A DNA stretch of 64,000 nucleotides, taken from positions 124,001-188,000 of the IMG/VR virus record IMGVR_UViG_3300032236_001850. One strand, given 5' to 3'. The position numbers were made by a program, and so were the translations under genes. Within the stretch, counting starts at the first letter, position 1; every line of letters begins with the position of its first letter. Below the pieces are notes generated by a model. That model had not been told where the DNA came from and did no database searches. It saw nothing but the letters and a program-made list of their open reading frames with translations. Positions 1 through 64,000 of the stretch are shown here, one piece after another.

Positions 1-1
1 C

Positions 2-2062
2 AATTCAGTTGCAAAGAAATCCAATGTATGGGATTCTCATACTACCTACAATATGGGTGACGTTGTTATAGGCCCAGATAATTGGGTCTATGCTTCCTTG
101 GTTGGTGGTAATAATAATGTAAATCCAGCAGGCTATGATATGTTTAATCTTCCATACGGTACAGGTGCATTTGATAATCAAGGTGGAACAGGAGGAATAT
201 TCTCGGTACCACCGTGTAAAGATTGGGGATATCATCCGTATGCTCCTGTTGACACCAGAAGATTCTGGTTGAGATTTTGGCCGGTTATTTACAATTGGTT
301 TGCTCCCTGGGGAAATCTAAATTCAAAATGGAATGACTTAGATAATGCACCAGATTCGGACCCATATTCAGTGTATTTTGTGGGTAATGCAGATTTTGAT
401 TATGTGAGTTCAGGAACATTCTGCCAACCGATATCAATTAGTATGTATCCTGGAGAACCTACAGAAGTACGAACATTTGGAGGGGATAATGATAATGTTA
501 GTGGAGAGGGTGGTGCATTTAATCTTGACTATGTAAGTGATATTGATCTAGGAACACCATCAAACGTTTCGCAGAGTGGTTACGTTCACACTGACGGTTT
601 AGCGAGAGGATGGAATCCTCCATTCAACGATCATCCCGGAGGTGATACGAAATACCCAAGAGAGGATGTTCAGGGTAATTTATATGTTGGTAGTTCATAC
701 GTAAACGATAATAGAATAGTTACATTTCCCTATGTTGCGCTTGCCGTTGCACCAGGATCACCAGTATCACCAAGAGATTCAGCCCTATCGTACCTATTGG
801 GTGATCCTAATGGTGGATTTGTTTCAGGAATATATTTTGGAAGCAATTCAGCTTCCAATACATTCTATGTGTATCCACAAGATAATTCCTCTAGATATAA
901 AATATGGGCAAGTGAGATAAGTGGACCTACAGATCCATATTTCGTTAATTATACCTATGGAGGTCAATATACGTTAGGAGCCTATGATGGAAGCACGCCA
1001 CAAAGTGCAGGAATAGAATGGGTGGAGAATGATCTGGATTATGATGCTTATAACGACGATTGGCCTAATAAGGACAGGATAGCGGAAAGAGATCCTTTCC
1101 CGACCAACACCTTTGGTGATTGCCATTTCGGAGATAATTTCACGGGTAATGTTGCTTTCTGTGCTATAACATGGGAAAATGTTGACGAAAAAACGGTAAG
1201 AAATAATCCAAGTTATCTCCTGGTAGATGATCCTTCACTTACATTCCCTGTTGATGGGGTTTTCCGTGGGGTAACTATGAAAACCAACAACAGATATAAT
1301 ATTTTTCTACATGGAGTAAATGGACTGGATATTAAATCAAGCGATTCCACAATATTTGAAACCATAAGCAACAATAGAGGTGAATTATCGCAATTTAATA
1401 TCTGTAGAAATTTAACCGATGTGGAGCTAGGTAAATCCAGATATAACTCACTTTATGGGTTAATTGGGGTTTACCAATCGGGCACAATGATTCATAATTA
1501 TATCGAGAATGTTCATAATAGTTCAATGAAGGATGGCATGTGGTACAACACTATGACATTTTTCAACCGTGGACCAAAAGGATGGACTATTGTAGCAGAT
1601 AACAGAGATTGGGCTACCTTCTATATAAGCGAGGGAAACACATACTCGGAGGGATTCCAAGAAAATAGATTCAGGGGATCTTCTATAGCTTCCTCGTACG
1701 GTAATTATTTCTTTAAAAATGGGACTCTTTTTCCTTTCGGAAATGAGTCCATATTACCAATAGACGTCAGAACATCCTCATTTGGTCCACATCAAATCGA
1801 TAATAGTATAGGAAAATTTTATAACACCACAGTTGAAACATCAGCAATGAATGGACTCGATGTTAGCAGACCAACCTATCTACAATTGTATTTTAACAAG
1901 AGAATATTAAGACCAACTAGATGGAACGCAGAAGGAGGTAGTTGGACCTATGGGGATTTCCCAATGATACACTTCTATGATAACTCAGGTTACATATTTT
2001 ACCAACAATACGGAAGTACATCGCAATACAATACACCGGATGGACCAAGACCAAATTTCTAA
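2..2062 (+). CDS. Large G/N/D-rich putative virion structural (fibre/spike-like) protein, 5' partial
   Basis: Frame is open from position 2 (ORF track starts at ATG 53); G/N/D/Y-rich, with NxFG-like repeats; no catalytic motif seen. Confidence 0.5.
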   Translation, partial: NSVAKKSNVWDSHTTYNMGDVVIGPDNWVYASLVGGNNNVNPAGYDMFNLPYGTGAFDNQGGTGGIFSVPPCKDWGYHPYAPVDTRRFWLRFWPVIYNWFAPWGNLNSKWNDLDNAPDSDPYSVYFVGNADFDYVSSGTFCQPISISMYPGEPTEVRTFGGDNDNVSGEGGAFNLDYVSDIDLGTPSNVSQSGYVHTDGLARGWNPPFNDHPGGDTKYPREDVQGNLYVGSSYVNDNRIVTFPYVALAVAPGSPVSPRDSALSYLLGDPNGGFVSGIYFGSNSASNTFYVYPQDNSSRYKIWASEISGPTDPYFVNYTYGGQYTLGAYDGSTPQSAGIEWVENDLDYDAYNDDWPNKDRIAERDPFPTNTFGDCHFGDNFTGNVAFCAITWENVDEKTVRNNPSYLLVDDPSLTFPVDGVFRGVTMKTNNRYNIFLHGVNGLDIKSSDSTIFETISNNRGELSQFNICRNLTDVELGKSRYNSLYGLIGVYQSGTMIHNYIENVHNSSMKDGMWYNTMTFFNRGPKGWTIVADNRDWATFYISEGNTYSEGFQENRFRGSSIASSYGNYFFKNGTLFPFGNESILPIDVRTSSFGPHQIDNSIGKFYNTTVETSAMNGLDVSRPTYLQLYFNKRILRPTRWNAEGGSWTYGDFPMIHFYDNSGYIFYQQYGSTSQYNTPDGPRPNF

Positions 2063-2074
2063 TACGTAGGAATT

Positions 2075-2779
2075 TTAAAAACCGAGATCTCCAAGGGTTG
2101 ACATATCACTTAGACCTTCGCCGCCCTCACCCTCGAATCTTTTCCAAATTTCAGGTGCATATTTCTTAAGCAGGCTTAAGATCTCGAATGATTTCTGTGG
2201 ATATTTTTGGAGTGTTGAATTAAGCATCTCCATATCTGAGAAGAGAGTGAGCACTAAGGATTTTATCTTTGGTGTGTTGATTTTTTCTATTTCGTCTATA
2301 ATGCTTGGAATACTAAAATTTCCTTCATCAGTTCCGAAATAGGAGCATTCAAACTTTCCACCAACCTTAACAGGAAACCCTTCAAGAGTAACAAGTGGGT
2401 TGTACCATATATTATAATCTCTACCAACTTCAATAGGTCCGCCTTCTAATGATTTTATGCTGTTATTATTAACTAGGAAACTACCGCCAACTTTTGTAGG
2501 AGAGCCTTCCAAAGATTCCAATCCACAATTTGTAAATTGAAAATCCCCAGTAACTTCACCAAATTGAACTCCTTTAAAATCTCTACAAACAAGTTTTGAT
2601 TTTGTGTCATTCTCTCCGAATTTAACATCACCTTTCACATTAACCAGACCTGTTGATCTATCAAAGTCCCATTTGTCACCTGCAACCTTATTCAGGAAGA
2701 AGAATTGGTCCATTGAAGGACCATTATCATCATCCATATCAGAGGATTCGAAAATTTCGTATGCTTTTATATTTTTCAT
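2075..2779 (-). CDS. 22-aa LRR-type repeat protein with CTS-like leader
   Basis: Starts MKNIKAYEIFES; repeats SLEGSPTKVGGSF / SLEGGPIEVGRDY / TLEGFPVKVGGKF; ends LGDLGF. Confidence 0.8.
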   Translation of the reverse strand: MKNIKAYEIFESSDMDDDNGPSMDQFFFLNKVAGDKWDFDRSTGLVNVKGDVKFGENDTKSKLVCRDFKGVQFGEVTGDFQFTNCGLESLEGSPTKVGGSFLVNNNSIKSLEGGPIEVGRDYNIWYNPLVTLEGFPVKVGGKFECSYFGTDEGNFSIPSIIDEIEKINTPKIKSLVLTLFSDMEMLNSTLQKYPQKSFEILSLLKKYAPEIWKRFEGEGGEGLSDMSTLGDLGF

Positions 2780-2781
2780 AA

Positions 2782-3342
2782 TTATGTAAATTTTGTTGCT
2801 CTTTTAGCTTTTATTAATTTTGTATACAAATCCCTGTTTGGAAGTTTATTTAGAATTTCTTGTAAATCCTCCGAATCCACAAATCTCATTATTCTGGGTG
2901 GGTTTTTTATTAGAGAATCAATAACACATTGATCAAAATCATCAGTTCCGTTATTTTTAAATATCTCATCAACATTACTAAAAACTTTTTTAAATTCCTC
3001 AATTATTTTGTACGGATTTCTTTCAATACACCAGAATGAGTACTTCTCATTATTTCTTGGTTTAAGTCCACTCCAGGCTTCATAGTCCATATTGTCGGCA
3101 TCTTGACTATTCATTAATTCACCAACCTCACTCATAAGCATATAAAGATCAGTCACTGTTGAAGCATCAGCTTCCTCAGCAAACTCTGAAATAACAACCG
3201 CAGCTGCATCAAAGAAATCCTTAGCAACCACGATCAAGTAACCAATCGTTGATACCTCCCTGCCAGTTATTTCCATATAGAAAACAAATCCCATCATATC
3301 AGATTTGTCATTTAGTTCCTCGTATAGTTTAATGTTTCTCAT
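2782..3342 (-). CDS. Hypothetical protein with CTS-like leader
   Basis: Starts MRNIKLYEELND; ATGA overlap with upstream gene. Confidence 0.8.
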   Translation of the reverse strand: MRNIKLYEELNDKSDMMGFVFYMEITGREVSTIGYLIVVAKDFFDAAAVVISEFAEEADASTVTDLYMLMSEVGELMNSQDADNMDYEAWSGLKPRNNEKYSFWCIERNPYKIIEEFKKVFSNVDEIFKNNGTDDFDQCVIDSLIKNPPRIMRFVDSEDLQEILNKLPNRDLYTKLIKAKRATKFT

Positions 3343-3965
3343 AAAAATCCTCTTTTTAATGCCCTTCCTATATGGGAAAAATCCTTTATTCCCGCTTTAT
3401 CCATGATTTTTTTCTTTAAATCCGGACACGGATTCAGAATATAAGTTGATGTTGGTTTGTCCTTAAAGAATTTAATAACCTTCGATTCTGGGATTCTTGT
3501 TATTAAAGATTTTATAAGATCTGGATTTCCACAGTCTATTAGCGGCTCCAAATTTTCGGGATCATCCAGGTATTTTCTATTTGACATATCATAGTCATAA
3601 AGTTCCTTAACTGCAAATTTTTCTATCCCTCTAAATATTGACTCGTAATCGGAAACACTAGACACACTAAATCCCATAATGTATTCCCAATCAAAATCTT
3701 TAAATTCGTAAATACCAATTCTTATCTTATCGTTGGATGTTGGTGTCATCTCTCTCAATTCATACTTCAACACAGTTTCATCCTCACCATGTGGATAAAT
3801 GGTTATCTTAGTTACCTTGCCGTCCTGTTTTTGTTCTGTGTTAATATCCGCCCATTCGGAAATTTTCTTATATGCATCAAGATTTCCCAATGAACCAACA
3901 TAAGGTCTATAAACATTCTCGTTGATTTTTCTTCCGAAAAGATTGAAAGATTTAATTATTCTCAT
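3339..3965 (-). CDS. Hypothetical protein, CTS-like leader plus TGIKD C-terminal module
   Basis: MRIIKSFNLF...; ends KAGIKDFSHIGRALKRGFL; GATATATA at 3970-3977 on minus strand. Confidence 0.85.
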   Translation of the reverse strand: MRIIKSFNLFGRKINENVYRPYVGSLGNLDAYKKISEWADINTEQKQDGKVTKITIYPHGEDETVLKYELREMTPTSNDKIRIGIYEFKDFDWEYIMGFSVSSVSDYESIFRGIEKFAVKELYDYDMSNRKYLDDPENLEPLIDCGNPDLIKSLITRIPESKVIKFFKDKPTSTYILNPCPDLKKKIMDKAGIKDFSHIGRALKRGFL

Positions 3966-3983
3966 CCCTTATATATCCCAAAT

Positions 3984-4069
3984 AAAAAAGGTTGGAGTAG
4001 CGAATTCCAACCTTTACATAGCCGTAACTATTCCGGTCCTAAAATCTGACTTCAGAGAGTCAGCCGGAT
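3984..4069 (-). ncRNA. Candidate structured small RNA (unidentified)
   Basis: AATATATA promoter variant at 4074-4081 (minus); stems UCCGG/CCGGA and CUGACU/AGUCAG, a UACG-loop hairpin, then terminator GGUUGGA/UCCAACC-U6; no ORF. Confidence 0.45.
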
Positions 4070-4137
4070 GTTCTATATATTCTTTGCATCCCAATTTTTA
4101 GGTCGAAATTTGATATATAAACCAAAAACATAATAAA

Positions 4138-4773
4138 ATGAGAAAAGCATGCATCGTGTTATTTCTTTTGGTTTTTGGAGTGATTAATGCTCAAGACACC
4201 ATAAGACTTAAACACACAAACTACACTGCTGTCTACAGCAAGACTTTAAATTACCCAGTACTTGTTGAATGGTGGGAAACCAAAGCAAAGGACGGATGTC
4301 CAAGCCCATTAAAAAGAAAAGATGAATTCAAACCAGATCCGCTTCTACTTAAGGAGACAGATATAGCGAAGGATTATGTTGGATCAGGGTATGACAGGGG
4401 ACATATGTGCCCAGCAGCTTCCAATCTATGTAGTGGTGATAAAGTTCAATCTGAATGCTTCTATTTCAGCAATATGGCACCGCAGCTTCACAGATTAAAT
4501 GCTGGAGATTGGAAAGTATTAGAGATGAAAACAAGAGAGATAGCGATTGCTAATGACAGTGTACATGTTTGGTGTGGTAGCTTGGGAGAGATTAAAAAAG
4601 TTGGTAAGATATCAATACCTAAAACCTGTTGGAAAGTGGTTTACATCAAGAAAACAAAAATCTTTACAGCATACATTTTCAATAATGATGATTCAAAACC
4701 AGACGGAATAGAAAACAATATAGTTCCTCTGGAAGCAGTAGAAAAATTAACAGGATATAAATTTAAAAGGTAA
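4138..4773 (+). CDS. DNA/RNA non-specific endonuclease (NucA/EndA type) with signal peptide
   Basis: YDRGHMCPA motif, FYFSNMAPQ, LNAGDWKVLE; hydrophobic N-terminus ending VINA-QD. Confidence 0.92.
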   Translation: MRKACIVLFLLVFGVINAQDTIRLKHTNYTAVYSKTLNYPVLVEWWETKAKDGCPSPLKRKDEFKPDPLLLKETDIAKDYVGSGYDRGHMCPAASNLCSGDKVQSECFYFSNMAPQLHRLNAGDWKVLEMKTREIAIANDSVHVWCGSLGEIKKVGKISIPKTCWKVVYIKKTKIFTAYIFNNDDSKPDGIENNIVPLEAVEKLTGYKFKR

Positions 4774-4806
4774 AAAAAAGGCTGATATCAATATCAGCCT
4801 TTTTTT
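4773..4806. terminator. Bidirectional intrinsic terminator
   Basis: A7-GGCTGATAT-caa-TATCAGCC-T run between convergent genes. Confidence 0.85.
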
Positions 4807-5569
4807 ATATCATTCCAGATTTTAGTTTTCTACCTATTTTTCCGTAATCTTTTAACCCTGTCCTTTCCAATACTCCAGCCTTAAATTTCTCAAGATTGTC
4901 GATCTTATAGAGTTCCAATGGATTTTTCTTGAAAAAATTATCAATATCCTCAAGAACATCATAATTTATAGGATCGCCGATTTTTAATTTAAGTATGTAC
5001 TCTAGATATTTTCTAATGAAATTGGAATATTCCGGAAGATGTAATTTTTTACTCTCCAAACCAGCATAAGTCATATAAAATCTACCCCCATATTCTCTAA
5101 AAGCTAATAAAATTTGGGATATAATAAGATGAAAAATATAGTTATTATCTCCGCTAACCTCTATTTGTCTCTCCCCAGCTTCATCAGTTCCTATATAATC
5201 AAATTTATTCTCGTCAGATTCGCCAATTACAAATCTTATTTTATAAACATTTGAACCTGATCCAAGACCAGGAGAGCAACTCATTATTTTTTCATTGGGT
5301 TCTGGGTTTAGAGCCTGGGTAAAAGCATAACTTATTGTTCCCCAAAGGAAATATGTATTTAATATAACATCAAGTGTCTTGAGCCCATTTGATTTATAAT
5401 CATAGATATCACCAGCATCATAATTAGGAAAAACATGTAGACCAACAGCTTGAGAGTGATTATTTTTATCCACTCTAAAAGTTATACATTTTTCCAAATA
5501 ATGGTATATTGGAATACGATCAATTGATTCTGATTCAAAAAGTTGATCAAAGGATTTTATTATTTTCAT
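4805..5569 (-). CDS. Hypothetical protein, CTS-like leader plus TGIKD module
   Basis: MKIIKSFDQLFES; ends RTGLKDYGKIGRKLKSGMI. Confidence 0.85.
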   Translation of the reverse strand: MKIIKSFDQLFESESIDRIPIYHYLEKCITFRVDKNNHSQAVGLHVFPNYDAGDIYDYKSNGLKTLDVILNTYFLWGTISYAFTQALNPEPNEKIMSCSPGLGSGSNVYKIRFVIGESDENKFDYIGTDEAGERQIEVSGDNNYIFHLIISQILLAFREYGGRFYMTYAGLESKKLHLPEYSNFIRKYLEYILKLKIGDPINYDVLEDIDNFFKKNPLELYKIDNLEKFKAGVLERTGLKDYGKIGRKLKSGMI

Positions 5570-6684
5570 TATATGAGCCCTCCTCTTAATTTTCTACCGA
5601 TAGCACTAAAATCTTTAATCCCAGTTCTTCTTAAAACACCAGCTTTATATTCTGGATAATCATCAAGTAAATAAAGATCCGTTGGATTTTTTTTCATATG
5701 GTCATCTAGGATTTTTTCAACTTCGGAACTCAAAGATGAACCAAGAAGATAACTTCTAGCAAAATCGGTGAGCAAATTGGATTTTTCATTCATATCTATA
5801 TAGTTTTCACCTATATAAATATTCAAATGTTCGATTTCCGTAGTGATTATCTTCTCTATTTCTTTAACCACCTCATCAATAGTTTTATAACCAAGATAAA
5901 TTTTAATATCTCTCATCTTTTTACTACGACCATGAAGATCAAGGTTTCGATCGACATTTTTGCTTGTTACCTTTTTACCTTCCCCTTTCGGTATAATTCG
6001 GATTTCATTTGCATTGGTACCAATCATGTATTGATTATTGTTTCTTTTTACAGCACCGCTTATTTCCAATATAAAATCAGGGAAAATACGTATGCCAGCT
6101 AAGGCCAAATAACGAAAATTTATCACAATCCCAGCATTTTTACCTTGCATATAAATACCACTAATCGAATTAATATGATCTATCAATTTGGATTTACCCT
6201 TGATTAAAGAGAAATCTGTTATGATGTCGCTTCTTCTTTCTTTTCTGTATACAACATATAAATCGATTGGGAGTTCCCATATCTTGGAAAAGATGAAAGC
6301 ATCATCGTCAACAAGCTCTTTTGCTTCCTTCCTATTGAAATCATTAGGTGCAAACTTATAAACAATATCTCTGATGAAAGTTTGAAGCAGATCCACAAGA
6401 TTCGAAGAGTATTTCATACCGTAATGGCTCCCACTTGAAACAAAGGTAAAGTGCCAATCGCTTCCAGATTTATAAAAGTATGGGCTGCCCGGATTGTTAA
6501 CATAGTCACTGGTGTTTTTGTTTATCAACACATTTATTCTACCGGTTCTTGTTGGGTAAAGTCTATACCATTTTTGAATTTGCTCGAGTTCTCTAGTTCC
6601 TTCGGCTAGTCTGAAGAACTCCTCACAGTCCTCATTCATTTTGGCTGCTTCAAAAAGTTCATTAAAAGTTTTAATTATTCTCAT
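5569..6684 (-). CDS. Hypothetical protein, CTS-like leader plus TGIKD module
   Basis: MRIIKTFNELFEA; ends RTGIKDFSAIGRKLRGGLI; GATATATA at 6689-6696 (minus). Confidence 0.85.
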   Translation of the reverse strand: MRIIKTFNELFEAAKMNEDCEEFFRLAEGTRELEQIQKWYRLYPTRTGRINVLINKNTSDYVNNPGSPYFYKSGSDWHFTFVSSGSHYGMKYSSNLVDLLQTFIRDIVYKFAPNDFNRKEAKELVDDDAFIFSKIWELPIDLYVVYRKERRSDIITDFSLIKGKSKLIDHINSISGIYMQGKNAGIVINFRYLALAGIRIFPDFILEISGAVKRNNNQYMIGTNANEIRIIPKGEGKKVTSKNVDRNLDLHGRSKKMRDIKIYLGYKTIDEVVKEIEKIITTEIEHLNIYIGENYIDMNEKSNLLTDFARSYLLGSSLSSEVEKILDDHMKKNPTDLYLLDDYPEYKAGVLRRTGIKDFSAIGRKLRGGLI

Positions 6685-6694
6685 GAAGTATATA

Positions 6695-6985
6695 TCACTT
6701 CACAGAAATCCAACCCTTACCCAGACAAACCAGATTTATAATGTCACAGTGTTCATCTGGAATATTAACCATTGTGAAGTATGAATGATCATAATCCTTA
6801 TTTGATTCAGCAAAGACACCATATAGATTTCTTCCACTGTAATATCCTGCAAGTTTTCTTCTAATATCCATATCCTCGGAGTTGCCAAAGGAGTATTTCT
6901 GACCACCAATAAATTTGAAGGAGCCCATTATGGAATCATTTAGACAATATTCTTCTCTGTAGATAAAGGATTCACCGGAGCACAT
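6695..6985 (-). CDS. Hypothetical protein, C-terminal WxxVK
   Basis: TAATG coupling to upstream gene; ends GWISVK. Confidence 0.7.
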   Translation of the reverse strand: MCSGESFIYREEYCLNDSIMGSFKFIGGQKYSFGNSEDMDIRRKLAGYYSGRNLYGVFAESNKDYDHSYFTMVNIPDEHCDIINLVCLGKGWISVK

Positions 6986-7245
6986 TATCTGATCTTTATA
7001 AATTCAGGTGCGTTAGCATAAGCCTCCAGAAGTTCATAGATTCTTTGTGACACAATAAGCGAACTCGTTCTCCAAGCATCATCACCGTTGAATCCACCTC
7101 TTATTTTATAAACATGATCCCGACCGTTGCGAACGCGCAACTTCTCAATCTCATAAGTCTCACCATGTTTCATTTCAATTTCACCATCACTGGTTCTGAT
7201 TGGCTTTATATCAAACCAACTCTTATATACAAAACTTTCCATCAT
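6985..7245 (-). CDS. Hypothetical protein, C-terminal FIKIR
   Basis: TAATTTTG promoter at 7250-7257 (minus); ends PEFIKIR. Confidence 0.75.
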   Translation of the reverse strand: MMESFVYKSWFDIKPIRTSDGEIEMKHGETYEIEKLRVRNGRDHVYKIRGGFNGDDAWRTSSLIVSQRIYELLEAYANAPEFIKIR

Positions 7246-7298
7246 GCGACAAAATTAAAAAATGTTTGCGGATAAAAAAAATAATGCACAATAAAAAA

Positions 7299-7322
7299 CA
7301 TACTATGTTACTAACATACTAT
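7299..7322. repeat. Nested palindrome element (CATASTATG-TTASTAA-CATASTAT), copy 1
   Basis: catactatgttactaacatactat in a divergent intergenic region. Confidence 0.9.
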
Positions 7323-7497
7323 CTACGCAGATCCCACCCAGGGCGCATATACGTTCGCGTATATGAACGCGCTATTAAAAACATATGTAGATCCGGTAAA
7401 ATGGTTTTACTTCAGCAGCAAACAAATAAACAAGCAAAAAACAAACTATCGGAACATTTCATAAAAAAATCGATAGAATCTTTGAAAATCCCGCAAA

Positions 7498-7680
7498 ATG
7501 GCAAAATTTATATCTCCTCAGAAAAAGTTGGAGAATGATGAATCACTAAGAAGAATCAAGATTCGTCTGGATATTAGATTTGGTAGATATAGAGATGAAA
7601 TGAAGAACGAGATACCAATCGGGATTAACGGTTCCAAGTACTACAGGGTTAAAAAACTAGAAAACAAAACGGATGAGTAG
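7498..7680 (+). CDS. Small basic hypothetical protein
   Basis: 60-aa ORF overlapping the next start. Confidence 0.6.
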   Translation: MAKFISPQKKLENDESLRRIKIRLDIRFGRYRDEMKNEIPIGINGSKYYRVKKLENKTDE

Positions 7681-7876
7681 AAAAGTTACATTAGCGGAGG
7701 GATTACGAGAAGCTGCAGGAAATCTCACAATAGTTTATATCTGTTACGCATTAATACAGTGGGAACCAAATCCACTGAAATGGAATCCAATAGTACAGTA
7801 CTTTGCCATTTTTATGTCGTGTATTTATTTTCCATATAGGGACAATCAAAGATGGGAGAGGGATAAGGACAAATAA
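7673..7876 (+). CDS. Small two-TM membrane protein
   Basis: Two hydrophobic segments flanking WEPNPLKW. Confidence 0.75.
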   Translation: MSRKVTLAEGLREAAGNLTIVYICYALIQWEPNPLKWNPIVQYFAIFMSCIYFPYRDNQRWERDKDK

Positions 7877-7921
7877 TCCCACGGTGTCCGCACATACACG
7901 ACCGCATTCGATATATAATGT

Positions 7922-8554
7922 ATGAAAATAATAAAGACATTCGAGAGTTTCGAGGAGAAGGAATACACCTTTGATGAACTATCACAAGATGCAAAGAATC
8001 ATGCAATAGAGAACGAGAGAGGTTCATTGTATGACAGTATGGGTGATTGGTGGTACGAAGGAACAATAGAGGATGAAGCACAAAAACTAAGGGATGAGGG
8101 ATTTGAAGATGTTGATATACAATTTTCAGGATTCCACAGTCAAGGTGATGGAGCTTCATTTACTGGCAGAGTATCAGACATTAAACTTTTTGTTAAAGGC
8201 ACTCTCGATATGAAAACCATGAGCGACCAGGTTTTAGATAACATTTACATCTCAGTGGTTAGAACAGACACCAGACACGTTCATGAAAACTCGGTTAGGT
8301 TTGATTGTGAAGTTGACGGTGAGGAAGAAATAGTTTTATTCAGAGCACCAGGTTCAAATCTAGATATAAAAATATCAATTCAGTCTCAGTGTGATAAAAT
8401 AGAAGAAGTCGGAGCACCTTGGGTCAAGAGTAGATGTAAGGAGATATATGAAAAACTCGGTAAGGAGTACGACAGCTACTTTGAAGAGGAACACATAATA
8501 GCAGACATTAAAGCAAACGACTGTAAGTTTGACGAAGACGGAGATTTAATTTAA
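7922..8554 (+). CDS. YTFxELS-family phage protein with CTS-like leader
   Basis: YTFDELSQDAK..., FSGFHSQGDGASF; GATATATA 4 nt upstream; paralogous to 9805..10410. Confidence 0.85.
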   Translation: MKIIKTFESFEEKEYTFDELSQDAKNHAIENERGSLYDSMGDWWYEGTIEDEAQKLRDEGFEDVDIQFSGFHSQGDGASFTGRVSDIKLFVKGTLDMKTMSDQVLDNIYISVVRTDTRHVHENSVRFDCEVDGEEEIVLFRAPGSNLDIKISIQSQCDKIEEVGAPWVKSRCKEIYEKLGKEYDSYFEEEHIIADIKANDCKFDEDGDLI

Positions 8555-8586
8555 AGCACATCAAAAAGATGTGCTTTTATTTTTTT
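8554..8586 (+). terminator. Intrinsic terminator
   Basis: AAGCACATC-aaaaa-GATGTGCTT then T run. Confidence 0.75.
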
Positions 8587-8634
8587 ATTCCGAAATGATT
8601 TCATATATTTGCAATGATAATTATAATTGTAACT

Positions 8635-9159
8635 ATGAAACACTTTCTGGATAACCTAAACATCTTCCAAGATAGAAACGACGGAAAATTAAAATTGCTA
8701 CCAAAATTAGACGGACTATCTGCTTCTTACACACCATATTCTGAATCATATAAAAGCAGATTACCAGAAATGCTTGCTTCAAGAACGGACAGTCAAATTA
8801 AAAGATTCGAAACGGAAGCAAGAGGTAACCTCGGCAAGGGTCTAAGACCGTACACTCTAGGAAAATACGATGAATTAAACGAGATCGCGGAACCAGATGC
8901 GGAAAAACTAATTGCAAAATATGTTGCTTTAAAACTTAGAAACCCAACTCCGGTTATACTTTGGCATTATCCAAGTATGGTTAAATTAGCTACACCACAT
9001 ATGATTTCAAGGATTGAGAAAATTCTTGAGTATGAAAAAACTAAAGCAGATTTATACCAAGCTATAGAGGATCTTGAGCATAGTCACAAAAGATACCTAG
9101 AAGGAAACGAAAAAACTATAGAATCAGTTCTTAAAAAAGGACACAATCTCATGATATAA
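8635..9159 (+). CDS. Hypothetical protein ending KGHNLMI
   Basis: ATG 8635 after promoter 8604; tail shared with next gene. Confidence 0.8.
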   Translation: MKHFLDNLNIFQDRNDGKLKLLPKLDGLSASYTPYSESYKSRLPEMLASRTDSQIKRFETEARGNLGKGLRPYTLGKYDELNEIAEPDAEKLIAKYVALKLRNPTPVILWHYPSMVKLATPHMISRIEKILEYEKTKADLYQAIEDLEHSHKRYLEGNEKTIESVLKKGHNLMI

Positions 9160-9734
9160 TGGAAAACGAAAACGATTACTATTCCTTTGCAGACCAATAT
9201 GGTAGTGTTAGAAATGACGGAATAAGAAGATATGTTACTTATGACGGCGAAACATCAAATGTGATTAGGGATAGAGGAATAGATGCTCTGCAAGCTATGC
9301 GAGAGGAAATTGAAAGATCATCAAGAATAAGTTTAGTCGATGCAGCTGCTTTAGCACAAATACAGGCATATGGAAACGAGCACAGAATGAGGATGGAAGC
9401 GAAAAAACCGGACTGTGTTCTTGACGATGTTTTGATGAATCTAAAAAGAGGACTAAAACCTTATTATCAAGAAAGACTCGATTACTACATAGGTGAAGTT
9501 GATTCCAATAAAGGGTGCTATATAGAATATGAACCAGGAATGGAATTGTTACCGTCACAAAAGGTGGAATGGTTACTGACAAAAACTGTTGAAAAGATAA
9601 ATGCTCTATACGAATCTAAGAAAAAAGCATATCACGATAAAATAAATGCTGAAAAGATATACAAGGATAAAATAGAAAGTTTAGAAAAATCGATAAAAAA
9701 TTATAAAACGAAGGGACACGACCTTATGATATAA
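9159..9734 (+). CDS. Hypothetical protein ending KGHDLMI
   Basis: TAATG coupling; tail shared with previous gene. Confidence 0.8.
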   Translation: MENENDYYSFADQYGSVRNDGIRRYVTYDGETSNVIRDRGIDALQAMREEIERSSRISLVDAAALAQIQAYGNEHRMRMEAKKPDCVLDDVLMNLKRGLKPYYQERLDYYIGEVDSNKGCYIEYEPGMELLPSQKVEWLLTKTVEKINALYESKKKAYHDKINAEKIYKDKIESLEKSIKNYKTKGHDLMI

Positions 9735-9804
9735 AAAAAATATCAAAATAAATTTTTTTAATAAAAAAGAATTTCCTACATTTGCATAACAAATAAAAAA
9801 AATC

Positions 9805-10410
9805 ATGAGAACCCTAAATATTTACACATTTTCAGAATTGTCGGAGGAAGCCAAAAAAAGAGCAATTCAGGACGTTAGAGAGGAGCTAAAAGAGAATACT
9901 CCTCATGAACTTGTGTTCGACTGGGCTATCGATGATTGCTGGTTATTCGAACCAAGCGAGCAAGTTATGAAGGAAACTTTTGGCGATCAATACTTGGAAG
10001 ATCTTGGTGACGATTTCCTTATGAAGAATTTGAGAAAGGGTATTTCTCACAAAAATGGTAATCTTAACGTCACACAGGCACTAAAGATAAACAATCACGA
10101 TATGTTTAAAACGTGGTTGGGTATTCCCAAGATCATTCAGAGATATGTTAACTTTTCAGTGATAGGTTCTGACGAAGATCCATCAACTTTGGATTTTGAA
10201 ATTCTTTTACCTAATTACGATCCCAGATCGTTAGCAATAAAAGGTTGCTCTGAAAATGCAGTTAAGTTATTTGACACCCACATGATTTATGTGGAGGGAA
10301 AAATCATAAACGGTATAAGAGAGTATTTCAATGACGATAATTTAGAGCAAGCCATACTCTCCAGCGATCGTTATGAGTTTTTAGAAAATGGCAGATTATA
10401 CAACAGCTAA
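9805..10410 (+). CDS. YTFxELS-family phage protein (no leader)
   Basis: YTFSELSEEAKKRAI...YEFLENG; own early promoter. Confidence 0.85.
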   Translation: MRTLNIYTFSELSEEAKKRAIQDVREELKENTPHELVFDWAIDDCWLFEPSEQVMKETFGDQYLEDLGDDFLMKNLRKGISHKNGNLNVTQALKINNHDMFKTWLGIPKIIQRYVNFSVIGSDEDPSTLDFEILLPNYDPRSLAIKGCSENAVKLFDTHMIYVEGKIINGIREYFNDDNLEQAILSSDRYEFLENGRLYNS

Positions 10411-10672
10411 CCAATTAAAATTAATAAACATGGAAAGACTAAGAGGTAAAGTAAAAGCGGATGTTCCTACTATCGCAGAGGCTCCTGCTAGAAAAAAGTA
10501 CGAAAAAGCTCCAAAATGCGAGACTAACACGGAAACAAGACCGTTGGATGTTTTGATTAGAGAATTCGAAGCTTCGGCTGGCAATTTTGATGAATTTCAC
10601 ACAACCATGAACGGAAGAGAAAAAATCCTATTCAAAGGGTATATCCATTCAATGAGAGAGGTTAAAGCTTAA
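10388..10672 (+). CDS. Hypothetical protein
   Basis: 94-aa ORF in co-directional run. Confidence 0.7.
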   Translation: MADYTTANQLKLINMERLRGKVKADVPTIAEAPARKKYEKAPKCETNTETRPLDVLIREFEASAGNFDEFHTTMNGREKILFKGYIHSMREVKA

Positions 10673-10741
10673 TTTTTTATTGCTAAACGAAATTTTTGTG
10701 ATTTTTTATACTAGAATAAATATATAAAAAAACCAATCAAT

Positions 10742-10963
10742 ATGGCAGCAATAAGATTTGTATGTAGAACCGATAACAAAGCAAAACACGAGGAGGTTAA
10801 GAATAGAACATACCTTGCTGGTGGTGCTATTGTAAGAGAAAAAATATACAGAGACACAAGTTCTGTATTTGAAGCAGAGATGGAAATAGTTTCCGAGGGA
10901 GGTACGCTTTATAGAGAAGCTAAAGAGTTAGACTTAGTAAATAAAATCAATATCATAGAGTAA
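10742..10963 (+). CDS. Hypothetical protein
   Basis: 73-aa ORF; AATATATA variant upstream. Confidence 0.75.
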   Translation: MAAIRFVCRTDNKAKHEEVKNRTYLAGGAIVREKIYRDTSSVFEAEMEIVSEGGTLYREAKELDLVNKINIIE

Positions 10964-10965
10964 TT

Positions 10966-11322
10966 ATGTACGAGGATGAAGATGATGACCTAGGAGATGA
11001 CATCAACGGGTATTTAAGAGAACAAGCTAGAGAGGTAGCTGAAAGACAGAGAAAAGAAACTCTTAAGAATTTTATAGACGGTTGTTATGTTGCATACGAT
11101 ATGCTTACTCGAGAGGGTGCAAAGGCAATGGAGGGTAGCAACGAGGAATCCATAGGAAGTGCAATCAACAGAATGACTGCTCTATTTCTAGAAAGAGAAG
11201 AGTATGAAAGATGTGGATTTCTAAAAAGATTTGTTAGTGAACACATGCCGGGAAGAGAAGTTGTCCCGGATCCACAGGTTATTAAAGAACTTAAAGAACT
11301 TGAAGCAGATGGCTACTACTAA
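10966..11322 (+). CDS. Hypothetical protein with UvrB/C-like coiled motif
   Basis: FLEREEYERCGFLKR resembles the UVR motif. Confidence 0.65.
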   Translation: MYEDEDDDLGDDINGYLREQAREVAERQRKETLKNFIDGCYVAYDMLTREGAKAMEGSNEESIGSAINRMTALFLEREEYERCGFLKRFVSEHMPGREVVPDPQVIKELKELEADGYY

Positions 11323-11479
11323 AAATTCAGGAGGTTATACTTCCAGTAAAACGAGAATACCAAAAAGCATGCCGTGTAAATTATGCGGAGAAAAAGTCAA
11401 AAACGTTGACGAAAAGGCTACAGCAGTAACTTGTTACAAATGTGTAATCAAGTTATGCAATAAACCAAATTTAAAATAA
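11309..11479 (+). CDS. Small zinc-finger protein
   Basis: CKLC...CYKC; probable ATG 11309. Confidence 0.75.
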   Translation: MATTKNSGGYTSSKTRIPKSMPCKLCGEKVKNVDEKATAVTCYKCVIKLCNKPNLK

Positions 11480-11489
11480 CCCATAAAGA

Positions 11490-11675
11490 ATGGACCCAAA
11501 AACGGAAGCTCTGTTATCAGAATATGACAGCGTGGTTAAGAAAACAGCTAGAAGCGTGTATTTAAAAGCTGAAGCTCTTAAATTAGAATTAGATTCAAGT
11601 ATTATTAATCCGGAGGATAAAAATACCATTATGCTACATTGTATAGCAATGTTAGTAAATAAAGCATCTAAGTAA
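11490..11675 (+). CDS. Hypothetical protein
   Basis: 61-aa ORF, TAATG coupling to next gene. Confidence 0.7.
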   Translation: MDPKTEALLSEYDSVVKKTARSVYLKAEALKLELDSSIINPEDKNTIMLHCIAMLVNKASK

Positions 11676-11878
11676 TGGAAAGAGAAACTAGAAAAGATAT
11701 TATTTTTAATATTATAGAAAAATACTATCAAGCTAACAAAAAGCTCGACAAATCAGGTTTACGTGAGCATCTTATGAGCAATCAAATTGATCTTAGTGAA
11801 GAAGTACTCGATGAAAGAATAAAACATTTTAACAATGAAACTTCTAAAGCTAATAAAGAAAAAATTAAGAACTCTTAG
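11675..11878 (+). CDS. Hypothetical protein
   Basis: 67-aa ORF. Confidence 0.7.
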   Translation: MERETRKDIIFNIIEKYYQANKKLDKSGLREHLMSNQIDLSEEVLDERIKHFNNETSKANKEKIKNS

Positions 11879-12128
11879 AAAAAGATACATCTTAAAAAAG
11901 TGTATAGAGAAGGCTGGAGGTAAGGATTTAAGGGACACCTTAAGAAACGAAAGGCTCCAGAAAATAAGGACTCTCAAAAGAGCAGAAATAAATTCTCTGG
12001 TTAATAGTTGGAAGCTAAAGGAAATAAGTCCACCAACAGAGGAAGAGTATTACAAATTCTTTTTTGAGACCTCACTAACAATTGATTATATTAATTCTGT
12101 TATCAAAAAATACTGGAGAAATCCCTGA
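11835..12128 (+). CDS. Basic hypothetical protein
   Basis: 97-aa K/R-rich ORF. Confidence 0.65.
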   Translation: MKLLKLIKKKLRTLRKRYILKKCIEKAGGKDLRDTLRNERLQKIRTLKRAEINSLVNSWKLKEISPPTEEEYYKFFFETSLTIDYINSVIKKYWRNP

Positions 12129-12151
12129 TATATAGGAGAGCCCAATACCTT

Positions 12152-12190
12152 AAGAGAGGTTATCGGTAAATAAGATGCCTCTCTTTTTTT
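12152..12190 (+). terminator. Intrinsic terminator
   Basis: AGAGAGG...CCTCTCT-T run. Confidence 0.7.
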
Positions 12191-12267
12191 ATAAAAAAAT
12201 AATAAAAATATTTTTTTTATTCGATTTTTATATTTATATTTGCCTAACAATTAAAAAAACATAAAAA

Positions 12268-12609
12268 ATGAAATACTACGGAATAGCAAGCGCAAACGGA
12301 ATCGAATCATTCCTACCAGTTCCATTCAGTGCAAAGACTGATACATTTGCAGCTGATCCAAGAGAGTTATCTCTTATGGCATTAACGGTTAATGCTAATA
12401 GACAAAGACATTCTGTTCTTTTCATGGTTGATGTTGCAACAGACGTAGCAAAAGAAATCAGAGCTCTTGTAGCAGACGGAGACGTTGTAGAAGCATTAAT
12501 CATACTGAAAGAGAAAGCAAAGTCAATAAGCATCATGCAATCTCCAGGAGCGGAAAAAAGTTGGAACCTTATACCTAACAAGGACCTAGATCCTTTTAAC
12601 GGAAAATAA
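12268..12609 (+). CDS. Hypothetical protein
   Basis: 113 aa after early promoter. Confidence 0.85.
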   Translation: MKYYGIASANGIESFLPVPFSAKTDTFAADPRELSLMALTVNANRQRHSVLFMVDVATDVAKEIRALVADGDVVEALIILKEKAKSISIMQSPGAEKSWNLIPNKDLDPFNGK

Positions 12610-12611
12610 AA

Positions 12612-12869
12612 ATGGCGCAAAACATTCACGTTGGTGATGATTTCAGAACAAATCCTCTAAGTTTAAAACCTGGAGGGTATGATGTTACTGTTATCTACCA
12701 AAACGGTAAGTCCTTCACTTACGACAAAATCAAAAACCCAGCAAACTACATTACTAGGATCTCATCAAATTCTAAATACGGTCAGATAGTAGAAATCCTT
12801 ATAGACGGAAATTCAACCTGGTCTATAGAGAGAAGAGGAGAGACTAACGAATTTGGTATAAATCTATAA
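12612..12869 (+). CDS. Hypothetical protein
   Basis: 85 aa, operonic spacing. Confidence 0.8.
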   Translation: MAQNIHVGDDFRTNPLSLKPGGYDVTVIYQNGKSFTYDKIKNPANYITRISSNSKYGQIVEILIDGNSTWSIERRGETNEFGINL

Positions 12870-12872
12870 TCT

Positions 12873-13118
12873 ATGAAAGATATAATTGGACCCATTTTAA
12901 AAAATGGTAAGGATAAAAAGAACATAGGTTTAATCCTACTTGGATTAATTGCAGTATTAGCAGTAGCTATTTGCTTACCTTTATCATTAGTTCTTGGATT
13001 ACAATGTATAGGATTTCCAGTACAACTAAGCTTAAAAAGCTGGTTTGGAGCAGTTCTTATAATTGTATTTCTTAAAGCAGTTTCGGTCAATAATAAGGAA
13101 ACACTAGAAAACAAATAA
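12873..13118 (+). CDS. Membrane protein
   Basis: Two hydrophobic helices. Confidence 0.8.
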   Translation: MKDIIGPILKNGKDKKNIGLILLGLIAVLAVAICLPLSLVLGLQCIGFPVQLSLKSWFGAVLIIVFLKAVSVNNKETLENK

Positions 13119-13207
13119 AAACGAAATTGTGTTGTTGAGTAGTTGGTTTGTAACCAATGATCAGCCTGGGGATTGGGTTTATTCTTGAATCCCCTAATTT
13201 TTTTACT

Positions 13208-13417
13208 ATGGGAAAGAAGAAAAAAGAATCTATTATTATGTGCGGAGGTTGCTATAACGATCTAATCGAGGATCAAATCAAAATAGCCACCATGAACGTT
13301 AATCCAGAAAGTTCAAAAAATGGAGTCTATGCCAGAAATCTTTGTCCAAAATGTTTAGAGTCCGATTACTACAAATCTAGAGTTCTCTCAGTGGAACCAT
13401 ATAGAAAATTTAATTAA
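13208..13417 (+). CDS. Small zinc-finger protein
   Basis: CGGC...CPKC; probable ATG 13208. Confidence 0.75.
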   Translation: MGKKKKESIIMCGGCYNDLIEDQIKIATMNVNPESSKNGVYARNLCPKCLESDYYKSRVLSVEPYRKFN

Positions 13418-13480
13418 TAAATTATTTTTTTATTTGAAAAGGATTTCATATATTTGCAATGTAATTAAAAAACAAATAGA

Positions 13481-14038
13481 ATGGGACTAGATATAATGGC
13501 AATCAGTAATCTTGAAAAGAAAATCAAGATGGACCCAAGGGTAAAAGTTCTTTCCTGGCAAATAAGACCTAAGGTAAAAGAAACTAGGATCAAGATAGAT
13601 GTCACACCCTACGGATCAGAACATGGTGGATTTAACAAGTGCGAGGATATGGAAGGTGGTAAATACGCAGAAACTGATGCAACGGTGGAACATCACTTCA
13701 GAGCAGGTAGCTACGGAGGTTATAACACATTCAGAAAATATCTTTCCAGAGCTTTATGTGGTGTTGAACCAGAAGCTATATGGGCTACACCAGAGGATTT
13801 TAAAGCTGCACCAATGTTTGAGATGATAAATTTCAGCGACTGTGAAGGCATTTTAGGAACGGGGATTTGTAAAAAAATTCACCCACAATTTGTTGAAAAT
13901 AGAGAGAAATTTGAAAACTATCTTAAGGAGCAATTTGGTTATGACGAAAATGAAGTAAGATGGCAAATGTCAACCTATGACGATTTCACAGAGGCATTTA
14001 GATTGGGAGCAGAAAATGGAATAGTAGTTTACACGTAA
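13481..14038 (+). CDS. Conserved-type phage hypothetical (MGLDI... family)
   Basis: MGLDIMA start, FRAGSYGGYN, FSDCEG; early promoter. Confidence 0.85.
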   Translation: MGLDIMAISNLEKKIKMDPRVKVLSWQIRPKVKETRIKIDVTPYGSEHGGFNKCEDMEGGKYAETDATVEHHFRAGSYGGYNTFRKYLSRALCGVEPEAIWATPEDFKAAPMFEMINFSDCEGILGTGICKKIHPQFVENREKFENYLKEQFGYDENEVRWQMSTYDDFTEAFRLGAENGIVVYT

Positions 14039-14280
14039 TGAAACTAATAACAATAAAAATACAAACAGTACTAGGGGAAAATGAAGAGTTTGATGATTTA
14101 TTTTTCCAATATTTGGATGAGTACTCGATAGATCGTAATGTGCTACCAATAGAGGAGGGTGAGGCATACCCAATGGTTGAATACACATCAGGACCAATTG
14201 CTTTAGGTAACATGCTTAGAGAAAGATTTGGCTATGACAGATACGAAATAGAGGAGAAATTTCCAGAACTAATCGAATAA
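14038..14280 (+). CDS. Acidic hypothetical protein
   Basis: TAATG coupling. Confidence 0.8.
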   Translation: MKLITIKIQTVLGENEEFDDLFFQYLDEYSIDRNVLPIEEGEAYPMVEYTSGPIALGNMLRERFGYDRYEIEEKFPELIE

Positions 14281-14324
14281 TACAATTCCGCCAGAATTGC
14301 TATTTGTTTTGATTGATTACAAAG

Positions 14325-14353
14325 AAAAAGGTCTGATTACTCAGACCTTTTTT
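14325..14353. terminator. Bidirectional intrinsic terminator
   Basis: A5-GGTCTGA-ttac-TCAGACC-T run. Confidence 0.85.
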
Positions 14354-14357
14354 GATT

Positions 14358-15179
14358 TTATTTTGTTCCAGTTGAAAGTCCAAATGCTGCCTGAGCGTCC
14401 TTTGCATTAACGTCTCCTCCATCCTCGCCGAAAAATTTTCTAGCCCCACTTACTATTTTACCCAGTAATCCTCCAGGATTTTCCTTTGCATCTTTCTCAT
14501 CATTATTAGAAGTTGCAGAGTCACCTCCGATAATATCATCTCCAGGTAAACGTCTTTCTGCATTATCCTTACTAACATCAATCATATCTTTCTTAACAGC
14601 TTCAGTGAAGCTATTATCAAAATCGCTACTTCTGTCCGGGAAGTAATCTATAAATCCAAGAAGACCGTCAACTAGGACAGATCTATTATATGCACCTACA
14701 CCCTGTCCGTCTTTTAGTCTAACATTACCCTCAATTGTTGTGAATTTCTTACCGTTATAATCAACACTAGTAACTATTCCAGCATGACCACCACCCTCTC
14801 TTTTTGCAATCATTATTTGACCAGGTTTAACTAGAGAAAAATTAGATCTTGCCTGATCTGCAGTTATCTTTTTACCCCCGGTTTTTTCCCATTCCTCCAA
14901 TGCAGAACCAGTTTTATATACTGGATTGGTGATTCCACTTTTTTTACTGAACTCGTCAAAAATATAGTAAATGAAAGCCATACACCAAGGCTGACCGTCA
15001 CTTATTCCTACTGATCTCTGAAATTTATTAACATCGGAACCACTATTGTTACCGACCTCCTTCGCTTTTATATTATTTGATATAACCTTAGCTAGCTCAG
15101 ATCCAGCTCCTGATGGATTATCTAATTTGAATCCGGAGTCTTCATTTATAAATTCATTGAAACTCTTTAATCTTTCCAT
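14358..15179 (-). CDS. CHAP-domain peptidoglycan hydrolase with CTS-like leader
   Basis: GQPWCMAF (Cys), GGHAGIV (His), TIEGN; leader MERLKSFNEFINE. Confidence 0.88.
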   Translation of the reverse strand: MERLKSFNEFINEDSGFKLDNPSGAGSELAKVISNNIKAKEVGNNSGSDVNKFQRSVGISDGQPWCMAFIYYIFDEFSKKSGITNPVYKTGSALEEWEKTGGKKITADQARSNFSLVKPGQIMIAKREGGGHAGIVTSVDYNGKKFTTIEGNVRLKDGQGVGAYNRSVLVDGLLGFIDYFPDRSSDFDNSFTEAVKKDMIDVSKDNAERRLPGDDIIGGDSATSNNDEKDAKENPGGLLGKIVSGARKFFGEDGGDVNAKDAQAAFGLSTGTK

Positions 15180-15287
15180 ATTTATTTGTATTTTGTCTTC
15201 TATATATCAAAAAAATATTCCTTATAATTTTTTTATTTAAAAAGAATTTCATATATTTGCAATGTAAATCAATAAAACAAAATAAAA

Positions 15288-15686
15288 ATGGCAAAAATAC
15301 AAGAAGAGGAGCACATCCTCATAGCAGTAAGAGGTTCACTTAACGAGGAAGTTAGAGTTGAAACAATTAAAATCTCAGAGAAGGATGAGGAATTTGAGGC
15401 CGATGGTTTTGAAGACTTTGGAGAATATGCAGACTATGTTCTAGAGAACTCTGCAGGAGAATACGAACAAGGATTTTGTGCAGTTCTAACAATCAATGCA
15501 AGCCAGAAAGATGAACTTATCAGAAAACTTGGTGGATTTACTAGAGAAGACATGGAGTTCTCATTCAACGCTGGAGGTAACCACAGAGAGGAATCAATAG
15601 AATTTGACATGGATGAAATCGAAGAAATCACTGAACCAAATTTTGTGGATTGGATGGCTCAGGAGTTTTCAGAGGAAACAGAATAA
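15288..15686 (+). CDS. Acidic hypothetical protein
   Basis: 132 aa after early promoter. Confidence 0.85.
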   Translation: MAKIQEEEHILIAVRGSLNEEVRVETIKISEKDEEFEADGFEDFGEYADYVLENSAGEYEQGFCAVLTINASQKDELIRKLGGFTREDMEFSFNAGGNHREESIEFDMDEIEEITEPNFVDWMAQEFSEETE

Positions 15687-15704
15687 TAAAGACTATATAA
15701 AATT

Positions 15705-15735
15705 AAAAAGTCCGATATTGCTATCGGACTTTTTT
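15705..15735. terminator. Bidirectional intrinsic terminator
   Basis: A5-GTCCGATA-ttgc-TATCGGAC-T6. Confidence 0.85.
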
Positions 15736-16414
15736 ATGCGGTTAGTGTTTTGTTTATATTGTTTATTGTTGATGTTAATTTTCTTTCGTAATCTGGAGCT
15801 GAAGCATATCTCTGATTGTTTACATTAACAAACTTTTTTAATAACTCAGGAGCAGTTTTATTCTGGGAAGGAACCACATAACTCTTAGCCATTGTTCTAT
15901 AGTAAGCATCGATACCAGATTGCCAATCATTATGGTTAACAACTGCACCGCTATCAACATTACCAACATTGAATGGATTTTTAGTTCTGATTGGTTTATT
16001 TGATGTGTCTCTACTTAAACCACCCTCCAACGTTAACTGAGCTAAAGCAAGTTGTGGAGGAATATAAGCACCGTGATCCATCACGGCCTTTTTCGCACCG
16101 AGGGCTAGCATTTCACCTTTTATTGGGGATGATGGATTAGTTTTATCAATCCATTTTTGAGCAATATCAGCATAAGCTTTAAATCCTTCAGAAGTTTTAA
16201 GATCCAACGGTGTAAAAATGCTTCCGTCATTAACATTATTTAGACCCAAACTCTTAAGAGCTATTTGATCCGCGGTGTCAGGAATGTCAAGATTCAAAGA
16301 ACCTGTTCCGGTGGTATCGCTATCTGATTTAGCATTAAGTGCATTACTAATTAATAAGGCAGGGTTAAAATCCATCTCATTAATAAAGTCACCAAAAGAT
16401 TTTATGTTGTTCAT
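15734..16414 (-). CDS. GH73 glucosaminidase with CTS-like leader
   Basis: LAQLTLEGG, NPFNVG, YASAPDYERKL; probable start MNNIKSFGDFINE at 16414. Confidence 0.82.
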   Translation of the reverse strand: MNNIKSFGDFINEMDFNPALLISNALNAKSDSDTTGTGSLNLDIPDTADQIALKSLGLNNVNDGSIFTPLDLKTSEGFKAYADIAQKWIDKTNPSSPIKGEMLALGAKKAVMDHGAYIPPQLALAQLTLEGGLSRDTSNKPIRTKNPFNVGNVDSGAVVNHNDWQSGIDAYYRTMAKSYVVPSQNKTAPELLKKFVNVNNQRYASAPDYERKLTSTINNINKTLTA

Positions 16415-16517
16415 ATCTATTTGTATTTTATCATCTATATATCCAAAAAATATATTCAATAATTTTTTTATTTGGAAATGATTTCATATATTTGCAACGT
16501 AATCAATAAACAAAATA

Positions 16518-18221
16518 ATGGAATCAGGTACACTACAATTTTGGACAACTGGCGAGGCCTATATGGGCTTAATGAACGACTTTTTTAGATCTGGAGAATT
16601 TGAAAAATATCATCAGCTGCTTGGGGATGGCAACTTAGACAGAGCACAAAAGATGATGGCATTCAGATATAGAATGGTCCTAAGTGGGGACACTAGAACG
16701 GAGGAGGGTTTAAGCTGTTCTTTTCTACCAGAAGAGCCAAAAGACTTCAATAAAACACTATATTATGCTATTAGAACAGCTATCGTTGCAGCTAATAGAA
16801 AACATGATAGATGGAACGATAAAACTCTGGAAATAAGAGAGATTGCTAAATCCGGCTACCGAGATATTGTTACTCTACTAGAATATTTTCCAGTTGAGGA
16901 AATCTATAAGAGATGCTACAAATACATCATAGAGGAGGAAGGTTATACGTTAACCACTCTCTACGATGCAATAACTAAAAATGACCATACAATCTCGGGT
17001 CTTCTAATGAGAAACGGTGAGTTTGCTCAATGTGGTTACCAGGATCACATCTCACTGTATCCATTTCTTGTTCAACTTGGACTTGTAGAGGGTGAGGACA
17101 GATTGGATTGCGATGCAGTATCAATATCATCTAATATGTTATGTGGTGCTGCTGCTTTTGGGTTGGAATCTCTACATTTTGACCTTAATAAAAGGTATCA
17201 TCTCAGTGATGAGCAGATGACAGAGTTATGGCGACTTAGAGAATATCATCTACAGCACTACACTAGCAATGAGAAAAGATCAGTATCGGAAGGAATTCGT
17301 GAATTTTTCTGCTACAAAGAAGCAATGGGTGCTAAGTATGGCAACATTATGTTTCTAAAAAGATTTTTTCCACATATCAAAACATGCGAGGTTTCCAAAG
17401 ATTTCAGACCAGATTGGAAAGCCAACTTTGTTAGAACCTCACCAAAATATTCAATTCCTGGTCTTCTACATAGTATTAAAGCTAACGACGAGCAAGAAGC
17501 ACATAATGCTGTGCTACAAATCCAGAAAGACTTCGAAAAACATAAGGAAGTTCGGGGAAGAAACAATATACATTGGTTCTATCAGGAGTACTTGGAAGGG
17601 GAGAACGGTGTACTCAATTGCATAAAAACAACGGAGGTTAGCCGTGGATATGCAAGAGAATATGCTAATCTGATGGAATATGACATAAAGATAGCATGTA
17701 GCTCGGTTCAAGGTGACATTGTGGGTGGTAAGAAATCAAGCTTTGAAATAAGTTTAGACGATCAATCAGCACTAAGAAAGATTGCTAGAGAACTTGCAAC
17801 CACTTTCGAGGAAGACATCCAGCTAGAATTTGTAAGAGTTGCTGAGGGTGACATCAGAATAGTTCAATTCAGAACCCTGAAGGGAAGTCCACAGGTAAAC
17901 TTCGAACCACAGAAGGAAGAGTTGGAAAAAGCTATAGTGATTGGTAAAACTTTCTGCAAACCGTACTACACAAATAATGGCGACGAAATAAACACCAACG
18001 ATATTCTGGTTGTTGAAGAGGATTGCGAATCAGAAGCTCTATTGGGTAAGAAAGCACTTATAGTTGAGAATGACACAAACTTCTCGCACATTCTCGCACT
18101 ATCCAAAGCCCTAAATATTCCATCTATATACGGCACAGGTAAGGTTGATCTACCTAAGGACAAACAGGTTTGGTTTAATACAGGATATGGTACGGGGTAT
18201 GTAAAAATAATCACCAAATAA
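16518..18221 (+). CDS. PEP-synthase/PPDK-like ATP-grasp plus phospho-His swivel-domain protein
   Basis: VRTS, QEYLEGENGV, IQLEF...IVQFRTL (ATP-grasp-like) and DILVV...FSHILALSKALNIPSIYG (mobile His domain); no TIM-barrel part. Confidence 0.7.
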   Translation: MESGTLQFWTTGEAYMGLMNDFFRSGEFEKYHQLLGDGNLDRAQKMMAFRYRMVLSGDTRTEEGLSCSFLPEEPKDFNKTLYYAIRTAIVAANRKHDRWNDKTLEIREIAKSGYRDIVTLLEYFPVEEIYKRCYKYIIEEEGYTLTTLYDAITKNDHTISGLLMRNGEFAQCGYQDHISLYPFLVQLGLVEGEDRLDCDAVSISSNMLCGAAAFGLESLHFDLNKRYHLSDEQMTELWRLREYHLQHYTSNEKRSVSEGIREFFCYKEAMGAKYGNIMFLKRFFPHIKTCEVSKDFRPDWKANFVRTSPKYSIPGLLHSIKANDEQEAHNAVLQIQKDFEKHKEVRGRNNIHWFYQEYLEGENGVLNCIKTTEVSRGYAREYANLMEYDIKIACSSVQGDIVGGKKSSFEISLDDQSALRKIARELATTFEEDIQLEFVRVAEGDIRIVQFRTLKGSPQVNFEPQKEELEKAIVIGKTFCKPYYTNNGDEINTNDILVVEEDCESEALLGKKALIVENDTNFSHILALSKALNIPSIYGTGKVDLPKDKQVWFNTGYGTGYVKIITK

Positions 18222-18271
18222 TTTTTTTATTCGAAAAGGATTTCTTATATTTGCATATCGATTTAAAACAA

Positions 18272-18478
18272 ATGGACATGAAAAATTTTGTATATCTAGT
18301 AAAGAGTAAAAACAAGTTAATAGTAACTTCCATGGCTGTTAACAATCCGGACTATATCGTTTTACTCGCATCGGAAGGACCACAATCATTTGAATACTGT
18401 AAAATGTATTGCTTAGGTTCCATGACTGGGAATCAAGTTGGAACTAAATTCAATAATTCAATCTCTGATTTTCAATAG
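18272..18478 (+). CDS. Hypothetical protein
   Basis: ATG 18272 after early promoter. Confidence 0.65.
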   Translation: MDMKNFVYLVKSKNKLIVTSMAVNNPDYIVLLASEGPQSFEYCKMYCLGSMTGNQVGTKFNNSISDFQ

Positions 18479-18482
18479 TCAT

Positions 18483-18872
18483 ATGGAGCTAAATGAAGGC
18501 ATTTTAAAGGCTATTGACTCTTCGGTAATAGTATTGGATCAATACCAACCTAGAGACACGTATGGAGTGTTCTATAAAGGTAAAAGAGTACAAGTTGATG
18601 GAGCTAAGAAAGTATACTACACAAAAAATGCTGCCAAGAAAGCAGTTTACAATTTAGTCTTCATGACTTTCTGGCAAGGTGAGTACTGGCAGTCCTGTAG
18701 TAGACAGATAAAAGAAAGATCCGGGGTTGATGTTGACTTTAGCGCAACCATTGCTATTCTACCACAGTACGGAAAAACTGACAGATTCAAAGATCCGGAG
18801 ACAATCAGAATGTTTAAAGCTCTCAGAGACGAGCTACTGAAAAAAGAAATATTCACAATAGTAAAATTCTAA
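18483..18872 (+). CDS. Hypothetical protein
   Basis: Probable ATG 18483. Confidence 0.8.
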   Translation: MELNEGILKAIDSSVIVLDQYQPRDTYGVFYKGKRVQVDGAKKVYYTKNAAKKAVYNLVFMTFWQGEYWQSCSRQIKERSGVDVDFSATIAILPQYGKTDRFKDPETIRMFKALRDELLKKEIFTIVKF

Positions 18873-18874
18873 TT

Positions 18875-19228
18875 ATGAGAATTACATCTAAAGACCTAGT
18901 AGGTAAAACAAGAGGAAAAGTAAGGGACTGGATTTGTGAGGAGGTATTATCTTCTTTGACAGATGAAACCATCTATTCACCAACCCAAAATGATGAGGAT
19001 GGTCACGTCTACGAAATCAAACTTGTCATTAACGGGATTGAGGTTGAACCTAAACTTCTACAAAGGTTATACGATGGAATAGAAAAAATAGTTGATGACG
19101 AAGCTGCAATTATTGCTGACAATAAATTGAAGGATGCACTAAGCAGCATAGATACACTTCACGAAGTCATCAAAGAAGCAGAGTATAAAATTAGAGACAA
19201 ATTTAACATCGAAGATAAAGAATACTAA
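18875..19228 (+). CDS. Hypothetical protein
   Basis: 117 aa, operonic. Confidence 0.8.
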   Translation: MRITSKDLVGKTRGKVRDWICEEVLSSLTDETIYSPTQNDEDGHVYEIKLVINGIEVEPKLLQRLYDGIEKIVDDEAAIIADNKLKDALSSIDTLHEVIKEAEYKIRDKFNIEDKEY

Positions 19229-19230
19229 TT

Positions 19231-19956
19231 ATGAAGCTATACGTACCTGAAATCGGAGATCGTCTAAGACTAACAAAGGATTGGACATTCACTTTACATT
19301 ACGAGCACAGAAACTCAAGTCTATTGGAGCATTTTGGTAAAAGTTTCCAATACAGAAGCGGGACTACAAATCAGGATATTGTGGTTACCCTGCCAAAAGA
19401 TACAGTACTGAAAGTTGATAGAATCTACATCAGAAAGGGATTGGAGGAATGGTCATCGATAAGCTTCTATGCTGAGGGTATAGGAACGGGAAGTGGTGCT
19501 TTCGGTAGACCTAAGAGTGCTAGATTTTGGGCTAAACTTTCGGATTGCAATAACATAGAGTTTGAAATCGAAGAAACGAAGGATGTTACTAAACCTTCAT
19601 TGAGCTTCTCCAGCGTCCAAGATATAAGAAAAAACACTTCAACCACTTCATTAACTAGAAAAGAACCAGAACCAAAAAGAATTTCATTCAACTCTGTCGT
19701 CTACGCTGGTAAGAATTGGAGAAATCATGTGGAGAAATATAATGTGGTTACTAGCTACACAGAAAGCTACGTTTATAAATCAGAAGGAGTTAACGGAGGT
19801 CTCTTTGGGATGGGTAGAAATACCATCTATTACTTCGACGTCAGAAGACCAGATCTTAAATATAGTTTATCAACCATCGAAGGGGATTTTATCGGAGAGT
19901 ACGGAACTCTTGCTGCACTTAAGAAAGCAGCAAACGAGCACTATAAAAATAATTGA
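19231..19956 (+). CDS. Phage hypothetical protein
   Basis: 241 aa; LKVDRIYIRKG...RFWAKLSD. Confidence 0.85.
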   Translation: MKLYVPEIGDRLRLTKDWTFTLHYEHRNSSLLEHFGKSFQYRSGTTNQDIVVTLPKDTVLKVDRIYIRKGLEEWSSISFYAEGIGTGSGAFGRPKSARFWAKLSDCNNIEFEIEETKDVTKPSLSFSSVQDIRKNTSTTSLTRKEPEPKRISFNSVVYAGKNWRNHVEKYNVVTSYTESYVYKSEGVNGGLFGMGRNTIYYFDVRRPDLKYSLSTIEGDFIGEYGTLAALKKAANEHYKNN

Positions 19957-20022
19957 TAAATAATTTTTTTATTTGGAAATGATTTCATATATTTGCCATA
20001 TAAATCATTAAAAATCAAATAT

Positions 20023-20451
20023 ATGATAACCATTATCAAGGACATTCCAGTACATAAATTAACAGAGCACAAAGACTATGTTAACCATCTTTTCAGAAAT
20101 TCTAGCGGAGTTTATAACATCTGCAGAAATGAAGAGGACGTTATTAAATCAAACCAATGGTTTAGTAATTTACCAAAGAGAGCAATATTGGTTGACGAGG
20201 ATCTAACAATAGAGGCTGGAGACAAATTTGTTGCAAGGGCTACTAATAGATCATTGGATGGTAAGATCTTCAAATTTATAGGACCAACAGAGGGTGGAGA
20301 GGACATCATAGACGTTGAGGACGAGGACGGAAACATTCTCGTTTCAACCATCTACTTATTGGAAAATTCATTAAAGATAGTTAGAGAAGCCACGATGGAG
20401 GATCTTGAAAATGTTGCTAATGCTAAGTGTGCAATCCTTGAGATTGAATAA
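20023..20451 (+). CDS. Hypothetical protein
   Basis: ATG 20023 after early promoter. Confidence 0.8.
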   Translation: MITIIKDIPVHKLTEHKDYVNHLFRNSSGVYNICRNEEDVIKSNQWFSNLPKRAILVDEDLTIEAGDKFVARATNRSLDGKIFKFIGPTEGGEDIIDVEDEDGNILVSTIYLLENSLKIVREATMEDLENVANAKCAILEIE

Positions 20452-20482
20452 TTATTAGATTTTAAAAACAAAATATTACAAA

Positions 20483-20746
20483 ATGAAAAAAGTATTTAGT
20501 TTAATGCTATTAGTATTAATGATTGCTGTAACGGGATGTTCCAGCAATAACGATTTCAACAAGGGTAAAAAACTTCTTGAGGATCAAGGTTACACGGACG
20601 TGGTAAACACAGGACACACGTTCTTCTGCTGTGACGAGAAAGACACATACTCAACCGGTTTCAAATGCAAAGACAAGCAAGGGAATGAAGTTAAAGGGTG
20701 TTTTTGTTCAAGTCTAACTAAAGGGGTAACTATCAGATACGAATAG
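20483..20746 (+). CDS. Lipoprotein
   Basis: Signal peptide with lipobox VTG-C; Cys-rich body. Confidence 0.85.
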   Translation: MKKVFSLMLLVLMIAVTGCSSNNDFNKGKKLLEDQGYTDVVNTGHTFFCCDEKDTYSTGFKCKDKQGNEVKGCFCSSLTKGVTIRYE

Positions 20747-20748
20747 TT

Positions 20749-21021
20749 ATGAAAGTTAAGGCATCCATAGATGCAGGCTTAGAAACCACAAAATCCATAA
20801 TGGAGCACGTCATACCAAATCACAAGTTTGACGGTGATCCTAAGCAACTTCAGATCAGCATCCATCCACAGATTGCAAATGCTATGTTTGCAAGGGATAA
20901 AGAAGTTCTTGAGCTGGAAAGGTTGACAACTCTAATAACTCTAGCGAGAACATTGGATGACGAGAATCTACACAAGGCATACGATGCACTAAATTATCAA
21001 ATAATTAAAAGAGTAGAATAG
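20749..21021 (+). CDS. Hypothetical protein
   Basis: 90 aa, operonic. Confidence 0.75.
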   Translation: MKVKASIDAGLETTKSIMEHVIPNHKFDGDPKQLQISIHPQIANAMFARDKEVLELERLTTLITLARTLDDENLHKAYDALNYQIIKRVE

Positions 21022-21024
21022 CAC

Positions 21025-21846
21025 ATGGACGATCAATTAAGAGAGCTACTCAATGAGCTTAACAAGCACAAGAAAGAACAGGATGAGCTATCATCCAAAG
21101 TTCTAGAAATACTCAAAGGAGCTGACAGAGTTAGCGTTATGCCCGAGGTGCTGTGCTCCATATTCGAATCACTGGAACATGAAGGTGACATGAATTTTCA
21201 GAATCTAATAATGTATTGGGGATTGGAAAGATACGTTTCCAAGAAAGTTACTGCTCAGATTGAAAATATAGGAAAGCTTTATGACCACTGTGTGAAAGAA
21301 AACTACACACAGGATAACACCTGGCATTGGGGATCTGGAGACAGAACAGTCTGCTTCATACCATCAGAAACTAAGAAAATACTTCTCTTCGAGAACCAGA
21401 ACATCCAGTTTGTTTGTGTGGTTGATCTAGGAAGACTTGGAGATCTACATATTAGAAAGGTTTATCCCGATTTATTCAACGAGTACTCGGGATATGGTTT
21501 CTATAGCCTCGGAAGCTTTGGTGATGTTGATCATCTAAGAGAAGGTTTAAAGGGAGAAAATGGTTTAGAAATAGCTGTTGCAAATCTAACTGGGAAATAT
21601 AAGGAATGGTCAAATTCAATTTCTGGTGTTAAATATCCATGCAGAATAAGTCTCAAAAGTATGATTGAAGACGACTTCTCCGCACCAAATAGAGCATTTG
21701 ACTATGGCGATAACAGGGACGAGGGCTACATTCTTTCAGTAAAGTTTATGGATAGATGCGAAGTTAGTGACTATTACCAAGCAGCATATGTTTTCTATGA
21801 TGTTATTGGAGCTATAAAAGAAATGGAAGAAAATAATCATGAGTAA
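21025..21846 (+). CDS. Hypothetical protein
   Basis: 273-aa ORF. Confidence 0.85.
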   Translation: MDDQLRELLNELNKHKKEQDELSSKVLEILKGADRVSVMPEVLCSIFESLEHEGDMNFQNLIMYWGLERYVSKKVTAQIENIGKLYDHCVKENYTQDNTWHWGSGDRTVCFIPSETKKILLFENQNIQFVCVVDLGRLGDLHIRKVYPDLFNEYSGYGFYSLGSFGDVDHLREGLKGENGLEIAVANLTGKYKEWSNSISGVKYPCRISLKSMIEDDFSAPNRAFDYGDNRDEGYILSVKFMDRCEVSDYYQAAYVFYDVIGAIKEMEENNHE

Positions 21847-22150
21847 AATAACATTTGACGAGTTCTGTAATATGATATGCGATGGAATGTACGATCCAAA
21901 ATTTCCATTGGAAGTTCAGTGTTCAGGATACAAGAACCTCAGAAAAATGGTAATTGAAAATATTAGACCAGCATCACTGGAGGAGATGAAGAGATGGGAA
22001 ACCAATCCAACACCAGAGGAACTCTGGGCAGTTCCTGATATTAAATATCTAAGATTTCTACATTTTAAGCTAAGAGAATACATCGTGGAAAATTGGGACG
22101 ATATAATGAAGCTACACTTTTGTAGATTTGAATTTACTAAAATTAAATAG
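21839..22150 (+). CDS. Hypothetical protein, C-terminal FTKIK
   Basis: Ends RFEFTKIK. Confidence 0.8.
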   Translation: MSKITFDEFCNMICDGMYDPKFPLEVQCSGYKNLRKMVIENIRPASLEEMKRWETNPTPEELWAVPDIKYLRFLHFKLREYIVENWDDIMKLHFCRFEFTKIK

Positions 22151-22152
22151 GT

Positions 22153-22575
22153 ATGAGAAAGTATATAAATCTGGAGAACGTTAATAAGCCAAAATACTTT
22201 GTTGCTGGTGAAGTACCTATAGATGATTTTGTTTCCATTATGGACACACTATTTGCTGCAGAACCTAAGGACATAAGAAGATCCAAGGTGATGAAAGGGA
22301 GAAAGGCTCACTGGTATAAACTAGTAATAGATGGAAATCTTACTTGTCCGGTTACTGGTCTTAAAGCAGAGTATTGCAGACTAGATATTCAAAAACATCC
22401 AAATCCAAAGGTCGAGGACACATATCACTTTAACTTCTATAGTGCGGACGGAGACCTATTTACCATAGATCATAAAACTCCACTTTCACAAGGAGGTAGA
22501 GACATTTACGAAAACGTTCAGCCCATGATTGCAGAATTCAATTGGGAGAAAGGAAGCGAACTAATATACACATAG
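22153..22575 (+). CDS. HNH endonuclease-like protein
   Basis: FTIDHKTPLSQGG...NVQPMIAEFNWEKG. Confidence 0.8.
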   Translation: MRKYINLENVNKPKYFVAGEVPIDDFVSIMDTLFAAEPKDIRRSKVMKGRKAHWYKLVIDGNLTCPVTGLKAEYCRLDIQKHPNPKVEDTYHFNFYSADGDLFTIDHKTPLSQGGRDIYENVQPMIAEFNWEKGSELIYT

Positions 22576-22577
22576 TC

Positions 22578-22877
22578 ATGATACTATCTCAAAGAGAAGC
22601 TAAGCATTTCATAGACATTAGGGTTCTCAAGAACTCACATCGTCCAGACTACATCATAGGAAAACTGGAGAACAAGATTGAGGAATGGAAGGCTGAAAAG
22701 TTTATTCTTGGGATGACTAACATCTTCGATATGACCTCAGAGGAAACCGCAAAGCACAGGGAACTTACCTGGCTTATAGAGCACGGTGAAAGCGTTGTTA
22801 CCAGACATCAGATTTCCAAATGGACTCGTAAAAGACCCACACCTAAACCTAAGGTTTGTGGGTGTTGCGGAAAATAA
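22578..22877 (+). CDS. Hypothetical protein
   Basis: Probable ATG 22578; ends CGCCGK. Confidence 0.75.
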   Translation: MILSQREAKHFIDIRVLKNSHRPDYIIGKLENKIEEWKAEKFILGMTNIFDMTSEETAKHRELTWLIEHGESVVTRHQISKWTRKRPTPKPKVCGCCGK

Positions 22878-22945
22878 TCCTCCAAATATTTTTTTATTTA
22901 AAAAGGATTTCATATATTTGCCTTGTAATTAAAAATCAAAACACA

Positions 22946-23131
22946 ATGGCAACAAACAGAACCCACGCTTACGATCTACTTCAGAAGCTAACTAACGACA
23001 TGGACTACTCACACGAGGAGATCCTTGATTACCTTATCAGCAATCATCTTAGCGGAGACCAAGCTCTTGATGCAATGAGAGGATTCTTAGAAGACAAATC
23101 ACTGGATGAAAATTTAATGCCGACGGACTAA
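22946..23131 (+). CDS. Hypothetical protein
   Basis: ATG 22946 after early promoter. Confidence 0.8.
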   Translation: MATNRTHAYDLLQKLTNDMDYSHEEILDYLISNHLSGDQALDAMRGFLEDKSLDENLMPTD

Positions 23132-23241
23132 TGAGAAAGTTAACACCCTTCGGAGCTATGGTTATATCGATGATATTTACCATAATATGTGTGATAGTTG
23201 TTCTAATACACATTCATCAAAATTTTCCAACTTGTAAATAA
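23131..23241 (+). CDS. 36-aa single-TM peptide (not in ORF track)
   Basis: TAATG coupling; MRKLTPFGAMVISMIFTIICVIVVLIHIHQNFPTCK. Confidence 0.6.
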   Translation: MRKLTPFGAMVISMIFTIICVIVVLIHIHQNFPTCK

Positions 23242-23247
23242 TTAGTC

Positions 23248-23571
23248 ATGAAAAAGATACTATTAGGAATCAAAACAAACTCAGCTTCTTATTCATCAAC
23301 CTCAAGTGAGGGATACAGCTGCGGCACAATGGAAGCTAGTCAAGTTGACATCGTCATGAGTGGAACTGAAGAGGAAATAAGAGAAGCAGTTTCTAAAAAG
23401 AGAGAAGCACGTAAGCAATTAGAAAAACTATCAGACAGAATAGAATTTCTAGAAGACTCTGAACGCTGGGAGGAAATAGACGAGGTTCGTGAGGAATTTG
23501 ATAGAATTTCGCTAGAAACAAGAGAGGTCAACTACCCAAAATTAATCATGGTTGACGGAATAGAATTATAA
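23248..23571 (+). CDS. Hypothetical coiled-coil protein
   Basis: 107 aa. Confidence 0.8.
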   Translation: MKKILLGIKTNSASYSSTSSEGYSCGTMEASQVDIVMSGTEEEIREAVSKKREARKQLEKLSDRIEFLEDSERWEEIDEVREEFDRISLETREVNYPKLIMVDGIEL

Positions 23572-23573
23572 AA

Positions 23574-23714
23574 ATGAAAACAATAGTAGTTTCCTTACAG
23601 GAAAGATGGGCAGCCACGAGAGGGGTTGCTCATAAGAACAAAAAGAAGTACAGCAGAAAGGGAAGGGATCATTCCAGAACCCTATCTGCGAGAAAACTTC
23701 AACTTGAAGATTAG
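23574..23714 (+). CDS. 46-aa basic peptide, ArfA-like motif (not in ORF track)
   Basis: MKTIVVSLQERWAATRGVAHKNKKKYSRKGRDHSRTLSARKLQLED; operonic spacing. Confidence 0.6.
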   Translation: MKTIVVSLQERWAATRGVAHKNKKKYSRKGRDHSRTLSARKLQLED

Positions 23715-23743
23715 AAAATGATTACTAACCAAATCAGAAGCTT

Positions 23744-24304
23744 ATGTATTACAAGTATAACAAAGAGATACTCGACTTCGAGAAATCTACAGCCCACAGA
23801 AAGCTAATCCTAGCATTAGTGTTTAGTGTTACATTATCCTTAATATTAGGATTTTTTGCATCGAAAAGAACAGACATCAGAAATCTAACCCCCGAAGAGA
23901 AGCTTATAGTTTTACGAGATAATAACAACTTTTCGGAGGACAGATTACTAGAGAAAATAAAGGCACTAAACTTTAAATTTCCAGACATAGTATTTGCACA
24001 AGCAAAACTGGAATCTGGAAACTTCAACTCAGCAATATTTCTAGAAAACCATAACATGTTTGGGATGCGGGAGGCCAAATTAAGGGCAAACCTTGCAAAG
24101 GGAACAAACAGAGGTCATGCCTTCTATGATTCGTGGGAAGACTCCGTTTTAGATTATGCACTGTACTATTCAACCTATCTCTGCAGAATTGACACAAAGG
24201 AGGAATATTTTGATTACTTACAGCAGAGCTATGCTGAGGACCCAACCTATGTCAAAAGACTAAAAACAATTTTATCAAAAGAAAAAAATAAAATTTCAAA
24301 ATAA
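23744..24304 (+). CDS. Membrane-anchored GH73 glucosaminidase
   Basis: N-terminal TM; AQAKLESG, HNMFGMR, YAEDPTYVKRL. Confidence 0.88.
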   Translation: MYYKYNKEILDFEKSTAHRKLILALVFSVTLSLILGFFASKRTDIRNLTPEEKLIVLRDNNNFSEDRLLEKIKALNFKFPDIVFAQAKLESGNFNSAIFLENHNMFGMREAKLRANLAKGTNRGHAFYDSWEDSVLDYALYYSTYLCRIDTKEEYFDYLQQSYAEDPTYVKRLKTILSKEKNKISK

Positions 24305-24364
24305 TTTTTTTATTCAAAATCAATTTCATATATTTGCAAAGTAAATCAATAAAACAAAATAATT

Positions 24365-25378
24365 ATGGCGCACACACCACCATCAGGGCTTAAGAAACCC
24401 ATGAGCGAAGAAGCAAGACAAAGAATAGCAGATGCTGTAAGAGCAACAGCAGCCCGTAAAAGAGCAGAGGCTGGATTACCACCAATCGGTGAACCTAATG
24501 CTCCAGCTCCAGACTACATCGAAAGACCTCTGGAGTTGGTAAAGATGAGAGATCAGAATTTCTCTCCAGATCTATTCATTCCAATGAAAACCAGCAAGCC
24601 TGTCGATTTTCTATTTACCGACGACGGGGGATTACCAAAGGCATGTAATTTCATGGTTGTTGGGGATCCAGGTGTAGGTAAGACCACAGTCACCTTAGAT
24701 ATCCTGGCGGATCTAAATCTGGCTGGTTATAAAACACTATTCATCTCTGCGGAAATGTCACGTATCGACTTATATGGATACGTACAGAGATTTCCTAAAT
24801 TCGGAGAGGTTGATATTCTTTTCACTGGGGAATACTGCGACAGCAACCCAAGAACCATTTTGGAACAAGCACTCAAGCCAGGTTATGATGTTGTACTTAT
24901 CGACTCACTAGTGGAGCTACAGGAAGACATCAAAGAGGTTCTTCGTATGACAACTATAGGTTCAGAAAAATTAGTTATTGACATGATGCTGTCACACAAC
25001 ATGGCGGAGAATGATTCAAAGACACACACAACTTTTCTTGCCATTCAACAAGTAGGAAAAAATGGAATTTTCGTGGGGTCAAACAAGATAAAACACGCTG
25101 TTACGGGTATGCTTGAAATTAGAAGAGACCAGAAAGGTGGGGGTTCTTATCTTATGTTTGATAAAAATCGTAGAGGTTCAGTAAACAAGAGAATGTTTTA
25201 TAATCTATCAGTCGATGGGGATGTTGAATATGATCTTAGACGTTTTAATAATGACGAAGATGCAAGGGATGCATTGGCACAGGAGAGAGCCATATTGGAG
25301 GGTGAGGATAAAAGTTTTGATGATATGTTCGGTACCAATAGACATCCTACCGATGACGATACAGATAACGCAATCTAA
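24365..25378 (+). CDS. RecA-superfamily (RadA/Sms-like) ATPase
   Basis: Walker A GDPGVGKTT, FISAEM, Walker B VLIDS, GSNKIKH, KNRRG. Confidence 0.85.
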   Translation: MAHTPPSGLKKPMSEEARQRIADAVRATAARKRAEAGLPPIGEPNAPAPDYIERPLELVKMRDQNFSPDLFIPMKTSKPVDFLFTDDGGLPKACNFMVVGDPGVGKTTVTLDILADLNLAGYKTLFISAEMSRIDLYGYVQRFPKFGEVDILFTGEYCDSNPRTILEQALKPGYDVVLIDSLVELQEDIKEVLRMTTIGSEKLVIDMMLSHNMAENDSKTHTTFLAIQQVGKNGIFVGSNKIKHAVTGMLEIRRDQKGGGSYLMFDKNRRGSVNKRMFYNLSVDGDVEYDLRRFNNDEDARDALAQERAILEGEDKSFDDMFGTNRHPTDDDTDNAI

Positions 25379-25412
25379 AGAAACAAAGGGATCGGGATAA
25401 AGTATAATTCAT

Positions 25413-26177
25413 ATGAATATCATATACGAAATATACGATCCAATAACTGGTAAAAAATACATAGGATCAAAGACCAACTGGAAAGGTCCAGGTACATATT
25501 ACGGTTCGTCAAAAAATCAGGAAATGTTAGATATTATAAAGGAACGCAAATCGACTCTAATATTTAAAATATTAGAGGAGGTTGATTCCATAAGTAATAT
25601 ACTTGAAAGAGAGGAATATTGGCAGAGACTGTATGGAGTTGCAGAATCGGAAATGTATTGGAATCAAAGATACGCATATGCTTGGGGATTTTACATGACA
25701 GGAAAAACCCACACGCAGGAGTCAATAGATAAAATAAAAAAGAGCCACAATGATCCAAAGATGGTCAATCACCTTAGAGAAAAAGCAAAAGAAAAATGGG
25801 ACGAAAAGAGGGAGAATGGCGAAGATTATTTTAGTCAGGAAGGAATGGATAATTTAAGAAAAGAGGGTGCTAAGGTTGGAAAATTTCCAAGAAATGAGGA
25901 ATGGTCAAGAAAACATAGAGAGAGAAAATTAGGTTCCTCCAATACACCAGAAAGTAAAATTAAAGCATCTAAGTCACTAAAGTTAAAATATCTAAATGGT
26001 GAAATAGAAAATGCTTATGCTAAAAAAGTTATAGCAACATCAGAAACCGATGGAACAGAAACGGAACACAAGTCTATAACACAAGGAGCTATCTCAATAG
26101 GTTATAAAGCACACAACATAAGACAAGCCATTAAAACAGGAAAGCCATTAGGTGGGTTTTACTGGAAATTAAAGTAG
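25413..26177 (+). CDS. Free-standing GIY-YIG (Seg-like) homing endonuclease
   Basis: IIYEIY...KYIGSK, YYGSS, REEYW; NUMOD3-like GKTHTQESIDKIKKS; NUMOD1-like C-terminus. Confidence 0.9.
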   Translation: MNIIYEIYDPITGKKYIGSKTNWKGPGTYYGSSKNQEMLDIIKERKSTLIFKILEEVDSISNILEREEYWQRLYGVAESEMYWNQRYAYAWGFYMTGKTHTQESIDKIKKSHNDPKMVNHLREKAKEKWDEKRENGEDYFSQEGMDNLRKEGAKVGKFPRNEEWSRKHRERKLGSSNTPESKIKASKSLKLKYLNGEIENAYAKKVIATSETDGTETEHKSITQGAISIGYKAHNIRQAIKTGKPLGGFYWKLK

Positions 26178-26278
26178 CAACACCAAAAAGATATATAAAA
26201 CATCCTAAATTATTTTTTTTATTCGAGGGAATTTGATATATTTGTAGGGTAATTAAAAAAACAAATTAAAAGAAAATT

Positions 26279-27418
26279 ATGAGTAGATTTGAGACATTAT
26301 CGCAATCTGTATTTGATTCAAAAGTTAAGGAAGCAATTGCAGTATCTCCTCTTCGTAAAGAGGTAAGTTTAAAAGAAGTTGAAATCGTAAAGAGCAACGT
26401 TCTTAGATACCAAGACAGAAACATTCCAATGGAGGAGGCTGCTTTCAAAGGTATCTGTAAAATCATAGGACTTCCTACTGGTTTTGACAAAACATTCTCT
26501 GAGGCTTTCGGGGACAAGGCAAGACAATCTCTAGTTAACAGACTAAAGGTTGCAGTTCAAGCCAAAGGTAAAACTACGGTTTCTTTGGTTATCAATCCTG
26601 AAACAAAAAGAGTTGTTAGTGTTCAACCAGATCCTAAGAACTTGGTGAGCAACCAAACATTCATCGATACCACATCTCGTATTATTGATAAATATGGTTT
26701 GGAAGTAAACAACTTCTCAATCGGAAACAACGGCGGAGTTATTGTTAACGCTTCTTCACCTAAGAATGCTTGGGGATTAGCTGGTTTAACCAATGAGGAT
26801 CACTACGGTGGTGTATCATTTACAAATAGTCCAGACGCTGGATTTAAGGTTTCTCCATTCATGTACAGATTAATTTGTGCAAATGGTATGATTGGGACAG
26901 CTTTCAACGAGAGTATTTCTCTTGGTCAAATGGATGCTAAGACAATGGAAAGCTTTTGGGCACTGTTGAATGATATGGCAACCAGATCTTTCAGACCAAC
27001 TCTCTTCGACGAAAAAGCTAGATTGGCTATGAACACTAATGCTTCACTTTGGGAGCTTCAAAATGCACATGATGTACTTAAAAGATACTCAAATGCAGAA
27101 TACAAAGAATTGGAAGCTTGGGTTCCTCTAGTAACAACTAAAGAGGCATTCCACAATGCAAGAATTGACACATTCACTATGGGCAAAGATCAAATGAAAA
27201 ATGCTAGAACTGGAGTTTCAGTTTGGGACGTTATCAATGGCTTAACTCATTTTGGATCATCCGATAATGGATTTAAGATTTCTGATTACGATTCTAGAAA
27301 AATCCAATACGAAGCTGGTGCATTACTTGCTAAGAAAAGCTTTGATATGGCTAATCAAGTTAGATCGCCATTCAATGAAATTGAAACTAAATTCGGAGCC
27401 ACCTGGCAAAAGAATTAA
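26279..27418 (+). CDS. DUF932-family protein
   Basis: YRLICANGM and VWDVINGLT motifs. Confidence 0.75.
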   Translation: MSRFETLSQSVFDSKVKEAIAVSPLRKEVSLKEVEIVKSNVLRYQDRNIPMEEAAFKGICKIIGLPTGFDKTFSEAFGDKARQSLVNRLKVAVQAKGKTTVSLVINPETKRVVSVQPDPKNLVSNQTFIDTTSRIIDKYGLEVNNFSIGNNGGVIVNASSPKNAWGLAGLTNEDHYGGVSFTNSPDAGFKVSPFMYRLICANGMIGTAFNESISLGQMDAKTMESFWALLNDMATRSFRPTLFDEKARLAMNTNASLWELQNAHDVLKRYSNAEYKELEAWVPLVTTKEAFHNARIDTFTMGKDQMKNARTGVSVWDVINGLTHFGSSDNGFKISDYDSRKIQYEAGALLAKKSFDMANQVRSPFNEIETKFGATWQKN

Positions 27419-27444
27419 TATTTGGTCAACATAACGTTAAGTTT

Positions 27445-27475
27445 AAACCTGCTGTTCTCACCAGCAGGTTTTTTT
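27445..27475 (+). terminator. Intrinsic terminator
   Basis: AAACCTGCTG-ttctcac-CAGCAGGTTT-T run. Confidence 0.9.
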
Positions 27476-27501
27476 GTGGGTTTTTGCTTCCTTGATTCCT
27501 C

Positions 27502-27520
27502 ACACCGTTGCCGACGGTGT
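27502..27520. repeat. CACCG-N7-CGGTG element, copy 1
   Basis: acaccg-ttgccga-cggtgt, downstream of terminator and upstream of promoter. Confidence 0.9.
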
Positions 27521-27597
27521 TCAGGATGTGGAAAATATATCGGGAAATATTTTTTTATTCGGAAAGAATTTCTTATATTTGTAAAAAGATTTATTGA

Positions 27598-28038
27598 ATG
27601 TTAAAAGAATCAAAACTATACAAAACCTACATCAGATTTAATAAGGACGAGAAGGTCTTTGAGGAGATAGTTCTAGACAGAACACATCAGGAAAGATTCG
27701 AACGTTTTAAATCTCGACTCGAATTTTGTGTCTCTGTTGGGGATTTAGTTAGGGTTAGAGATGGTAGTGGAAATTTAGATTTTGATGATGGAAAGAAACG
27801 ATTCGGCATTGACGAGCTATTCAAACAGAATCCAGCATTAGTCATCGAGACTGGTCTTTCTTTTATAACAGAACCCATGGTGGGAATAGGTGAGAGCTCC
27901 AGATACGTCCTGGATCTACTTCTTCTTTTTCCAGAAGGGGAAAGAGTTTACACGTCGACCACCTTTGTGGAACCGACTAATGATGATGAATGGAGATATT
28001 ACGGAACAACATGGCCAAAATGGGACAGAATCAGATAG
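27598..28038 (+). CDS. Hypothetical SH3/KOW-like protein, C-terminal WDRIR
   Basis: VGDLVRV motif; ends KWDRIR. Confidence 0.8.
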   Translation: MLKESKLYKTYIRFNKDEKVFEEIVLDRTHQERFERFKSRLEFCVSVGDLVRVRDGSGNLDFDDGKKRFGIDELFKQNPALVIETGLSFITEPMVGIGESSRYVLDLLLLFPEGERVYTSTTFVEPTNDDEWRYYGTTWPKWDRIR

Positions 28039-28274
28039 GGGTCATCAAAAATGATATTGAGTTCGATTACAGACTCGATGATCCCTATGCTGGGATTATA
28101 TTTGCTACCCTACGCAAGGGTGAATTTGTTAAACTCAGTAATCCAAGAATTGGTAACTTTGATACTGTTTACTATGATGGTCTAATAACGGAAGGAGAGC
28201 ACAGTGGGGTGGTTTTAAATATAGCAGATTATGATGTTGACATAATAGACACAACATGGAAAAAGATCAGATAG
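28020..28274 (+). CDS. Small beta-barrel-like protein, C-terminal WKKIR
   Basis: Start within 19-nt overlap; ends TWKKIR. Confidence 0.8.
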   Translation: MGQNQIGVIKNDIEFDYRLDDPYAGIIFATLRKGEFVKLSNPRIGNFDTVYYDGLITEGEHSGVVLNIADYDVDIIDTTWKKIR

Positions 28275-28477
28275 CAATATTAAAAAACTCTAGACTTATT
28301 AGATCAAGTAATGGATATGTGCTATGGAAATCAGGAACTGGATTGATAGCAACCAAGACAAATTTTGAGGATTTGTACATCGTAAACACACTAGAGAATA
28401 ACGTTTTACATTGTTCAATATCATCAGCGGAGATAATAATATTAGAATGGGTAAATAAATGGAAAAGACTAAGATAG
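28256..28477 (+). CDS. Small protein, C-terminal WKRLR
   Basis: 19-nt overlap start; ends KWKRLR. Confidence 0.8.
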   Translation: MEKDQIAILKNSRLIRSSNGYVLWKSGTGLIATKTNFEDLYIVNTLENNVLHCSISSAEIIILEWVNKWKRLR

Positions 28478-28740
28478 GTGTTTTAACACAGAAACTGGTC
28501 TTCCAAGAAAAATGTGGGGAAACTTTCAAAGAGATCACGTGGCATAAAGGAACCATAGTGGAGATATACGAATGTGGAGAAAATATTTACCATAAGACCA
28601 AAAGACTTCAGTATCAAGAAAGTGATAAGGTAAAAGTTTACTACTGTAACGAATGGAAGTTTACCATGATAGCTAAACACCGGATAGATGTTATGGAGGT
28701 GGATGATATTAGATGGGAAAAAATATTAAGCAAAGATTAA
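28459..28740 (+). CDS. Small protein, C-terminal WEKIL
   Basis: 19-nt overlap start. Confidence 0.8.
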   Translation: MEKTKIGVLTQKLVFQEKCGETFKEITWHKGTIVEIYECGENIYHKTKRLQYQESDKVKVYYCNEWKFTMIAKHRIDVMEVDDIRWEKILSKD

Positions 28741-28750
28741 AGATTTTAAA

Positions 28751-29026
28751 GTGATACAAGCAAATGACGTGCATATAGCGGTTCTTAAGGAGACATTTAG
28801 GACAACCAATTATCAATCAGGTGGATTTATAACATGGAACGAAAATGAAGCAGTACAGGTCAAGCATAATGGAGTTGACGGATCACCGCTATGGTACTGT
28901 TTAAAATTGGATGAGTCTACGGATGTTGACATTGATGAATTCATATATAATGGTCTTGTAGCTGCTTCGAGCCAGTTGGATTTTATAGAAGTTAATTGGG
29001 TAAATGTAAATGGGATCAACAGATAA
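28751..29026 (+). CDS. Small protein, paralog A1
   Basis: GTG start; first ~108 nt nearly identical to 29173 onward. Confidence 0.8.
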   Translation: MIQANDVHIAVLKETFRTTNYQSGGFITWNENEAVQVKHNGVDGSPLWYCLKLDESTDVDIDEFIYNGLVAASSQLDFIEVNWVNVNGINR

Positions 29027-29159
29027 ATTAGGAGTAGTTAAAAAAATTCGATGCATCCATATACAGAAAAGATCTTATATGGGAGGAAGGAGAGATTGTT
29101 TGGATTGGTGGCGAAGATTAATAGATGGAATCCAAATAGAATTTAAACGAATAAGGTGA
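29010..29159 (+). CDS. 49-aa ORF B1, doubly frameshifted paralog of 29442..29660 (not in ORF track)
   Basis: MGSTDKLGVVKK...IQIEFKRIR; middle DNA aligns to B2 in another frame. Confidence 0.55.
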   Translation: MGSTDKLGVVKKIRCIHIQKRSYMGGRRDCLDWWRRLIDGIQIEFKRIR

Positions 29160-29455
29160 TTGATATGGATGAAATACAGGCAAATGACGTGCGTATAGCG
29201 GTCCTTAATAAGGCATTTAAGACAACCAATTATCAATCAGGTGGATTTATATCATGGAACGAAAATGAAGCAGTACAGGTCATAAAACACGGTGGAAGGA
29301 TGAGTATGCACCTATGGTGCTGTATAAAAATGGAAGATCCAGTAATTGGACTACATAGAAATAATCTACCAAAAAATCTTATTGTTTCTAGGAGTCATTT
29401 GGAGTTTATAAATATGGAGTTTATAAATATAAAAAACGAAGGTGGAACCAACTGA
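29156..29455 (+). CDS. Small protein, paralog A2
   Basis: TTNYQSGGFISWNENEAVQV shared with A1. Confidence 0.8.
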   Translation: MIDMDEIQANDVRIAVLNKAFKTTNYQSGGFISWNENEAVQVIKHGGRMSMHLWCCIKMEDPVIGLHRNNLPKNLIVSRSHLEFINMEFINIKNEGGTN

Positions 29456-29660
29456 TAGATTAGCAATTATAAAGACAGAATTCGAGACATCCATATATGG
29501 GAATGAACTTATATGGAAAGGTGGAGAGATTGTTTGGATTGGCGGGGAAGATGCTATAACTGGTATGGTAACTATTTGCAAATTTGACAAGCCATTTGCA
29601 ACATACGTTCCGAAAGATTCGGTTGATGAATTCATAATAGAATGGCAAAATATTGGATGA
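29442..29660 (+). CDS. Small protein B2, C-terminal WQNIG
   Basis: IWKGGEIVWIGGED; ends IEWQNIG. Confidence 0.8.
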   Translation: MEPTDRLAIIKTEFETSIYGNELIWKGGEIVWIGGEDAITGMVTICKFDKPFATYVPKDSVDEFIIEWQNIG

Positions 29661-29884
29661 TGGAAACTACCAAATATTTAGGTACATTAACAAGATCACT
29701 GGTATCGCAGGATTTAGGAAAGGATAAGATTCTATGGGGTGAGGGTGAAACAGTTATAGTAAAAGAAATTGACGGTAATCCAGAATATTTCAGGATAATC
29801 AAACTACAAAACACATTAGGAAATATGGTAGTGCCACACTCAGCATTCATATACTACAGACCAGACTGGGTCAAATTAAGGTAA
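29642..29884 (+). CDS. Small protein, C-terminal WVKLR
   Basis: 19-nt overlap start; ILWGEGETV resembles B2. Confidence 0.8.
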   Translation: MAKYWMMETTKYLGTLTRSLVSQDLGKDKILWGEGETVIVKEIDGNPEYFRIIKLQNTLGNMVVPHSAFIYYRPDWVKLR

Positions 29885-29939
29885 AAATATTTTTTTATTC
29901 AAAAAGAATTTCTTATATTTGCATATCAAATCAATCAAA

Positions 29940-30140
29940 ATGCAAACAGCAACACTTAGAAGATCGGTTTATACAAAATTTGGAGGTTATTACCCTAAGG
30001 GAGCAAAGGTGGAGGTTGATACAATTGATATGGCTAATGACAGGGTATCAATAAAAAAACTAAACTATGAAGGTCCGATAAGGGTTTCACTTAAACCTAA
30101 GGATTTAATTTTCAATATAAAATGGAAACAACTGACATGA
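29940..30140 (+). CDS. Small protein, C-terminal WKQLT
   Basis: ATG 29940 after early promoter. Confidence 0.8.
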   Translation: MQTATLRRSVYTKFGGYYPKGAKVEVDTIDMANDRVSIKKLNYEGPIRVSLKPKDLIFNIKWKQLT

Positions 30141-30583
30141 TATTTAGCAATTCCTTTTATGGAGCATTTCCTGACATGAAAGGGGAATTGATGCGCAGAA
30201 AAGAGCTTGAAGAAAAATTAGACAGAAAAAGAGGAGAAAATTTTATTAATAAGGGTGATTCGATTTCACATTTTCTAATGAAGGATTTCATTATAAACGA
30301 TGATGGAACGGAAAGACCTATAAAACTCAAAGATATATGCTTCGGAAAACCATTTCAGGGTTTAATTCCATCAAGACCCAGCATTTATGCTGTAACTTCA
30401 GTTCATTATGTAGCTGGTTACAAAATAGTTATAAAAAGATTTCAGGACACTTCAGACGACATCATTTGGTATGAAACACCAATAGACCATTACTACTGCA
30501 AAATATCAGAACTGGAGGGAGTAATACACGAACATCTACTCGAAGCAATACAAAGGGATTCAACATGGAACAGAGTAAAATAG
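30122..30583 (+). CDS. Hypothetical protein, C-terminal WNRVK
   Basis: 19-nt overlap start. Confidence 0.8.
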   Translation: METTDMIFSNSFYGAFPDMKGELMRRKELEEKLDRKRGENFINKGDSISHFLMKDFIINDDGTERPIKLKDICFGKPFQGLIPSRPSIYAVTSVHYVAGYKIVIKRFQDTSDDIIWYETPIDHYYCKISELEGVIHEHLLEAIQRDSTWNRVK

Positions 30584-30912
30584 GATTCTTTATAATCAGA
30601 ACGTTCGACGATCTTGTGTTTACTAGAGACGATTTTAGTGGATATCCTGATCAGTACACTGTGGAGATGCTAGAAAGAATAACCCCATTCAGAGCAAGAA
30701 TGAAATTCGAAAAGGAGTTTGGAGGAGATGACACGGAAGCTAGTGTGATCTATGGGGCATCAACATACTCAACCAAAGGAAGGGATGGGGAATATGACAC
30801 ATTTGAGGTTTGGTATTCGGATGAGGATGAACCTAGAGGTTACGAAACCAAGGAACAAATAAATGCAGAATTTCTAAGAAGGAGTTTAAATAAAACATCA
30901 CTGGAGTTATGA
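30565..30912 (+). CDS. Hypothetical protein
   Basis: 19-nt overlap start; ATGA coupling to next gene. Confidence 0.8.
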   Translation: MEQSKIGFFIIRTFDDLVFTRDDFSGYPDQYTVEMLERITPFRARMKFEKEFGGDDTEASVIYGASTYSTKGRDGEYDTFEVWYSDEDEPRGYETKEQINAEFLRRSLNKTSLEL

Positions 30913-31097
30913 AAGTAAAAATATTTAAAAGTTGGATGATTGAGGAACAGCAGAACGAGATCAATCAATGGTTTTCTGAAAATAATGTTATAGTACATAA
31001 CATCACGCAGTCAACCGGGGGAGAGACCACACAATGGACAATCATATCTATATTCTACACAGAAGTTAAACAATTGGAATTTGAAAAAGTTAAGTAA
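30909..31097 (+). CDS. Cse60-like small protein, C-terminal FEKVK
   Basis: KVKIF...EINQWFSEN...ISIFY; paralog of 58060 and 60875. Confidence 0.75.
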   Translation: MKVKIFKSWMIEEQQNEINQWFSENNVIVHNITQSTGGETTQWTIISIFYTEVKQLEFEKVK

Positions 31098-31381
31098 TGG
31101 AGGATTCTACATATCATGCTACACTACTGGGGAAGATAAATGCGATGAAATTTTATGAATTTGTATATGACGACAAGTTTCCTAATCCGTTAGTCAATAG
31201 AAATCTATTAAATGGCCAAAGATATACGATATTCATCAATTCACACACAACCGGAACACATAACAGATTTCTGATGAATGGTAAATTTAACACCGGGTAC
31301 GGCAGCATAAGCTTCGGTGGGGAAATACTTGGAAATATACTAACAATAGGAAATCCTCCACAATTTCAAAAAATTCTTTAA
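31097..31381 (+). CDS. Hypothetical protein, C-terminal FQKIL
   Basis: TAATG coupling. Confidence 0.75.
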   Translation: MEDSTYHATLLGKINAMKFYEFVYDDKFPNPLVNRNLLNGQRYTIFINSHTTGTHNRFLMNGKFNTGYGSISFGGEILGNILTIGNPPQFQKIL

Positions 31382-31441
31382 ATAATTTTTTTATTCAAAA
31401 AGGATTTTATATATTTGCCATGTAATCAAAATGAAAACACA

Positions 31442-31819
31442 ATGGCATACAACGTAACTACATGGAAAATGAAGAGCATGGATAATCTAGTTATCCCACT
31501 TGCAGCTCTTTACGAATCACCAAGAAAAGACTGGCATCCTAAGGAGCCAAAAATCAAAGACGCAGTCACTATGGAGGTTTCTCTACAATGCGGATGTGAG
31601 CAGGAAATTGTTGGGATTCTGAAAGAAGGAAACCTACACGTCACCAAACTCTCAATGTCGGGTGAAGGATCAGGGGGATTTATTGGCGGAGTGCTTAGAC
31701 CAGCATTAGAAAAAAGCACAGGATCATTCTCAGCTTTAGCTGTTTGGGAGGGAGGAGATTCCATAACTAATATTGGATTCCAAGATGGATTCTACAAAGA
31801 GGAGGACGTAGAGCTATGA
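31442..31819 (+). CDS. Hypothetical protein
   Basis: ATG 31442 after early promoter; AVWEGGDSI. Confidence 0.8.
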   Translation: MAYNVTTWKMKSMDNLVIPLAALYESPRKDWHPKEPKIKDAVTMEVSLQCGCEQEIVGILKEGNLHVTKLSMSGEGSGGFIGGVLRPALEKSTGSFSALAVWEGGDSITNIGFQDGFYKEEDVEL

Positions 31820-32250
31820 AATATCCAAACCCAATAGACACACTGTTTAGTGAGCACCTTCATGGCAAAGAAGCCTATATCAGGGCAGCAGGTTTAGTAT
31901 CAGAAGGAAACATAGACTCCAAATGTATAATGGAATACCGTAAGTACAGCGGTGTGGTATGCAAATCAGAGCTCAAGTGGAACGCAGTTGAAATCAAGGA
32001 TGAATTTCTAAAGAAGTTAAACTCAATTAGGGAGGAAGCTGGACTGACTTATGATATGCGTGATGCTGTACACAAGGGAGCAAACGAATTGTTTGACACA
32101 CTCCACGTTAAAGTTGGTATGATTTACTATCACTCGGTAGTTAAACACGAGGTACTAACAGATAAGGATGGCGTGATAACAAGAGTTGATTTAACTTACG
32201 AAAACGGTACAACCGTAGAGATTAGAAACATAACTAACATAAGAAAATAA
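31816..32250 (+). CDS. Hypothetical protein
   Basis: ATGA coupling. Confidence 0.8.
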   Translation: MKYPNPIDTLFSEHLHGKEAYIRAAGLVSEGNIDSKCIMEYRKYSGVVCKSELKWNAVEIKDEFLKKLNSIREEAGLTYDMRDAVHKGANELFDTLHVKVGMIYYHSVVKHEVLTDKDGVITRVDLTYENGTTVEIRNITNIRK

Positions 32251-32254
32251 AACC

Positions 32255-32644
32255 ATGGACACAAAAATATATTTTGACGTTGAGAAAATAAGCGTCATAG
32301 AAGTTAGACCAGAAACCCTATCAGACTATGTTTTCTATCCAGAAAAACCGGCCTACCAGAGGCACATCTTTGGTTTCATCCCATCAGGTAAGAACCCATA
32401 TCTTCCGCCAAGATGGAGTTCCGACGAAGGATGGTTTTATAAAACCGACGAGGATCTAAGATCTTATAACCACTATCGAATAGACGACGTTGAGAAAAAG
32501 ATATATCACAGAGCACGTGTGGTGATTCATCTTGGCTACAAGGAGAGTGTTAATAGAGTATTTGACTCAACGGATGAAGCAATGGAATGGGCGGATCATA
32601 TAATTAGAACATCAGGAAAAAACTTAGAATTATTAATCAAATAA
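32255..32644 (+). CDS. Hypothetical protein
   Basis: 129 aa. Confidence 0.8.
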   Translation: MDTKIYFDVEKISVIEVRPETLSDYVFYPEKPAYQRHIFGFIPSGKNPYLPPRWSSDEGWFYKTDEDLRSYNHYRIDDVEKKIYHRARVVIHLGYKESVNRVFDSTDEAMEWADHIIRTSGKNLELLIK

Positions 32645-32652
32645 AATTAGAA

Positions 32653-33060
32653 ATGGCAACAAGATCAAGAATTGGAATTGAGAGAGAAAACGGACATATA
32701 GAATCCATCTATTGTCACTGGGATGGCTATCCTAGCCACAATGGTAAAATCTTAGCGGAACATTACACGGACCCGGAAAAAATTAAAGCATTAATAGCAC
32801 TGGGTGACATCAGCTCATTAAACGAAAACGTTAGTCCTGCCGACGGTGTTGAACATTCATTCGATAAACCAGCAGAGAATGTAACAGTAGCATATCACAG
32901 AGACAGAGGTGAGGATTTAACCAAAGCAAGAGTAAGCTACTCAATGAAAGGTTTCGAACAAAGCGACTACGAGGAATATGGATACATATTTACAAAAGAC
33001 AACCAATGGAAAGTGGTTGGAGTTAAAAAATGCTTCGTTCCGCTAGCTGACGTTATATAA
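32653..33060 (+). CDS. Conserved-type phage hypothetical (TRSRIG...YCHWDGYP family)
   Basis: MATRSRIGI...IYCHWDGYPSHNG...YHRDRGE. Confidence 0.88.
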   Translation: MATRSRIGIERENGHIESIYCHWDGYPSHNGKILAEHYTDPEKIKALIALGDISSLNENVSPADGVEHSFDKPAENVTVAYHRDRGEDLTKARVSYSMKGFEQSDYEEYGYIFTKDNQWKVVGVKKCFVPLADVI

Positions 33061-33081
33061 TAGAAACCAATACAAGTTAAT

Positions 33082-33118
33082 AAAATCCGAATAAATATTT
33101 TTTTATTCGGATTTTTTT
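33082..33118 (+). terminator. Terminator overlapping next promoter
   Basis: AATCCGAATAAA-tattt-TTTATTCGGATT-T run. Confidence 0.75.
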
Positions 33119-33146
33119 ATTATATTTGCTTATTAAATCCAATTAA

Positions 33147-33452
33147 ATGAGGGTAATAGAAATAAAGAAACACGTTACTAATGGATTCAGACTTGGACAT
33201 CTGATACTTGACGATTACTACAGCAACGACGATGTTGAATACGAGGTTGAGGATTGGTGTCACAAAGACGGAAGTGGACATAGTAGAGGATGGAGGAGTG
33301 AATGGAGAGAGATTACCGACGTCACGGAGAGAGGAGTAATCATGATGGAGGAACATAGAAAACTAGGAAAATCCATAGAGAGAATTGAAAAAAGAAGAAA
33401 AGACATTCTTGATAATCTAATAGTACCATTCGTAGAAATACATAGAAAATGA
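33147..33452 (+). CDS. Hypothetical protein
   Basis: 101 aa after early promoter. Confidence 0.8.
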   Translation: MRVIEIKKHVTNGFRLGHLILDDYYSNDDVEYEVEDWCHKDGSGHSRGWRSEWREITDVTERGVIMMEEHRKLGKSIERIEKRRKDILDNLIVPFVEIHRK

Positions 33453-33652
33453 TAATAGACACAATATACATACCAGCATTGAGCTTTTTAGTTCTATGTT
33501 TTCTCACTTTAATAGCCAATGGTTTTAAAGCAGACGTACCTGAAAATCGTCTGGCCTTGGTTTTTATGGTTTTAGCAGTAATCAATCTTTACTATGATGT
33601 TATATTCTACTTTGTTAAACTCGTAGAATGGATGCTATCATCAGTTGTTTAG
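33449..33652 (+). CDS. Small membrane protein
   Basis: Two hydrophobic helices; ATGA coupling. Confidence 0.75.
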   Translation: MIIDTIYIPALSFLVLCFLTLIANGFKADVPENRLALVFMVLAVINLYYDVIFYFVKLVEWMLSSVV

Positions 33653-33861
33653 TTACTTTTTAATAACATCCACAAGAACTGCAAAGAAGCAAATTCCTAG
33701 GAAAACGCCAATCACATAAAGTGGGCATGTAGGGTCAGGGTTCATTATAGGGTACATATTTCTGCTATATATCGGTTTATGGTATCAAATTGTAACATTT
33801 TTATCCCAAAATATTTTTTTATTTCATTATTTTTTCATATATTTGCATAAAGTAATATCAT

Positions 33862-34215
33862 ATGTTGGTTTCTGAACTGTGTCCTAGCAAATATCTGATA
33901 ACAGATGCCCATTTTGAAGAGATCCAGTGGGTAATTTCAAAGGAGGTTCCATTAACACACTTTGCAAGTATAGCAGGTGGTCTTGTATTGGTAACAAACG
34001 AAAGACAAATGTGGTATGAAGATACAGATGGCCATGATACTTCCCTATGGATGACCAGGTTTTATGTAAGAGGAGACGAAAATCCTTTCTTCTGGTTTAG
34101 TAAAGGAAACAACAGAATTGGCAATCTGGAAATACAACATCTCAACGAAAATCTCATCAAGAGAATCGGAGAGATAAAATGGAAAAAGATAGAATGGACC
34201 ACATTAGAAAAGTAA
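33862..34215 (+). CDS. Hypothetical protein, near-terminal WKKIE
   Basis: After early promoter. Confidence 0.8.
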   Translation: MLVSELCPSKYLITDAHFEEIQWVISKEVPLTHFASIAGGLVLVTNERQMWYEDTDGHDTSLWMTRFYVRGDENPFFWFSKGNNRIGNLEIQHLNENLIKRIGEIKWKKIEWTTLEK

Positions 34216-34481
34216 TACTTAGCACTATTCCGGATGGCGTTCTAAGAGTACTGGCTGAGTCTAGTCTTGTCTTGGTACCGCCAAACTTTGAAGATAATGT
34301 CTTCAATAGGGCAGGTATTGATATAGAACTACCAAATTTATCAATGAATATAGAAAGGTTTGTTGATACCGATCATTGGTGGATAGAAGACGAATATTAC
34401 AGCTACTATACACCAGAAGAGATGGATAGGAAGCTAGCGGAAGAAATATCAAAATCGGTTACATGGATAAAAATTCAATAG
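34179..34481 (+). CDS. Hypothetical protein, C-terminal WIKIQ
   Basis: Start formed by A+TGG of the upstream Trp. Confidence 0.8.
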   Translation: MEKDRMDHIRKVILSTIPDGVLRVLAESSLVLVPPNFEDNVFNRAGIDIELPNLSMNIERFVDTDHWWIEDEYYSYYTPEEMDRKLAEEISKSVTWIKIQ

Positions 34482-34744
34482 TTTATATAAAGGAAATATT
34501 CACTGACGCTATGTTCGAATCCGGATATCGGAGGGATAACGACGAGTGCGACGTGTTTCCAATAGTAAGACCTGACGAGAGAATAAATCCAATAGTTATA
34601 GAAAGATTAAAATTAGCTACAAGAGGTAATAAACGTCTATATTGGATAACGGGATTCAATCTACCCAGCATGGATGCAGAAGAGGTGGAAAGAGAAGTAA
34701 TAAAAGATATAATGGAATGTTTAGTATGGGAAAATATAAAATAG
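34463..34744 (+). CDS. Hypothetical protein, C-terminal WENIK
   Basis: 19-nt overlap start. Confidence 0.8.
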   Translation: MDKNSIVYIKEIFTDAMFESGYRRDNDECDVFPIVRPDERINPIVIERLKLATRGNKRLYWITGFNLPSMDAEEVEREVIKDIMECLVWENIK

Positions 34745-35115
34745 AAAATAGTAAATTTACATTCGATGTCGACGATCTGTTTACAGATTACTCACAAATT
34801 AAAAAATTTCCAATAAGACCTAGTAAGATTGCAGGATTACAGGAAATACTATTTCAGATAACAGAGACCAGAGACGAGTTACCGGAACTATGTGCATTGG
34901 TTGTATACGAAACACAAGGTTATCAATATGTAGTAGAGAATAGGAAAAGAAGTTATTCTAATGATGTCTATCTGAAGATATACAAAATCCACAGCAACGA
35001 TTTTAGAGAAGTTGTTAGTGACTCTACCATTAATCCAGATTACATCGAGGAGTTTATAATTCAACACATATCAAGTCACCTTGAATGGGCAAAAATACCG
35101 TGGGTTGGGGTATAA
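34726..35115 (+). CDS. Hypothetical protein, near-terminal WAKIP
   Basis: 19-nt overlap start at ATG 34726. Confidence 0.8.
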   Translation: MGKYKIENSKFTFDVDDLFTDYSQIKKFPIRPSKIAGLQEILFQITETRDELPELCALVVYETQGYQYVVENRKRSYSNDVYLKIYKIHSNDFREVVSDSTINPDYIEEFIIQHISSHLEWAKIPWVGV

Positions 35116-35179
35116 AAAGATTGAATATTATTTTTATATTAAAAGATAATTTCATATATTTGCATATTAAACAGAGAAA

Positions 35180-35494
35180 ATGAAAAAAATAAAGCTACCA
35201 AAAATCAATCTTAAGTCAATCTGGGAAACCGTAGAGTTTCCTTTTGTTTGTTTGTTTTTACTCATCCTATTTTTTGGCTGTATTGTTATAGCTGCAAATG
35301 GTTATAAGGAGGAGAAGGGGGAATATCCAAAACCAATTAAGCTTGGACTTGGTGACAATATAAAAGCTAGCTTGGTTGTAACCGGATCACATGAGTACAT
35401 AGTAACAACATACACAACCAAAACTGGAGCAGGAATTTCAACTATACATAATCAAAGTTGCAAATTTTGTGCAGCTAAAAAATCAAAAAAATGA
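35180..35494 (+). CDS. Single-TM membrane protein
   Basis: TM at residues ~20-40; after early promoter. Confidence 0.8.
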   Translation: MKKIKLPKINLKSIWETVEFPFVCLFLLILFFGCIVIAANGYKEEKGEYPKPIKLGLGDNIKASLVVTGSHEYIVTTYTTKTGAGISTIHNQSCKFCAAKKSKK

Positions 35495-35742
35495 GATTAA
35501 TAGCATTCCTGTATCGATTACCAATACTTCCTATATTAATAGGGTATGAGCTCTATGTTATCAATAGAATAGTAAAGGAGTCCGATATGAACGACCTAAT
35601 GGAGATACAATCCAGTGGAGACCTTCAAAAGATTACTCATCCCTACTTGGAAACATTTAGAAAAAAATACTCAGGACCTTTACATCTATTTTCGATCCTA
35701 TCATGGATAACCTTCATAAGAATAGCTATAATGCATCACTAA
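35491..35742 (+). CDS. Membrane protein
   Basis: Hydrophobic N- and C-terminal segments. Confidence 0.75.
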   Translation: MRLIAFLYRLPILPILIGYELYVINRIVKESDMNDLMEIQSSGDLQKITHPYLETFRKKYSGPLHLFSILSWITFIRIAIMHH

Positions 35743-35743
35743 T

Positions 35744-36148
35744 ATGAAATTCAAATTTATAAATTTCCAGTACCCCTTTACTAAGGATGAACTCTTGGAA
35801 GACTTCAAGGAGGTTGAGTGCCCGCTACCGTACAATAACCTTCCCGATGGTGAATATCTTATTAGAGGGAATAAGGCACAGCACAGAAAGAAGTATTGGA
35901 AGTCTGGAGATTCTTGGTTTTTTGTTGATGAAAGCACTAGGGATAATGGACACTTCATGTGTGAAGCAACAACTTATAAATTATATCCACAGTTATCAGA
36001 AAAGGAATGGGCAGCTCTATCAGCAGTACCGTTTAAGTGTCTCAATCGTTATTGGCAAAGAGCTCTTTGCGGATATAGGTTCGATATGGAACTGAGAGAG
36101 ATGAGTAGAAATATTGCAAAGGATTTTTTAAGTTTAGATAAAGAATGA
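35744..36148 (+). CDS. Hypothetical protein
   Basis: 134 aa. Confidence 0.8.
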   Translation: MKFKFINFQYPFTKDELLEDFKEVECPLPYNNLPDGEYLIRGNKAQHRKKYWKSGDSWFFVDESTRDNGHFMCEATTYKLYPQLSEKEWAALSAVPFKCLNRYWQRALCGYRFDMELREMSRNIAKDFLSLDKE

Positions 36149-36771
36149 AAAGTACCAAATTACTTAGAGTTGTAAGAACTGGTGAAATAGTAAAGATCTT
36201 ATGGAAAAATGATCTTATGACAGCATATAATAAAGCTGCTTGTGATAGTAATGGCTATTCATATTACAATATACTATCGGCAACACAGATTCCTGGTGTT
36301 TTCATACCCAGAGAAACACCAATAAAGGTTAAATACCTAGGACCACATCCAAATGGACAGGGCTCTTTGCATGAATGGATTCCAGTAAGGACAGACGAAT
36401 ACGAAAACATAGAATTATCAGAAGAAGAGGAAAAGAGAGAGCTGGAAAGATTTGAATGGGAAAAATTTAGATTCTCTATGACTGACGATCTAATATCAAT
36501 AACGAAATCCATAGTTAATGAATTTCCAATGCTCCGAGGTCATACATGTATGGTTCACGACGAGGACATAGATAGAACAAACAAGTATGATGGAATATAC
36601 ATTTACCCAGACGGTAACAAATATGAGATTCTCAGAGTATATCGGAATGTAAGGGTTACTATACCAAGAGGTGGGGGACTAGCAATATGTAATTTCAACA
36701 TGGAGGAAGAGTTTGATAGAAAAATATTAACAGGTAACAAAAAAATAGAATGGCAGAAGATAGAAGACTAG
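36145..36771 (+). CDS. Hypothetical protein, C-terminal WQKIED
   Basis: ATGA coupling. Confidence 0.8.
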   Translation: MKSTKLLRVVRTGEIVKILWKNDLMTAYNKAACDSNGYSYYNILSATQIPGVFIPRETPIKVKYLGPHPNGQGSLHEWIPVRTDEYENIELSEEEEKRELERFEWEKFRFSMTDDLISITKSIVNEFPMLRGHTCMVHDEDIDRTNKYDGIYIYPDGNKYEILRVYRNVRVTIPRGGGLAICNFNMEEEFDRKILTGNKKIEWQKIED

Positions 36772-37475
36772 ACAGCATCCTAGACAAGATCAGTAAAAGT
36801 GGAATTGATTCACTATCCAAGGATGAGAGATCGTATCTCAGAAAGATCTCGGGAGAACCAGAACCGAAATTAGATACAAAATTAGTATCCAATCCAAATG
36901 GTTTTAGAATGGCTAACATCAGTTCCGATGTGGAATCGACTGCTGATTGTGTTGCAGCTCTTAATGAATATAAGAACTCAAAATGGAAAAGAAAAACCAA
37001 GTTCAATATCAAGATAACCCCAGAGGAAAGCAGCACGGTTAGAGTATTTACCGACGGTGTGGAAACATTGTCAATTCTGCAATCGCCTAATGATGGAGCA
37101 TTCCTTATCAATTATGATCTTGATACTCTAAGACCACTTATAGAAAAATTACAAAAAACAGCAAAGAAATGCTACACTCATGATTATGGCCAGGTTTATC
37201 TAAATCCGTGGAGCATGAGCGTATGGGTTGTTGGTGGTGATGGTGGAATTGTTCAAACTGATGATAAACCGTCCGATGTAGTAAAAAGATTAGATGAGGG
37301 TGATTGGGGTGACTGTGAATTTGATATTGATTTCAGTGTGGATGCACACGAAATAAAAGACACCATATTGGAAGCTGAATATTTCCCTGCAATGGACGAG
37401 GATTCAGAATACGACGACAACAAAATGGAGTGGATAGAGGTTGCTAGAACAATAGATATATGTAACTTTGAATAA
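36750..37475 (+). CDS. Hypothetical protein
   Basis: LDSILDKISKSGIDSLSKDERSYL helix motif; 22-nt overlap start. Confidence 0.82.
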   Translation: MAEDRRLDSILDKISKSGIDSLSKDERSYLRKISGEPEPKLDTKLVSNPNGFRMANISSDVESTADCVAALNEYKNSKWKRKTKFNIKITPEESSTVRVFTDGVETLSILQSPNDGAFLINYDLDTLRPLIEKLQKTAKKCYTHDYGQVYLNPWSMSVWVVGGDGGIVQTDDKPSDVVKRLDEGDWGDCEFDIDFSVDAHEIKDTILEAEYFPAMDEDSEYDDNKMEWIEVARTIDICNFE

Positions 37476-37868
37476 ATGAAATATCTAGTTCCATTTATTA
37501 TTTTCTCCTCGCTCTGTTACCCGCAAAAAACAGAATATTACAGATATGGGTATGAAGGAATAGAGATGTTTGCTAAATTCAAGGATAGCACAATCATATA
37601 CACCCAACACCTTGCAAAGGCAACAATAAGGAAAGATGTGGCACTCGTAGTTTTAAATTTATATCCAAAAAGAAAACTAAATAATGGACATCTTGTGGTT
37701 GAGTTACCAAATGCCATAGTTACAGGTGAGATAAAAATAGAAAGAGCGGAGAAACTTGTGGTTATTAACTATTACTACGAAAAAGTGGAGTGGTGTGATA
37801 AGAATCTAATAGAAATACCAGAGGAACTTAAAAAATCAAAAATCGATGTACACACCAATAAAAGATGA
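37476..37868 (+). CDS. Secreted hypothetical protein
   Basis: N-terminal signal-like peptide. Confidence 0.75.
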   Translation: MKYLVPFIIFSSLCYPQKTEYYRYGYEGIEMFAKFKDSTIIYTQHLAKATIRKDVALVVLNLYPKRKLNNGHLVVELPNAIVTGEIKIERAEKLVVINYYYEKVEWCDKNLIEIPEELKKSKIDVHTNKR

Positions 37869-38208
37869 TGATGTTGCTTTAGTCAAATGGAAAGAGACAT
37901 CATATAAGGGCACACCTGTCTATATAGGTTTGATTAACGATTTTGTAGCTGCTGTGTGTACAAATAACTCCGGTATAGAATATGATGTTGTAGCAATCAG
38001 GTTCAGATTGAAATATTACGGAACTAAAATTGTTAATGAGGTTTATAAAACAGAATCAATAGGTGTGATAGCTGTCTATAGACACGGATGGACTCTATGT
38101 GATCTGAAGGAGGGTTTATGGTTATCATCAGCTGAGTTGGATAGAATTAACACAGCTATAGAAAAAGCATTGGATGAGAAAAAATTAGATTTTGTTGCAG
38201 TAAAATAG
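37846..38208 (+). CDS. Hypothetical protein, C-terminal FVAVK
   Basis: 120 aa. Confidence 0.75.
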   Translation: MYTPIKDDDVALVKWKETSYKGTPVYIGLINDFVAAVCTNNSGIEYDVVAIRFRLKYYGTKIVNEVYKTESIGVIAVYRHGWTLCDLKEGLWLSSAELDRINTAIEKALDEKKLDFVAVK

Positions 38209-38216
38209 AATATGTT

Positions 38217-38561
38217 ATGGATAAAACAACTACAGAAAATATTCTAATAGACTATATCAGCCATGATGTATTCAAAAAAAATATGAGACTGGATCACAGT
38301 TCGGGTATAGCCACAACCGTGGAATATATGATTTTAGATATCAGAAACATCCATTGTCATATAGAGGAAATAAAGATAGGTAAATCAAATTTACCAACAT
38401 TGGATAACCGATTTTTTGCTTACATAAAAATTAGAGGTGTGGAAAAAGCTATAATGTCACACTTTTATCCAATGTTCAATGTTTCTAATTTTGTAGCTGA
38501 ACATATAGGCAGGAACTTAATTTGGGTTGATATATACACTACAAATAAACAAATCAAATGA
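38217..38561 (+). CDS. Hypothetical protein
   Basis: 114 aa; LIWVDI near C-terminus. Confidence 0.75.
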   Translation: MDKTTTENILIDYISHDVFKKNMRLDHSSGIATTVEYMILDIRNIHCHIEEIKIGKSNLPTLDNRFFAYIKIRGVEKAIMSHFYPMFNVSNFVAEHIGRNLIWVDIYTTNKQIK

Positions 38562-38878
38562 ACATAATCAAAACCTTCGAAAGCTTCCATGCATTCGATA
38601 TGAACAACGAAAAGCTAGGGGTGGAAGGTCTAAGCAAATTCATAGGTAAACCACTTCTTGGTGGATATATCACAAACCCATTTGTTAATAATGCAGCTTC
38701 AGTTGGAGTGATGATTAGCGACACTCCAGACTCAGAACCAAATGATACGGATAACAAAATTCTATTTTGGATTAACGATTACTTTTGGCAATTGGATGGT
38801 CTTAGAGATAAGAAAACACCAAAGGATGAACAACTTCTTTCAGAGATGGCCAAAGTAATAGATGCAAGTGTACAGTAA
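38558..38878 (+). CDS. Hypothetical protein with CTS-like leader
   Basis: MNIIKTFESF; GATATATA at 38529. Confidence 0.8.
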   Translation: MNIIKTFESFHAFDMNNEKLGVEGLSKFIGKPLLGGYITNPFVNNAASVGVMISDTPDSEPNDTDNKILFWINDYFWQLDGLRDKKTPKDEQLLSEMAKVIDASVQ

Positions 38879-39009
38879 TGTGGTTATTAGATTTAATATT
38901 TGGCAGAAGAATAGATCCTAAGGCTGAGGTCGAAAAGGAACTAACATCAAAATACGGAAAGGATTGGCACAGATACGACGGAATCATTCACTGGGTCAGA
39001 CTAAGATGA
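38878..39009 (+). CDS. 43-aa peptide ending IHWVRLR (not in ORF track)
   Basis: TAATG coupling; carries the C-terminal tag. Confidence 0.65.
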   Translation: MWLLDLIFGRRIDPKAEVEKELTSKYGKDWHRYDGIIHWVRLR

Positions 39010-39026
39010 GCCAAGATATATAGTTT

Positions 39027-39512
39027 ATGAAACACATACTCTCCATAGACGAGGCATATAGACACGTACCAAAACAGATAACAAAATTTTATTTTACTTT
39101 CGAAAGTACAAATCCAATAAACAGAAGGGACGCAAGCTCCAATGTTCCTTTGTATGGTTCCACACTTATAGGTGATGCCTTATCACTATACAAGGAAGAA
39201 AAAGATCAATCAGAACAGCCAGAAAATGTACGTTTTTACGAGGGTATTTGTAAGCTTTCCATAGCTTATATGAAAGACCTAGAAGAACTAGCAAATCAGA
39301 GATCAGTCAGCATACAATCAATATTAGATGCATTGGAACAAAATCCACCAGTTAGAGAGTTGCATAATATTCTAAGGGATAACACAGAATGGGATTTTTA
39401 CTATATGTACGATGCTATTTCATTTCAGGATGAGGAAGAAAGGGAGAGATTAGTAGTTATCAGACCTTATCTCGATATACTCACTGAACTTAATCCAAAT
39501 AAACTAAGATAA
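39027..39512 (+). CDS. Hypothetical protein with CTS-like leader
   Basis: MKHILSIDEA; GATATATA 4 nt upstream. Confidence 0.8.
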   Translation: MKHILSIDEAYRHVPKQITKFYFTFESTNPINRRDASSNVPLYGSTLIGDALSLYKEEKDQSEQPENVRFYEGICKLSIAYMKDLEELANQRSVSIQSILDALEQNPPVRELHNILRDNTEWDFYYMYDAISFQDEEERERLVVIRPYLDILTELNPNKLR

Positions 39513-39516
39513 AGAA

Positions 39517-39885
39517 ATGATTAAGAAATACGACGATTTTATTAATGAATCAATAGGTTCCACATTCACACCTGAACAGCAGGAAATCATAAAAAATTTT
39601 GCTAAGGATCTGGAAAAGGTTTCATTGTATAAAATAAGTACAGAAACAGATAGTTCAAAATTTGAAATAAAGATGAATAAGTATTCTAATTTGTATGAAT
39701 ATGTCTATTCATGCTACATCAGCAATCGTATTTTATATCTAAGAAATTATAAAAGAAGAACATCGGGTTCATTAAGAGGTGTTATCTCTAATTTTCATGA
39801 GGAGTCACCAGAATCTCTAGAGGATGCATTGGGTATTATTGCAAAGAATACAGTTAAACAATACGAATTTAAAAGAATAAAATAA
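39517..39885 (+). CDS. Hypothetical protein, CTS-like leader plus FKRIK tail
   Basis: MIKKYDDFINES...YEFKRIK. Confidence 0.8.
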   Translation: MIKKYDDFINESIGSTFTPEQQEIIKNFAKDLEKVSLYKISTETDSSKFEIKMNKYSNLYEYVYSCYISNRILYLRNYKRRTSGSLRGVISNFHEESPESLEDALGIIAKNTVKQYEFKRIK

Positions 39886-39892
39886 TAGAATC

Positions 39893-40039
39893 TTATTTTT
39901 TCTTTCTTTTTTTCTTACGTTTAATTCTAACACAATTAGGAACTATCCTACCATCCAGTTCTTTAGTGCCTATCTGCTTAAATCCTACCCAGCATGGATC
40001 ATTCTTTTCGGCTAAAAATTCATCAAATTTTAGTATCAT
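39893..40039 (-). CDS. 48-aa CTS-leader peptide with CW...NCV motif and basic tail (not in ORF track)
   Basis: MILKFDEFLAEKNDPCWVGFKQIGTKELDGRIVPNCVRIKRKKKRKKK; TAATG coupling to 40039..40620. Confidence 0.8.
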   Translation of the reverse strand: MILKFDEFLAEKNDPCWVGFKQIGTKELDGRIVPNCVRIKRKKKRKKK

Positions 40040-40620
40040 TAGTCTTCTATTTTTTTAAATTCTCTAATCGAATTTTCATCAAAAATTGCAACATTCTTGC
40101 TTCCTCTTTCAACCAAACAGAATCCATCATAGCCCGATTTTTTAATTGCTTCTAATATAGGAGCACATTCTATGATTCTCCATGCTCCGTGTTTGATTCT
40201 CCAAAGGTAGTGATAAACACTATCACCTGGGTCATCAACATCAAATTCTCTGTCAGTGTCGTAATCATATCCCTTCATACCAGAAGCACTAACAGGTTTA
40301 AATTTGGTACCGTTAGTTTCATCCTCATATCCGCTAACAATCATCTTCTCTATCACACCCTTCAGGTCAAGCTTCTTGGCAATCTTAGGGTCCATAGGGT
40401 CACAAAGGTTAACTCCAGGTTTTAGCCACACTTCCCAAACTGCTCCATCCGGAAATTTTGATCTCTCATCAGCACCAGAAAAATCCTTAGCAAATGCAAG
40501 ATTACTAGTCAGAAATATACAACCACCAAATCTTTTCATTTTAGGTGGGAAATCTCCTTTTCTATTTCCGTGGTACAATCTCTCACCAACGAAAGATTCA
40601 AATAAAGCTATGTGTCTCAT
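40039..40620 (-). CDS. ADP-ribosyltransferase-fold protein with CTS-like leader
   Basis: RLYHG, IFLTSNLAFAKDF, GYDGF...VAIFDENSI. Confidence 0.7.
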   Translation of the reverse strand: MRHIALFESFVGERLYHGNRKGDFPPKMKRFGGCIFLTSNLAFAKDFSGADERSKFPDGAVWEVWLKPGVNLCDPMDPKIAKKLDLKGVIEKMIVSGYEDETNGTKFKPVSASGMKGYDYDTDREFDVDDPGDSVYHYLWRIKHGAWRIIECAPILEAIKKSGYDGFCLVERGSKNVAIFDENSIREFKKIED

Positions 40621-40635
40621 TAATGTATGTTAAGA

Positions 40636-41208
40636 TTAGTATCTATCATCATCATATTTTTCCTCAATCATGAAATCAAAAATATCTTCGTATCCTGAGG
40701 TGTAATCAAGTTTTTTGGCTATATCCTTAATCTCACTATCAGTTTTTCGGTGATTATCGAAAGCTTCAGCAAATTCTTCATTAAATTCTAATTTTGGCTT
40801 CCAATCCATTTTTCTTGCTAAATTGATTGCCTCTATCTCTTTTTGATTAACCGGAGGTGCATCAAAAATTCCAACCTCAACATCCACCGTATCTCTATCG
40901 TAAAGGTACCATCCACACGAATCCAGCCAATCATGTAGTAATTCTTCAAGTTTTTCAGATGTTGCATTTTCTGGAACCTGAAAGTTCCATGGTTCTAAAG
41001 GATTTTCGTCATCAACACCAATCCAATTCGAAAGAACAACAAGAAGCTCGTTGAAATCCTTTTGTAGATTCATACCCTTAGAAACCCCAATTGTTGTAGT
41101 TTCTTCCTCCTCCGGACAATAAAAAAATATTTTTGCCACTATAATTTTACCTCCACCTGAACCCGAGGATTCAGATTCGAATAGTTCATATTTTCTAATG
41201 TGTTTCAT
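40636..41208 (-). CDS. Acidic hypothetical protein with CTS-like leader
   Basis: MKHIRKYELFES; GATATATA at 41226 (minus). Confidence 0.82.
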   Translation of the reverse strand: MKHIRKYELFESESSGSGGGKIIVAKIFFYCPEEEETTTIGVSKGMNLQKDFNELLVVLSNWIGVDDENPLEPWNFQVPENATSEKLEELLHDWLDSCGWYLYDRDTVDVEVGIFDAPPVNQKEIEAINLARKMDWKPKLEFNEEFAEAFDNHRKTDSEIKDIAKKLDYTSGYEDIFDFMIEEKYDDDRY

Positions 41209-41300
41209 CGATTAACTTTTTTGTATATATATCGGTTAAACAAATCCTCATTTTTATTTTTTTATTTGGAAAGGATTTCTTATATTTGCATATCAAATCA

Positions 41301-41516
41301 ATGGAAATGGACAGATACCCAAAGGACGAGCAACTAACAGGAATTTACGTTAAGAGATGTAAGTGTGGTGCCAGACCTTATATGGACAGAGTTATGTCAG
41401 GTGGCACACCCAAGTGGATCAAGTGCGACAACTGTGGGAGAACTGGTGAGAGTGATCGAGATAAGCAGACAGCAATAGATAATTGGAATCAAAATAAAAT
41501 AGTTTACGAATCATGA
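41301..41516 (+). CDS. Lar-like (restriction alleviation) zinc-ribbon protein
   Basis: KRCKCG...IKCDNCG...AIDNWN pattern. Confidence 0.6.
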   Translation: MEMDRYPKDEQLTGIYVKRCKCGARPYMDRVMSGGTPKWIKCDNCGRTGESDRDKQTAIDNWNQNKIVYES

Positions 41517-41749
41517 GCGACACTAAAACAAAATCGGAACAAATAGTAGAAATAGAGGAAAGAATTAAGCACTTATTTGCAGAAAGTTCATTAACTAAGG
41601 AACAGTTAAAGACGTCCAATTCCCTGATAGAGGAATGGAAAGTATTAACAGGATGGAAAACTGATGAGACGCCATTCCTGAAAGGATCTCACGACCGGAT
41701 TCTTGATGACAAGCCTGTGTGGTACTATAAATTAAGTCAAAAATACTAA
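41513..41749 (+). CDS. Hypothetical protein
   Basis: ATGA coupling. Confidence 0.75.
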   Translation: MSDTKTKSEQIVEIEERIKHLFAESSLTKEQLKTSNSLIEEWKVLTGWKTDETPFLKGSHDRILDDKPVWYYKLSQKY

Positions 41750-41774
41750 GATGATAAATTTAAAATAAACCACG

Positions 41775-42125
41775 ATGAAAACAATTAAATTTACATTTAT
41801 TCTTTTAATAACAGCATTTGTTGCAGTATCTTGTGAGAAGCAAAGCAAACCAGTGCAGGAAATATTAAAAACTGACGATCGTAGCGATCTCATTGTTTAT
41901 GGAGATTATGATGACTACGGAGTACATCATGACGACGGTACTGCATTCTATATGCTAAGAACGTGTTATAGAGATTGCAGAATCACTGACTGTGGCACAT
42001 CAGAGTATATTGATAAACTAATCAAGCAAAGAAGAAATGATGTGGTTGCTCTCCAAAAAGAGTATGACTCGCTGGTTCATAAAACTGAAACAGATTACGA
42101 TAAACTAAAAGAAAAAACCGAATAA
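41775..42125 (+). CDS. Lipoprotein
   Basis: Lipobox AVS-C. Confidence 0.82.
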   Translation: MKTIKFTFILLITAFVAVSCEKQSKPVQEILKTDDRSDLIVYGDYDDYGVHHDDGTAFYMLRTCYRDCRITDCGTSEYIDKLIKQRRNDVVALQKEYDSLVHKTETDYDKLKEKTE

Positions 42126-42134
42126 AAATATAAT

Positions 42135-42224
42135 ATGGGATATTATCACGCTTTTATGATGCTCTGCGCATTTGTTATCATCATAATACTAGGTGGAATC
42201 TACGAGAACACAAAAAGAAAGTAA
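42135..42224 (+). CDS. 29-aa TM peptide (not in ORF track)
   Basis: MGYYHAFMMLCAFVIIIILGGIYENTKRK; TAATG coupling. Confidence 0.5.
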   Translation: MGYYHAFMMLCAFVIIIILGGIYENTKRK

Positions 42225-42298
42225 TGAAACAACGGATCATCACCTGGATATTAACACGAACCACGTGTATCTGGCTTAGATGGATAAAAAGAAAATAG
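42224..42298 (+). CDS. 24-aa peptide ending RWIKRK (not in ORF track)
   Basis: MKQRIITWILTRTTCIWLRWIKRK. Confidence 0.45.
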   Translation: MKQRIITWILTRTTCIWLRWIKRK

Positions 42299-42299
42299 C

Positions 42300-42494
42300 A
42301 TGGCAACAACCTGGAAATCAGAAAAACAGTCACTGGCAGAGTTAAATGACAAGGTGAAAGAACAAGCTAAGCTAATCAAAACCCTTAAGAGCGAGGAGGA
42401 GATTAGAAAGATGTTCGATAGGTATAATGAGTTCATAGCACACCACGACATCGAGGAGTGGCAACCGTGGATAGACAAACAATTTAAAAAATAA
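42300..42494 (+). CDS. Hypothetical protein
   Basis: 64 aa. Confidence 0.75.
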   Translation: MATTWKSEKQSLAELNDKVKEQAKLIKTLKSEEEIRKMFDRYNEFIAHHDIEEWQPWIDKQFKK

Positions 42495-42499
42495 AAATC

Positions 42500-42832
42500 A
42501 TGTCAGTAAGAGTAGAACAGTATTTAATTTATGGCTATAAGTTCGGGGAAGAATTTACAGAGGAGTATTGGGAAAAGGATTTTAGAGATGATATGGAATG
42601 GGATAAGAGAAAACCTAAGGACCAACCATTCTTTATCACTGATGGAATGAGCGGAGATTACACGTTCTTTGGTTTGATCTGTCAACTATCAAATGGCTGG
42701 GACGAAGATTACGATGCAAAGGAAATCGATTTCCCGTACAACAAAGGGATTATTATTGAAAAATTCTCGGAGTTATATCCAGATATGGAAATTCCAGGAA
42801 TTAAATTATATTATTTACCACACTATGTTTAA
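42500..42832 (+). CDS. Hypothetical protein
   Basis: 110 aa; DGMSGDYTFFG. Confidence 0.8.
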   Translation: MSVRVEQYLIYGYKFGEEFTEEYWEKDFRDDMEWDKRKPKDQPFFITDGMSGDYTFFGLICQLSNGWDEDYDAKEIDFPYNKGIIIEKFSELYPDMEIPGIKLYYLPHYV

Positions 42833-42843
42833 AAGATAAACAA

Positions 42844-43134
42844 ATGAAAAAGATAATCTTATTCTTAGCAATCATCACCCTAGTATCATGCGATGATGGT
42901 ACAAAACCAAAATTTATAGGTCAGGACATCATAGACGGTAAGGTTTCTGCAATAAAACCAGGAACAGCGGGAGGATATGGACATCCAGCGGATCTTCCAG
43001 TCATCTGGGTACAGACACCCACTGAAACAAGAAAGGTTGAAATTCCATTTGAGTATGAAGGAAAATGGAAAGTTGGCGATACCTGTTTACTAATCATAGA
43101 GAGATACGTGGAACCAACAGAGACAACCAAATAA
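42844..43134 (+). CDS. Lipoprotein
   Basis: Lipobox LVS-C. Confidence 0.82.
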   Translation: MKKIILFLAIITLVSCDDGTKPKFIGQDIIDGKVSAIKPGTAGGYGHPADLPVIWVQTPTETRKVEIPFEYEGKWKVGDTCLLIIERYVEPTETTK

Positions 43135-43586
43135 TGAACAAAGTATTCCAGCGTAACGTGAACAAAGGGAATGGTGATTGCGTCAGAGCTGCACTGTCAA
43201 CTCTATTTGGTATTCAGTACGAGGATTGTGAACCGCTTGCTCCGGATGAACACCAAGCATACAACATGCTGCTCTTCTATAGAAAAATGGGATACGATGA
43301 ATTCTCATTCTATAGAACCAATATACAGTCAGAAGAGAGAGGATTTCCATCACTTGCAGAGGTATTGGAATTCGACGGAGGAATCAATGGGCTCTTCTAT
43401 GCATCGGTTAAGTCTAGAACATTCGACGATGGTACTCATGCAGTTCTTATAGACAAGAGCGGAACTGTTGTACATGATCCGAATCCAAACCAAAAATGTT
43501 TGGGTCTAGGTATAGAAGAGGTCATAGATGTCGTGGTGACGGGGAATTGGCACATTTCAACGGAAGGTAAACTAATAAGAGAATAA
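43134..43586 (+). CDS. Papain-fold (C39-like) peptidase candidate
   Basis: GDCVRA (Cys), THAV (His), VHDP (Asp); TAATG start 43134. Confidence 0.6.
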   Translation: MNKVFQRNVNKGNGDCVRAALSTLFGIQYEDCEPLAPDEHQAYNMLLFYRKMGYDEFSFYRTNIQSEERGFPSLAEVLEFDGGINGLFYASVKSRTFDDGTHAVLIDKSGTVVHDPNPNQKCLGLGIEEVIDVVVTGNWHISTEGKLIRE

Positions 43587-43587
43587 A

Positions 43588-43803
43588 ATGAAAGTAAAAA
43601 TAGAATACATGCTCATCACTGATCTACTAGGAGATAGACCCAACGGTAGATGTCCAGAGATCTTCAAGAGCGTAGAGGAGGCAACCCAGCATTGGAGAAT
43701 CCATTATCAAAATAGAAGCAAGGGTGATGGTTACGATGAGTACTGGAGAAAAACCCCTCTAAGAATACAGCAGATCATCACAACCAATCTTTGGGAAATT
43801 TAA
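43588..43803 (+). CDS. Hypothetical protein
   Basis: 71 aa. Confidence 0.75.
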   Translation: MKVKIEYMLITDLLGDRPNGRCPEIFKSVEEATQHWRIHYQNRSKGDGYDEYWRKTPLRIQQIITTNLWEI

Positions 43804-43815
43804 AACACAAACGCC

Positions 43816-44016
43816 ATGCCTGAACAATTTAAAGACTACATCAAAGGGAAATACCCAAACCTTGACACAGATAGAATCCTGTCTCTGATAGATCAGAACG
43901 TCAAACAGATACAACCAAATCTAAACAATCCAACCAGAGGATGTGTGGTGCCAATCGGCTGTGATCTGAACAAGAACCTCATCATTAAAATCATTTCAGA
44001 GTATCTAAATCCATAA
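43816..44016 (+). CDS. Hypothetical protein
   Basis: 66 aa. Confidence 0.7.
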   Translation: MPEQFKDYIKGKYPNLDTDRILSLIDQNVKQIQPNLNNPTRGCVVPIGCDLNKNLIIKIISEYLNP

Positions 44017-44018
44017 AC

Positions 44019-44225
44019 ATGAGACTAGTTAAGTGGAAGACGTTGATCCAGAATCAGCATGCCTTCGAATACGACGAATTCACTATGAAGGGCACAGTCA
44101 TGATAGAGGATGACTCGCTGTCAGACGAAGGGATCAGTAAGAGGATAGAGGAGAGGCTGCTCACTCAAGAACAGAGAGACAACAGGGTTTCAAAAATCTC
44201 CATCACCCACATTCCCATCATCTAA
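44019..44225 (+). CDS. Hypothetical protein
   Basis: 68 aa. Confidence 0.7.
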   Translation: MRLVKWKTLIQNQHAFEYDEFTMKGTVMIEDDSLSDEGISKRIEERLLTQEQRDNRVSKISITHIPII

Positions 44226-44268
44226 GAACCCGATTTTGCTAAGATATATAGAGAAAATAAGCAACAAA

Positions 44269-44568
44269 ATGGAAAATATTAAACCTTACGAGTCATTCAA
44301 TTTGGAACCAGAAGAAGTAAACGAAAACTTCTGGACTAAAATGTTTGGCAGACCCACAGTCGATGATGCTGCACATGACTCACTAAGAGGAAAAGGCTTC
44401 AGTCACAGAGGCAAGGACAGCGAGAGATCGGAAGACAACTACATCATGTTTGATGGTAACAAATTCTATCCAGATCAGATTGAGTATGATGATTATCATT
44501 CAACCAAGGAACTTCCAAGAGTAGAGAATGGCAAACTCATCATAGCCAACCCAGCCTGGAGTATGTAA
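44269..44568 (+). CDS. Hypothetical protein with CTS-like leader
   Basis: MENIKPYESFNLE; GATATATA at 44243. Confidence 0.8.
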   Translation: MENIKPYESFNLEPEEVNENFWTKMFGRPTVDDAAHDSLRGKGFSHRGKDSERSEDNYIMFDGNKFYPDQIEYDDYHSTKELPRVENGKLIIANPAWSM

Positions 44569-44581
44569 TCATATCACACAT

Positions 44582-44610
44582 AAAAAATCCACCTTCACGG
44601 TGGATTTTTT
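44582..44610. terminator. Bidirectional intrinsic terminator
   Basis: AAAAATCCACC-ttcac-GGTGGATTTTT. Confidence 0.88.
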
Positions 44611-44677
44611 ATGACATTATCTCTAGGAACTCGGCCAATCCGAGCATATTACTAGGTGATATACGGATGGATTAAAA

Positions 44678-46609
44678 TTAGATAAATCCTCTTTTTAATA
44701 ATTTACCAATCTTTCCGGCGTCCGTTATTCCAGTTCTTTTTATAACACCAGCTTTTACATCAGGATGCGAGTCTAGCATATAAATATCCAATGGCATCTT
44801 TTTAAAATAATCATCCAAAGCAGAGTCACCTATAATCGAATCAAGAAGCGTAAATGTTTCCGGATGTTCCTTAAAAAACTCTATAAATCTACCCACATCC
44901 CATCGACCCTCATTCTGCATAATATATTTTTTACCATTTATATCAAATGAAAAATACTCACCAATCTCATCAGGTAACCCCTTAAGTGATTTCAAATTGT
45001 TACCTGTACAAATAAAATATCCTCCGACCTCCCCCGGTGCTCCTTCTAAGGATTCAAGATTGTTATCATAACATTGGAAGCTTCTACCAACGATTTCAGG
45101 TGCTCCCTCCAGAGTCTTTAATTTGTTTTTTGCACACACAAATGAATTCTGGATTTCCCTAGGTGCTCCCTTCAATGACACAAGTTTGTTATCATTACAA
45201 AAGAAGCCAAAGGAAAATTGAGGTGCTCCCTCCAATGAGGTTAACTCGTTACTGGTACAACTGTATTCACCCTCAACTATCTCCGGACCTCCTTTTAATG
45301 ACTTCAGCTTGTTTTCTTGACACTCAAACCTACCGGCCACCGTTCTAGGTCCTCCCTCCAGTGATTCTAGTTTATTCTTATTGCAAGTGAAATTACCATT
45401 AACAATTTGAGGTGCACCTTCAAGGGTTTTCAAATTGTTGTCTGAACAATCGAAACCATCCACCGTTTGTGGTGAACCTATTAACGATTCTAGATTACTA
45501 TTATTACAAGCTAAACTTTTCACTTTCTCTGGTGCTCCCATCAGGTTTTTTAAATTGTTGTATGAACAATTGAAACCACCATCCACCGTTTGTGGTGCTC
45601 CTTTTAGTGATGTTATATTATTTCTAGAACAGTTGAAATCTCCAGTAACGTGACCAAATTCAATGCCTTGGAAATTTCTTATTCCCCAGTCATTACATCT
45701 AAAAGTTCCTTTTATGTCCACAAGTCCAGTCTCCTCATTTATTTTCCATTCCCCACTAGTGCACTCGTTCAACCATTTAACTTTATTCGATTCCCTTCCA
45801 GTTCCACTAAGATCTTTAATTCCGGTTCTTTTTAGCACACCACTCTTTAAATCGGGAAGGTCGTCTAGTAGATATAAGTCCTCAGGATTCTCAGTGAAAT
45901 GATTGTCAAGTATATTCTCAATTTTTTTACCGTTTACTATTCCAAGATCGGAAAGACATGTCATCACATCCATATCATCTAATTTAATAGCGATACGAAC
46001 AAGGTCAGCAGCAAGATCAGATTTTATCTTAGAATTAAGAACAACCCCAGCTTTAATACCAGGAATTGACAGCAGAAATTCAAGTTGTTTGAATTGTCTA
46101 TAAATTTTGTAAATACCAGAATTTCCAGTAGGAAATCCTCTACTGTCACTGTTTGATGATGTTCTTAATTCTTCCTTAGATAGCTTATCTAGGATTCTTT
46201 TGATCGAAAGATTTAGTCCATAGAATTGTCCATTAAAAACAGCTTCCTTCAATGTAGAATATGAGATCTTTGAAACATATGTCATTTGTGCAATACTATA
46301 CAATATCAACTTTGTCATTGCATCGTTCATCTCCTCTTGTGTGGAGAAAGGCATATCTTTCTCAATTGTAAAACTTCCATAAATCAGGTTGACCTTTCCA
46401 TCACCGGAAGGCTTTAATGAACATGAGTAGGAGGTTCCAAAATTATATTCTCTCACCCCCAGGGAACTACTCTTGGCACCATCTCCCAAAAATTTCCTAG
46501 CCTTCTTATAAATAGGAAGTTTACTCAATGTTTCAAAAGACGGAAACTCCTCCTTGTCCTTTTTGGTTGCGCCTTCAAACAACTCATTAAATGTTTTTAT
46601 TCTTCTCAT
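44678..46609 (-). CDS. Chimeric LRR protein: CTS leader, domain, TGIKD module, 22-aa LRRs, second TGIKD module
   Basis: About 11 repeats of CxxNxLxSLxGAPxxVxGxF; module at ILDNHF...RTGIKD and at the C-terminus. Confidence 0.88.
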   Translation of the reverse strand: MRRIKTFNELFEGATKKDKEEFPSFETLSKLPIYKKARKFLGDGAKSSSLGVREYNFGTSYSCSLKPSGDGKVNLIYGSFTIEKDMPFSTQEEMNDAMTKLILYSIAQMTYVSKISYSTLKEAVFNGQFYGLNLSIKRILDKLSKEELRTSSNSDSRGFPTGNSGIYKIYRQFKQLEFLLSIPGIKAGVVLNSKIKSDLAADLVRIAIKLDDMDVMTCLSDLGIVNGKKIENILDNHFTENPEDLYLLDDLPDLKSGVLKRTGIKDLSGTGRESNKVKWLNECTSGEWKINEETGLVDIKGTFRCNDWGIRNFQGIEFGHVTGDFNCSRNNITSLKGAPQTVDGGFNCSYNNLKNLMGAPEKVKSLACNNSNLESLIGSPQTVDGFDCSDNNLKTLEGAPQIVNGNFTCNKNKLESLEGGPRTVAGRFECQENKLKSLKGGPEIVEGEYSCTSNELTSLEGAPQFSFGFFCNDNKLVSLKGAPREIQNSFVCAKNKLKTLEGAPEIVGRSFQCYDNNLESLEGAPGEVGGYFICTGNNLKSLKGLPDEIGEYFSFDINGKKYIMQNEGRWDVGRFIEFFKEHPETFTLLDSIIGDSALDDYFKKMPLDIYMLDSHPDVKAGVIKRTGITDAGKIGKLLKRGFI

Positions 46610-46744
46610 CCGTTATATATCCAAATTAAATGAAACTACATATACCCATGTGGCAATCACAGACTGAAATACATAGATAAAATAGAATCAAAAGAACCTC
46701 ATTCGAAGTGAACCTGTCTAAAATCCGATACCGATATATACAAA

Positions 46745-47152
46745 ATGAAACACATCAACACATTCTACCAACACATTAACGAATCAAAATCTCAAATAGC
46801 GGAAGCCATAGAGGTTAACGCAGATGAATTTGAATCAGCCGGTTCAAAAGAAGGAAATTTCATGGTTAATTTTCCAAAGGAAGATGTTGAAATTTTGAAG
46901 GATTTGAGTGAATTGATTGGATTTGAATGCGTTTCACAAGTTGGCATATTTCTAATGGTTACTAGAGATCCAAGCACTAGAGAAAAACCATTGGCATATT
47001 TTTCTAAAACCGCTAAATTATACAGAATGGAAATATACCCGAAGGAGCTTACCTGAGATAAATTATACTACTTGGGTGATTCACCAGAATCATTGATGGC
47101 TGTTTTCCTCAGCTATGTTGGATGGAGACCAGAGTGGATTAAAATAAGATAA
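46745..47152 (+). pseudogene. CTS-leader/WIKIR gene interrupted by in-frame TGA (47054-47056)
   Basis: Frame continues after TGA as DKLYYLGDSPESL...PEWIKIR-TAA. Confidence 0.75.
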
Positions 47153-47156
47153 TCAA

Positions 47157-47584
47157 ATGAAACACATACATACATTCTACCAACACATCAACGAATCTCA
47201 ACTCGAAATAGAATCGACCAATCTACCGGATGGGGTAAAAGAGATTGATGAAGAGGAACTTAAAAAATGGGGAAAAAAGCCACACAAATTCTTACCATCG
47301 GGGATGATGAAGCATTTAAACAGTTTAAAAATTGGACTGGAGTGACCAAATCTGAGGATCCCCGGGATTTGCTAGTCCTTAAATCATCATCCACCTCAGA
47401 GGAATATCAATGGTGCTTTGTTCTTTGGACCAAGGAAGAAGATGAGGAGAAAGCAAGACGATTTCTTTCAAGAACACTAGAGGGTGTTTTTGTAACATAC
47501 ATTATCACCTCACCGTCACAAAAAGTTAGAGAGCAGCTAATGCACTACATCAACGATTATGTTAAATGGATCAAAATCAGATAG
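47157..47584 (+). pseudogene. CTS-leader/WIKIR gene split by -1 frameshift at A-AAA-AAG (47273-47279)
   Basis: Leader in frame of 47157; WIKIR in the -1 frame (47267..47584). Confidence 0.75.
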
Positions 47585-47605
47585 ACAAATAAAACATAGA
47601 CAATA

Positions 47606-48046
47606 ATGAAAAACTTAATGATTTTTACTGATTTTTTAAAAGAATCAATTAATTCAGGTGGAATGCCACATCGAAGATATGAAGAAATAACTAAAGATCA
47701 ATGGCGAGAGAAAAAAGAAACACTCCAATGTGTTAGCTTGACAAATGATGAGATAGAGTCAATAGATGAAATATATGAATTTATAAGGGATGTTATATAC
47801 CCAAAAGCAGAAAGAATAAAGTTTTGGGAGTTTTCTCAGAAAGACACTCAATATCTCATCGAAATACGTGATTTAAACATTATGATTACTAAATATTCAC
47901 CATCAATGTGGTTAATTTTTACTAATAGGAATGAGGATGTAGAAGATGAACATTTTTATATTGCAACTTCATTAAAGGAAACAATCGATCTTACAGCATA
48001 TCTTGCGGGTGAATTATTTCATATCGAATGGATCAAAATAAGATAG
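47606..48046 (+). CDS. CTS-leader/WIKIR protein
   Basis: MKNLMIFTDFLKES...IEWIKIR. Confidence 0.85.
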   Translation: MKNLMIFTDFLKESINSGGMPHRRYEEITKDQWREKKETLQCVSLTNDEIESIDEIYEFIRDVIYPKAERIKFWEFSQKDTQYLIEIRDLNIMITKYSPSMWLIFTNRNEDVEDEHFYIATSLKETIDLTAYLAGELFHIEWIKIR

Positions 48047-48050
48047 AAGA

Positions 48051-48683
48051 ATGAAACACATCCATACATTCTCACAACACATCAACGAGAGCTCCTCTCA
48101 GGAGATCATGGACTTCTGCAAGAAGTACAAGATTTCAATTGAACAGTTTAGAGGACAGGAGGAAATCCCAGGTGATTTTAGAAAACTTTCAAATCTAAAA
48201 TCCATTCCTTCAGGTTTCAACCCAAAGGTTGAAGGGAATCTGACTCTTTCCTCGATTTACAGCTTACCTGATGGGTTTTCACCCGTTGTTGGTGGAGATC
48301 TGGAACTGCATGAACTGAATCATTTGCCAGAGGGATTCTCACCCACTGTGGGAAGAGATCTACATCTGAACTATCTAAATCGTATTCCATATGAATTCAC
48401 TGTTAATGTGGGAGACAATCTGATTTTAGATAATGTGTATGAGGTTGGGAAGGGATTCTCACCCACTGTGGGCGGCAATCTGGATCTAGGATCACTCAGA
48501 ATTTATGCGGAAGGATTCTCACCCATCGTGGGCGGGAATCTAATCTTAAATAAAATGGAAAGCATTCCGCTAAAAGGTGTTTCGCTAAAAGGAGTTAAAG
48601 GAAAGATAGAACTTTTTCACAATTACAATCGTGTAAATCTAGAAACCATAGCGGGTGATATAAAATGGATCAAAATAAGATAG
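48051..48683 (+). CDS. CTS-leader/WIKIR protein with 22-aa LRR-like repeats
   Basis: Repeats LxxLPEGFSPxVGGDLxL; DNA repeat ggattctcaccca about every 66 bp. Confidence 0.85.
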   Translation: MKHIHTFSQHINESSSQEIMDFCKKYKISIEQFRGQEEIPGDFRKLSNLKSIPSGFNPKVEGNLTLSSIYSLPDGFSPVVGGDLELHELNHLPEGFSPTVGRDLHLNYLNRIPYEFTVNVGDNLILDNVYEVGKGFSPTVGGNLDLGSLRIYAEGFSPIVGGNLILNKMESIPLKGVSLKGVKGKIELFHNYNRVNLETIAGDIKWIKIR

Positions 48684-48695
48684 GGTATATAGCAC

Positions 48696-49517
48696 ATGAA
48701 AAGAATACTAACATTCCACCAGCTATTTGAAGCAGCCAAACCAAAGGACACATCTTGGATGCCAACCCCCGCGGAGATAAGTCAATTGGAAATTTTTCAA
48801 AATCTGAGAGATGATCATCTTATACGTTTATCCGAACCATACCTCTTAACACAGGGTCAGATAGAAAGGAATGTGAGATCAATAAGTTTTTCAACAGACA
48901 CCAATAACCTTTATAGACTGGAGCCAAATTCAGATGGCACAATCAACATCAAATTTGGAAGAAGCTACATAGCCAAAAATAAGCCTTTCAAAAACCAGGA
49001 GGAAATGACGGATGTTATTATTTACTTAATGATCGTAACAATAGCAATTTATGATCCTGTATGGAGTCGTAAGCCACACAATCCACCCAAAAGAACTCCT
49101 TTCAATGACGATCACGTGAAACTAAATGGGGAATTGGAGAGAGGTGATCTCGAAGGCTTGCTAAACGGCATCACAGAGCTTATGAAATCCAAATTTGGAT
49201 TCTGTGAGGAAAGACTGGTCCAGATTGCGATCATTCTGATGTGGTACATGAAGTCAGCCACACAGGAGGCAAAAAACAACTTCATAAAGCAACTGATCGT
49301 CAATGTGACAGCAGAGAGAATGTTCTTGCATTGGTGCCATCTGCCTAAAATTTTATCTCATCGCCAACCCTTCGTGTCGATGCCTGCAGTTACGGAAGGT
49401 CTCTCCATGGCATTCTCAGATTTTCTTAATAACAATGGGGATGCTCCAATGCCACCAGCTCTGGGGGAGTTCCTTTCCAAGATAACCGATGGGTTCAGAT
49501 GGATTAAAATCAGATAA
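48696..49517 (+). CDS. CTS-leader/WIKIR protein
   Basis: MKRILTFHQLFEA...FRWIKIR; N-terminal part resembles that of 44678..46609. Confidence 0.85.
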   Translation: MKRILTFHQLFEAAKPKDTSWMPTPAEISQLEIFQNLRDDHLIRLSEPYLLTQGQIERNVRSISFSTDTNNLYRLEPNSDGTINIKFGRSYIAKNKPFKNQEEMTDVIIYLMIVTIAIYDPVWSRKPHNPPKRTPFNDDHVKLNGELERGDLEGLLNGITELMKSKFGFCEERLVQIAIILMWYMKSATQEAKNNFIKQLIVNVTAERMFLHWCHLPKILSHRQPFVSMPAVTEGLSMAFSDFLNNNGDAPMPPALGEFLSKITDGFRWIKIR

Positions 49518-49576
49518 CCAGATAAATAAATCATCACTGATTAAAGTGGGATATATAAATAAAATAAAACCAAAAA

Positions 49577-50062
49577 ATGAAACACCTAATCGCCTTTGAG
49601 ATTTTTGAAAATGAGAATATGGAATCTCTAATTCCTAAAATTGCTATTTTTAGCGAGGGTGACTACTATAAACTAAAGGAATATATAAAATCCAATAACA
49701 TAAAGACTGATCTCATTCCCCACCATTTCCCATACGAGGAATATTACAGAGATAATATTAAACGTGGTCAGAGGGGCAATAATTTTTTCTATATCATCAA
49801 CGATAAGGTTATGTTGTACCCAAGTCCAGGATACGATAAAAAATTGAAAAAACTAACAGATAGGGATCTAAATTTTCCTAAATCCCACAGAGCTGCATAC
49901 ATTAAAGATTTCAGAAACATCCCACTAGAGGAACTTTACAACAACTCGGAAGAAATACTTGGGTACTCAATATTCCTACTGGACAAACTTATAACAAAGG
50001 CGAAGCAAATGACAAGAAGCAAATTAACACCATTTGAGGTGACTCTATTCGATAGAGATTAG
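49577..50062 (+). CDS. Hypothetical protein with CTS-like leader
   Basis: MKHLIAFEIFEN; GATATATA at 49550. Confidence 0.82.
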   Translation: MKHLIAFEIFENENMESLIPKIAIFSEGDYYKLKEYIKSNNIKTDLIPHHFPYEEYYRDNIKRGQRGNNFFYIINDKVMLYPSPGYDKKLKKLTDRDLNFPKSHRAAYIKDFRNIPLEELYNNSEEILGYSIFLLDKLITKAKQMTRSKLTPFEVTLFDRD

Positions 50063-50065
50063 CAC

Positions 50066-50521
50066 ATGAAACACATACACACATTTCACCAACACGTCAA
50101 CGAATCCCAATCTCTACCTTCAGGGGTAAGCAAGGTGACAGCCGATGAGTATACAAAACAAAAATGTGTTCCTCTATCCCAGGAGGAAACTGAAAACATC
50201 TTATTCTTAACTAATATAGTGGAACTTGCTTCTTCGACAGATCCACAGAGGAAAAACGCGGATAGCGAGGACAATCAGATCTATCTTTGCGCTGGTTTTT
50301 ATCCTTATGGAGCTATTCCGCCATGGGCATTCTTCGGAAAGTCAAAGTCAGGAATTTACTATCTATCAGCTAATCCCACACGATTAACGGACACAGAAGG
50401 CCAGGAAAGCAACTATTACGCTGCAAACTCATTGCAACCTCTAATTTCAATTGCTCTTGATATGTTCATTAAACTTGGAATGGTTGATACCTCCGGAATC
50501 AGCTGGATCGAAATCAAGTAA
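50066..50521 (+). CDS. CTS-leader protein ending WIEIK
   Basis: MKHIHTFHQHVNES...ISWIEIK. Confidence 0.85.
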   Translation: MKHIHTFHQHVNESQSLPSGVSKVTADEYTKQKCVPLSQEETENILFLTNIVELASSTDPQRKNADSEDNQIYLCAGFYPYGAIPPWAFFGKSKSGIYYLSANPTRLTDTEGQESNYYAANSLQPLISIALDMFIKLGMVDTSGISWIEIK

Positions 50522-50665
50522 ACCTCTAAGGGGCCGGCCACCGGAGATCTAACATCCAACATCATTATAGCACGTTTAAGGGACAATAATCTACAAACCC
50601 ATATCTACATCTTATTAGAGAGATATAAACAAGCTACACTCAAATAAACAACCGCATATAAGCAT

Positions 50666-51028
50666 ATGAAACACATCCTACATATAGACACGTATCAACA
50701 CATGAACGAGTCAATAACAAACCCATCATGGGAGAGAGAAGGCACAAGAGTCACACTGGCAGATATAGAGCCACACCTAGAAGAGGAGTTGCTAATCCAA
50801 CCGGACTCCATAGCACATCTACTCATACCCACAGAGAGGGATCCTAGAAGAGTGGCACAAGCCAATCTGGATCACCCAATCATACTCACAAGAGACAAGG
50901 GCCAGCTCACAAGCATACTAGATGGACAACACAGAGTCACAAAAGCCATAGAGCAAGGCAAGTGGGTAAAGGCAAGACAACTCGATCTAGACACAGTCCC
51001 AGAACACATAGCCAAGGTGCTCAGATAA
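50666..51028 (+). CDS. ParB/Srx N-terminal-like protein with CTS-like leader
   Basis: RVAQANLDHPIIL...ILDGQHRVTKA. Confidence 0.75.
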   Translation: MKHILHIDTYQHMNESITNPSWEREGTRVTLADIEPHLEEELLIQPDSIAHLLIPTERDPRRVAQANLDHPIILTRDKGQLTSILDGQHRVTKAIEQGKWVKARQLDLDTVPEHIAKVLR

Positions 51029-51543
51029 CCCAACTCTCATAGAGGCATTCTAAAGGGACTTAGGAAGCAAACCATATAGAGAGATAGTCAGAATAATATA
51101 ACACAGACACGGCCAGGTAATCGCGTTTAACGACCCCCTTCGGAAGCCCCTCTGCATGTGTGAGTTACCACCCAGGGCTGTCCCAACAAGATTTCCTCGT
51201 CGCCCCGATTTCCCATTTCATTCCACTTCTCTCCACTTTGTTCCACTGGGCAAGAGTTTCCACACAGAAACCCACGTTTTCTTTAGGAAAAACCAAATCT
51301 TTTATATATCCGTGATTTTGGGACGAGGTTCCCTGAACACCCATCACTATCTCGCCCCGAACCATGCCTCTTCCCTACATCTCTCTATGTGGAATGGATC
51401 TCCTGCCTCTCTATTAGAGACGGAACATTCTATGTGGCATTATCTCTCTATGCTCTCTCTATAGGAATGACTACCGGGTTGGCCGGCCCTCACCCCTATC
51501 TTGGCCCCAAATTCCCCCATTGCCGGCAGAGGATATATAGTGT
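51029..51543. other. GC-richer non-coding locus with skew flip and CTCTCTAT repeats (candidate origin/terminus)
   Basis: CTCTCTAT at 51381, 51407, 51444, 51455, inverted copy at 51076; TGGCCGGCCC at 51480 inverted to 50530. Confidence 0.45.
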
Positions 51544-52185
51544 ATGAGACACCTTAAGATTTTTGAAATGAACCCAGCCTTCTACGAGGATCCACCGGAA
51601 CCAAAACGTGAGGGAGCGGATGTGGAGTACCCAGAGCATGAGCAGCTCTTCTCCCCTGTGTTCTGCCATGAGGGGTATCCAGAAGAAGATAAAGTCAGAG
51701 GAGAGAAAGGTTACCCTGACTTTGCCATAGTGATGGACAAGACACCTCAGAAAGCCATATGGGTTGTGAGAGATATTGACGATGTCATTCCCGAGAGCTA
51801 CCTGACCTATTGGGAAACGTCCGAAGGAGGCGAGCATGTCCAAGACACCAACTCCATCCTGAACTTTGCCACTGACGAATTCAAAGCCGGTAGATGGGTG
51901 GATGGCTTTGATGCTTGGGACGAGGATGAATGGGCAGTGGATCTTGTGAAGATCACCACTGTGGAAGATGTGGATTCCCTTATCCAAGATCTCTCCAACT
52001 TCATTAACCCGAGCCACGCCTCCTACTATGGCAAGGTGAGAAATCCCAAGATCAAAGATCACTACAGAATTAGTCACGTTCCAGGTGAGGGCGAGATCTC
52101 TTTGGCGAAGAGAGCAATCAGAGCGCTAGAGATATACAAGAGAAGGATTGAATCAAACACCGTCGGCGGGTCCACACCGGCTTAA
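51544..52185 (+). CDS. Acidic hypothetical protein with CTS-like leader
   Basis: MRHLKIFEM; GATATATA 4 nt upstream. Confidence 0.82.
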   Translation: MRHLKIFEMNPAFYEDPPEPKREGADVEYPEHEQLFSPVFCHEGYPEEDKVRGEKGYPDFAIVMDKTPQKAIWVVRDIDDVIPESYLTYWETSEGGEHVQDTNSILNFATDEFKAGRWVDGFDAWDEDEWAVDLVKITTVEDVDSLIQDLSNFINPSHASYYGKVRNPKIKDHYRISHVPGEGEISLAKRAIRALEIYKRRIESNTVGGSTPA

Positions 52186-52274
52186 TCCCAGCCCACTATG
52201 GAGTCCACTCTCCCAAGTCCAGTCCGGAACCCGGCCTCATGAATGGCCTTTCATTTTTCAAAAACAAAAGTAAT

Positions 52275-52315
52275 AAAAATCCTCGAGATAAAAAAATATT
52301 TCGAGGATTTTTTTT
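52275..52315 (+). terminator. Terminator overlapping next promoter
   Basis: AAAAATCCTCGA...TCGAGGATTTTT-T run. Confidence 0.8.
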
Positions 52316-52365
52316 ATTCGAAAGGATTTTGTATATTTGCAATGTAAACAATAAGGCCCCAGGTA

Positions 52366-52390
52366 CATACTATGTTACTAACATACTATG
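52366..52390. repeat. Nested palindrome element, copy 2
   Basis: catactatgttactaacatactatg. Confidence 0.9.
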
Positions 52391-52415
52391 TCTGAGACCA
52401 CGGCAAACACGAACT

Positions 52416-52619
52416 ATGCGCAGACTTAAGAACGGATGGGAGATCGCGGGAGCGACATCAATATGTATTGCTCTCGCGAGCATCTTTATATACATCATGT
52501 GGGAACTCGGCTTATATGGGATGCCTAGTACTACCGATGTGGTTGTCTCAGTAGTACTCACAGCTGTCACACTCTTTCTCTTTATCTGGAGCCCACCCGA
52601 CGAGAACTCTAATACATAG
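52416..52619 (+). CDS. 67-aa two-TM protein flanked by palindrome repeats
   Basis: MRRLKNGWEIAG...; stop codon lies inside repeat copy 3. Confidence 0.7.
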   Translation: MRRLKNGWEIAGATSICIALASIFIYIMWELGLYGMPSTTDVVVSVVLTAVTLFLFIWSPPDENSNT

Positions 52620-52640
52620 TATGTTACTAACATACTATGT
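52614..52640. repeat. Nested palindrome element, copy 3 (perfect 13-bp arms)
   Basis: ACATAGTATGTTA-C-TAACATACTATGT. Confidence 0.92.
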
Positions 52641-52683
52641 CTGGGACTGACCACGAACACGTACACGAACTAATTAATAGAAA

Positions 52684-52989
52684 ATGAAAACATATCAACT
52701 TAAAACACCTTACTCAGAGTACACCGTTATATTATCGGGCGGCACGTATGCGAACGGACGTCAAGCTATTCGCATACTAGACGCGGAGGATGGGTTACCA
52801 GTTATGACTGCCACTGTGAATGTCCCTGAGGTGGATCTGGAACCAGGTGAGATCATCATCAAGAACTACTCAGAGAACGAAGGGTGCTTGCCCTTTCTCA
52901 TCACCAACGGTGTTGTCTCCTCTGTCGAGAGATGGGTTGGCCACGGTATGGCTGTTGTGAAACTCCTGATAGACATAGACGATATATAG
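52684..52989 (+). CDS. DUF4313-like protein
   Basis: YANGRQAI...ATVNVP...IIKNYSENEG. Confidence 0.65.
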   Translation: MKTYQLKTPYSEYTVILSGGTYANGRQAIRILDAEDGLPVMTATVNVPEVDLEPGEIIIKNYSENEGCLPFLITNGVVSSVERWVGHGMAVVKLLIDIDDI

Positions 52990-53005
52990 AGGAAAACTCT
53001 ATAGA

Positions 53006-53380
53006 ATGAAACACCTAATGCTTTTTGAAAGCTTCTTTCGCCGCGGTGCGATGGATCCGACCGCCTTGCAATTGGTCAAAATCGGCGGTGCGGTTAATCC
53101 GGCTTTAGGCTTCCTTAAAAAACACGACATAGATACCCTTACCGAAGCTGGTATAGAGACCGAAGTGGTTGGAGAAATCACAGGGAAAGACGACTACGCT
53201 TTCTGGGATATCAACGGTGTTTTATCGGATCCCTATTATGTTGCTTTCACTCATCCTGGCAAGGAGAATTCCCTTATGACAAAGGAGAAGAATTTCGAGA
53301 TACATCCTGGTAAAATATACTTCCGAAGAAAGGGTGGTTGGGCGAAAGAAAACGTCAGTGATTTCATCCAATCAAGATAA
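53006..53380 (+). CDS. Hypothetical protein with CTS-like leader
   Basis: MKHLMLFESFF; GATATATA at 52981. Confidence 0.8.
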   Translation: MKHLMLFESFFRRGAMDPTALQLVKIGGAVNPALGFLKKHDIDTLTEAGIETEVVGEITGKDDYAFWDINGVLSDPYYVAFTHPGKENSLMTKEKNFEIHPGKIYFRRKGGWAKENVSDFIQSR

Positions 53381-53397
53381 TTTGACAATCGTTAAAG

Positions 53398-53425
53398 AAA
53401 AGCCTGATTTTAGTCAGGTTTTTTT
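53398..53425 (+). terminator. Intrinsic terminator
   Basis: AGCCTGA-ttttag-TCAGGTT-T run. Confidence 0.8.
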
Positions 53426-53563
53426 GTGCGTGCAGGTAGCGCTCGCTTCCTGTAATCTACCGTGGGAAATTTGAGGTTAAAATCAGGGGGGTAAAAATAA
53501 TTTGAAATTTTTTATTTTTATATGAAAAAATGTCATATATTTGCAAAACAAAATCACATCAAC

Positions 53564-53791
53564 ATGGAACTTTACATCTTCAAAATCATGGACGAACCCA
53601 ACACCTATGTGAAGGTGAGCACCAAAACATTTAAGTGTCGCCGTACGAAGAATATAAATGATTCAAGTTGGTGGTTTACAAAGAGGAATGCAAAGTCTTG
53701 GGAATTCTCGATTAAAACGAAATTCCCAAGTGCCACAATGATCCCCGTGGATATGTCATTAACCGAGGTTAAATTCCAATCTATCAAATGA
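53564..53791 (+). CDS. Hypothetical protein, C-terminal FQSIK
   Basis: ATG 53564 after early promoter. Confidence 0.78.
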   Translation: MELYIFKIMDEPNTYVKVSTKTFKCRRTKNINDSSWWFTKRNAKSWEFSIKTKFPSATMIPVDMSLTEVKFQSIK

Positions 53792-54060
53792 TGAAGGATT
53801 TGATAAACATAGGTCTTCACAATCACATGTCAGCGGTGCTCAAGGCAGACCTCCTGGTTATCGACGACAAGGTCTATAAAGACCGGTCCGGTAAATATGA
53901 TGGGGCAGGAGAGAACCCAAGGGTTCTAATCCCGGAAGAAGAGCTAGACAAGGTTAGAGTGGAAGTCAATGAGGCAGGAACAATATTATCCTATGATGGG
54001 TCCCAAGGAAATATTATTCTTATATCAACAGCACCAATTAAATTTCAACAAATAAAATGA
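53788..54060 (+). CDS. Hypothetical protein, C-terminal FQQIK
   Basis: ATGA coupling. Confidence 0.78.
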   Translation: MMKDLINIGLHNHMSAVLKADLLVIDDKVYKDRSGKYDGAGENPRVLIPEEELDKVRVEVNEAGTILSYDGSQGNIILISTAPIKFQQIK

Positions 54061-54392
54061 GAGCATACCACGCAACATCCGCAAGCAACGTGCCATCCAT
54101 ACAAAAGGATGGTCTGATTATCAAATGGGATTATGTTTACCTTACAGATTCAATCGATTCGGCTCTCCGTTGGATTGGCTTCAGATTACAAGCCGTCGGT
54201 GAGAAGACAATTGCCGTGATTGAGGTTGAGGTTGATGAGACAAAGCTTGAGGAAGGCATGGACCATTCACCGATGATGGTTTCTCTATTCGGTGTTGGTA
54301 AATCATGGACCTCATCGGAACCAATCCCTGCTGCTTCGATAAAAGAAGTGCATCTATATATGATTAACGATAAAAAGGAACAACATGCCTAG
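54057..54392 (+). CDS. ART-fold (KptA/Tpt1-like) protein
   Basis: AYHATSASNVPSIQKDGL, VYLTDS, VIEV. Confidence 0.7.
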   Translation: MRAYHATSASNVPSIQKDGLIIKWDYVYLTDSIDSALRWIGFRLQAVGEKTIAVIEVEVDETKLEEGMDHSPMMVSLFGVGKSWTSSEPIPAASIKEVHLYMINDKKEQHA

Positions 54393-54912
54393 TACAATTA
54401 AAAAAAGAACCTGGTGCACAACATGCCAGGAATTCGAACTGTTTGAATCACACCTAACATCACATGAAACTATCATCATAGATTCAGAAGGCAGTGAGAT
54501 AAAGAAAACATCAAAGACCACATGCGATACATGCGGTAATGAATATGTGCCATACAGCCTGTCCGAGGTGCCTGAGGAGAAGATCCTCGAGCAAAGAGAA
54601 AGATACAGACAGATGAAGAAGACCGAATTCATCAAGATGTTAAGCGCCTATCAGGATATGAGCAGATCAAATATCCTTGCCGACATGATGAGAGAGGTCT
54701 CGGATAAACCTGTTGGATACACTGTGAGAGAGGATGATGCTGGTCAGGAAGCAATTGACACTGCGGAAAGAGCAGCAAGGGATGCTCAGAGATTGGCAAA
54801 CATAGAATTCAAAGAGCAATTCCGAGGTGCACAACGTAATGACAAATGCCGATGCGGATCAGGCAACAAGTATAAAAAGTGTTGTCTACCTAAGGTTAAT
54901 GCCATACGTTAA
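54385..54912 (+). CDS. Zinc-ribbon plus SEC-C motif protein
   Basis: CTTC/CDTC at N-terminus; RNDKCRCGSGNKYKKCC at C-terminus. Confidence 0.85.
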   Translation: MPSTIKKRTWCTTCQEFELFESHLTSHETIIIDSEGSEIKKTSKTTCDTCGNEYVPYSLSEVPEEKILEQRERYRQMKKTEFIKMLSAYQDMSRSNILADMMREVSDKPVGYTVREDDAGQEAIDTAERAARDAQRLANIEFKEQFRGAQRNDKCRCGSGNKYKKCCLPKVNAIR

Positions 54913-54914
54913 CA

Positions 54915-54938
54915 CATACTATGTTACTAACATACTAT
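54915..54938. repeat. Nested palindrome element, copy 4
   Basis: catactatgttactaacatactat, 2 nt after a stop codon. Confidence 0.9.
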
Positions 54939-54957
54939 CCACACGCGTACATTTAAA

Positions 54958-55095
54958 ATGAAAAATCCAATAAAATCCTGGTGGAATGATTTGTATCCCT
55001 ATCAGAAGAGAGACGTAATCAACGGTATAATCAACACGGTAAAATATATTTTGATAATAATATTTATAATCTATTTAATAAAGAGGTACTTATGA
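54958..55095 (+). CDS. 45-aa TM peptide (not in ORF track)
   Basis: MKNPIKSWWNDL...YILIIIFIIYLIKRYL; ATGA coupling to next gene. Confidence 0.65.
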   Translation: MKNPIKSWWNDLYPYQKRDVINGIINTVKYILIIIFIIYLIKRYL

Positions 55096-55262
55096 TACAA
55101 ATAGGACTTTGGTTTGCAGGATTCATGCTGGGACTCGGCATCGGTGGAAGGATAGGACAATACATTGAAAGAAAAGATTGGGACCAGCTCATCAGGGACG
55201 GGAAGCTTCCAAAACCTGACCAACGGTGGGAAGCGGTCGATCAGGAAAAATCCTATAAATAA
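55092..55262 (+). CDS. 56-aa TM peptide (not in ORF track)
   Basis: MIQIGLWFAGFMLGLGIGG... Confidence 0.65.
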   Translation: MIQIGLWFAGFMLGLGIGGRIGQYIERKDWDQLIRDGKLPKPDQRWEAVDQEKSYK

Positions 55263-55317
55263 TTTTTTTATTTGGGAATGATTCCATATATTTGTCATGT
55301 AATTAAAAACACTTATT

Positions 55318-55539
55318 ATGGCACATGTAATAAAAGACATTGAGATAGACGGAGACTTATACAATATAAGATACTTCTTCGACGCGGACCAATCGGAAGA
55401 CGGGATAGACATCTATAGAGCAGACGACGGTGCACACATTGGAGAGATCCTCGGAAAAAGATTTCCAGATGAGGATGATGAAGATGATATGGATTACATC
55501 AAAAAGGTATTAAAGGATTGGTTGGACAACAACATATAA
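55318..55539 (+). CDS. Acidic hypothetical protein
   Basis: After early promoter. Confidence 0.8.
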   Translation: MAHVIKDIEIDGDLYNIRYFFDADQSEDGIDIYRADDGAHIGEILGKRFPDEDDEDDMDYIKKVLKDWLDNNI

Positions 55540-55552
55540 TGTACGCGTAGAC

Positions 55553-55792
55553 ATGGCAAAGAGAAAAACCATCGGTGTTTTGGAGATGATCGATTATGCA
55601 AACACCCAACTGGCAAGAAAGGACACAGATGCCACAAAGGAATTCAAGGAAGGGATTTGTGTCATGGTCGAGAAGATAATGTTTCTTACCGATTCATATT
55701 CGGGATTTCAATTTCTGGATAATAATGATTGTGAGATTCACGCATTGGGTCACGTCTCCAGAAAATATTACAAACCTGTCTTTAAAAAATAA
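55553..55792 (+). CDS. Hypothetical protein
   Basis: 79 aa. Confidence 0.8.
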   Translation: MAKRKTIGVLEMIDYANTQLARKDTDATKEFKEGICVMVEKIMFLTDSYSGFQFLDNNDCEIHALGHVSRKYYKPVFKK

Positions 55793-55859
55793 TTCCAAAA
55801 TAATTTTTTTATTTGAAAAAGGTTTTCTATATTTGCTCAGTAATTAAAATCAAACCAAA

Positions 55860-56177
55860 ATGGCAGAATTAACCAGAGATCAAAAAATGGAAAAGATAAG
55901 AACCAATGTGGAAGTTTATCTTATCAAAAATGCAGAATCATGTAATGTTCCATTCACATCATTAATCAATGACGAATCTAAGGACCACATTGTAAATATA
56001 GGAACATCAATCATGGCGAACAGATTGGGTATCGAAACATATCCAGGATCCTTCGTTAAAGCCATATTGGAAAATGACCTTTATGAAGCAATCAACAGAG
56101 CAGACTCAGTCAACCGCGGTGCTATTCCATTCTATGTCACAATGATTCACAACCTTGGAATCAATTTAGCAGAATAA
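55860..56177 (+). CDS. Phage hypothetical protein
   Basis: PGSFVKAILENDLYEAINRAD motif. Confidence 0.82.
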   Translation: MAELTRDQKMEKIRTNVEVYLIKNAESCNVPFTSLINDESKDHIVNIGTSIMANRLGIETYPGSFVKAILENDLYEAINRADSVNRGAIPFYVTMIHNLGINLAE

Positions 56178-56215
56178 GCTTTCTTTGGTAGCTTATAAAC
56201 CAGACACACAACTAT

Positions 56216-56239
56216 AAGAGGCTTCGGCCTCTTTTTTTT
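56216..56239 (+). terminator. Intrinsic terminator (identical family copy 1)
   Basis: AAGAGGC-TTCG-GCCTCTT-T run. Confidence 0.92.
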
Positions 56240-56265
56240 GTGGTGTGCATTGTGCTTGCACAGAC

Positions 56266-56284
56266 ACACCGTTGTCGACGGTGT
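56266..56284. repeat. CACCG-N7-CGGTG element, copy 2
   Basis: acaccg-ttgtcga-cggtgt. Confidence 0.9.
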
Positions 56285-56428
56285 TTTGGATGTTGCCATG
56301 AACATGCCGATTTAACATATGGATTTTTATGGATGTCCTATGGTAAACACCGTGGTAGAAACTTTAACGTTTTTAATCGTTTGTATGTAAAACCTTTCTC
56401 TTATATTTGCCTCGTAATTAAAACCAAA

Positions 56429-56923
56429 ATGAAAACAGAAACACACAGAATCGGAGACAAGGACAAGGTATACAAAGTATCCGAGTCGGGTACCTATTAT
56501 TCTAATGAAACACCAGATGAGGTGATAAGAGTATTAGAATCGCTAAGAGGTACACACCAAAGAGTTAAAATCTATCTTGGAGATAGAGAGACAGGCAGAG
56601 ATTGGATGGAGGAAGATGGCAAGGTTGGTAAGATAGGCAGAAGCACTGGTCCAATTAAAATTCCAATACTTCTTAGAACTATGAACAGCCACGGTGGCGG
56701 AGCACTGCTAGATGATTGCATCGTTAAGATAGTAACCTCGCCAACATCATCGACAAGAACACTATACCAGCACCCGAGGTATTACCAACCTGCCATGGAA
56801 ATCACAAATGAAGGTCTGGAAGGTAAGCCAGAGTACACTCACACATTAAGAATCGGCGGTGAGGTCTATAGCAGACACACTTCAATGAGATCAGCCCAAA
56901 GATTGGTCGCATTATTAAAATAA
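56429..56923 (+). CDS. Phage hypothetical protein
   Basis: ATG 56429; GRDWMEE...IGRSTGPIKIP...GGALLDDCIVKI. Confidence 0.85.
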   Translation: MKTETHRIGDKDKVYKVSESGTYYSNETPDEVIRVLESLRGTHQRVKIYLGDRETGRDWMEEDGKVGKIGRSTGPIKIPILLRTMNSHGGGALLDDCIVKIVTSPTSSTRTLYQHPRYYQPAMEITNEGLEGKPEYTHTLRIGGEVYSRHTSMRSAQRLVALLK

Positions 56924-57019
56924 AAACTTTAACGAAAAAAACCTTAAAATAATTTTTTTATCTAAATAGAATTTTTTACATTTACGGAGTAATTAATTAA
57001 ACACTTAAATACATTCACC

Positions 57020-57523
57020 ATGAACAAAAATGAAAAAAAAGCTGGAAACAGCGCAGTAGCAGCTTCGGCTGGGAAAGTTGAAAAAATGGCAAAAGCAGTT
57101 GTCAAAAAAGAAACTGCTAAAGTAGATGCTCCTGAGGCAGCAGTGGCTGAGGTGCCTGCACCGCTAGTACCGCACATCAACGGTGCCTTCGAAGTGGGGT
57201 CAAGAATCGAAACTTCATTGGTTTCTCCATTGAAAGTTTTCGGTAAAAAAGAAGCAACTGGTACTCCGGCTCAAATGAAGCCATGTGCTGCAATCATCTT
57301 AGAAAAGTTGGCCATCGCTGGTCCTACTGGAACTAACTTGATTAGAGTTAAAAAACCAGGTTCAACACGTATTTTCTACACAACTGAGGAAAACCTAATC
57401 GTAGGAGAGGGTGCACCAGCAGCGGTGGTAACGGCTCCAGTCGTTAAGGAGGAAAAACCTGCACCTGCACCAAAGGCTGCAAAAGCTCCAAAAGCTGAAA
57501 CAGTTGCAGAGACTGCTGAGTAA
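57020..57523 (+). CDS. Ala/Lys/Pro-rich protein with central small domain
   Basis: KPAPAPKAAKAPKAE tail. Confidence 0.8.
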   Translation: MNKNEKKAGNSAVAASAGKVEKMAKAVVKKETAKVDAPEAAVAEVPAPLVPHINGAFEVGSRIETSLVSPLKVFGKKEATGTPAQMKPCAAIILEKLAIAGPTGTNLIRVKKPGSTRIFYTTEENLIVGEGAPAAVVTAPVVKEEKPAPAPKAAKAPKAETVAETAE

Positions 57524-57541
57524 TCAGTAACCCACGGTATT

Positions 57542-57566
57542 AAAAGAGGCTTCGGCCTCTTTTTTT
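57542..57566 (+). terminator. Intrinsic terminator (identical family copy 2)
   Basis: AAGAGGC-TTCG-GCCTCTT-T run. Confidence 0.92.
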
Positions 57567-57601
57567 GTGGGCAAAGAATTCCTATGTCGGACCATGTGAT
57601 C

Positions 57602-57618
57602 CACCGTTGTCGACGGTG
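57602..57618. repeat. CACCG-N7-CGGTG element, copy 3
   Basis: caccg-ttgtcga-cggtg. Confidence 0.9.
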
Positions 57619-57722
57619 TTGGGGTTTGTCCCGCCTGAAACATGTCAAAAAAATAATTGATAAATTATCGTTGTGTTTGCTAAGGATTTATTATATTTGC
57701 TTTGTAATTAAACTATAACAAT

Positions 57723-58076
57723 ATGGATGAACTTGATGACGTATTGGAAAGGCTCAATGTCTTGGCAGAGAGGGTAAGAGCAATCAGAGAAACTCTGGAG
57801 GAAGTTGAAACAAAGGTTGGAGAGATCAAAGGACTTGAAGCCCGTATGGATTTTATAAAGAGAGCCAGAAGATTCACCAGCCACGACGAAGCTCTTGTAT
57901 GGAAAAATATAGAGGATGGTATCATCCGAAAAATAGACACGGCTTCGCCCGAACAGATGCAGATGCTTTTGGATAAGAAGGGATTTGCATTTAGATACTA
58001 TCCCGAGATATACGACGGTGTGGATAAGCTGGGCATGTTAACAATCAAAGAAAAACGATATGACACTACGATGTAA
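57723..58076 (+). CDS. Coiled-coil hypothetical protein
   Basis: After promoter 57692. Confidence 0.8.
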   Translation: MDELDDVLERLNVLAERVRAIRETLEEVETKVGEIKGLEARMDFIKRARRFTSHDEALVWKNIEDGIIRKIDTASPEQMQMLLDKKGFAFRYYPEIYDGVDKLGMLTIKEKRYDTTM

Positions 58077-58242
58077 AATATTCAGAAAGGTCAAGGTAAG
58101 TGATCTTGAAACGGAGATCAACAACTGGCTGGAATCCAATGATGATGTTGTGATTTCACAAGTAACACACAGCGAAGACGACCAATGGGGTACAGTTATT
58201 ATTTTCTATTCTAGAAAATTGGAATACGTAAAAGTGAAATAA
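58060..58242 (+). CDS. Cse60-like small protein, C-terminal YVKVK
   Basis: KIF...LETEINNWLESN...VIIFY. Confidence 0.75.
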   Translation: MTLRCKIFRKVKVSDLETEINNWLESNDDVVISQVTHSEDDQWGTVIIFYSRKLEYVKVK

Positions 58243-58314
58243 ACTTTAACGGTTTTTATCGTGGTTATGTAAAATATATAGCTTATATTTACATGTAATT
58301 AAAACAATAACATT

Positions 58315-58869
58315 ATGAACAAACCAAAATTATTTCCGGGATTTCCACAGGGAGACTTCGGAGCACTTAGAGAAGGCGTAATAAGAACAGCAAGCATTTT
58401 CGCAGAGGAAGGTGGAGAAAAAAACAGAAAAATAGCATCGGTGCTTAGCGTGCTTGGTGACGCAATGGCAGACCAGAAGCTATATGAAAACATCTACAAA
58501 GGAGTAGAAAAGGATTATAACATGTACCACAATTGGTGGAACAGAGAGATGTACCAGAAGGTAGGTGGGGAAATGGGTTCAGGTAAACTTGTAGCACTAG
58601 CCCAGGATGAAATGCCAAAACACATTTCTGATGCTGTTGAAGGCGTATCATACCAAGGAATGTATCTTCTACAAATGCAAATCCAGGCATCTAAAGATGG
58701 TGGACAACTATCAAGAATTGGCACACATCCAGACTTTAAGGAACAACTACATGTTTTCCATCAAATAATTTGGTTTATTTATATGGCAATACTTTACCCT
58801 AATGGTCTAAATATGATTTCCAAAATCTTCATATCCAACAGTGGCAAATCAGGAAAGAATTGGGCATAA
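58315..58869 (+). CDS. Hypothetical protein
   Basis: 184 aa with own promoter and terminator. Confidence 0.82.
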   Translation: MNKPKLFPGFPQGDFGALREGVIRTASIFAEEGGEKNRKIASVLSVLGDAMADQKLYENIYKGVEKDYNMYHNWWNREMYQKVGGEMGSGKLVALAQDEMPKHISDAVEGVSYQGMYLLQMQIQASKDGGQLSRIGTHPDFKEQLHVFHQIIWFIYMAILYPNGLNMISKIFISNSGKSGKNWA

Positions 58870-58887
58870 GAAATCCCACACACAATT

Positions 58888-58911
58888 AAAGAGGCTTCGG
58901 CCTCTTTTTTT
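58888..58911 (+). terminator. Intrinsic terminator (identical family copy 3)
   Basis: AAGAGGC-TTCG-GCCTCTT-T run. Confidence 0.92.
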
Positions 58912-58937
58912 ATGACATCAGGCTGTGCCTATGAGAT

Positions 58938-58956
58938 ACACCGAGGCCGACGGTGT
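58938..58956. repeat. CACCG-N7-CGGTG element, copy 4
   Basis: acaccg-aggccga-cggtgt. Confidence 0.9.
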
Positions 58957-59086
58957 TAGGAATCGATGAATCCGCCATGTCAAAAATAAAAAATCAAAAT
59001 TAAATTTTAACGAAAACTTTAACGTTTGACATCGTTGTGTCTACTAAGAATTTCTTACATTTACATGTAATTAAAATCAAAACATC

Positions 59087-59875
59087 ATGTCAGAAGAAAC
59101 AAAAACACCAGAAGTAAAGGAAGTAGATTTCATCCTTGAATTGAATGAGGAGCTTAAGAAATTAGAGGACATCAGAGAATTATTCATTTGCCAATCCTAT
59201 GCTGAGGAATTCAATGAAAGGGATGAGAGAATTCTCAAGGAGGTTAAAATACCGATTCATCAGGGAGGACAGGAATGTGGTAAAGTTGATATCGGTGAAT
59301 ACATCAGCTTATATCTGGATGACATCAAGCACCAAGGGAAACCCGAGAGAGTGTTCTCCAACGGTAGAAACCCATTCAGAGGACCAAAAGAAATTCCTGT
59401 ATTCTCGGGAGATAAATCTGGACCAAGAGAAATGTTGAAGTGTGAGATAACTCCAGAGGAGGAAGCGAAGATTGCACAATTCGAGAAGACACACATTAAA
59501 CCATCTGGACCAAGTGATACCATCATCGGTGAATTGTTCCGAGCATTCCAAAGAATCGAATACAGAGCAGGTAACGACGGTGACAACTTCATGTGCATCG
59601 GAACACCAAGCTTCGAATCTTTTCTTTACATCATGTCCACATTGGATATCATCAATTGGGGTTGGTTGTATGATAAGGAAATCCAATTAAAAAATCCACT
59701 TCTCCAAGTTTGGGTATACAGTAACAGAATCACATGGGAAGGTGAACTATTCGAAATCAAGTTTGTCCAATTGATTCTTATCGAATTATTGGAAACCGGG
59801 GTGATTAAGGACAGACCTAATGATATGGATTCACGAGATTTTATGAAAATAAAATCTGATAATGATCGTTGGTGA
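59087..59875 (+). CDS. Hypothetical protein
   Basis: 262 aa; SGPSDTIIGELFRAFQRIEYRAGNDGD. Confidence 0.85.
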   Translation: MSEETKTPEVKEVDFILELNEELKKLEDIRELFICQSYAEEFNERDERILKEVKIPIHQGGQECGKVDIGEYISLYLDDIKHQGKPERVFSNGRNPFRGPKEIPVFSGDKSGPREMLKCEITPEEEAKIAQFEKTHIKPSGPSDTIIGELFRAFQRIEYRAGNDGDNFMCIGTPSFESFLYIMSTLDIINWGWLYDKEIQLKNPLLQVWVYSNRITWEGELFEIKFVQLILIELLETGVIKDRPNDMDSRDFMKIKSDNDRW

Positions 59876-59921
59876 TTGAAAAGGATTTATTATATTTGTC
59901 ATGTAATTAAAATCAAAACAA

Positions 59922-60155
59922 ATGGAAAAAAAATTATTTTGTGTGATGTTCACCAGTCGGGATGACTGGGACTCACCAACTGTTGTCTTCGTTAATGCAA
60001 CGGACAGGGACAAAGCTTACTTTGCCGCTCTAAAGAAAATTGGATTTACTGAAGAGGAAGATGAGGAGATGAGAGAGCGAGGAGACCATGATAACGTCAT
60101 CATCGAAGTGGATGACACCATAGACGAAGATTACGAACCAACTGAAGATGAATAA
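59922..60155 (+). CDS. Acidic hypothetical protein
   Basis: After promoter 59891. Confidence 0.8.
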   Translation: MEKKLFCVMFTSRDDWDSPTVVFVNATDRDKAYFAALKKIGFTEEEDEEMRERGDHDNVIIEVDDTIDEDYEPTEDE

Positions 60156-60157
60156 TT

Positions 60158-60352
60158 ATGGCAAAGAAAACTGTATTGGATTTTCTCTTATCCATAGCTA
60201 TCACGGTCTTGGTGTATTCTATTCTTACCGCACCACATCTATGTTTAATCCTTTTTGGATTCGGGTTTGCTTACTCTCAGGGTTGGTGTATTACATGTGG
60301 TGTGGCTTCGGCTATTATCGGTCATATTATATCAGACAAGTTGAAAATTTAA
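60158..60352 (+). CDS. Small membrane protein
   Basis: Two to three hydrophobic segments. Confidence 0.75.
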   Translation: MAKKTVLDFLLSIAITVLVYSILTAPHLCLILFGFGFAYSQGWCITCGVASAIIGHIISDKLKI

Positions 60353-60419
60353 CGTTTTAAATCATTGCCACGTAAAAAAGATTTCTTATATTAGCCACGT
60401 AATTAAAATCAATCACATC

Positions 60420-60641
60420 ATGAGCACATTAAGACCAGGTGATCCAGTAAGAGTCACACAAGAACCAAAATCAAGATTCAATCAACACCCAACCAAAGTT
60501 GGCATAGGTCATGTCTATGTACGTAGCGGACAAAGTGGAAATTCACTCTATGTGGCAGTGGCTTGGGAAGATGGAAATTGTTGCAATGGTTTATTAAGTT
60601 CCTTTACAACTGTAGAAAAAATAAATATTTCTAAAATATAG
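60420..60641 (+). CDS. SH3/KOW-like small protein
   Basis: LRPGDPVRV...VAWEDG; paralog of 63154..63504. Confidence 0.78.
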   Translation: MSTLRPGDPVRVTQEPKSRFNQHPTKVGIGHVYVRSGQSGNSLYVAVAWEDGNCCNGLLSSFTTVEKINISKI

Positions 60642-60732
60642 GGAATAAAAATGAAACATTAGGTATTATTACTACTATAATATCTGTTAAATCGGATTTA
60701 ACAATTCAATTTGATATTCATGTTATGTTTTT

Positions 60733-60760
60733 AAAGGAGCTTACCCGGCTCCTTTTTTTT
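60733..60760 (+). terminator. Intrinsic terminator
   Basis: AAGGAGC-ttacccg-GCTCCTT-T run. Confidence 0.88.
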
Positions 60761-60770
60761 ATGTATAAAA

Positions 60771-60795
60771 CATACTATGTTAGTAACATACTATG
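60771..60795. repeat. Nested palindrome element, copy 5
   Basis: catactatgttagtaacatactatg between terminator and promoter. Confidence 0.9.
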
Positions 60796-60874
60796 TCCAC
60801 GCGAGAACTTTAACGTTTGGCCTCGTGCGTATATGAAAAAGATTTCTTATATTTGCTTTATAATTAAATGGAAC

Positions 60875-61090
60875 ATGAAGTTTTTTCTTGTCACATCAGA
60901 CGAAATGCAAACCCTAAGGGATAAGGTTAACCAATTCTTGGATGAGCATCCTGGCATCATCCTACATAGTCATCAATTCGCAACATGTGGGACAACTGGT
61001 AAGAACAAATATGTTTCCATATTTTATGACGATGCACCAGAATATTTAAAAATAAAAAACAATGACAAAGGAACAGAAAGAACTTTATAA
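60875..61090 (+). CDS. Cse60-like small protein
   Basis: ATG 60875; LRDKVNQFLDEH...VSIFY. Confidence 0.75.
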   Translation: MKFFLVTSDEMQTLRDKVNQFLDEHPGIILHSHQFATCGTTGKNKYVSIFYDDAPEYLKIKNNDKGTERTL

Positions 61091-61235
61091 AAGGATCAAA
61101 GCAAAAGCAAAGGACAGAGGGGTAAAAACCGTGGACGAGTTACACGACCTAATCGCAGACGAGTTTTACGACGACGGTGTAACTGGAGCGGACTTTGAAT
61201 TCATCAAAGACTCACTTAGACTCAAGAGGTTTTAA
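61062..61235 (+). CDS. 57-aa hypothetical protein (not in ORF track)
   Basis: MTKEQKELYKRIKAKAKDRGV... Confidence 0.7.
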   Translation: MTKEQKELYKRIKAKAKDRGVKTVDELHDLIADEFYDDGVTGADFEFIKDSLRLKRF

Positions 61236-61259
61236 TTACACATACTTCTTTTTGAAAGG

Positions 61260-61286
61260 GGCTTTCTTTATAAGAAAGCCTTTTTT
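61260..61286 (+). terminator. Intrinsic terminator
   Basis: GGCTTTCTT-tat-AAGAAAGCC-T6. Confidence 0.88.
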
Positions 61287-61324
61287 GTTGGCATTGACAT
61301 GGAAAATGCATGTACATGCATATT

Positions 61325-61341
61325 CACCGGCGGCGACGGTG
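61325..61341. repeat. CACCG-N7-CGGTG element, copy 5
   Basis: caccg-gcggcga-cggtg. Confidence 0.9.
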
Positions 61342-61440
61342 TGGAGGATGTAGGCGGATTAATTCGGAAAATAATTCGGATTTATCGTTGGTATATAAAA
61401 AAGGTTACTTATATTTGCATGTAATTAAAATCAAAACATT

Positions 61441-61632
61441 ATGGACGAGACATTAAAAGGTAAGAGAATCACATTAATAAAAATGGGTGATGACCCAAAT
61501 CCAATAAAGGCAGGAGAAATGGGAACCATCCAAGGTGTGGATGGCATCGGCCAGATCCACGTCAATTGGGACAACGGTAGAAGTCTAGCGCTAATACCAG
61601 GTACCGATGTATATCAAATTATAAGAGAATAA
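61441..61632 (+). CDS. DUF4314 protein
   Basis: GKRITLIKMGDDPNPIKAGEMGTIQGVDGIGQIHVNWDNGRSLALIPGTD. Confidence 0.88.
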   Translation: MDETLKGKRITLIKMGDDPNPIKAGEMGTIQGVDGIGQIHVNWDNGRSLALIPGTDVYQIIRE

Positions 61633-61811
61633 TGTACAAGTTTGGAAAATTCCCAACCCATACGGGTGGTCTAAAAAAAGGCCAATATGCGGATAAAAGG
61701 ATGGATCCTAGAAGAATACAGATTGTCAGAAGAGCAGAGAAGATTCAACACACATTTCCAAATAGAAGTTTATTCTCAGCTATAAGATATATTTTGAAAT
61801 ACGGTAATTAA
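61632..61811 (+). CDS. 59-aa basic protein (not in ORF track)
   Basis: TAATG coupling; MYKFGKFPTHTGG... Confidence 0.65.
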   Translation: MYKFGKFPTHTGGLKKGQYADKRMDPRRIQIVRRAEKIQHTFPNRSLFSAIRYILKYGN

Positions 61812-61840
61812 TAATTGGTTAGGTTTTTTAATTCAGAATC

Positions 61841-61866
61841 AGGCTTTCTTAAAGAAAGCCTTTTTT
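61841..61866 (+). terminator. Intrinsic terminator
   Basis: GGCTTTCTT-a-AAGAAAGCC-T6, near copy of 61260. Confidence 0.8.
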
Positions 61867-61900
61867 GTGACCAAAGGATTTTATAGGCAAGACCATAAAA

Positions 61901-61917
61901 CACCGGCGGCAACGGTG
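61901..61917. repeat. CACCG-N7-CGGTG element, copy 6
   Basis: caccg-gcggcaa-cggtg. Confidence 0.88.
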
Positions 61918-62009
61918 GAAAAGATGTTGAAAGATGTCAAAAAGGATGAAGAAGAAATGAAGATGATGTATAAAGATGTACAAAGAGATGTATCCTTCAC
62001 ACCGCGGTT

Positions 62010-62031
62010 CATACTATGTTAGTAACATACT
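62010..62031. repeat. Nested palindrome element, copy 6
   Basis: catactatgttagtaacatact. Confidence 0.88.
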
Positions 62032-62117
62032 CTCCACGCGTATTGAATTTTAACGGTGGTTTGCATGGTAATTATGAAGTATTCATTATATTTGCTATGT
62101 AATTAAAACAATTAAAC

Positions 62118-62312
62118 ATGGAAGAACAAGTTAAAGAAGCCAGAGAACACTTCAGAAATCACAAATCACATATACACATTTATCAGATAGAAGATGATGT
62201 CATAGCCGAACTCCTCGGGCGAGAGCATATTCAAAGATTATCTTTCGAGATGAAGATGGATTGCCTTTATGACCATTTGCTTTCCCAAGGTCTTTGTGAT
62301 GTGACCGAATAA
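62118..62312 (+). CDS. Hypothetical protein
   Basis: After class II promoter. Confidence 0.75.
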   Translation: MEEQVKEAREHFRNHKSHIHIYQIEDDVIAELLGREHIQRLSFEMKMDCLYDHLLSQGLCDVTE

Positions 62313-62332
62313 TTCACATGTAAACACATATT

Positions 62333-62349
62333 CACCGCCGGCCGAGGTG
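62333..62349. repeat. CACCG-N7-CGGTG element, copy 7 (imperfect)
   Basis: caccg-ccggccg-aggtg. Confidence 0.7.
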
Positions 62350-62470
62350 GTCTAGCGGGATCCCTGACAGGATAAAAAAATTCCGATGGATACTTGAAAT
62401 TTTAACGTTTTATATCGTGGTTTATCAATAGGAATGCCTTATATTTGCCATGTAATTAAAACCAATCAAT

Positions 62471-62713
62471 ATGAATCAAATCACACACGAACAATTAAGA
62501 AATCGGCTTAGAGAAGGTTCAACCCGATTCTTTTTCAGAAAGACCAACGGTGAACTAAGACCTGCCTATGGCACAACAGATTTAACAAGAATTCCAAACC
62601 ATTCCCATCCAAAGGGAGGTGACGCCCCGGTGGGTACCACTTGCTACTTTGACCTCGATAAGAATGCTTGGCGCTCAGTTTCACACACCCAAGAAATTTG
62701 GTCCAATGAATAA
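62471..62713 (+). CDS. WYL_2/DUF2693-like SH3 beta-barrel protein
   Basis: FFFRKTNGELRPAYGT...YFDLDKNAWRSV. Confidence 0.82.
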   Translation: MNQITHEQLRNRLREGSTRFFFRKTNGELRPAYGTTDLTRIPNHSHPKGGDAPVGTTCYFDLDKNAWRSVSHTQEIWSNE

Positions 62714-62885
62714 ACATGAAATCATAAGCAAGACCAGAAGACTGCTAAACTCCGCGGGCTTCGATGATATGGAATACACAATCAGCTTGCAAGGTCCAAC
62801 GGTGATAATGGGAGAGGGCATGGAGGAAAAATTAACACCAGAATTACGAAAAGAAATCCTGGAAACAGGAATGAAGTTTCTATAA
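62706..62885 (+). CDS. Hypothetical protein
   Basis: ATG 62706 overlapping upstream stop. Confidence 0.7.
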   Translation: MNKHEIISKTRRLLNSAGFDDMEYTISLQGPTVIMGEGMEEKLTPELRKEILETGMKFL

Positions 62886-62917
62886 CCAGGACTTCCTGCT
62901 TTGGTCAGGTTATAGCT

Positions 62918-62950
62918 AAAGGGTGACATTTGAGAGTCACCCTTTTTTTT
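62918..62950 (+). terminator. Intrinsic terminator
   Basis: AAGGGTGAC-atttgaga-GTCACCCTT-T run. Confidence 0.88.
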
Positions 62951-62979
62951 GTGGCATGAATTAGGCCTGGATACTTGCC

Positions 62980-62996
62980 CACCGAGGTCGACGGTG
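62980..62996. repeat. CACCG-N7-CGGTG element, copy 8
   Basis: caccg-aggtcga-cggtg. Confidence 0.9.
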
Positions 62997-63153
62997 TGAC
63001 CGGATTCACATGCATTTTGATTCATGATGAAGCAAGCAATTGTTTTTCCGAATCGGATGATGCTTAACACCGAGGAAAAAACTTTAACGTTTAATATCGT
63101 TGTGAATTAACTATTATGTCTTATATTTGCTTTGCAATTAAAAAATCAAAATT

Positions 63154-63504
63154 ATGGGAACATTAAAAGCAGGAGACATGGTGATGGTAACCACACAGAA
63201 CGCAAACGGTGTGGGATTCATCTATAACACATATCCAGACAAACCAGAGGAAGGAGTCCTAAGAGCATCCATAGCCTGGAGCGACGGTGGATGTAGCGAC
63301 GGCCTTGTTATTTCGGAATTCAAAACCATAGAGAAAACCGGGGTGCTTACAGAAGAGAAAGGAAAAGAAATAATCAAGGAATTAGATGAATTTGCATCGG
63401 GTCTGGATAAGTATTCATTAGGCTTGCCTGGTGGAGTTGACCACACAGGAGAAATGGTTCATATAATCCGAATGGGTCTAATCAACGAGACCGTGGAAGC
63501 TTAG
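63154..63504 (+). CDS. SH3/KOW-like protein with C-terminal extension
   Basis: LKAGDMVMV...IAWSDG; paralog of 60420. Confidence 0.8.
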   Translation: MGTLKAGDMVMVTTQNANGVGFIYNTYPDKPEEGVLRASIAWSDGGCSDGLVISEFKTIEKTGVLTEEKGKEIIKELDEFASGLDKYSLGLPGGVDHTGEMVHIIRMGLINETVEA

Positions 63505-63506
63505 TT

Positions 63507-63779
63507 ATGAGTGTTTCGATCAACGGTGAAGGCGCGAAGCTCTGGGGATTAGTCAGAGTTGATAGGGATCGCTACAGAGACACTTCACTGGAAATGTGGC
63601 TGGCCAACGATGAGGAACATCTTAAAGAGCAGATAAAGGAGGAATATCTACAGGATTACAATGACGGTGATTGGTTTAGAAAGGAGGTCGAGAAGGATTT
63701 TGAAGCGGATTGGGAATACACCATATTACCATTTGAAATAGACCTGAGCGGACTAGTAAAACCGTGGACCAAACTTTAA
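63507..63779 (+). CDS. Acidic hypothetical protein
   Basis: 90 aa. Confidence 0.78.
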   Translation: MSVSINGEGAKLWGLVRVDRDRYRDTSLEMWLANDEEHLKEQIKEEYLQDYNDGDWFRKEVEKDFEADWEYTILPFEIDLSGLVKPWTKL

Positions 63780-63844
63780 CGGTTTTTATCGTTGTGATTA
63801 CAAATAATTTCTTACTTTTACTCTGTAATTAAAATCAACCCATT

Positions 63845-64000
63845 ATGACAAAAGCAACATTAAGACAACAATTAGAAGCCTTCGATAGAGGCATTTACCT
63901 CGATTCCGACGGTAAGGAAAGTTGGTGCTACACTTTCTACGATTGGTTCTGTCAGGACTCATCACTGAAGAGAAAATCTGATAAATTATTCAAACAGGTT
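63845..64000 (+). CDS. Hypothetical protein, 3' partial
   Basis: ATG 63845 after class II promoter; FYDWFCQDSSL; runs off the window. Confidence 0.75.
   Translation, partial: MTKATLRQQLEAFDRGIYLDSDGKESWCYTFYDWFCQDSSLKRKSDKLFKQV

Follow-up and report, generated by a model that had tools for sequence, protein, structure and literature searches.

Short N-terminal labels that direct otherwise unrelated proteins into a phage head are best described for the internal proteins of T-even phages (IPI, IPII, IPIII, and more than 30 variants). The T4 capsid targeting sequence, MKTYQEFIAE, is cut once after it (PMC8442874). Its residues 4 and 7 act in targeting, residues 8 and 10 govern processing, and the prohead protease gp21 cuts after L/I-X-E (PMC9026906). 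The loci encoding these proteins are hypervariable and share only the targeting sequence (PMC3012670; PMC2839356). Giant phages related to phiKZ (SPN3US, phiKZ, 201phi2-1) provide a second case, in which a T4-related prohead protease cuts after Glu at a 3-residue motif and many head-internal, ejected proteins occur in paralogue families, some with identical N-terminal propeptides on diverged bodies (PMC5694885). At the DNA level, the PeSL mobile regulatory cassettes of T4-type phages are short conserved sequences that bound single ORFs and mediate gain, loss, and swapping of genes in hyperplastic regions (PMC2839356). Polymorphic toxin and effector arrays (Rhs, CDI, and similar) are likewise modular proteins with conserved ends and variable parts, diversified by recombination at conserved sequence.

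To investigate a row of small, doubly tagged genes in an uncultured phage, we analyzed a 64,000-nucleotide stretch (the window; positions 124,001 to 188,000 of IMG/VR record IMGVR_UViG_3300032236_001850). The window lies in a complete 434.5-kb Lak-related megaphage that reads under the standard genetic code. A preliminary description, made from the sequence alone, had reported seven co-directional genes at 46745-50521 with related leaders, six of them ending in W-I-K/E-I-R/K, with middles ranging from a small domain to LRRs. That observation is confirmed by our analysis: seven genes carry an MKH(I/L)xTFxQH(I/V)NES-type leader and six carry the 5-residue tail. Three corrections apply. Two of the genes are interrupted, the third of the leaders given as MKHIHTFxQHINES has V at position 11, and the array continues outside the range that had been described, with an eighth gene (G8) on one side and a tail relic on the other. 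The features of the region, with genes numbered G1 to G8 and with L149, L150, L152, and L178 denoting related phages used for comparison, are as follows (the arrow marks the putative cleavage point).

44666-44685, + strand: relic of a tail-coding end (WIKIR-stop) with no ORF; the first bases of a 2,069-bp segment (44664-46732) that L149 lacks.
44678-46609, - strand: 643-aa leader-bearing protein (MRRIKTFNELFE↓G) with 21-residue LRR-like repeats and the other tail type (..GKIGKLLKRGFI); its N-domain is about 30% identical to that of G5; absent from L149, whereas a 329-aa LRR gene sits at this place in L178.
46733-46740, + strand: GATATATA upstream motif, 4 nt before the G1 start.
46745-47152, + strand: G1, small-domain family; leader MKHINTFYQHINES, tail EWIKIR; interrupted by an in-frame TGA at 47054-47056; the relative has an intact 135-aa orthologue.
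47157-47584, + strand: G2, small-domain family; leader MKHIHTFYQHINES in the frame of 47157, tail KWIKIR in the frame of 47267, the frames differing by a 1-nt loss in the A-run 47273-47278; the relative has an intact 141-aa orthologue.
47606-48046, + strand: G3, small-domain family, 146 aa; leader variant MKNLMIFTDFLKES, tail EWIKIR.
48027-48046, + strand: left copy of the identical 20-nt tail-coding repeat (AATGGATCAAAATAAGATAG) that flanks the G4 cassette.
48051-48683, + strand: G4, leader MKHIHTFSQHINES, 20-residue repeats forming a predicted LRR-like solenoid, tail KWIKIR; absent from L149, L150, and L178.
48664-48683, + strand: right copy of the identical 20-nt tail-coding repeat that flanks the G4 cassette.
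48696-49517, + strand: G5, 273 aa; LFE↓A-type leader MKRILTFHQLFEAA, an N-domain shared with the 643-aa protein, tail RWIKIR.
49550-49557, + strand: GATATATA upstream motif before G6.
49577-50062, + strand: G6, 161 aa; leader MKHLIAFEIFENE (MKHLIAFEIFE↓N), no tail; replaced in L149 by a minus-strand 137-aa gene plus two family members of 143 and 137 aa.
50066-50521, + strand: G7, small-domain family, 151 aa; leader MKHIHTFHQHVNES, tail SWIEIK; a leader chimera.
50666-51028, + strand: G8, 120 aa; leader variant MKHILHIDTYQHMNES, a DGQHR (ParB-like) motif, and a match to phrog_17560; absent from L149 and L178.
51544-52185, + strand: 213-aa leader-bearing gene with GATATATA 4 nt upstream; part of the variable island.
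53006-53380, + strand: 124-aa leader-bearing gene (MKHLMLFESFF), at which synteny with the relatives resumes.

We next asked whether the tags occur more often than expected by chance. A strict leader pattern fits 26 of 619 gene starts in the genome, and up to 47 genes carry the leader in all, whereas shuffled N-termini give 0.25 and only 3 of 2650 internal Met positions fit. In contrast, the WIKIR-type ending occurs only in this array in the whole genome, apart from two looser W-V-[KR]-L-R endings. Conservation is at the protein level, as Ser14 is encoded by TCA, TCT, TCC, AGC, and AGT, and Ile codons vary. The same interrupted G1 and G2 are present in a second assembly, ENA ERZ28594702 (434,721 bp), which is 100% identical over 14.3 kb.

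To understand how the array has changed over time, we compared it with its relatives. The locus is not invariant among them; invariance had been set beforehand as the condition that would refute the preliminary interpretation. Array content differs between the window, L149-L152, and L178, while the flanks are 95-99% (L149) or about 75-85% aa (L178) conserved. The breakpoints sit in the conserved ends. G4 is present or absent between the two identical 20-nt tail-coding repeats, the first ≈65 nt of G7 match the relative's 143-aa paralogue better than its own orthologue, and the 643-aa gene is an indel that begins at a tail relic. In addition, an 82%-identical G4 orthologue carries another leader type, and more distant G4 homologues have neither leader nor tail.

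The preliminary interpretation, an accordion-like effector array diversified by recombination between conserved ends in an arms race, is thus only partly supported. Recombination at the ends holds, but a recent, accordion-like expansion is not supported: in the tree, paralogues of one genome are not sisters and each has its own orthologues elsewhere, indicating that the paralogues are old. Orthologue dN/dS is 0.05-0.72, not above 1. Furthermore, G1, G2, G3, and G7 are full-length homologues of one small-domain family rather than proteins with unrelated middles. The terms effector and arms race remain inferences by analogy.

Because the leader resembled the T4 signal, we compared the two directly. 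The leader consensus, MKHIxTFExFxNE, aligns from T6 as TFESFLNE against T4 TYQEFIAE, and all four positions mapped in T4 (PMC9026906) match in kind. F7 is at least 90% conserved, and [ILV]-x-E ends at residue 12-13 and is followed by S/A/G/N. However, this match was noticed after the fact and spans only 8-10 residues, and in the array's own subtype the position equivalent to T4 F7 is His. The leader also looks like an add-on to the proteins that bear it. It is predicted to be disordered, with pLDDT under 50 for residues 1-14 whereas the core is confident, and the G4 homologues show that it is portable.

The genome encodes head machinery of the T4 kind. A Peptidase_S77 domain (PF03420, 36.3 bits, over its cut-off) lies in a 654-aa protease-scaffold fusion placed before a gene for a gp23-like capsid protein. 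The scaffold part of the fusion holds at least 10 YSEYLAEN repeats (YLAE↓N), and [ILV]xE[SAGN] occurs there 3.67 times per 100 aa, against 0.46 genome-wide. The N terminus of the capsid protein has LIE↓S and LNE↓S, and the homologous places in LR756500.1 and PTm1 also have (I/L)xE. A complex prediction of the protease with the leader gave no verdict.

Leader genes also share an upstream motif with structural genes. The 8-mer GATATATA precedes the portal, tail sheath, head-closure-like, fibre-like, and protease-scaffold genes, and it is linked with leader genes at an odds ratio of 12.4 (p=2e-13), whereas none of the 57 genes behind a host-type TAnnTTTG motif has a leader. The timing of this motif is inferred from which genes it precedes. 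The known structural proteins themselves lack the leader, so it is not a general late-gene feature.

The proteins bearing the leader include four cell-wall enzymes (CHAP, glucosaminidase, SLT, and Tlde1/YkuD-like), a DEDD exonuclease, and LRR-like proteins, a plausible ejected set. Some leader-like proteins, however, are enzymes one would not expect in a capsid, namely a DNA ligase and an AAA ATPase, although their leader matches are also the loosest. For G4, no Pfam family was found at E<=0.1, but it has seven or so 20-residue repeats, and its Atlas model (pTM 0.82) resembles an LRR_1 cluster with a TM of 0.71 and phage clusters without a family with a TM of 0.8, consistent with a predicted LRR-like solenoid. 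Arrays of diverse small genes carry the same leader in other 260-460-kb phages of this clade, one of which also showed the long S77 fusion. In contrast, the leader profile found nothing in the isolated relatives PTm1, MaF61, and PAU or in Lak-A1.

Compared with the T-even internal proteins, the locus shares a short N-terminal label on otherwise unrelated small proteins, an aromatic pair followed by (I/L)-x-E, a gp21-type S77 protease and gp23-type capsid protein, and loci that differ between close relatives with exchange at conserved flanking sequence. It differs in that the leader is 3 residues longer and marks about 4-8% of all genes of a 434-kb phage rather than three genes, many payloads also carry family-specific C-terminal tails, and exchange happens inside the coding tags rather than at promoter/stem-loop elements. 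Sizes of the strict-leader proteins run from 101 to 643 aa, and most of the matured payloads would be acidic (pI 4.2-6.4 for 19 of 26), whereas the internal proteins of T4 are small and highly basic. Basicity is a feature of IPI-III and not a requirement for targeting, since foreign proteins fused to the signal are packaged. In the phiKZ-like phages, the cleavage motif is A/S-x-E, propeptides are often more than 100 residues long, the phage lineage is different, and neither a common short leader across dozens of genes nor a C-terminal tail has been described. PeSLs are non-coding early promoter plus stem-loop terminator units flanking the ORF, whereas here the repeated sequences are the coding ends themselves, and no inverted repeat, stem-loop, or terminator-like site lies at the cassette borders; attC-type imperfect inverted repeats, as in integron cassettes, are likewise absent from the cassette ends. 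Relative to polymorphic toxin arrays, there is no delivery domain, no toxin domain, and no paired immunity genes, and the element is phage-borne. The best structural neighbor of the small domain is a Rhs immunity protein at only Z 6.1, which is not evidence of kinship.

Together, these data suggest that the array is a hypervariable set of cassettes, each composed of a 13-residue N-terminal leader, a payload, and a short C-terminal tail, and that the leader is a capsid targeting sequence of the T4 kind. In this view, the leader would dock the newly made protein to the scaffolding core of the prohead, and the S77 protease would then cut it off after the conserved Glu (..(I/L/V)-x-E↓S/A/G/N). The matured payload would stay in the head and enter the host with the DNA, where it would act early, as the internal proteins of T4 do, for example against host defenses. 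The leader- and tail-coding sequences serve as short homologies where cassettes are gained, lost, and recombined between paralogues and between phages. What the analysis itself establishes is the tags and their genome-wide excess, the protease, scaffold, and capsid context, the shared upstream motif, and the breakpoints; targeting to the capsid, cleavage, presence in the virion, ejection, and any anti-defense role are inferred from sequence and by analogy. We assign this reading a probability of roughly 0.55. It does not explain the W-x-K/E-I-K/R tail, which is the most conserved part of the small-domain family after the leader and also sits on the unrelated G4 and G5 payloads.

Other explanations appear less likely. 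The array could be an ordinary, old, fast-diverging paralogue family whose conserved termini belong to the fold or to an oligomer interface, without a targeting role, at a locus that varies simply because it is dispensable. The full-length homology of G1, G2, G3, and G7, the 33 clusters of this family elsewhere, of uniform length and with both ends conserved, and the age of the paralogues and the mostly purifying selection on them are consistent with this idea. We nevertheless consider it unlikely, because the leader sits on at least 26 unrelated proteins in this genome and on diverse proteins in other phages, is predicted to lie outside the fold, and is swapped between 82%-identical orthologues, while the tail is found on unrelated payloads. 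An address label for another destination, such as a phage-built compartment, the membrane or periplasm by a non-Sec route, or a phage chaperone, with the tail as a second sorting or binding motif, is similarly doubtful. Four leader-bearing proteins act on peptidoglycan and would need to reach the cell wall, and several distinct family-specific tails exist (WIKIR, ..IGRKLKSGLM, ..LGDLGF, ..NADDFGFFDN), as expected of short binding motifs. However, the leader has no hydrophobic core, unlike the true signal peptides in the same genome (for example, MKKIILFLAIITLVSC), no compartment or export machinery was identified, and this view does not explain the fit to the mapped T4 residues or to the protease's apparent (I/L)xE preference.

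Still less likely is that the leader is an expression device for late genes, an N-terminal coding sequence tuned for translation start in a host that lacks strong Shine-Dalgarno use, with no role in the protein. The link with GATATATA, the A-rich codons (ATG AAA ...) at the leader start, and the A/T-rich tail codons just before the next start would fit. Yet synonymous codons, including those of Phe, vary while residues stay fixed, with Ser14 using both TCN and AGY, and mRNA effects do not explain the conserved aromatic and aliphatic residues and the Glu at positions 7-13. Moreover, abundant late structural genes (capsid, portal, sheath) lack the leader, and the tail is kept where no gene follows, at G7 and at G5 in L149. 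An assembly artifact or a decaying pseudogene cluster of no function, suggested by the two interrupted genes, is very improbable given the identical second assembly, the intact orthologues under purifying selection in relatives, and the 33 clusters across metagenomes.

A broader possibility, which is more speculative and which we regard as rather unlikely although not excluded, is that a clade of 260-460-kb Bacteroidota-type megaphages uses one short, T4-derived N-terminal address label to load dozens of unrelated proteins, about 4-8% of the proteome, into the capsid for co-injection, including cell-wall enzymes, a nuclease, LRR-like binders, and many small inhibitor-like domains. A second layer of short C-terminal tails (WIKIR, IGRKLKSGLM, LGDLGF, ADDFGFF) would sort or anchor the cargo classes, and the tags would double as recombination sites that let phages trade cargo. 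If true, the leader would allow the whole injected protein set of uncultured megaphages to be read from sequence alone.

Why huge phages have such large genomes, and what they deliver into cells at the first moment of infection, are open questions, and none of this clade is in culture. A sequence label that marks capsid cargo would turn the ejected proteome of uncultured megaphages into something predictable and would point to a large pool of candidate anti-defense and host-takeover proteins. It would also extend the T4 capsid-targeting principle, already used to package foreign proteins, to a distant lineage with a far larger cargo list. Independently of function, the locus is a clean natural example of coding-end homologies acting as cassette borders.

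To place the array in its genomic context, we first examined the whole IMG/VR virus record, of which the window is bases 124001-188000 and which is 434,509 bp long, carries direct terminal repeats, is rated 100% complete, and has a G+C content of 35%. A simple gene call gives 619 genes at 92% density. Because G1, the first gene of the array, contains an in-frame TGA, we considered an alternative genetic code, but this was rejected: under code 11, stop-free frames of at least 100 aa already sum to about the genome length, and stop usage is TAA 336, TAG 82, and TGA 68. The capsid protein is closest to that of an uncultured 462-kb phage, LR756500.1 (45%), and to those of the Prevotella Lak megaphages (44%), followed by phages of Flavobacterium, Tenacibaculum, and Chryseobacterium, and by phage PAU. 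A near-identity search in isolated phages returned no match.

We next examined the upstream regions of the genes, which contain three classes of motif that together look like a three-stage transcription programme. The 8-mer GATATATA, enriched 20.7-fold upstream of genes, precedes 73 genes, including structural and leader-bearing genes. A second motif, TATATTTG(CA), precedes 57 genes and fits the Bacteroidota TAnnTTTG type; we take the host to be a member of the Bacteroidota. A third, GTAATTAA, precedes 23 genes clustered at 179-193 kb of the genome. Examples of upstream motifs lie at window 52308-52342 and 53512-53546.

The observation in the preliminary description, of seven co-directional genes sharing a leader and mostly a tail, is confirmed, with leaders and tails as described there, although two of the genes are interrupted and the array runs on beyond the range described. 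The features concerned, in window coordinates, are as follows.
44666-44685, a WIKIR-stop relic of the tail without an ORF
46745-50521, the seven co-directional genes G1 to G7
47054-47056, the in-frame TGA of G1, behind which the conserved family sequence, including EWIKIR, continues
47262-47279, the run AAAAAATGGGGAAAAAAG, in which the frame of G2 shifts so that its leader and tail lie in different frames
50666-51028, G8, with a leader variant
51544 and 53006, positions of further leader-bearing genes

In L149, a relative whose contig carries the same locus, both interrupted genes are intact, at 135 and 141 aa, with a sense codon at the first site and one more base in the A-run. A second assembly (ENA ERZ28594702) is identical over 14.3 kb, both interruptions included, and assembler error is therefore unlikely. 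Two further ORF ends outside the array, at window 29867-29884 and 38992-39009 (+), read W-V-K-L-R-stop and W-V-R-L-R-stop and are looser versions of the tail.

To understand more about the central parts of these proteins, which the preliminary description had presented as divergent, we compared them with one another, reading G1 and G2 through with X at the break. The middles are not all unrelated. G1, G2, G3, and G7 align over their full length at 21-37% identity, and a profile built from them finds 33 clusters among 1.84 billion representatives, all of 127-161 aa and nearly all with the leader MKH(L/I)xxFxQH(L/I)NES and a tail W-x-(K/E/Q)-I-(K/R/G). In a 36-sequence alignment with a mean identity of 24%, the only invariant or nearly invariant columns are M1, K2, H3, E13, W(-5), and I(-2). 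In the tree, paralogues of one genome are not sisters, and each has its own orthologues elsewhere; the family is therefore old and not a recent tandem burst.

AlphaFold2 with this alignment predicts a confident alpha/beta core over residues 20-136 (mean pLDDT 76.6), whereas the leader (residues 1-14) and the last residues score below 50. Fold searches of the small domain gave no convincing match, and its fold is left unassigned: Foldseek against PDB and BFVD returned nothing at E<=0.001 and only weak rows for the T4 MotA C-domain, a VIA-wide search gave a best Z of 6.1 to a Rhs immunity protein, within the range of common arrangements, and an Atlas search by shape gave TM<=0.43 by query. Pfam and PHROGs searches of G1-G7 likewise returned nothing usable. 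G4 is different, being an LRR-like solenoid, and G5 shares its N-domain with the neighboring 643-aa minus-strand protein, which has another tail type. We also considered G5 as a metallopeptidase, but the Atlas leads were weak (scores 0.81-0.84, TM 0.3-0.4) and there is no HExxH in the sequence, so this identity was dropped.

The leader is a genome-wide label. A strict pattern fits 26 gene starts, against 0.25 in shuffles and 3 of 2650 internal Met positions, and a broader pattern fits 47. Codon usage shows selection on the residues and not on the DNA. When we searched IMG/VR for only the first seven codons, 25 loci were returned, and in 25 of 31 of the ORFs found there the sequence continues E(S/N)F(L/V)NE; arrays of four and seven such genes occur in fragments of roughly 260-300-kb phages. 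LR756500.1 has arrays with MKYIKEYEEFxxE leaders and its own tails (..NADDFGFFDN). By contrast, a search for an isolated relative with virion proteomics that carries the leader found no match in PTm1, MaF61, PAU, or Lak-A1, and a literature search for the leader strings found no paper.

From sequence and genomic context we infer that the leader is a capsid targeting sequence of the kind found in T4, whose internal proteins share only the 10-residue signal MKTYQEFIAE, which is cut once (PMC8442874). In that signal, residues 4 and 7 target, residues 8 and 10 govern processing, and gp21 cuts after L/I-X-E (PMC9026906). From T6, the leader reads TFESFLNE against TYQEFIAE. The genome also has an S77 protease domain at the head of a 654-aa protease-scaffold fusion (G000:C1:296799-298763 of the genome, locus L169), followed by a gp23-like capsid gene. 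The scaffold part holds at least ten tandem 14-residue repeats (..YSEYLAENLDKxIS..), each with Y-L-A-E-N and a putative cleavage site, which is eight times the genome's density of (I/L/V)xE followed by a small residue. LR756500.1 and PTm1 have similar fusions, and the repeat resembles the second half of the leader (F-x-x-L-F-E-N against Y-x-x-Y-L-A-E-N). The N terminus of the capsid protein has two sites of (I/L/V)xE followed by a small residue, conserved in place in LR756500.1 and PTm1. A complex prediction of the protease domain (residues 1-210) with G7 residues 1-40 gave a score of 0.01, which is evidence neither way.

The upstream motif GATATATA precedes the portal, sheath, head-closure-like, fibre-like, and protease-scaffold genes and is linked with leader genes at an odds ratio of 12.4 (p=2e-13), whereas no gene behind a host-type motif has a leader. 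The structural proteins themselves lack the leader, which is therefore not a general late-gene feature. Leader proteins include CHAP, glucosaminidase, SLT, and Tlde1/YkuD-like cell-wall enzymes, an OmpA-like domain, and a DEDD exonuclease; a DNA ligase and an AAA ATPase have looser leaders. The CHAP-domain and glucosaminidase-domain proteins, at window 14358-15179 (-) and 15734-16414 (-), both start with the leader (MERLKSFNEFINE, MNNIKSFGDFINE) and sit behind GATATATA, as do the SLT and Tlde1/YkuD-like proteins elsewhere in the genome, and these cell-wall enzymes have no signal peptides. All of this is consistent with cargo made during head assembly, docked to the core, trimmed, and ejected, but none of it is a direct demonstration.

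To determine how the locus varies, we compared it with contigs from other samples that carry it. Against L149, the flanks are 95-99% identical, but the 2,069-bp segment 44664-46732, with the 643-aa gene, is missing from L149, and this segment starts at the tail relic. G4 is also missing, with the breakpoint falling in the tail-coding sequence; in the window, two identical 20-nt copies flank the 637-bp cassette. G6 is replaced by a minus-strand gene plus two further family members, with tails WDKIK and WAKIK. The first ~65 nt of G7 match the relative's 143-aa paralogue (30 of 30 in one stretch) better than its own orthologue (25 of 30), and the genes after G7 differ. After the G5 tail, the relative (L149:5088-5139) has ACGAAACACATAGACA, which looks like a decayed leader start with ATG changed to ACG and is followed by a terminator hairpin, and a similar remnant follows the G2 tail in the window (47566-47614). 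A more distant syntenic relative, L178, has four family members and lacks G4, G5, G6, and G8. In addition, an 82%-identical G4 orthologue keeps the WIKIR tail but carries the other leader type (MKKILTFSELFEA), whereas homologues at 40-49% identity have the same repeats with no leader, no tail, and a different C-terminal domain.

The part of the island that differs most between relatives coincides with a rise in G+C, to 0.43-0.46 at window 50001-54000 against about 0.35 elsewhere, and may be recently acquired DNA. Here, the only two GGCCGGCC sites in the window (0.07 expected) sit in arms, at 50530-50544 and about 51474-51489, that can pair with each other, and L178 has one extra base in each arm, a compensated change. 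The arms enclose 50545-51473, with G8, which is absent from L178, and a G+C-rich noncoding block at about 51085-51530. That block has long invariant stretches shared with L178, whereas the neighboring protein is only about 47% identical. Examined as a possible structured RNA, the block (51085-51530) gave no Rfam match and a folding energy no better than shuffles (MFE z=0.69). A 35-nt repeat at 52364-52398 and 52613-52647 (94% identical and internally palindromic, so that it also scores as an inverted repeat) flanks part of a 126-aa ORF with hydrophobic stretches, and a strong terminator-like hairpin lies at 52275-52312. About 5 kb upstream of the array, at window about 41301-41516 (+), a 71-aa gene has a weak precomputed hit to PF14354 (Lar_restr_allev, restriction alleviation).

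The preliminary description had interpreted the locus as an accordion-like effector array in an arms race, diversified by recombination between conserved ends, and this interpretation is only partly supported, its effector and arms-race parts being inference by analogy. Invariance among relatives, which had been named as grounds for refuting it, was not what we found, and breakpoints do fall at the conserved ends, but the family is old. Orthologue dN/dS is 0.40 (G1), 0.05 (G3), 0.30 (G5), and 0.72 (G7), against 0-0.12 in the flanks, and the G7 body has 14 nonsynonymous and 4 synonymous changes. Constraint is relaxed, but positive selection is not shown.

The tail does not follow from the reading of the leader. 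It has no consistent Glu for cleavage, and it is kept where no gene follows, so it is not merely a start region for the next gene. A DNA pattern scan of IMG/VR for the tail-coding sequence did not find it elsewhere but was uninformative, giving 117 hits, all single and none at the end of an ORF. It is one of several family-specific tails in this clade: other leader-gene arrays, at window 2075-6684 (-), G000:C1:197313-199237 of the genome (+), and window 44678-46609 (-), carry different conserved C termini, with ..GKIGRKLK(S/R)G(L/F)(M/I/L) on six genes and ..D(M)xxLGDLGF on two. The acidic-aromatic tails faintly recall C-terminal clamp-binding peptides of T4-type phages.

The nearest known system is the T-even internal-protein loci (PMC9026906; PMC2839356, and through it Repoila et al. 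1994), and the ejection-protein paralogues of phiKZ-like phages come next. The defining features of such internal proteins that can be read from sequence and genomic context are present here, although the trait of being small and basic is not, and presence in the virion, processing, and ejection remain inferred. We found no paper describing such an arrangement. We read the array as differing from the known loci in that a capsid-targeting-type label is used on a far larger and more modular scale, in an uncultured megaphage clade, with an added C-terminal tag layer.

What the first reader, a model, noticed from the sequence alone, without database searches (positions are those of the whole stretch)
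47157..47584. Canonical A-AAA-AAG -1 slippery site joins the leader ORF to the WIKIR ORF
Seen: zero-frame codons TGG GGA AAA AAG (47268-47279) contain both G-GGA-AAA and A-AAA-AAG; a -1 shift yields ...WGKKATQILT...VKWIKIR (about 142 aa, paralog-sized), while no shift gives 62 aa. Known: A-AAA-AAG is the dnaX/IS-type bacterial frameshift heptamer. No strong stimulatory hairpin seen. Together with the neighbour's TGA, this suggests recoding may toggle the tag; a homopolymer indel is the alternative.
Basis: partly seen in the sequence, partly recalled or inferred. Interest (0 to 1): 0.7.

Follow-up and report, generated by a model that had tools for sequence, protein, structure and literature searches.

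The report
Strain-specific frameshift mutation in phage gene
The two open reading frames are one small gene of a 434-kb T4-like phage, split in this one strain by a recent one-base loss in an A-run; close relatives carry the gene intact, so this is an ordinary frameshift mutation and not programmed recoding.

Summary
TGG GGA AAA AAG lies at 47268-47279, the zero frame ends after 62 aa, and a -1 shift gives a 142-aa protein with the family's leader (MKHIHTFYQHINES) and tail (WIKIR).

The recoding interpretation is not supported:
- Relatives about 97-98% identical in DNA carry one uninterrupted 141-aa gene with G4-A7-T at this spot. That allele is on 12 contigs and in four pond runs. More distant orthologs (70% identity) are also intact, with A7.
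- The window has G4-A6-G, one base shorter. This allele occurs only in the window's strain, where three assemblies agree, so it is not an assembly error.
- The same strain has GGA>TGA in the neighbouring paralog and a 2.07-kb insertion just upstream.
- No stimulatory structure follows the site. The genome uses the standard code and does not use Shine-Dalgarno sites. The phage encodes tRNA-Lys(CUU) and no suppressor tRNA.
- In-phase A_AAA_AAG occurs about 50 times in ordinary genes.

Best reading: a recent inactivating deletion in a fast-turnover cassette array, with at most incidental sub-percent frameshifting.

One point stays unexplained. The only two strain-specific changes in the gene are adjacent, and together they create the heptamer.

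Inferred context: the array may encode capsid-targeted internal proteins of a T4-like phage.

The parts
47157..47345 (+). Zero-frame 'leader ORF' of gene B (62 aa). Residues 1-41 are the true N-terminal part, comprising the 14-aa family leader and the start of the folded core. Residues 42-62 are an out-of-frame tail.
   Evidence: The same 62-aa product is called on 3 other contigs of the same strain.
47268..47279 (+). The frame-break site, TGG GGA AAA AAG (G4 A6 G). It is one base shorter than the G4-A7-T of the closest relatives and the G3-C-A7-T of more distant orthologs. G at 47279 replaces their T.
   Evidence: Alignments A1 and A2. Logan contigs of runs X2, X4, X5 and X9 show 'A put in behind 47272' and G>T at 47279. 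Run X1 is identical to the window at depth 38.7.
47279..47584 (+). The -1-frame continuation of gene B (residues 42-142 of the ancestral protein). It holds most of the folded core and the C-terminal WIKIR tail.
   Evidence: The AlphaFold2 model of the intact ortholog has a folded core at residues 21-135, with the leader (1-20) and tail (136-141) at low confidence.
47267..47584 (+). A 105-aa ORF from an ATG that the deletion brought into frame. This is what the JGI gene caller annotated. Its upstream context is A-rich, so a leaderless truncated product is conceivable.
   Evidence: The genome's start contexts are A-rich and depleted of Shine-Dalgarno motifs.
46745..47152 (+). Neighbouring paralog A, cut by an in-frame TGA at 47054-47056. 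Relatives have GGA or GGG (Gly) there and an intact 135-aa gene.
   Evidence: T>G at 47054 is seen in runs X6, X7, X2, X4 and X5.
44664..46732 (-). A strain-specific insertion of about 2.07 kb. It carries a 643-aa LRR-repeat gene (44678-46609, minus strand) and a '..YGWIKIR*' remnant at its left edge. It sits 11 nt upstream of A's ATG and is absent from all relatives examined.
   Evidence: BLAST of the window against L010, sequence at the junctions, and loose ends of contigs from other runs that read straight across the empty site.
47606..51028 (+). The rest of the tandem cassette array: C 47606-48046, D 48051-48683, E 48696-49517, F 49577-50062, G 50066-50521 and H 50666-51028. Most members share the leader MKH[IL]xTFxQH[IV]NES and the tail W[IV]KI[RK]. 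The content of the array differs between strains.

Best explanation
Gene B (47157-47584) is a single ancestral gene of 141-142 aa. In this strain it has been split by a very recent net loss of one base in its Lys-Lys A-run: ancestral A7-T is now A6-G. It belongs to a tandem, fast-turnover array of small proteins in a 434.5-kb T4-like phage.

Normal translation gives a 62-aa product that has the leader but lacks about 95 residues of the fold and the WIKIR tail. The gene is therefore functionally knocked out or strongly knocked down. Any full-length protein would come only from incidental, sub-percent to low-percent slippage on G_GGA_AAA_AAG. A leaderless 105-aa fragment might arise from the fortuitous ATG at 47267.

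The adjacent paralog A carries an equally recent nonsense mutation (GGA>TGA). Both lesions occur only in the strain that also has a 2.07-kb insertion just upstream.

Shown: the lesion, its absence from relatives, its restriction to one strain, and the absence of stimulators. Inferred: loss of function, and the proposed role of the family as capsid-targeted internal (ejected) proteins whose leader ends in a T4-protease-type L/I-x-E site.
For: - Intact orthologs exist. P0002 and P0003 are 142 aa at 70% identity and have A7 at the site. The closest relatives (L010, L011, L012; 97.3% nt identity by BLAST, 98% mean column identity) have a 141-aa gene reading TGG GGA AAA AAA TCC.
- The intact allele is widespread. 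It is on 12 contigs from many samples and in four pond-metagenome runs from two studies.
- The broken allele is found only in the window's strain: the JGI contig, the 434,721-bp ENA contig (identical over 8.3 kb) and the Logan contig of run X1 at depth 38.7.
- Polarising with the outgroups L002 and L003, the strain-specific changes in B are only the deletion and the adjacent T>G. The other five differences are on the relatives' branch, so the lesion is very recent.
- The neighbour's TGA is a one-step change from the Gly codon kept in relatives.
- No downstream structure was found and no Rfam family matched.
- Genes lack Shine-Dalgarno sites (8.7% against a 15% background).
- The code is standard. 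There are 31 tRNAs, including Lys-CUU, and no suppressor tRNA.
- In-phase A_AAA_AAG occurs 48-50 times in ordinary genes.
- Without stimulators, slippery heptamers in E. coli give only 2-10 times a 0.055% background (PMC4066793).
- Other members of the family are broken too. L024/L025 is split by a 1-nt loss at the homologous spot, while its 140-aa relative P0046 is intact. L026 has an in-frame TAA.
- The break lies inside the predicted folded core, at residue 41 of a core spanning 21-135.
Against: - The two strain-specific changes in B are adjacent, and together they produce exactly the most efficient bacterial heptamer, in the correct phase. If they were independent, that adjacency would have about a 0.5% chance.
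- No further decay is seen downstream of either lesion. That fits both a very recent lesion and continued use of the gene.
- A second family member is split at the homologous position and also needs a -1 shift.
- Logan contigs cannot show minority A7 reads, so a mixed population is not excluded.
- There are no expression or proteomic data.
Confidence: 0.85

Rival explanations
1. Compensatory or newly programmed -1 ribosomal frameshifting. After, or together with, the one-base loss, the T>G change made G_GGA_AAA_AAG. A useful fraction of ribosomes would then restore the full-length leader-to-WIKIR protein, while the rest make a short leader peptide. Combined with leaky read-through of the neighbour's TGA, the strain would turn two cassette proteins down and not fully off.
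For: - Two overlapping slippery heptamers are in the canonical phase.
- The only two strain-specific changes in B are adjacent and create the AAG.
- The downstream frame is fully open, with the WIKIR tail intact.
- The allele is the consensus at about 39x word depth.
- Low-level compensatory frameshifting on indels in homopolymer runs is a known phenomenon (PMC5009743).
- A second family member is split at the homologous place.
Against: - The arrangement is not conserved. All other lineages, at about 97-98% and 70% identity, have an uninterrupted gene.
- No downstream hairpin or pseudoknot stands out from shuffled sequence.
- The genome does not use Shine-Dalgarno pairing, and the only GAGG lies 16 nt upstream.
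- The phage supplies tRNA-Lys(CUU). From my own knowledge of Tsuchihashi and Brown 1992 (listed as reference 41 of PMC4066793), such a tRNA lowers slippage on AAG.
- Heptamers without stimulators give well under 1% in E. coli.
- The same heptamer sits in phase in about 50 ordinary genes.
- The other split member shows decay: its tail is WVKIG and it has a 9-nt deletion.
- A simple reversion from A6 to A7 would restore the gene fully.
Confidence: 0.09
2. A split gene with two independently made products: the 62-aa leader peptide and a leaderless 105-aa protein started at the ATG at 47267. The C-terminal domain would stay in the cell and not be targeted by its leader.
For: - The ATG at 47267 is in frame with the downstream ORF and has an A-rich upstream context, like real starts in this genome.
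- The JGI gene caller annotated this ORF.
Against: - The ATG is in frame only because of the deletion. It is out of frame in all intact relatives.
- The 105-aa product would lack the first strand and helix of the predicted core.
- No diverged relative shows the same split arrangement.
- Internal starts inside a translated ORF are usually inefficient (my own knowledge).
Confidence: 0.04
3. Sequencing or assembly error in the homopolymer: the real DNA is A7 and the gene is intact.
For: - Homopolymer runs are the classic place for length errors.
- The sequencing platform of the source run is not on record.
- The three assemblies may derive from the same or related samples.
Against: - Three assemblies made by different pipelines agree exactly: the JGI contig, the 434,721-bp ENA contig and the Logan contig at word depth 38.7.
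- The difference from relatives is not a pure length change. It includes a T>G substitution.
- The same strain carries a base substitution (TGA) and a 2-kb insertion beside it, so the haplotype is genuinely distinct.
Confidence: 0.02

Closest known systems
Programmed -1 ribosomal frameshifting at A_AAA_AAG (E. coli dnaX, IS3/IS911-family transposases)
   Same: The heptamer is identical and in the canonical phase, and a second overlapping heptamer (G_GGA_AAA) precedes it. A -1 shift joins an upstream ORF to a longer downstream ORF.
   Different: - No Shine-Dalgarno-like element lies 10-14 nt upstream, and no downstream hairpin or pseudoknot is present.
- The arrangement is not conserved. Orthologs are single uninterrupted genes.
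- The shifted product is simply the ancestral protein, not an added alternative product.
- A tRNA-Lys(CUU) is encoded by the phage.
Indels in homopolymer runs with low-level 'compensatory' frameshifting (e.g. the G-run of herpes simplex thymidine kinase; Atkins et al. 2016, PMC5009743)
   Same: There is a one-base length change in a homopolymer run of a viral gene. The remaining run is itself slippery, so a trickle of full-length product is expected.
   Different: Nothing here shows that the trickle is selected or useful. The gene is an accessory cassette that other strains lack or exchange.
T4 internal proteins IPI, IPII and IPIII with their N-terminal capsid targeting sequence (CTS), cleaved by the gp21 prohead protease
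   Same: - The phage has a T4-type major capsid protein and a gp21-type protease.
- Many otherwise unrelated small proteins share a short N-terminal leader with Phe at position 7, ending in [ILVM]-x-E (INE, LFE, IFE, LKE). That matches the L/I-x-E cleavage rule and the 10-residue CTS described for T4 (PMC9026906).
- The loci are hypervariable between strains, as reported for T-even internal-protein genes (PMC3012670).
   Different: - The leader is 13-14 residues, against 10 in T4.
- Members also carry a conserved C-terminal tail (WIKIR, or RKLKxGL[IM] in a second class), which has no T4 counterpart that I know of.
- There is no sequence homology to T4 internal proteins, and no Pfam or PHROG family matches.
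- Packaging, cleavage and ejection are untested.

Membership tests
Programmed -1 ribosomal frameshift site (dnaX / IS3 type) | An X_XXY_YYZ slippery heptamer in phase with the upstream frame | tested here: met
   G_GGA_AAA and A_AAA_AAG lie at 47270-47279 in the zero frame of the ORF that starts at 47157. The same heptamer is in phase in 48-50 ordinary genes of this genome.
Programmed -1 ribosomal frameshift site (dnaX / IS3 type) | The two-frame arrangement and the heptamer are conserved in homologs | tested here: not met
   All orthologs found, at about 97-98% nt identity and at 70% aa identity, are single uninterrupted genes with A7. The broken allele occurs only in the window's strain.
Programmed -1 ribosomal frameshift site (dnaX / IS3 type) | A stimulatory element: a downstream hairpin or pseudoknot and/or an upstream Shine-Dalgarno-like sequence at 10-14 nt | tested here: not met
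   Folds of 47280-47340, 47280-47380 and 47240-47345 give z-scores of -1.2, -1.0 and -0.3 against shuffles. No Rfam family matched. GAGG lies 16 nt upstream, and the genome is depleted of Shine-Dalgarno motifs at gene starts.
Programmed -1 ribosomal frameshift site (dnaX / IS3 type) | Measured frameshifting that yields both products | not testable with these tools
   No RNA or proteome data exist for this uncultured phage. All runs that hold it are DNA.
Recent inactivating mutation (frameshift pseudogene or null allele) | Intact orthologs in close relatives, with the lesion confined to one lineage | tested here: met
   Searches show intact orthologs. Searches show the broken allele only in the window's strain.
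Recent inactivating mutation (frameshift pseudogene or null allele) | The lesion lies at a mutational hot spot (a homopolymer run) and is real in the DNA | tested here: met
   A7 in relatives against A6 here. Three assemblies agree, and the Logan contig has depth 38.7. A7 runs are under-represented in this genome's genes, 85 observed against 181 expected.
Recent inactivating mutation (frameshift pseudogene or null allele) | Further decay or relaxed constraint downstream of the lesion | tested here: inconclusive
   Downstream differences from L010 are mostly non-synonymous. Outgroups place them on the L010 branch, so the window's lineage has no change beyond the lesion. The lesion is too recent for this test to be informative.
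T4-type capsid-targeted internal (ejected) head proteins | The phage encodes a T4 gp21-type prohead protease and a gp23-type capsid protein | tested here: met
   PF03420 scores 36.3 bits (cut-off 27) at genome 296907-297239. PF07068 scores 139.5 bits at genome 299066-300448.
T4-type capsid-targeted internal (ejected) head proteins | A short conserved N-terminal leader, shared by otherwise unrelated proteins, that ends in L/I-x-E | tested here: met
   The leader MKH[IL]xTFxQH[IV]NE-S occurs on the array members, and MKxIKTFxxLFE-type leaders occur on about 26 ORFs genome-wide. The leader is disordered in the model. The rule is taken from PMC9026906.
T4-type capsid-targeted internal (ejected) head proteins | Cleavage of the leader, presence in virions, and ejection into the host | not testable with these tools
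   This needs virion proteomics or N-terminal sequencing of an uncultured phage.
T4-type capsid-targeted internal (ejected) head proteins | Sequence or fold homology to known internal proteins | tested here: not met
   No Pfam or PHROG family matched. No fold match was found in PDB, AFDB clusters or the ESM Atlas; every TM-score normalised to the model's length was 0.40 or lower.

The most novel reading that the evidence does not exclude
The T>G next to the one-base loss was selected because it turns the damaged A-run into G_GGA_AAA_AAG. On this reading the strain keeps a low, tuned supply of full-length protein by stimulator-free -1 frameshifting. Beside the leaky TGA in the adjacent paralog, this would be a freshly born 'pseudo-pseudogene' pair in an array of putative ejected phage proteins.
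Probability: 0.08. Interest if true: 0.5.

Novelty: already known. Interest (0 to 1): 0.15.

Why it matters
As a frameshift site it matters little. It is a strain-level null or knock-down allele of an accessory phage gene, and it should be annotated as a disrupted gene, not as two genes and not as a recoding event.

It is a useful caution for scans. A-runs are both indel hot spots and slippery sites, so a canonical heptamer at a frame break is expected from mutation alone.

The surrounding locus is of more interest. It is a strain-variable array of small proteins with a T4-CTS-like leader and a conserved WIKIR tail, in a 434-kb T4-like freshwater phage. This array is a plausible set of capsid-delivered proteins under rapid turnover.

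Tried and rejected
Searches that found nothing:
- blastn of the array against 50,697 phage records gave no match.
- A peptide-pattern scan of IMG/VR for B relatives gave nothing.
- An exact-pattern scan for alleles of the junction, with a variable gap, found nothing in metagenome contigs or viral contigs. The hoped-for intermediate allele A7-GCC was therefore not found.
- Pfam and PHROGs on B orthologs and paralogs gave no family.
- Foldseek against PDB and AFDB clusters, and the ESM Atlas, gave no credible match.
- Rfam over 44000-51500 gave nothing.

Ideas rejected:
- An alternative genetic code. Reading TGA or TAG as sense does not lengthen the large ORFs.
- A suppressor tRNA for the neighbour's TGA. 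None of the 31 tRNAs is one.
- Gene conversion from a paralog as the source of AAAAAAGCC. The 11-mers GGAAAAAAGCC and AAAAAAGCCAC are unique in the genome.

Inconclusive or failed:
- A promoter-like GATATATA/TATATAGCA motif upstream of the first genes of arrays was inconclusive. The idea that the upstream insertion silenced A and B remains speculation.
- Three shorter family hits were checked as possible recurrent splits. One is cut by a contig end (P0044), one is a real split (P0040) and one has an in-frame TAA (P0036).

Full report
**Setting.** The window is bases 124001-188000 of a 434,509-bp virus record with direct terminal repeats. GC content is 35%. The genome has a T4-type major capsid gene (PF07068, 139.5 bits) next to a gp21-type prohead protease domain (PF03420, 36.3 bits). 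It also has 31 tRNA genes. Reading TGA, TAG or TAA as sense does not lengthen the large ORFs, so the standard code applies. Gene starts are A-rich and depleted of Shine-Dalgarno motifs, 8.7% against a 15% background.

**The observation.** Searches confirm it. An ORF starts at 47157 with MKHIHTFYQHINES, reads TGG GGA AAA AAG at 47268-47279, and stops at 47345 after 62 aa. The -1 frame is open from 47264 to 47584 and ends in WIKIR. A -1 shift on G_GGA_AAA or on A_AAA_AAG gives the same 142-aa product. Both heptamers are in the canonical phase.

The gene is one of a tandem array: A 46745, B 47157, C 47606, D 48051, E 48696, F 49577, G 50066 and H 50666. Most members share the 14-residue leader and a W[IV]KI[RK] C-terminus. 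In this genome that tail occurs essentially only in this cluster; two weak pattern matches, WVRLR and WVKLR, lie elsewhere in the window. The fused B aligns with paralogs A, C and G over its whole length, including across the junction. The two ORFs are therefore halves of one gene.

**Is the motif special?** No. AAAAAAG occurs 370 times in the genome, and 48-50 of these are in the canonical phase inside ordinary genes. That is somewhat fewer than codon frequencies predict (68). In-phase A7 runs are rarer still, 85 against 181 expected. Long A-runs therefore seem to be costly in this genome.

**Relatives.**
- A search of 5.8 billion proteins with the 105-aa ORF found two orthologs of 142 aa at 70% identity. 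Both are uninterrupted. Their DNA reads TGG GCA AAA AAA TCC.
- A search with the neighbour A found a 135-aa intact ortholog at 94% identity. Its contigs (L010, L011, L012) are about 97-98% identical in DNA to the window across A and B: 97.3% by BLAST over A-C and 98% mean column identity.
- In these close relatives B is a single 141-aa gene reading TGG GGA AAA AAA TCC, and A has GGA where the window has TGA.
- The intact B allele is on 12 contigs from many samples.
- Logan contigs of four pond-metagenome runs from two studies all show an extra A behind 47272, G>T at 47279 and T>G at 47054.
- The window's G4-A6-G is thus one base shorter than every relative.

**Is the lesion real?** Yes. The 434,721-bp ENA contig (L009) is identical to the window over 8.3 kb and has both lesions. 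The Logan contig of run X1 (37 kb, word depth 38.7) is identical over 46700-47700. The 62-aa product is called on three other contigs, and A's truncated 103-aa product is on about five contigs in all. These assemblies may come from the same or related samples. They exclude an assembler artefact but are not independent populations. The difference from relatives also includes a substitution (T>G), which a homopolymer length error would not produce.

**Age and direction of the changes.** I used the 70%-identity orthologs as an outgroup. The five other differences between the window and L010 in B lie on the L010 branch: E/G, K/R, R/G, D/Y and a 3-nt indel. The window's lineage has only the one-base loss and the adjacent T>G. 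For A, the contigs of runs X6 and X7 carry GGA or GGG, and X7 shares the window's states at the three downstream sites. So both lesions are very recent, and the open downstream frames carry no information about selection. The crude pN/pS values must be read with that in mind.

**Features that would mark programmed frameshifting are missing.**
- No downstream structure stands out from shuffled sequence, with z between -0.3 and -1.2. No Rfam family matches.
- The nearest GAGG is 16 nt upstream, and this genome does not use Shine-Dalgarno pairing.
- The phage encodes tRNA-Lys(CUU) as well as tRNA-Lys(UUU). The high shiftiness of AAG in E. coli is attributed to the lack of such a tRNA. This point is from my own knowledge of Tsuchihashi and Brown 1992, which is listed as reference 41 in PMC4066793.
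- Without stimulators, heptamers in E. coli reach only 2-10 times a 0.055% background (PMC4066793).
- No suppressor tRNA exists for the neighbour's TGA. GGA can reach a stop codon in one step only by becoming TGA, so the supposedly leaky stop is not a choice.

**Family turnover.** A profile search of 1.84 billion representative proteins found only 42 clusters. Most are single-frame proteins of 120-160 aa. Several are broken:
- the window's A and B;
- L024/L025, which has lost one C directly after an A6 run at the homologous position, also needs -1, and has a decayed tail (WVKIG) and a 9-nt deletion, while its 140-aa relative P0046 is intact;
- L026, which has an in-frame TAA.

Array content also differs between strains. 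Cassettes D and F are absent from L010, which has other cassettes in their place. The window's strain alone has a 2,069-bp insertion (44664-46732), carrying a 643-aa LRR gene on the minus strand, 11 nt upstream of A's ATG. Contigs from six other runs read straight across the empty site.

**What the protein may be (inference).**
- No Pfam, PHROG or fold match was found.
- The AlphaFold2 model of the intact ortholog has mean pLDDT 71.8 and pTM 0.67. It shows a folded alpha/beta core at residues 21-135. The leader (1-20) and the WIKIR tail (136-141) are at low confidence. The break at residue 41 lies inside the core.
- The leader ends in I-N-E. Variants end in LFE, IFE or LKE, with Phe at position 7. 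About 26 ORFs genome-wide carry such a leader.
- In T4, a 10-residue N-terminal capsid targeting sequence directs diverse internal proteins into the prohead, and gp21 removes it after L/I-x-E. Related phages carry varied proteins with CTS-like leaders (PMC9026906; PMC3012670).
- Because this phage has the T4-type protease and capsid, I consider a CTS-like propeptide the most likely role of the leader.
- The WIKIR tail varies at synonymous sites (ATT/ATC/ATA), and the 4-nt spacers that follow it vary in sequence. It is therefore conserved as protein. Its role is unknown.

**Verdict.** The frame break is a recent, strain-specific one-base loss in a Lys-Lys A-run of an accessory cassette gene. 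It sits beside an equally recent nonsense mutation in the neighbouring paralog. It is an ordinary null or knock-down allele. Incidental slippage on the A-run may give a trace of full-length protein, but nothing indicates programmed recoding.

The one loose end is that the deletion and the only substitution in this lineage are adjacent and together create the heptamer. That leaves about 8-9% for a selected compensatory frameshift.

Noticed in passing
window 46745-51028 (+); L010, L002, L003: A tandem cassette array of small proteins that share a 13-14-aa leader MKH[IL]xTFxQH[IV]NES and a C-terminal W[IV]KI[RK]. The gap between each stop and the next ATG is often exactly 4 nt. Cassette content differs between strains that are about 90-97% identical. 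The family has only 42 clusters among 1.84 billion representative proteins.
   Followed up: partly
window 46745-47152, TGA at 47054-47056: Paralog A is cut by an in-frame TGA, and the WIKIR tail follows in the same frame. Relatives have GGA or GGG (Gly) and an intact 135-aa gene. This is a single G>T change confined to this strain.
   Followed up: yes
window 44664-46732: A strain-specific 2.07-kb insertion lies 11 nt upstream of A's ATG. It carries a 643-aa LRR-repeat protein on the minus strand (leader MRRIKTFNELFE, tail KLLKRGFI). A remnant '..YGWIKIR*' of a WIKIR cassette sits at its left edge (44656-44685). Whether the insertion affects transcription of A and B is unknown.
   Followed up: partly
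genome 127339-130684, 168678-170609, 197313-199237 (window 3339-6684 and 44678-46609; the third locus lies outside the window): A second class of leader-bearing proteins ends in RKLKxGL[IM] or KLLKRGFI and not in WIKIR. Protein E (window 48696-49517) shares its N-terminal domain with the LRR protein but carries the WIKIR tail, so heads, bodies and tails appear to be shuffled.
   Followed up: no
L024:1421-1797, L025:122-498 against L027:1479-1865: In other samples, a distant family member is split by a 1-nt loss directly after an A6 run, at the position homologous to the window's break. It also needs a -1 shift. It has a decayed tail (WVKIG) and a 9-nt deletion, while a relative at 74% identity is intact.
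   Followed up: yes
genome 210278-228985 (outside the window): A cluster of 31 tRNA genes includes both Lys-UUU and Lys-CUU and has no suppressor. Gene starts across the genome lack Shine-Dalgarno motifs and are A-rich at positions -14 to -10 and at -3. This resembles phages of Bacteroidota-type hosts (my own knowledge; the host is not identified).
   Followed up: partly
window 44583-44612: A perfect GC-rich hairpin flanked by an A-run and a T-run (aaaaaatccacc...ggtggatttttt) looks like a bidirectional intrinsic terminator just upstream of the array. It is conserved in L010.
   Followed up: no
genome 296907-300448 (outside the window): The gp21-type protease domain lies in a 655-aa open frame directly upstream of the gp23-type capsid gene. 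A leader-bearing ORF (MKCIPSFEDFEE...) follows the capsid gene at 300621.
   Followed up: no

What the first reader, a model, noticed from the sequence alone, without database searches (positions are those of the whole stretch)
50530..51489. Skew-flipping, GC-richer locus bounded by inverted GGCCGGCC sites with iteron-like CTCTCTAT repeats: candidate origin, terminus or pac site
Seen: GGGCCGGCCA (50530) inverted to TGGCCGGCCC (51480). The + strand is T-poor on the left (7 T in 50941-51000) and pyrimidine-rich on the right (45 of 60 in 51181-51240). CTCTCTAT occurs x4 (51381-51462) with an inverted copy at 51076. A leftward GATATATA at 51303 has no credible ORF, and about 500 bp is non-coding. 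Late cargo genes lie mostly left and early cassettes right. Inference: physical genome end or replication origin.
Basis: partly seen in the sequence, partly recalled or inferred. Interest (0 to 1): 0.7.

Follow-up and report, generated by a model that had tools for sequence, protein, structure and literature searches.

The report
Conserved megaphage non-coding control region
The stretch between two rare GGCCGGCC sites in this 434-kb freshwater phage genome is a conserved, roughly 1-kb non-coding control region with a leftward promoter and ordered short repeats; it is a plausible replication origin or RNA locus, but not a genome end or a skew turning point.

Summary
The two GGCCGGCC sites are the only ones in the 434,509-bp genome. 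The 500 bases from 50617 are the most T-poor of the whole genome.

Seventeen related loci from freshwater metagenomes carry the same element directly upstream of homologues of the 213-aa gene (51544-52185). Seven of them are full-length, and one lies in a complete 430-kb relative. The shared layout is:
- a GGCC(N)GGCC site;
- an A-rich, T-poor arm of about 450 nt;
- a core of about 400 nt with TCCAC repeats in 10-nt phase, an invariant AT-rich block holding a leftward GATATATA promoter, and TCTCTCTAT motifs in mirror-image arrays;
- a second GGCCGG(G)CC site.

The core is non-coding, shows no conserved RNA fold, and is better conserved than the neighbouring gene. Its right half has no indels at all.

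Only the window's lineage carries a real 120-aa gene inside the T-poor arm, and that gene has been recoded to 8% T at third codon positions.

Whole-genome skew is monotonic, with no extremum here. Two complete assemblies run through the locus, and the terminase gene lies 89 kb away. Genome end, pac site, inversion and transposon are therefore not supported.

Best guess (0.35): a promoter-primed replication origin. The rivals are a leftward non-coding RNA and a regulatory region.

The parts
50518..50549 (.). Left boundary: the end of the upstream gene (stop codon at 50519-50521) followed by the GGCCGGCC palindrome (50532-50539). It is a recurrent recombination and assembly breakpoint among strains.
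   Evidence: Searches give the site and its rarity. A GGCC(N)GGCC site sits at the same place in 7 full-length copies. Contigs of six other runs stop or change flank at 50530-50535.
50540..51130 (.). A-rich, T-poor arm. In the window: A 0.40, T 0.17. AT skew runs from +0.3 to +0.54. In relatives this arm is about 450 nt of non-coding DNA holding 1-3 reverse copies of the TCTCTCTAT motif, about 93 nt apart.
   Evidence: A 93-nt tandem repeat is found in L022.
50666..51028 (+). 120-aa gene of unknown function (phrog_17560), inserted in the T-poor arm in this lineage only and polymorphic in the population. T at third codon positions is 0.08.
   Evidence: PHROG match at E 2.9e-8. Homologues at 43-49% identity sit in unrelated phage contigs. 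Near strains show 15 substitutions, 9 of them at codon position 3, and no indel inside the ORF. T3 is 0.08 against 0.37-0.43 in homologues. Relatives have no + strand ORF of 60 aa or more in this arm.
51072..51085 (-). Reverse copy of the TCTCTCTAT motif (CCATATAGAGAGAT), conserved in all but one relative that reach this point. It is the mirror partner of 51379-51392.
   Evidence: (I1).
51111..51207 (.). Conserved blocks of the left core: GGCCA..AATCGCGT, CCCCTCT, CCACCCAGGG and GTCGCCCCG. The flank that varies between strains ends at about 51120.
   Evidence: Alignments. The alternative left flank and a twofold depth step at 51120 are seen in runs X2, X3 and X5.
51212..51246 (.). Four (T/C)CCA(C/T) repeats in 10-nt phase, at 51212, 51222, 51232 and 51242. 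The pentamer is conserved and the spacers vary. L009 has one extra repeat.
   Evidence: (D1).
51247..51258 (+). TGGGCAAGAGTT. The TGGGCAAGAG part is invariant in almost all relatives (two have TAGGGCAAGAG). The 12-mer recurs four times in a second repeat array 18.7 kb to the right.
51265..51311 (-). Nearly invariant AT-rich block. Its right end is the leftward promoter motif GGATATATA (51303-51311 on the - strand).
   Evidence: The promoter motif is intact in 16 of 17 aligned copies.
51351..51359 (+). CTCGCCCCG, a direct repeat of GTCGCCCCG at 51199. These are the only two TCGCC(C/T)CG in the genome.
51379..51465 (+). Forward array of TCTCTCTAT-type motifs at 51379, 51406, 51442 and 51454. It contains the palindrome TCTCTATTAGAGA (51408-51420) and the invariant AGAGACGGAACAT.
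   Evidence: The motifs sit at the same offsets (+80, +106, +143) from the leftward promoter in most relatives (each missing in a few), always forward on this side.
51474..51489 (.). Right boundary: CCGGGTTGGCCGGCCC, holding the second GGCCGGCC (51481-51488).
   Evidence: It is conserved as GGGTTGGCCGG(G)CC in most relatives and is degenerate in L019, L020 and L023.
51531..52185 (+). Rightward GGATATATA motif, 4 nt, then the ATG of the 213-aa gene. This gene follows the element wherever the sequence beyond it is held.
   Evidence: The predicted structure (pLDDT 78) has no fold match.

Best explanation
The locus is a conserved, single-copy, non-coding control region of about 0.95 kb. It belongs to a clade of roughly 430-kb freshwater myovirus-like phages and always sits directly upstream of one conserved 213-aa gene.

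Shown:
- It is a spacing-constrained array of short DNA motifs around an invariant AT-rich block that carries a leftward copy of the phage's own gene-start promoter motif.
- TCCAC repeats in 10-nt phase lie just downstream of that promoter.
- TCTCTCTAT motifs point in opposite directions on the two sides.
- GGCC(N)GGCC sites mark both edges.
- The arm that the leftward promoter reads into is the most strand-asymmetric DNA of the genome.

Inferred, and my most likely mechanism: a replication origin of the promoter-activated or promoter-primed kind.
1. Phage or host proteins assemble on the phased repeats and mirror-image motifs.
2. The AT-rich block melts.
3. The leftward transcript, which is G-rich over its first 150 nt or so, stays hybridised to the C-rich template as an R-loop or primer.
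4. The minus strand of the left arm is repeatedly left single-stranded. Deamination there would make the + strand A+C-rich and G+T-poor. This would also explain why the 120-aa gene that landed there has almost no T at silent positions.

The GGCCGGCC sites delimit the element. The left one is also where strains recombine.
For: Conservation.
- 17 related loci carry the core.
- The left core is 72-84% identical where the adjacent gene is only 57-62% identical at the nucleotide level (47-50% at the protein level).
- The 180-nt right core has no indel in any of 9 comparisons.

Non-coding. No frame stays open, and variable columns split 40/45/42 and 37/36/38 over the three codon positions.

No conserved RNA fold. 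The structure conservation index is 0.04-0.55 across the core on both strands, and there is no Rfam match even at E 10.

Repeat architecture.
- The TCCAC repeats keep their 10-nt phase while their spacers vary.
- TCTCTCTAT motifs are forward only at +80, +106 and +143 and reverse only at -226, -320 and -411.

Promoter. 73 of 92 GATATATA copies precede gene starts, and the leftward copy is intact in 16 of 17 sequences inside a nearly invariant AT-rich block.

Strand asymmetry.
- Over 51140-51379 the GC skew read in the sense of the leftward transcript is +0.30 to +0.43.
- The T-poor domain starts exactly at the left GGCCGGCC site and is conserved in 7 of 7 full copies.
- It is the T minimum of the whole genome.
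- The embedded gene has T3 of 0.08 against 0.37-0.43 in its homologues.

The element is single-copy.
Against: - No replication data exist for this phage.
- Whole-genome GC and AT skew show no step or extremum at the locus. This is weak evidence, because about 85% of ORFs of 150 aa or more lie on one strand and that dominates the skew.
- No recognisable initiator, helicase or primase gene is adjacent. DnaB is at 254 kb and PolB at 380-395 kb. The neighbouring 213-aa protein has no known fold.
- The pyrimidine-rich right half lies upstream of the leftward start site, so an R-loop from that promoter does not explain it.
- In one relative (L020) the leftward promoter motif is broken.
- The same anatomy fits a regulatory nucleoprotein site or an RNA gene.
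- No RNA run was listed, so transcription from the leftward promoter is unproven.
Confidence: 0.35

Rival explanations
1. A leftward non-coding RNA gene. The conserved promoter at 51303-51311 would drive an RNA of about 0.75 kb (about 0.65 kb in relatives) that ends at the GC-rich dyad and U-rich tract of the left GGCCGGCC site. Its 5' third carries four to five GUGGA motifs at 10-nt spacing, inside a loop closed by CUCUUGCCC/GGGGCGACGAG, plus further GGA motifs. That would suit titration of an RNA-binding protein. The A-poor 3' part would be shaped by selection on the RNA.
For: - The promoter is conserved and followed by a highly conserved first 35 nt.
- The closing stem is invariant, and L009's 11-nt insertion adds one more repeat inside the loop.
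- The 5' hairpin keeps pairing through G-U/A-U and G-C/G-U changes that work only on the minus strand.
- The asymmetric domain runs from the core exactly to the left site.
- A conserved U-rich tract follows the left-site dyad on the minus strand.
- A-avoidance explains the recoded antisense gene.
Against: - The structure conservation index is low (0.11-0.55), and only 1 of 34 predicted pairs has a double compensatory change.
- The left-site hairpins fold no better than shuffles, with z from -0.7 to +1.4.
- About 200 nt of conserved, indel-free sequence lie upstream of the start site, outside such an RNA.
- The mirror-image motif arrays straddle the promoter.
- No RNA data are available.
Confidence: 0.25
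2. A transcriptional control region. Operator or enhancer-like arrays for a phage regulator would sit between divergent promoters, setting expression of the 213-aa gene block and insulating it from read-through out of the variable cassettes on the left.
For: - Two inverted copies of the promoter motif lie 230-320 bp apart with the motif arrays between and around them.
- The element is always linked to the 213-aa gene.
- The 12-mer TGGRCAAGAGTT occurs only here and four times upstream of another GATATATA-driven gene 18.7 kb away.
- Relatives carry a terminator-like long helix with compensatory changes just before the rightward promoter.
- The C>G, poorly pairing left arm would suit Rho-type termination of read-through. 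This last point rests on general knowledge, not on a test here.
Against: - About 950 bp is very long for an operator region.
- The leftward promoter leads into no conserved gene.
- The extreme T depletion, which even recodes an embedded gene, is not explained.
- The shared 12-mer is not conserved in the complete relative G001.
Confidence: 0.2
3. A physical genome end, or a pac/cos packaging site.
For: - Many metagenome contigs end inside the element: L006, L007, L008, L010, L011, L013, L014, L016 and L020.
- Depth doubles to the right of 51120 in three runs.
- Repeated motifs flanking a central region recall P1 pac and lambda cosB. This comparison is from general knowledge.
Against: - Contig ends scatter over more than 150 nt, and the contigs continue into alternative sequence. 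That is strain branching at a variable/conserved border, not a terminus.
- Two complete genomes and a 37-kb contig of the source run span the locus.
- The large terminase gene is 89 kb away.
- There is no skew extremum.
Confidence: 0.04
4. A mobile or invertible DNA segment bounded by the inverted GGCCGGCC repeats: a transposon or MITE, or a promoter-flipping switch.
For: - A 10-bp perfect inverted repeat sits at the two ends.
- In L009 the two sites are exact reverse complements, GGCCCGGCC and GGCCGGGCC.
- A promoter lies inside the segment.
Against: - The element is single-copy in the genome.
- It has the same place and orientation in all 18 copies.
- No strand-changing joints appear in 8 runs.
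- No recombinase or transposase is recognisable nearby.
- The right site has decayed in L019, L020 and L023 without loss of the element.
Confidence: 0.03

Closest known systems
Promoter-primed (R-loop) origins: phage T4 oriF(uvsY) and oriG(34), ColE1 RNA II, and the vertebrate mitochondrial control region
   Same: - A phage promoter is followed by an easily melted or asymmetric stretch.
- The transcript would be G-rich over a C-rich template.
- It is a non-coding region of about 1 kb with conserved sequence blocks.
- The strand bias is G+T against A+C, as on a strand that is often single-stranded.
   Different: - There is no sequence similarity to any of these.
- The promoter is the phage's GATATATA type, not a MotA-type middle promoter.
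- Phased repeats and mirror-image motif arrays are not part of the T4 or ColE1 origins.
- Origin activity is untested.
- The comparison rests on general knowledge of these systems.
Iteron origins of phages and plasmids: lambda ori, P1 oriR, and P4 ori with its crr
   Same: - Short direct repeats in helical phase lie next to an AT-rich block.
- There are further repeated sites in both orientations.
- A second repeat-bearing locus lies about 19 kb away, recalling P4 ori and crr.
   Different: - The repeats are only 5 conserved bases in a 10-nt unit.
- No initiator gene is recognisable next to them.
- The second locus does not share its repeats in the complete relative.
PeSL modules (promoter-early stem-loop) of the hyperplastic regions of T4-type phages (PMC2839356, PMC4122927)
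   Same: - Conserved short non-coding sequences at gene borders act as recombination joints that shuffle small ORFan cassettes.
- Here the left GGCCGGCC border is such a joint, and the neighbouring cassettes (49577-50062 and the 120-aa gene) come and go between strains.
   Different: - PeSLs are short promoter-terminator motifs repeated many times per genome.
- This element is about 950 bp, single-copy and internally complex.
Protein-sponge RNAs with repeated GGA motifs (CsrB, RsmY, RsmZ)
   Same: The putative leftward RNA has about 7 GGA in its first 120 nt or so, four of them as GUGGA at regular spacing.
   Different: - The motifs would lie in one large loop, not in many small hairpin loops.
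- There is no Rfam match.
- No RNA has been shown to exist.
- The host and its regulators are unknown.

Membership tests
Iteron-type replication origin | Three or more direct repeats in helical phase | tested here: met
   Four (T/C)CCA(C/T) repeats lie at 51212, 51222, 51232 and 51242. Relatives have 3-5 copies in the same 10-nt phase with variable spacers.
Iteron-type replication origin | AT-rich unwinding block next to the repeats | tested here: met
   51277-51311 is 77% A+T in a region that is about 52% A+T, and it is nearly invariant.
Iteron-type replication origin | Cognate initiator gene at or next to the origin | tested here: inconclusive
   The always-linked 213-aa protein has no Pfam, PHROG or fold match. 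DnaB and PolB are 79-220 kb away.
Iteron-type replication origin | Replication starts here (marker frequency, skew switch) | tested here: not met
   There is no extremum or step of cumulative GC or AT skew. Skew is a weak test in a genome with nearly all genes on one strand. Direct mapping was not possible.
R-loop (promoter-primed) origin | Promoter reading into the origin | tested here: inconclusive
   The motif is conserved, and genome-wide it is tied to gene starts. No RNA data are available.
R-loop (promoter-primed) origin | G-rich transcript over a C-rich template downstream of the start | tested here: met
   + strand GC skew is -0.30 to -0.43 over 51140-51379 and is conserved in relatives.
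R-loop (promoter-primed) origin | Persistent RNA-DNA hybrid used as a primer | not testable with these tools
   This needs hybrid mapping in infected cells.
Structured non-coding RNA (Rfam family or new ornate RNA) | Match to a described family | tested here: not met
   No match at gathering score in the window, and none relevant at E up to 10 in 50300-51700.
Structured non-coding RNA (Rfam family or new ornate RNA) | Conserved fold with compensatory changes | tested here: not met
   The structure conservation index is 0.04-0.55 in the core, with 1-2 double changes per strand. Only an extra domain of relatives, absent from the window, has a supported helix.
pac/cos packaging site or physical end | Next to the terminase genes | tested here: not met
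   Terminase_6N matches at 264.3 kb, 89 kb from the locus.
pac/cos packaging site or physical end | Molecule ends at a fixed place | not testable with these tools
   All runs are held as contigs only. Complete assemblies span the locus.
Invertible segment | Both orientations present, and a recombinase nearby | tested here: not met
   All 18 copies have one orientation and no strand-changing joints are seen. No recombinase domain is found in the neighbours.
Transposon or MITE | Several copies, terminal inverted repeats beyond a palindrome, and a transposase | tested here: not met
   It is single-copy. The inverted repeat is 8 palindromic bases plus 1 on each side.
PeSL-type shuffling module | Short promoter-terminator motif repeated at many cassette borders | tested here: not met
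   The element itself is unique. A separate terminator-plus-promoter-like repeat of that kind exists at 52275-52350 and at four other places in the genome.

The most novel reading that the evidence does not exclude
A clade of megaphages carries a dedicated region, similar to the mitochondrial control region, in which a leftward transcript of about 0.7 kb is made at such a rate, or held as an R-loop for so long, that it imprints the strongest strand bias of the genome and recodes any gene that lands in it. That transcript would be either the primer of the phage's main origin or a GUGGA-repeat decoy RNA that titrates a host RNA-binding regulator.
Probability: 0.2. Interest if true: 0.75.

Novelty: new variant of a known kind. 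Interest (0 to 1): 0.5.

Why it matters
To my knowledge, replication origins and other cis-acting control sites of huge phages are largely unmapped. This rests on general knowledge; one literature search found nothing relevant.

This element gives a defined, conserved and testable candidate in an uncultured clade of about 430-kb freshwater phages, with clear motifs for binding assays. It also shows that a local process can override codon choice: an inserted gene has only 8% T at silent positions. That is a caution for composition-based inference of gene transfer. Finally, it shows that the hyperplastic cassettes of these phages recombine at a GC-rich border site.

Tried and rejected
- Phage GenBank search (blastn) with 50000-52600: no match.
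- Rfam at gathering score and at E up to 10: nothing. No tRNA in the window.
- Pfam and PHROGs on ten neighbouring ORFs: nothing beyond phrog_17560 for the 120-aa ORF and a SEC-C motif further right.
- Close relatives of the 120-aa protein in viral contigs: none.
- Structure of the 213-aa protein: a fair model (pLDDT 78) with no fold match in the PDB or BFVD.
- Long-range pairing of the two GGCCGGCC sites: compensated in L009 but broken in L015 and L019, so rejected as an RNA helix.
- Pairing of CCATATAGAGAGA with TCTCTCTATGYGG: changes on the right are mostly not compensated on the left, so these are read as copies of one motif rather than a helix.
- A small protein behind the leftward promoter: the ATG is missing in five lineages and the frame is broken by L009's 11-nt insertion.
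- The 102-aa + strand ORF at 51156-51464: not open in distant relatives.
- Coverage gradient: the other contigs of the source run that touched the stretch belong to other genomes sharing a promoter-like repeat.
- RNA runs: none was listed (a first try failed).
- A wider DNA pattern (AGAGACGGAACAT....TGTG): it gave only chance matches in other viral and bacterial contigs.
- Literature search for jumbo-phage origins: nothing relevant.
Full report
WHAT THE GENOME IS. The window is bases 124,001-188,000 of a single 434,509-bp virus record with 35.2% G+C. IMG/VR classes it as complete with end repeats. It encodes a T4-type neck protein, a tail sheath, a Terminase_6N large terminase, DnaB and PolB, and 31 tRNAs in a cluster at 210-229 kb. 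Among ORFs of 150 aa or more, 265 of 313 lie on the + strand. The runs that hold the stretch are pond and freshwater metagenomes.

THE OBSERVATION.
- GGGCCGGCCA lies at 50531-50540 and TGGCCGGCCC at 51480-51489.
- GGCCGGCC occurs twice in the window against 0.07 expected, and nowhere else in the genome.
- There are 7 T in 50941-51000 and 45 of 60 pyrimidines in 51181-51240.
- The 500 nt from 50617 are the most T-poor of the whole genome, 0.15 against 0.294 with sd 0.041.
- CTCTCTAT occurs four times in 51381-51462, with an inverted copy at 51076. The window holds 11 copies against 2.6 expected.
- GATATATA is a real gene-start signal. Of its 92 genomic copies, 73 lie within about 30 nt upstream of an ATG that opens an ORF of 40 aa or more, spaced either 4 nt or mostly 13-29 nt. 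The minus-strand copy at 51303-51310 has no such ORF.

WHAT THE SKEW SAYS. Cumulative GC and AT skew of the whole genome rise monotonically, and their turning point is at the contig ends. The flip at the locus is purely local. It is nevertheless a conserved property of the element. In all seven full-length copies the + strand AT skew is +0.2 to +0.54 from the left site to about 200 nt left of the leftward promoter. It is then about -0.2 to -0.4 for about 300-400 nt, and returns to the genomic +0.2 in the next gene.

RELATIVES. The 213-aa gene at 51544-52185 has homologues at 45-93% identity in many metagenome contigs. Contigs fetched through them, together with DNA pattern scans, gave 17 loci that carry the same upstream sequence. 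Seven sequences, counting the window, are complete from the stop codon of the upstream gene to the ATG of the 213-aa gene. They measure 910-1012 nt. One of them lies at 152.7 kb of a complete 430,120-bp relative.

The shared plan is:
- the upstream gene's last codons and stop, then GGCC(N)GGCC;
- an arm of about 450 nt with A 0.39-0.40 and T 0.17-0.20, holding 1-3 reverse copies of the motif CCATATAGAGAGA about 93 nt apart (a 93-nt tandem repeat in L022);
- the conserved blocks GGCCA..AATCGCGT, CCCCTCT, CCACCCAGGG and GTCGCCCCG;
- three to five TCCAC repeats in 10-nt phase;
- TGGGCAAGAG;
- a nearly invariant AT-rich block ending in the leftward promoter motif, intact in 16 of 17 sequences;
- CTCGCCCCG;
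- forward TCTCTCTAT-type motifs at fixed offsets of +80, +106 and +143, the middle one inside TGCCTCTCTATTAGAGACGGAACAT;
- GGGTTGGCCGG(G)CC;
- 40-150 variable nt, then GATATATA, 4 nt and ATG.

No forward copy of the motif lies on the left and no reverse copy on the right.

CODING OR NOT. In the core, no frame on either strand stays open across relatives. Variable columns fall 40/45/42 and 37/36/38 on the three phases. The left core is 72-84% identical between the window and distant relatives, whose 213-aa gene is only 57-62% identical at the nucleotide level. The 180-nt right core has no indel in nine comparisons. The element is therefore non-coding, under purifying selection, and constrained in spacing.

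RNA FOLD OR NOT. RNAalifold finds few double compensatory changes on either strand. Sliding windows give a structure conservation index of 0.04-0.55 in the core. On the minus strand, two features are at least compatible with a leftward RNA. One is a 5' hairpin kept by G-U/A-U and G-C/G-U exchanges. The other is an invariant stem, CUCUUGCCC/GGGGCGACGAG, that closes the GUGGA repeats. Only an extra domain found in some relatives, between the right site and the rightward promoter, has a well supported long helix with GC-to-CG exchanges. The window lacks that domain.

THE 120-AA GENE. The ORF at 50666-51028 exists only in the window's lineage. It is real:
- it matches phrog_17560;
- it has homologues at 43-49% identity in unrelated phage contigs, where they are ordinary operon genes;
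- in near strains it shows 15 substitutions, 9 of them at third positions, and no indel, while seven indels fall in its flanks.

Its T content at third positions is 0.08, against 0.37-0.43 in the homologues and 0.22-0.35 in neighbouring genes. Whatever depletes T on the + strand of this arm therefore also acts on coding sequence. The cassette is polymorphic. In three pond runs the depth to the right of about 51120 is twice that of 50534-51136, and an alternative left flank joins there.

BORDERS AND STRAINS. Contigs of six other runs stop or change partner at 50530-50535. Different upstream genes are joined to the same site. The cassette at 49577-50062 is missing in one strain. This is the modular shuffling described for the hyperplastic regions of T4-type phages (PMC2839356, PMC4122927), here at a GC-rich border. 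It also explains why many metagenome contigs end inside the element. Assembly graphs branch where a variable arm meets a core shared by co-occurring strains.

REJECTED READINGS.
- Genome end or pac site: complete assemblies and a 37-kb contig of the source run span the locus, the terminase is 89 kb away, and there is no skew extremum.
- Inversion: all 18 copies have one orientation, no strand-changing joint is seen, and no recombinase is recognisable nearby.
- Transposon: the element is single-copy, and its inverted repeat is only a palindrome plus one base on each side.

MECHANISM. What is shown is a nucleoprotein-type layout. It has phased repeats, mirror-image motif arrays at fixed distances, an invariant AT-rich block with a promoter, and a strand-asymmetric arm that begins exactly at the left border.

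What I infer, with confidence about 0.35, is a promoter-activated or promoter-primed replication origin. The transcript read leftward from about 51298 would be G-rich over a C-rich template; the + strand GC skew is -0.30 to -0.43 over 51140-51379. That composition favours RNA-DNA hybrids, which is established knowledge from ColE1, T4 oriF/oriG and mitochondrial origins. The displaced minus strand of the left arm would accumulate C-to-T and A-to-G changes. This is the observed pattern, with the + strand rich in A and C and poor in G and T.

The main rivals are a leftward non-coding RNA, about 0.75 kb in the window with GUGGA/GGA repeats at its 5' end (0.25), and a transcriptional control or insulator region for the 213-aa gene block (0.2). 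They are not mutually exclusive with each other or with the origin model. None can be settled without RNA, hybrid or replication data, and none of these was available: no RNA run was listed, and all runs are held as contigs only.

CONTEXT WORTH KNOWING. GGCC(N)GGCC occurs only three times in this genome and three times in the complete relative. In both genomes one copy lies about 19 kb to the right of the element. In this genome that site follows a small gene preceded by another non-coding region. That region holds four 32-nt tandem repeats containing TGGRCAAGAGTT, the same 12-mer as 51247-51258. The genome has five copies of it, all on the + strand. The relative has different repeats at that place, so the link between the two loci is uncertain.

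Noticed in passing
whole genome; in the window e.g. 3970-3978(-), 7910(+), 39015(+), 46614(-), 46733(+), 51532(+): GATATATA precedes gene starts in two spacing classes. In one the ATG follows after exactly 4 nt, which would give leaderless messages. In the other the spacing is mostly 13-29 nt. Genes behind it often begin with near-identical codons (MKH(L/I).., MR(I/R)IKTF..).
   Followed up: partly
window 52275-52350: A strong terminator hairpin is followed by a promoter-like repeat (TTATTCGAAAGGATTT..TATATTTGCA). The repeat recurs at genome positions 34.9, 81.4, 137.4 and 142.2 kb, and in other phage contigs of the source sample. It is a PeSL-like terminator-promoter module. It lies inside the predicted ORF 52239-52619, whose 5' part is therefore doubtful.
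   Followed up: partly
window 52360-52390 and genome positions 131.3, 176.6, 178.9, 184.8, 191.9 and 192.9 kb: A short palindromic repeat, CATA(G/C)TATGTTACTAA(G/C)ATACTATG, is scattered through the GC-richer region. Its function is unknown.
   Followed up: no
G000 193,540-194,660 (L028:5540-6660), outside the window: A second non-coding region has GC-rich palindromes and four 32-nt tandem repeats carrying TGGRCAAGAGTT. It is followed by a GATATATA-driven 106-aa gene and the genome's third GGCC(N)GGCC site. The complete relative has a different repeat (27 nt, 3 copies) at the same place.
   Followed up: partly
window 49577-50062: This 161-aa cassette is absent from a near strain: the contig joins 49518 to 50090 in run X3.
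   Followed up: no
relatives L009, L010, L011, L013, L015, L016, L019, L020 and L023, between the right GGCC site and the 213-aa gene promoter: An extra domain of about 120 nt, absent from the window, has a long helix of about 22 bp (CUUCUGGGUUAGUCCCCCAAAAUGG with CCAUUUUAGGGGGACUAACCCGC) and an inner hairpin. Both show compensatory changes. It is either a structured RNA or a two-way terminator.
   Followed up: partly
G000 100,047-101,038 and 56,655-57,489: Two further ORF-free stretches of 0.8-1.0 kb have raised G+C (0.41-0.43). Neither has an ARAGORN tRNA. The only Rfam match is one weak tRNA hit (34 bits) at L027:663-719, inside the second stretch.
   Followed up: no
G000 1-200 and 434,300-434,509: The record's ends lie inside a gene made of tandem GAACCATTAGAACCTGAG-type repeats (EPLEPE.. 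peptide repeats). The end repeat that classes the record as complete may therefore be a repeat overlap.
   Followed up: no
G000 380,134-380,484 and 394,916-395,605: The DNA_pol_B domain is split between two open frames 14 kb apart.
   Followed up: no
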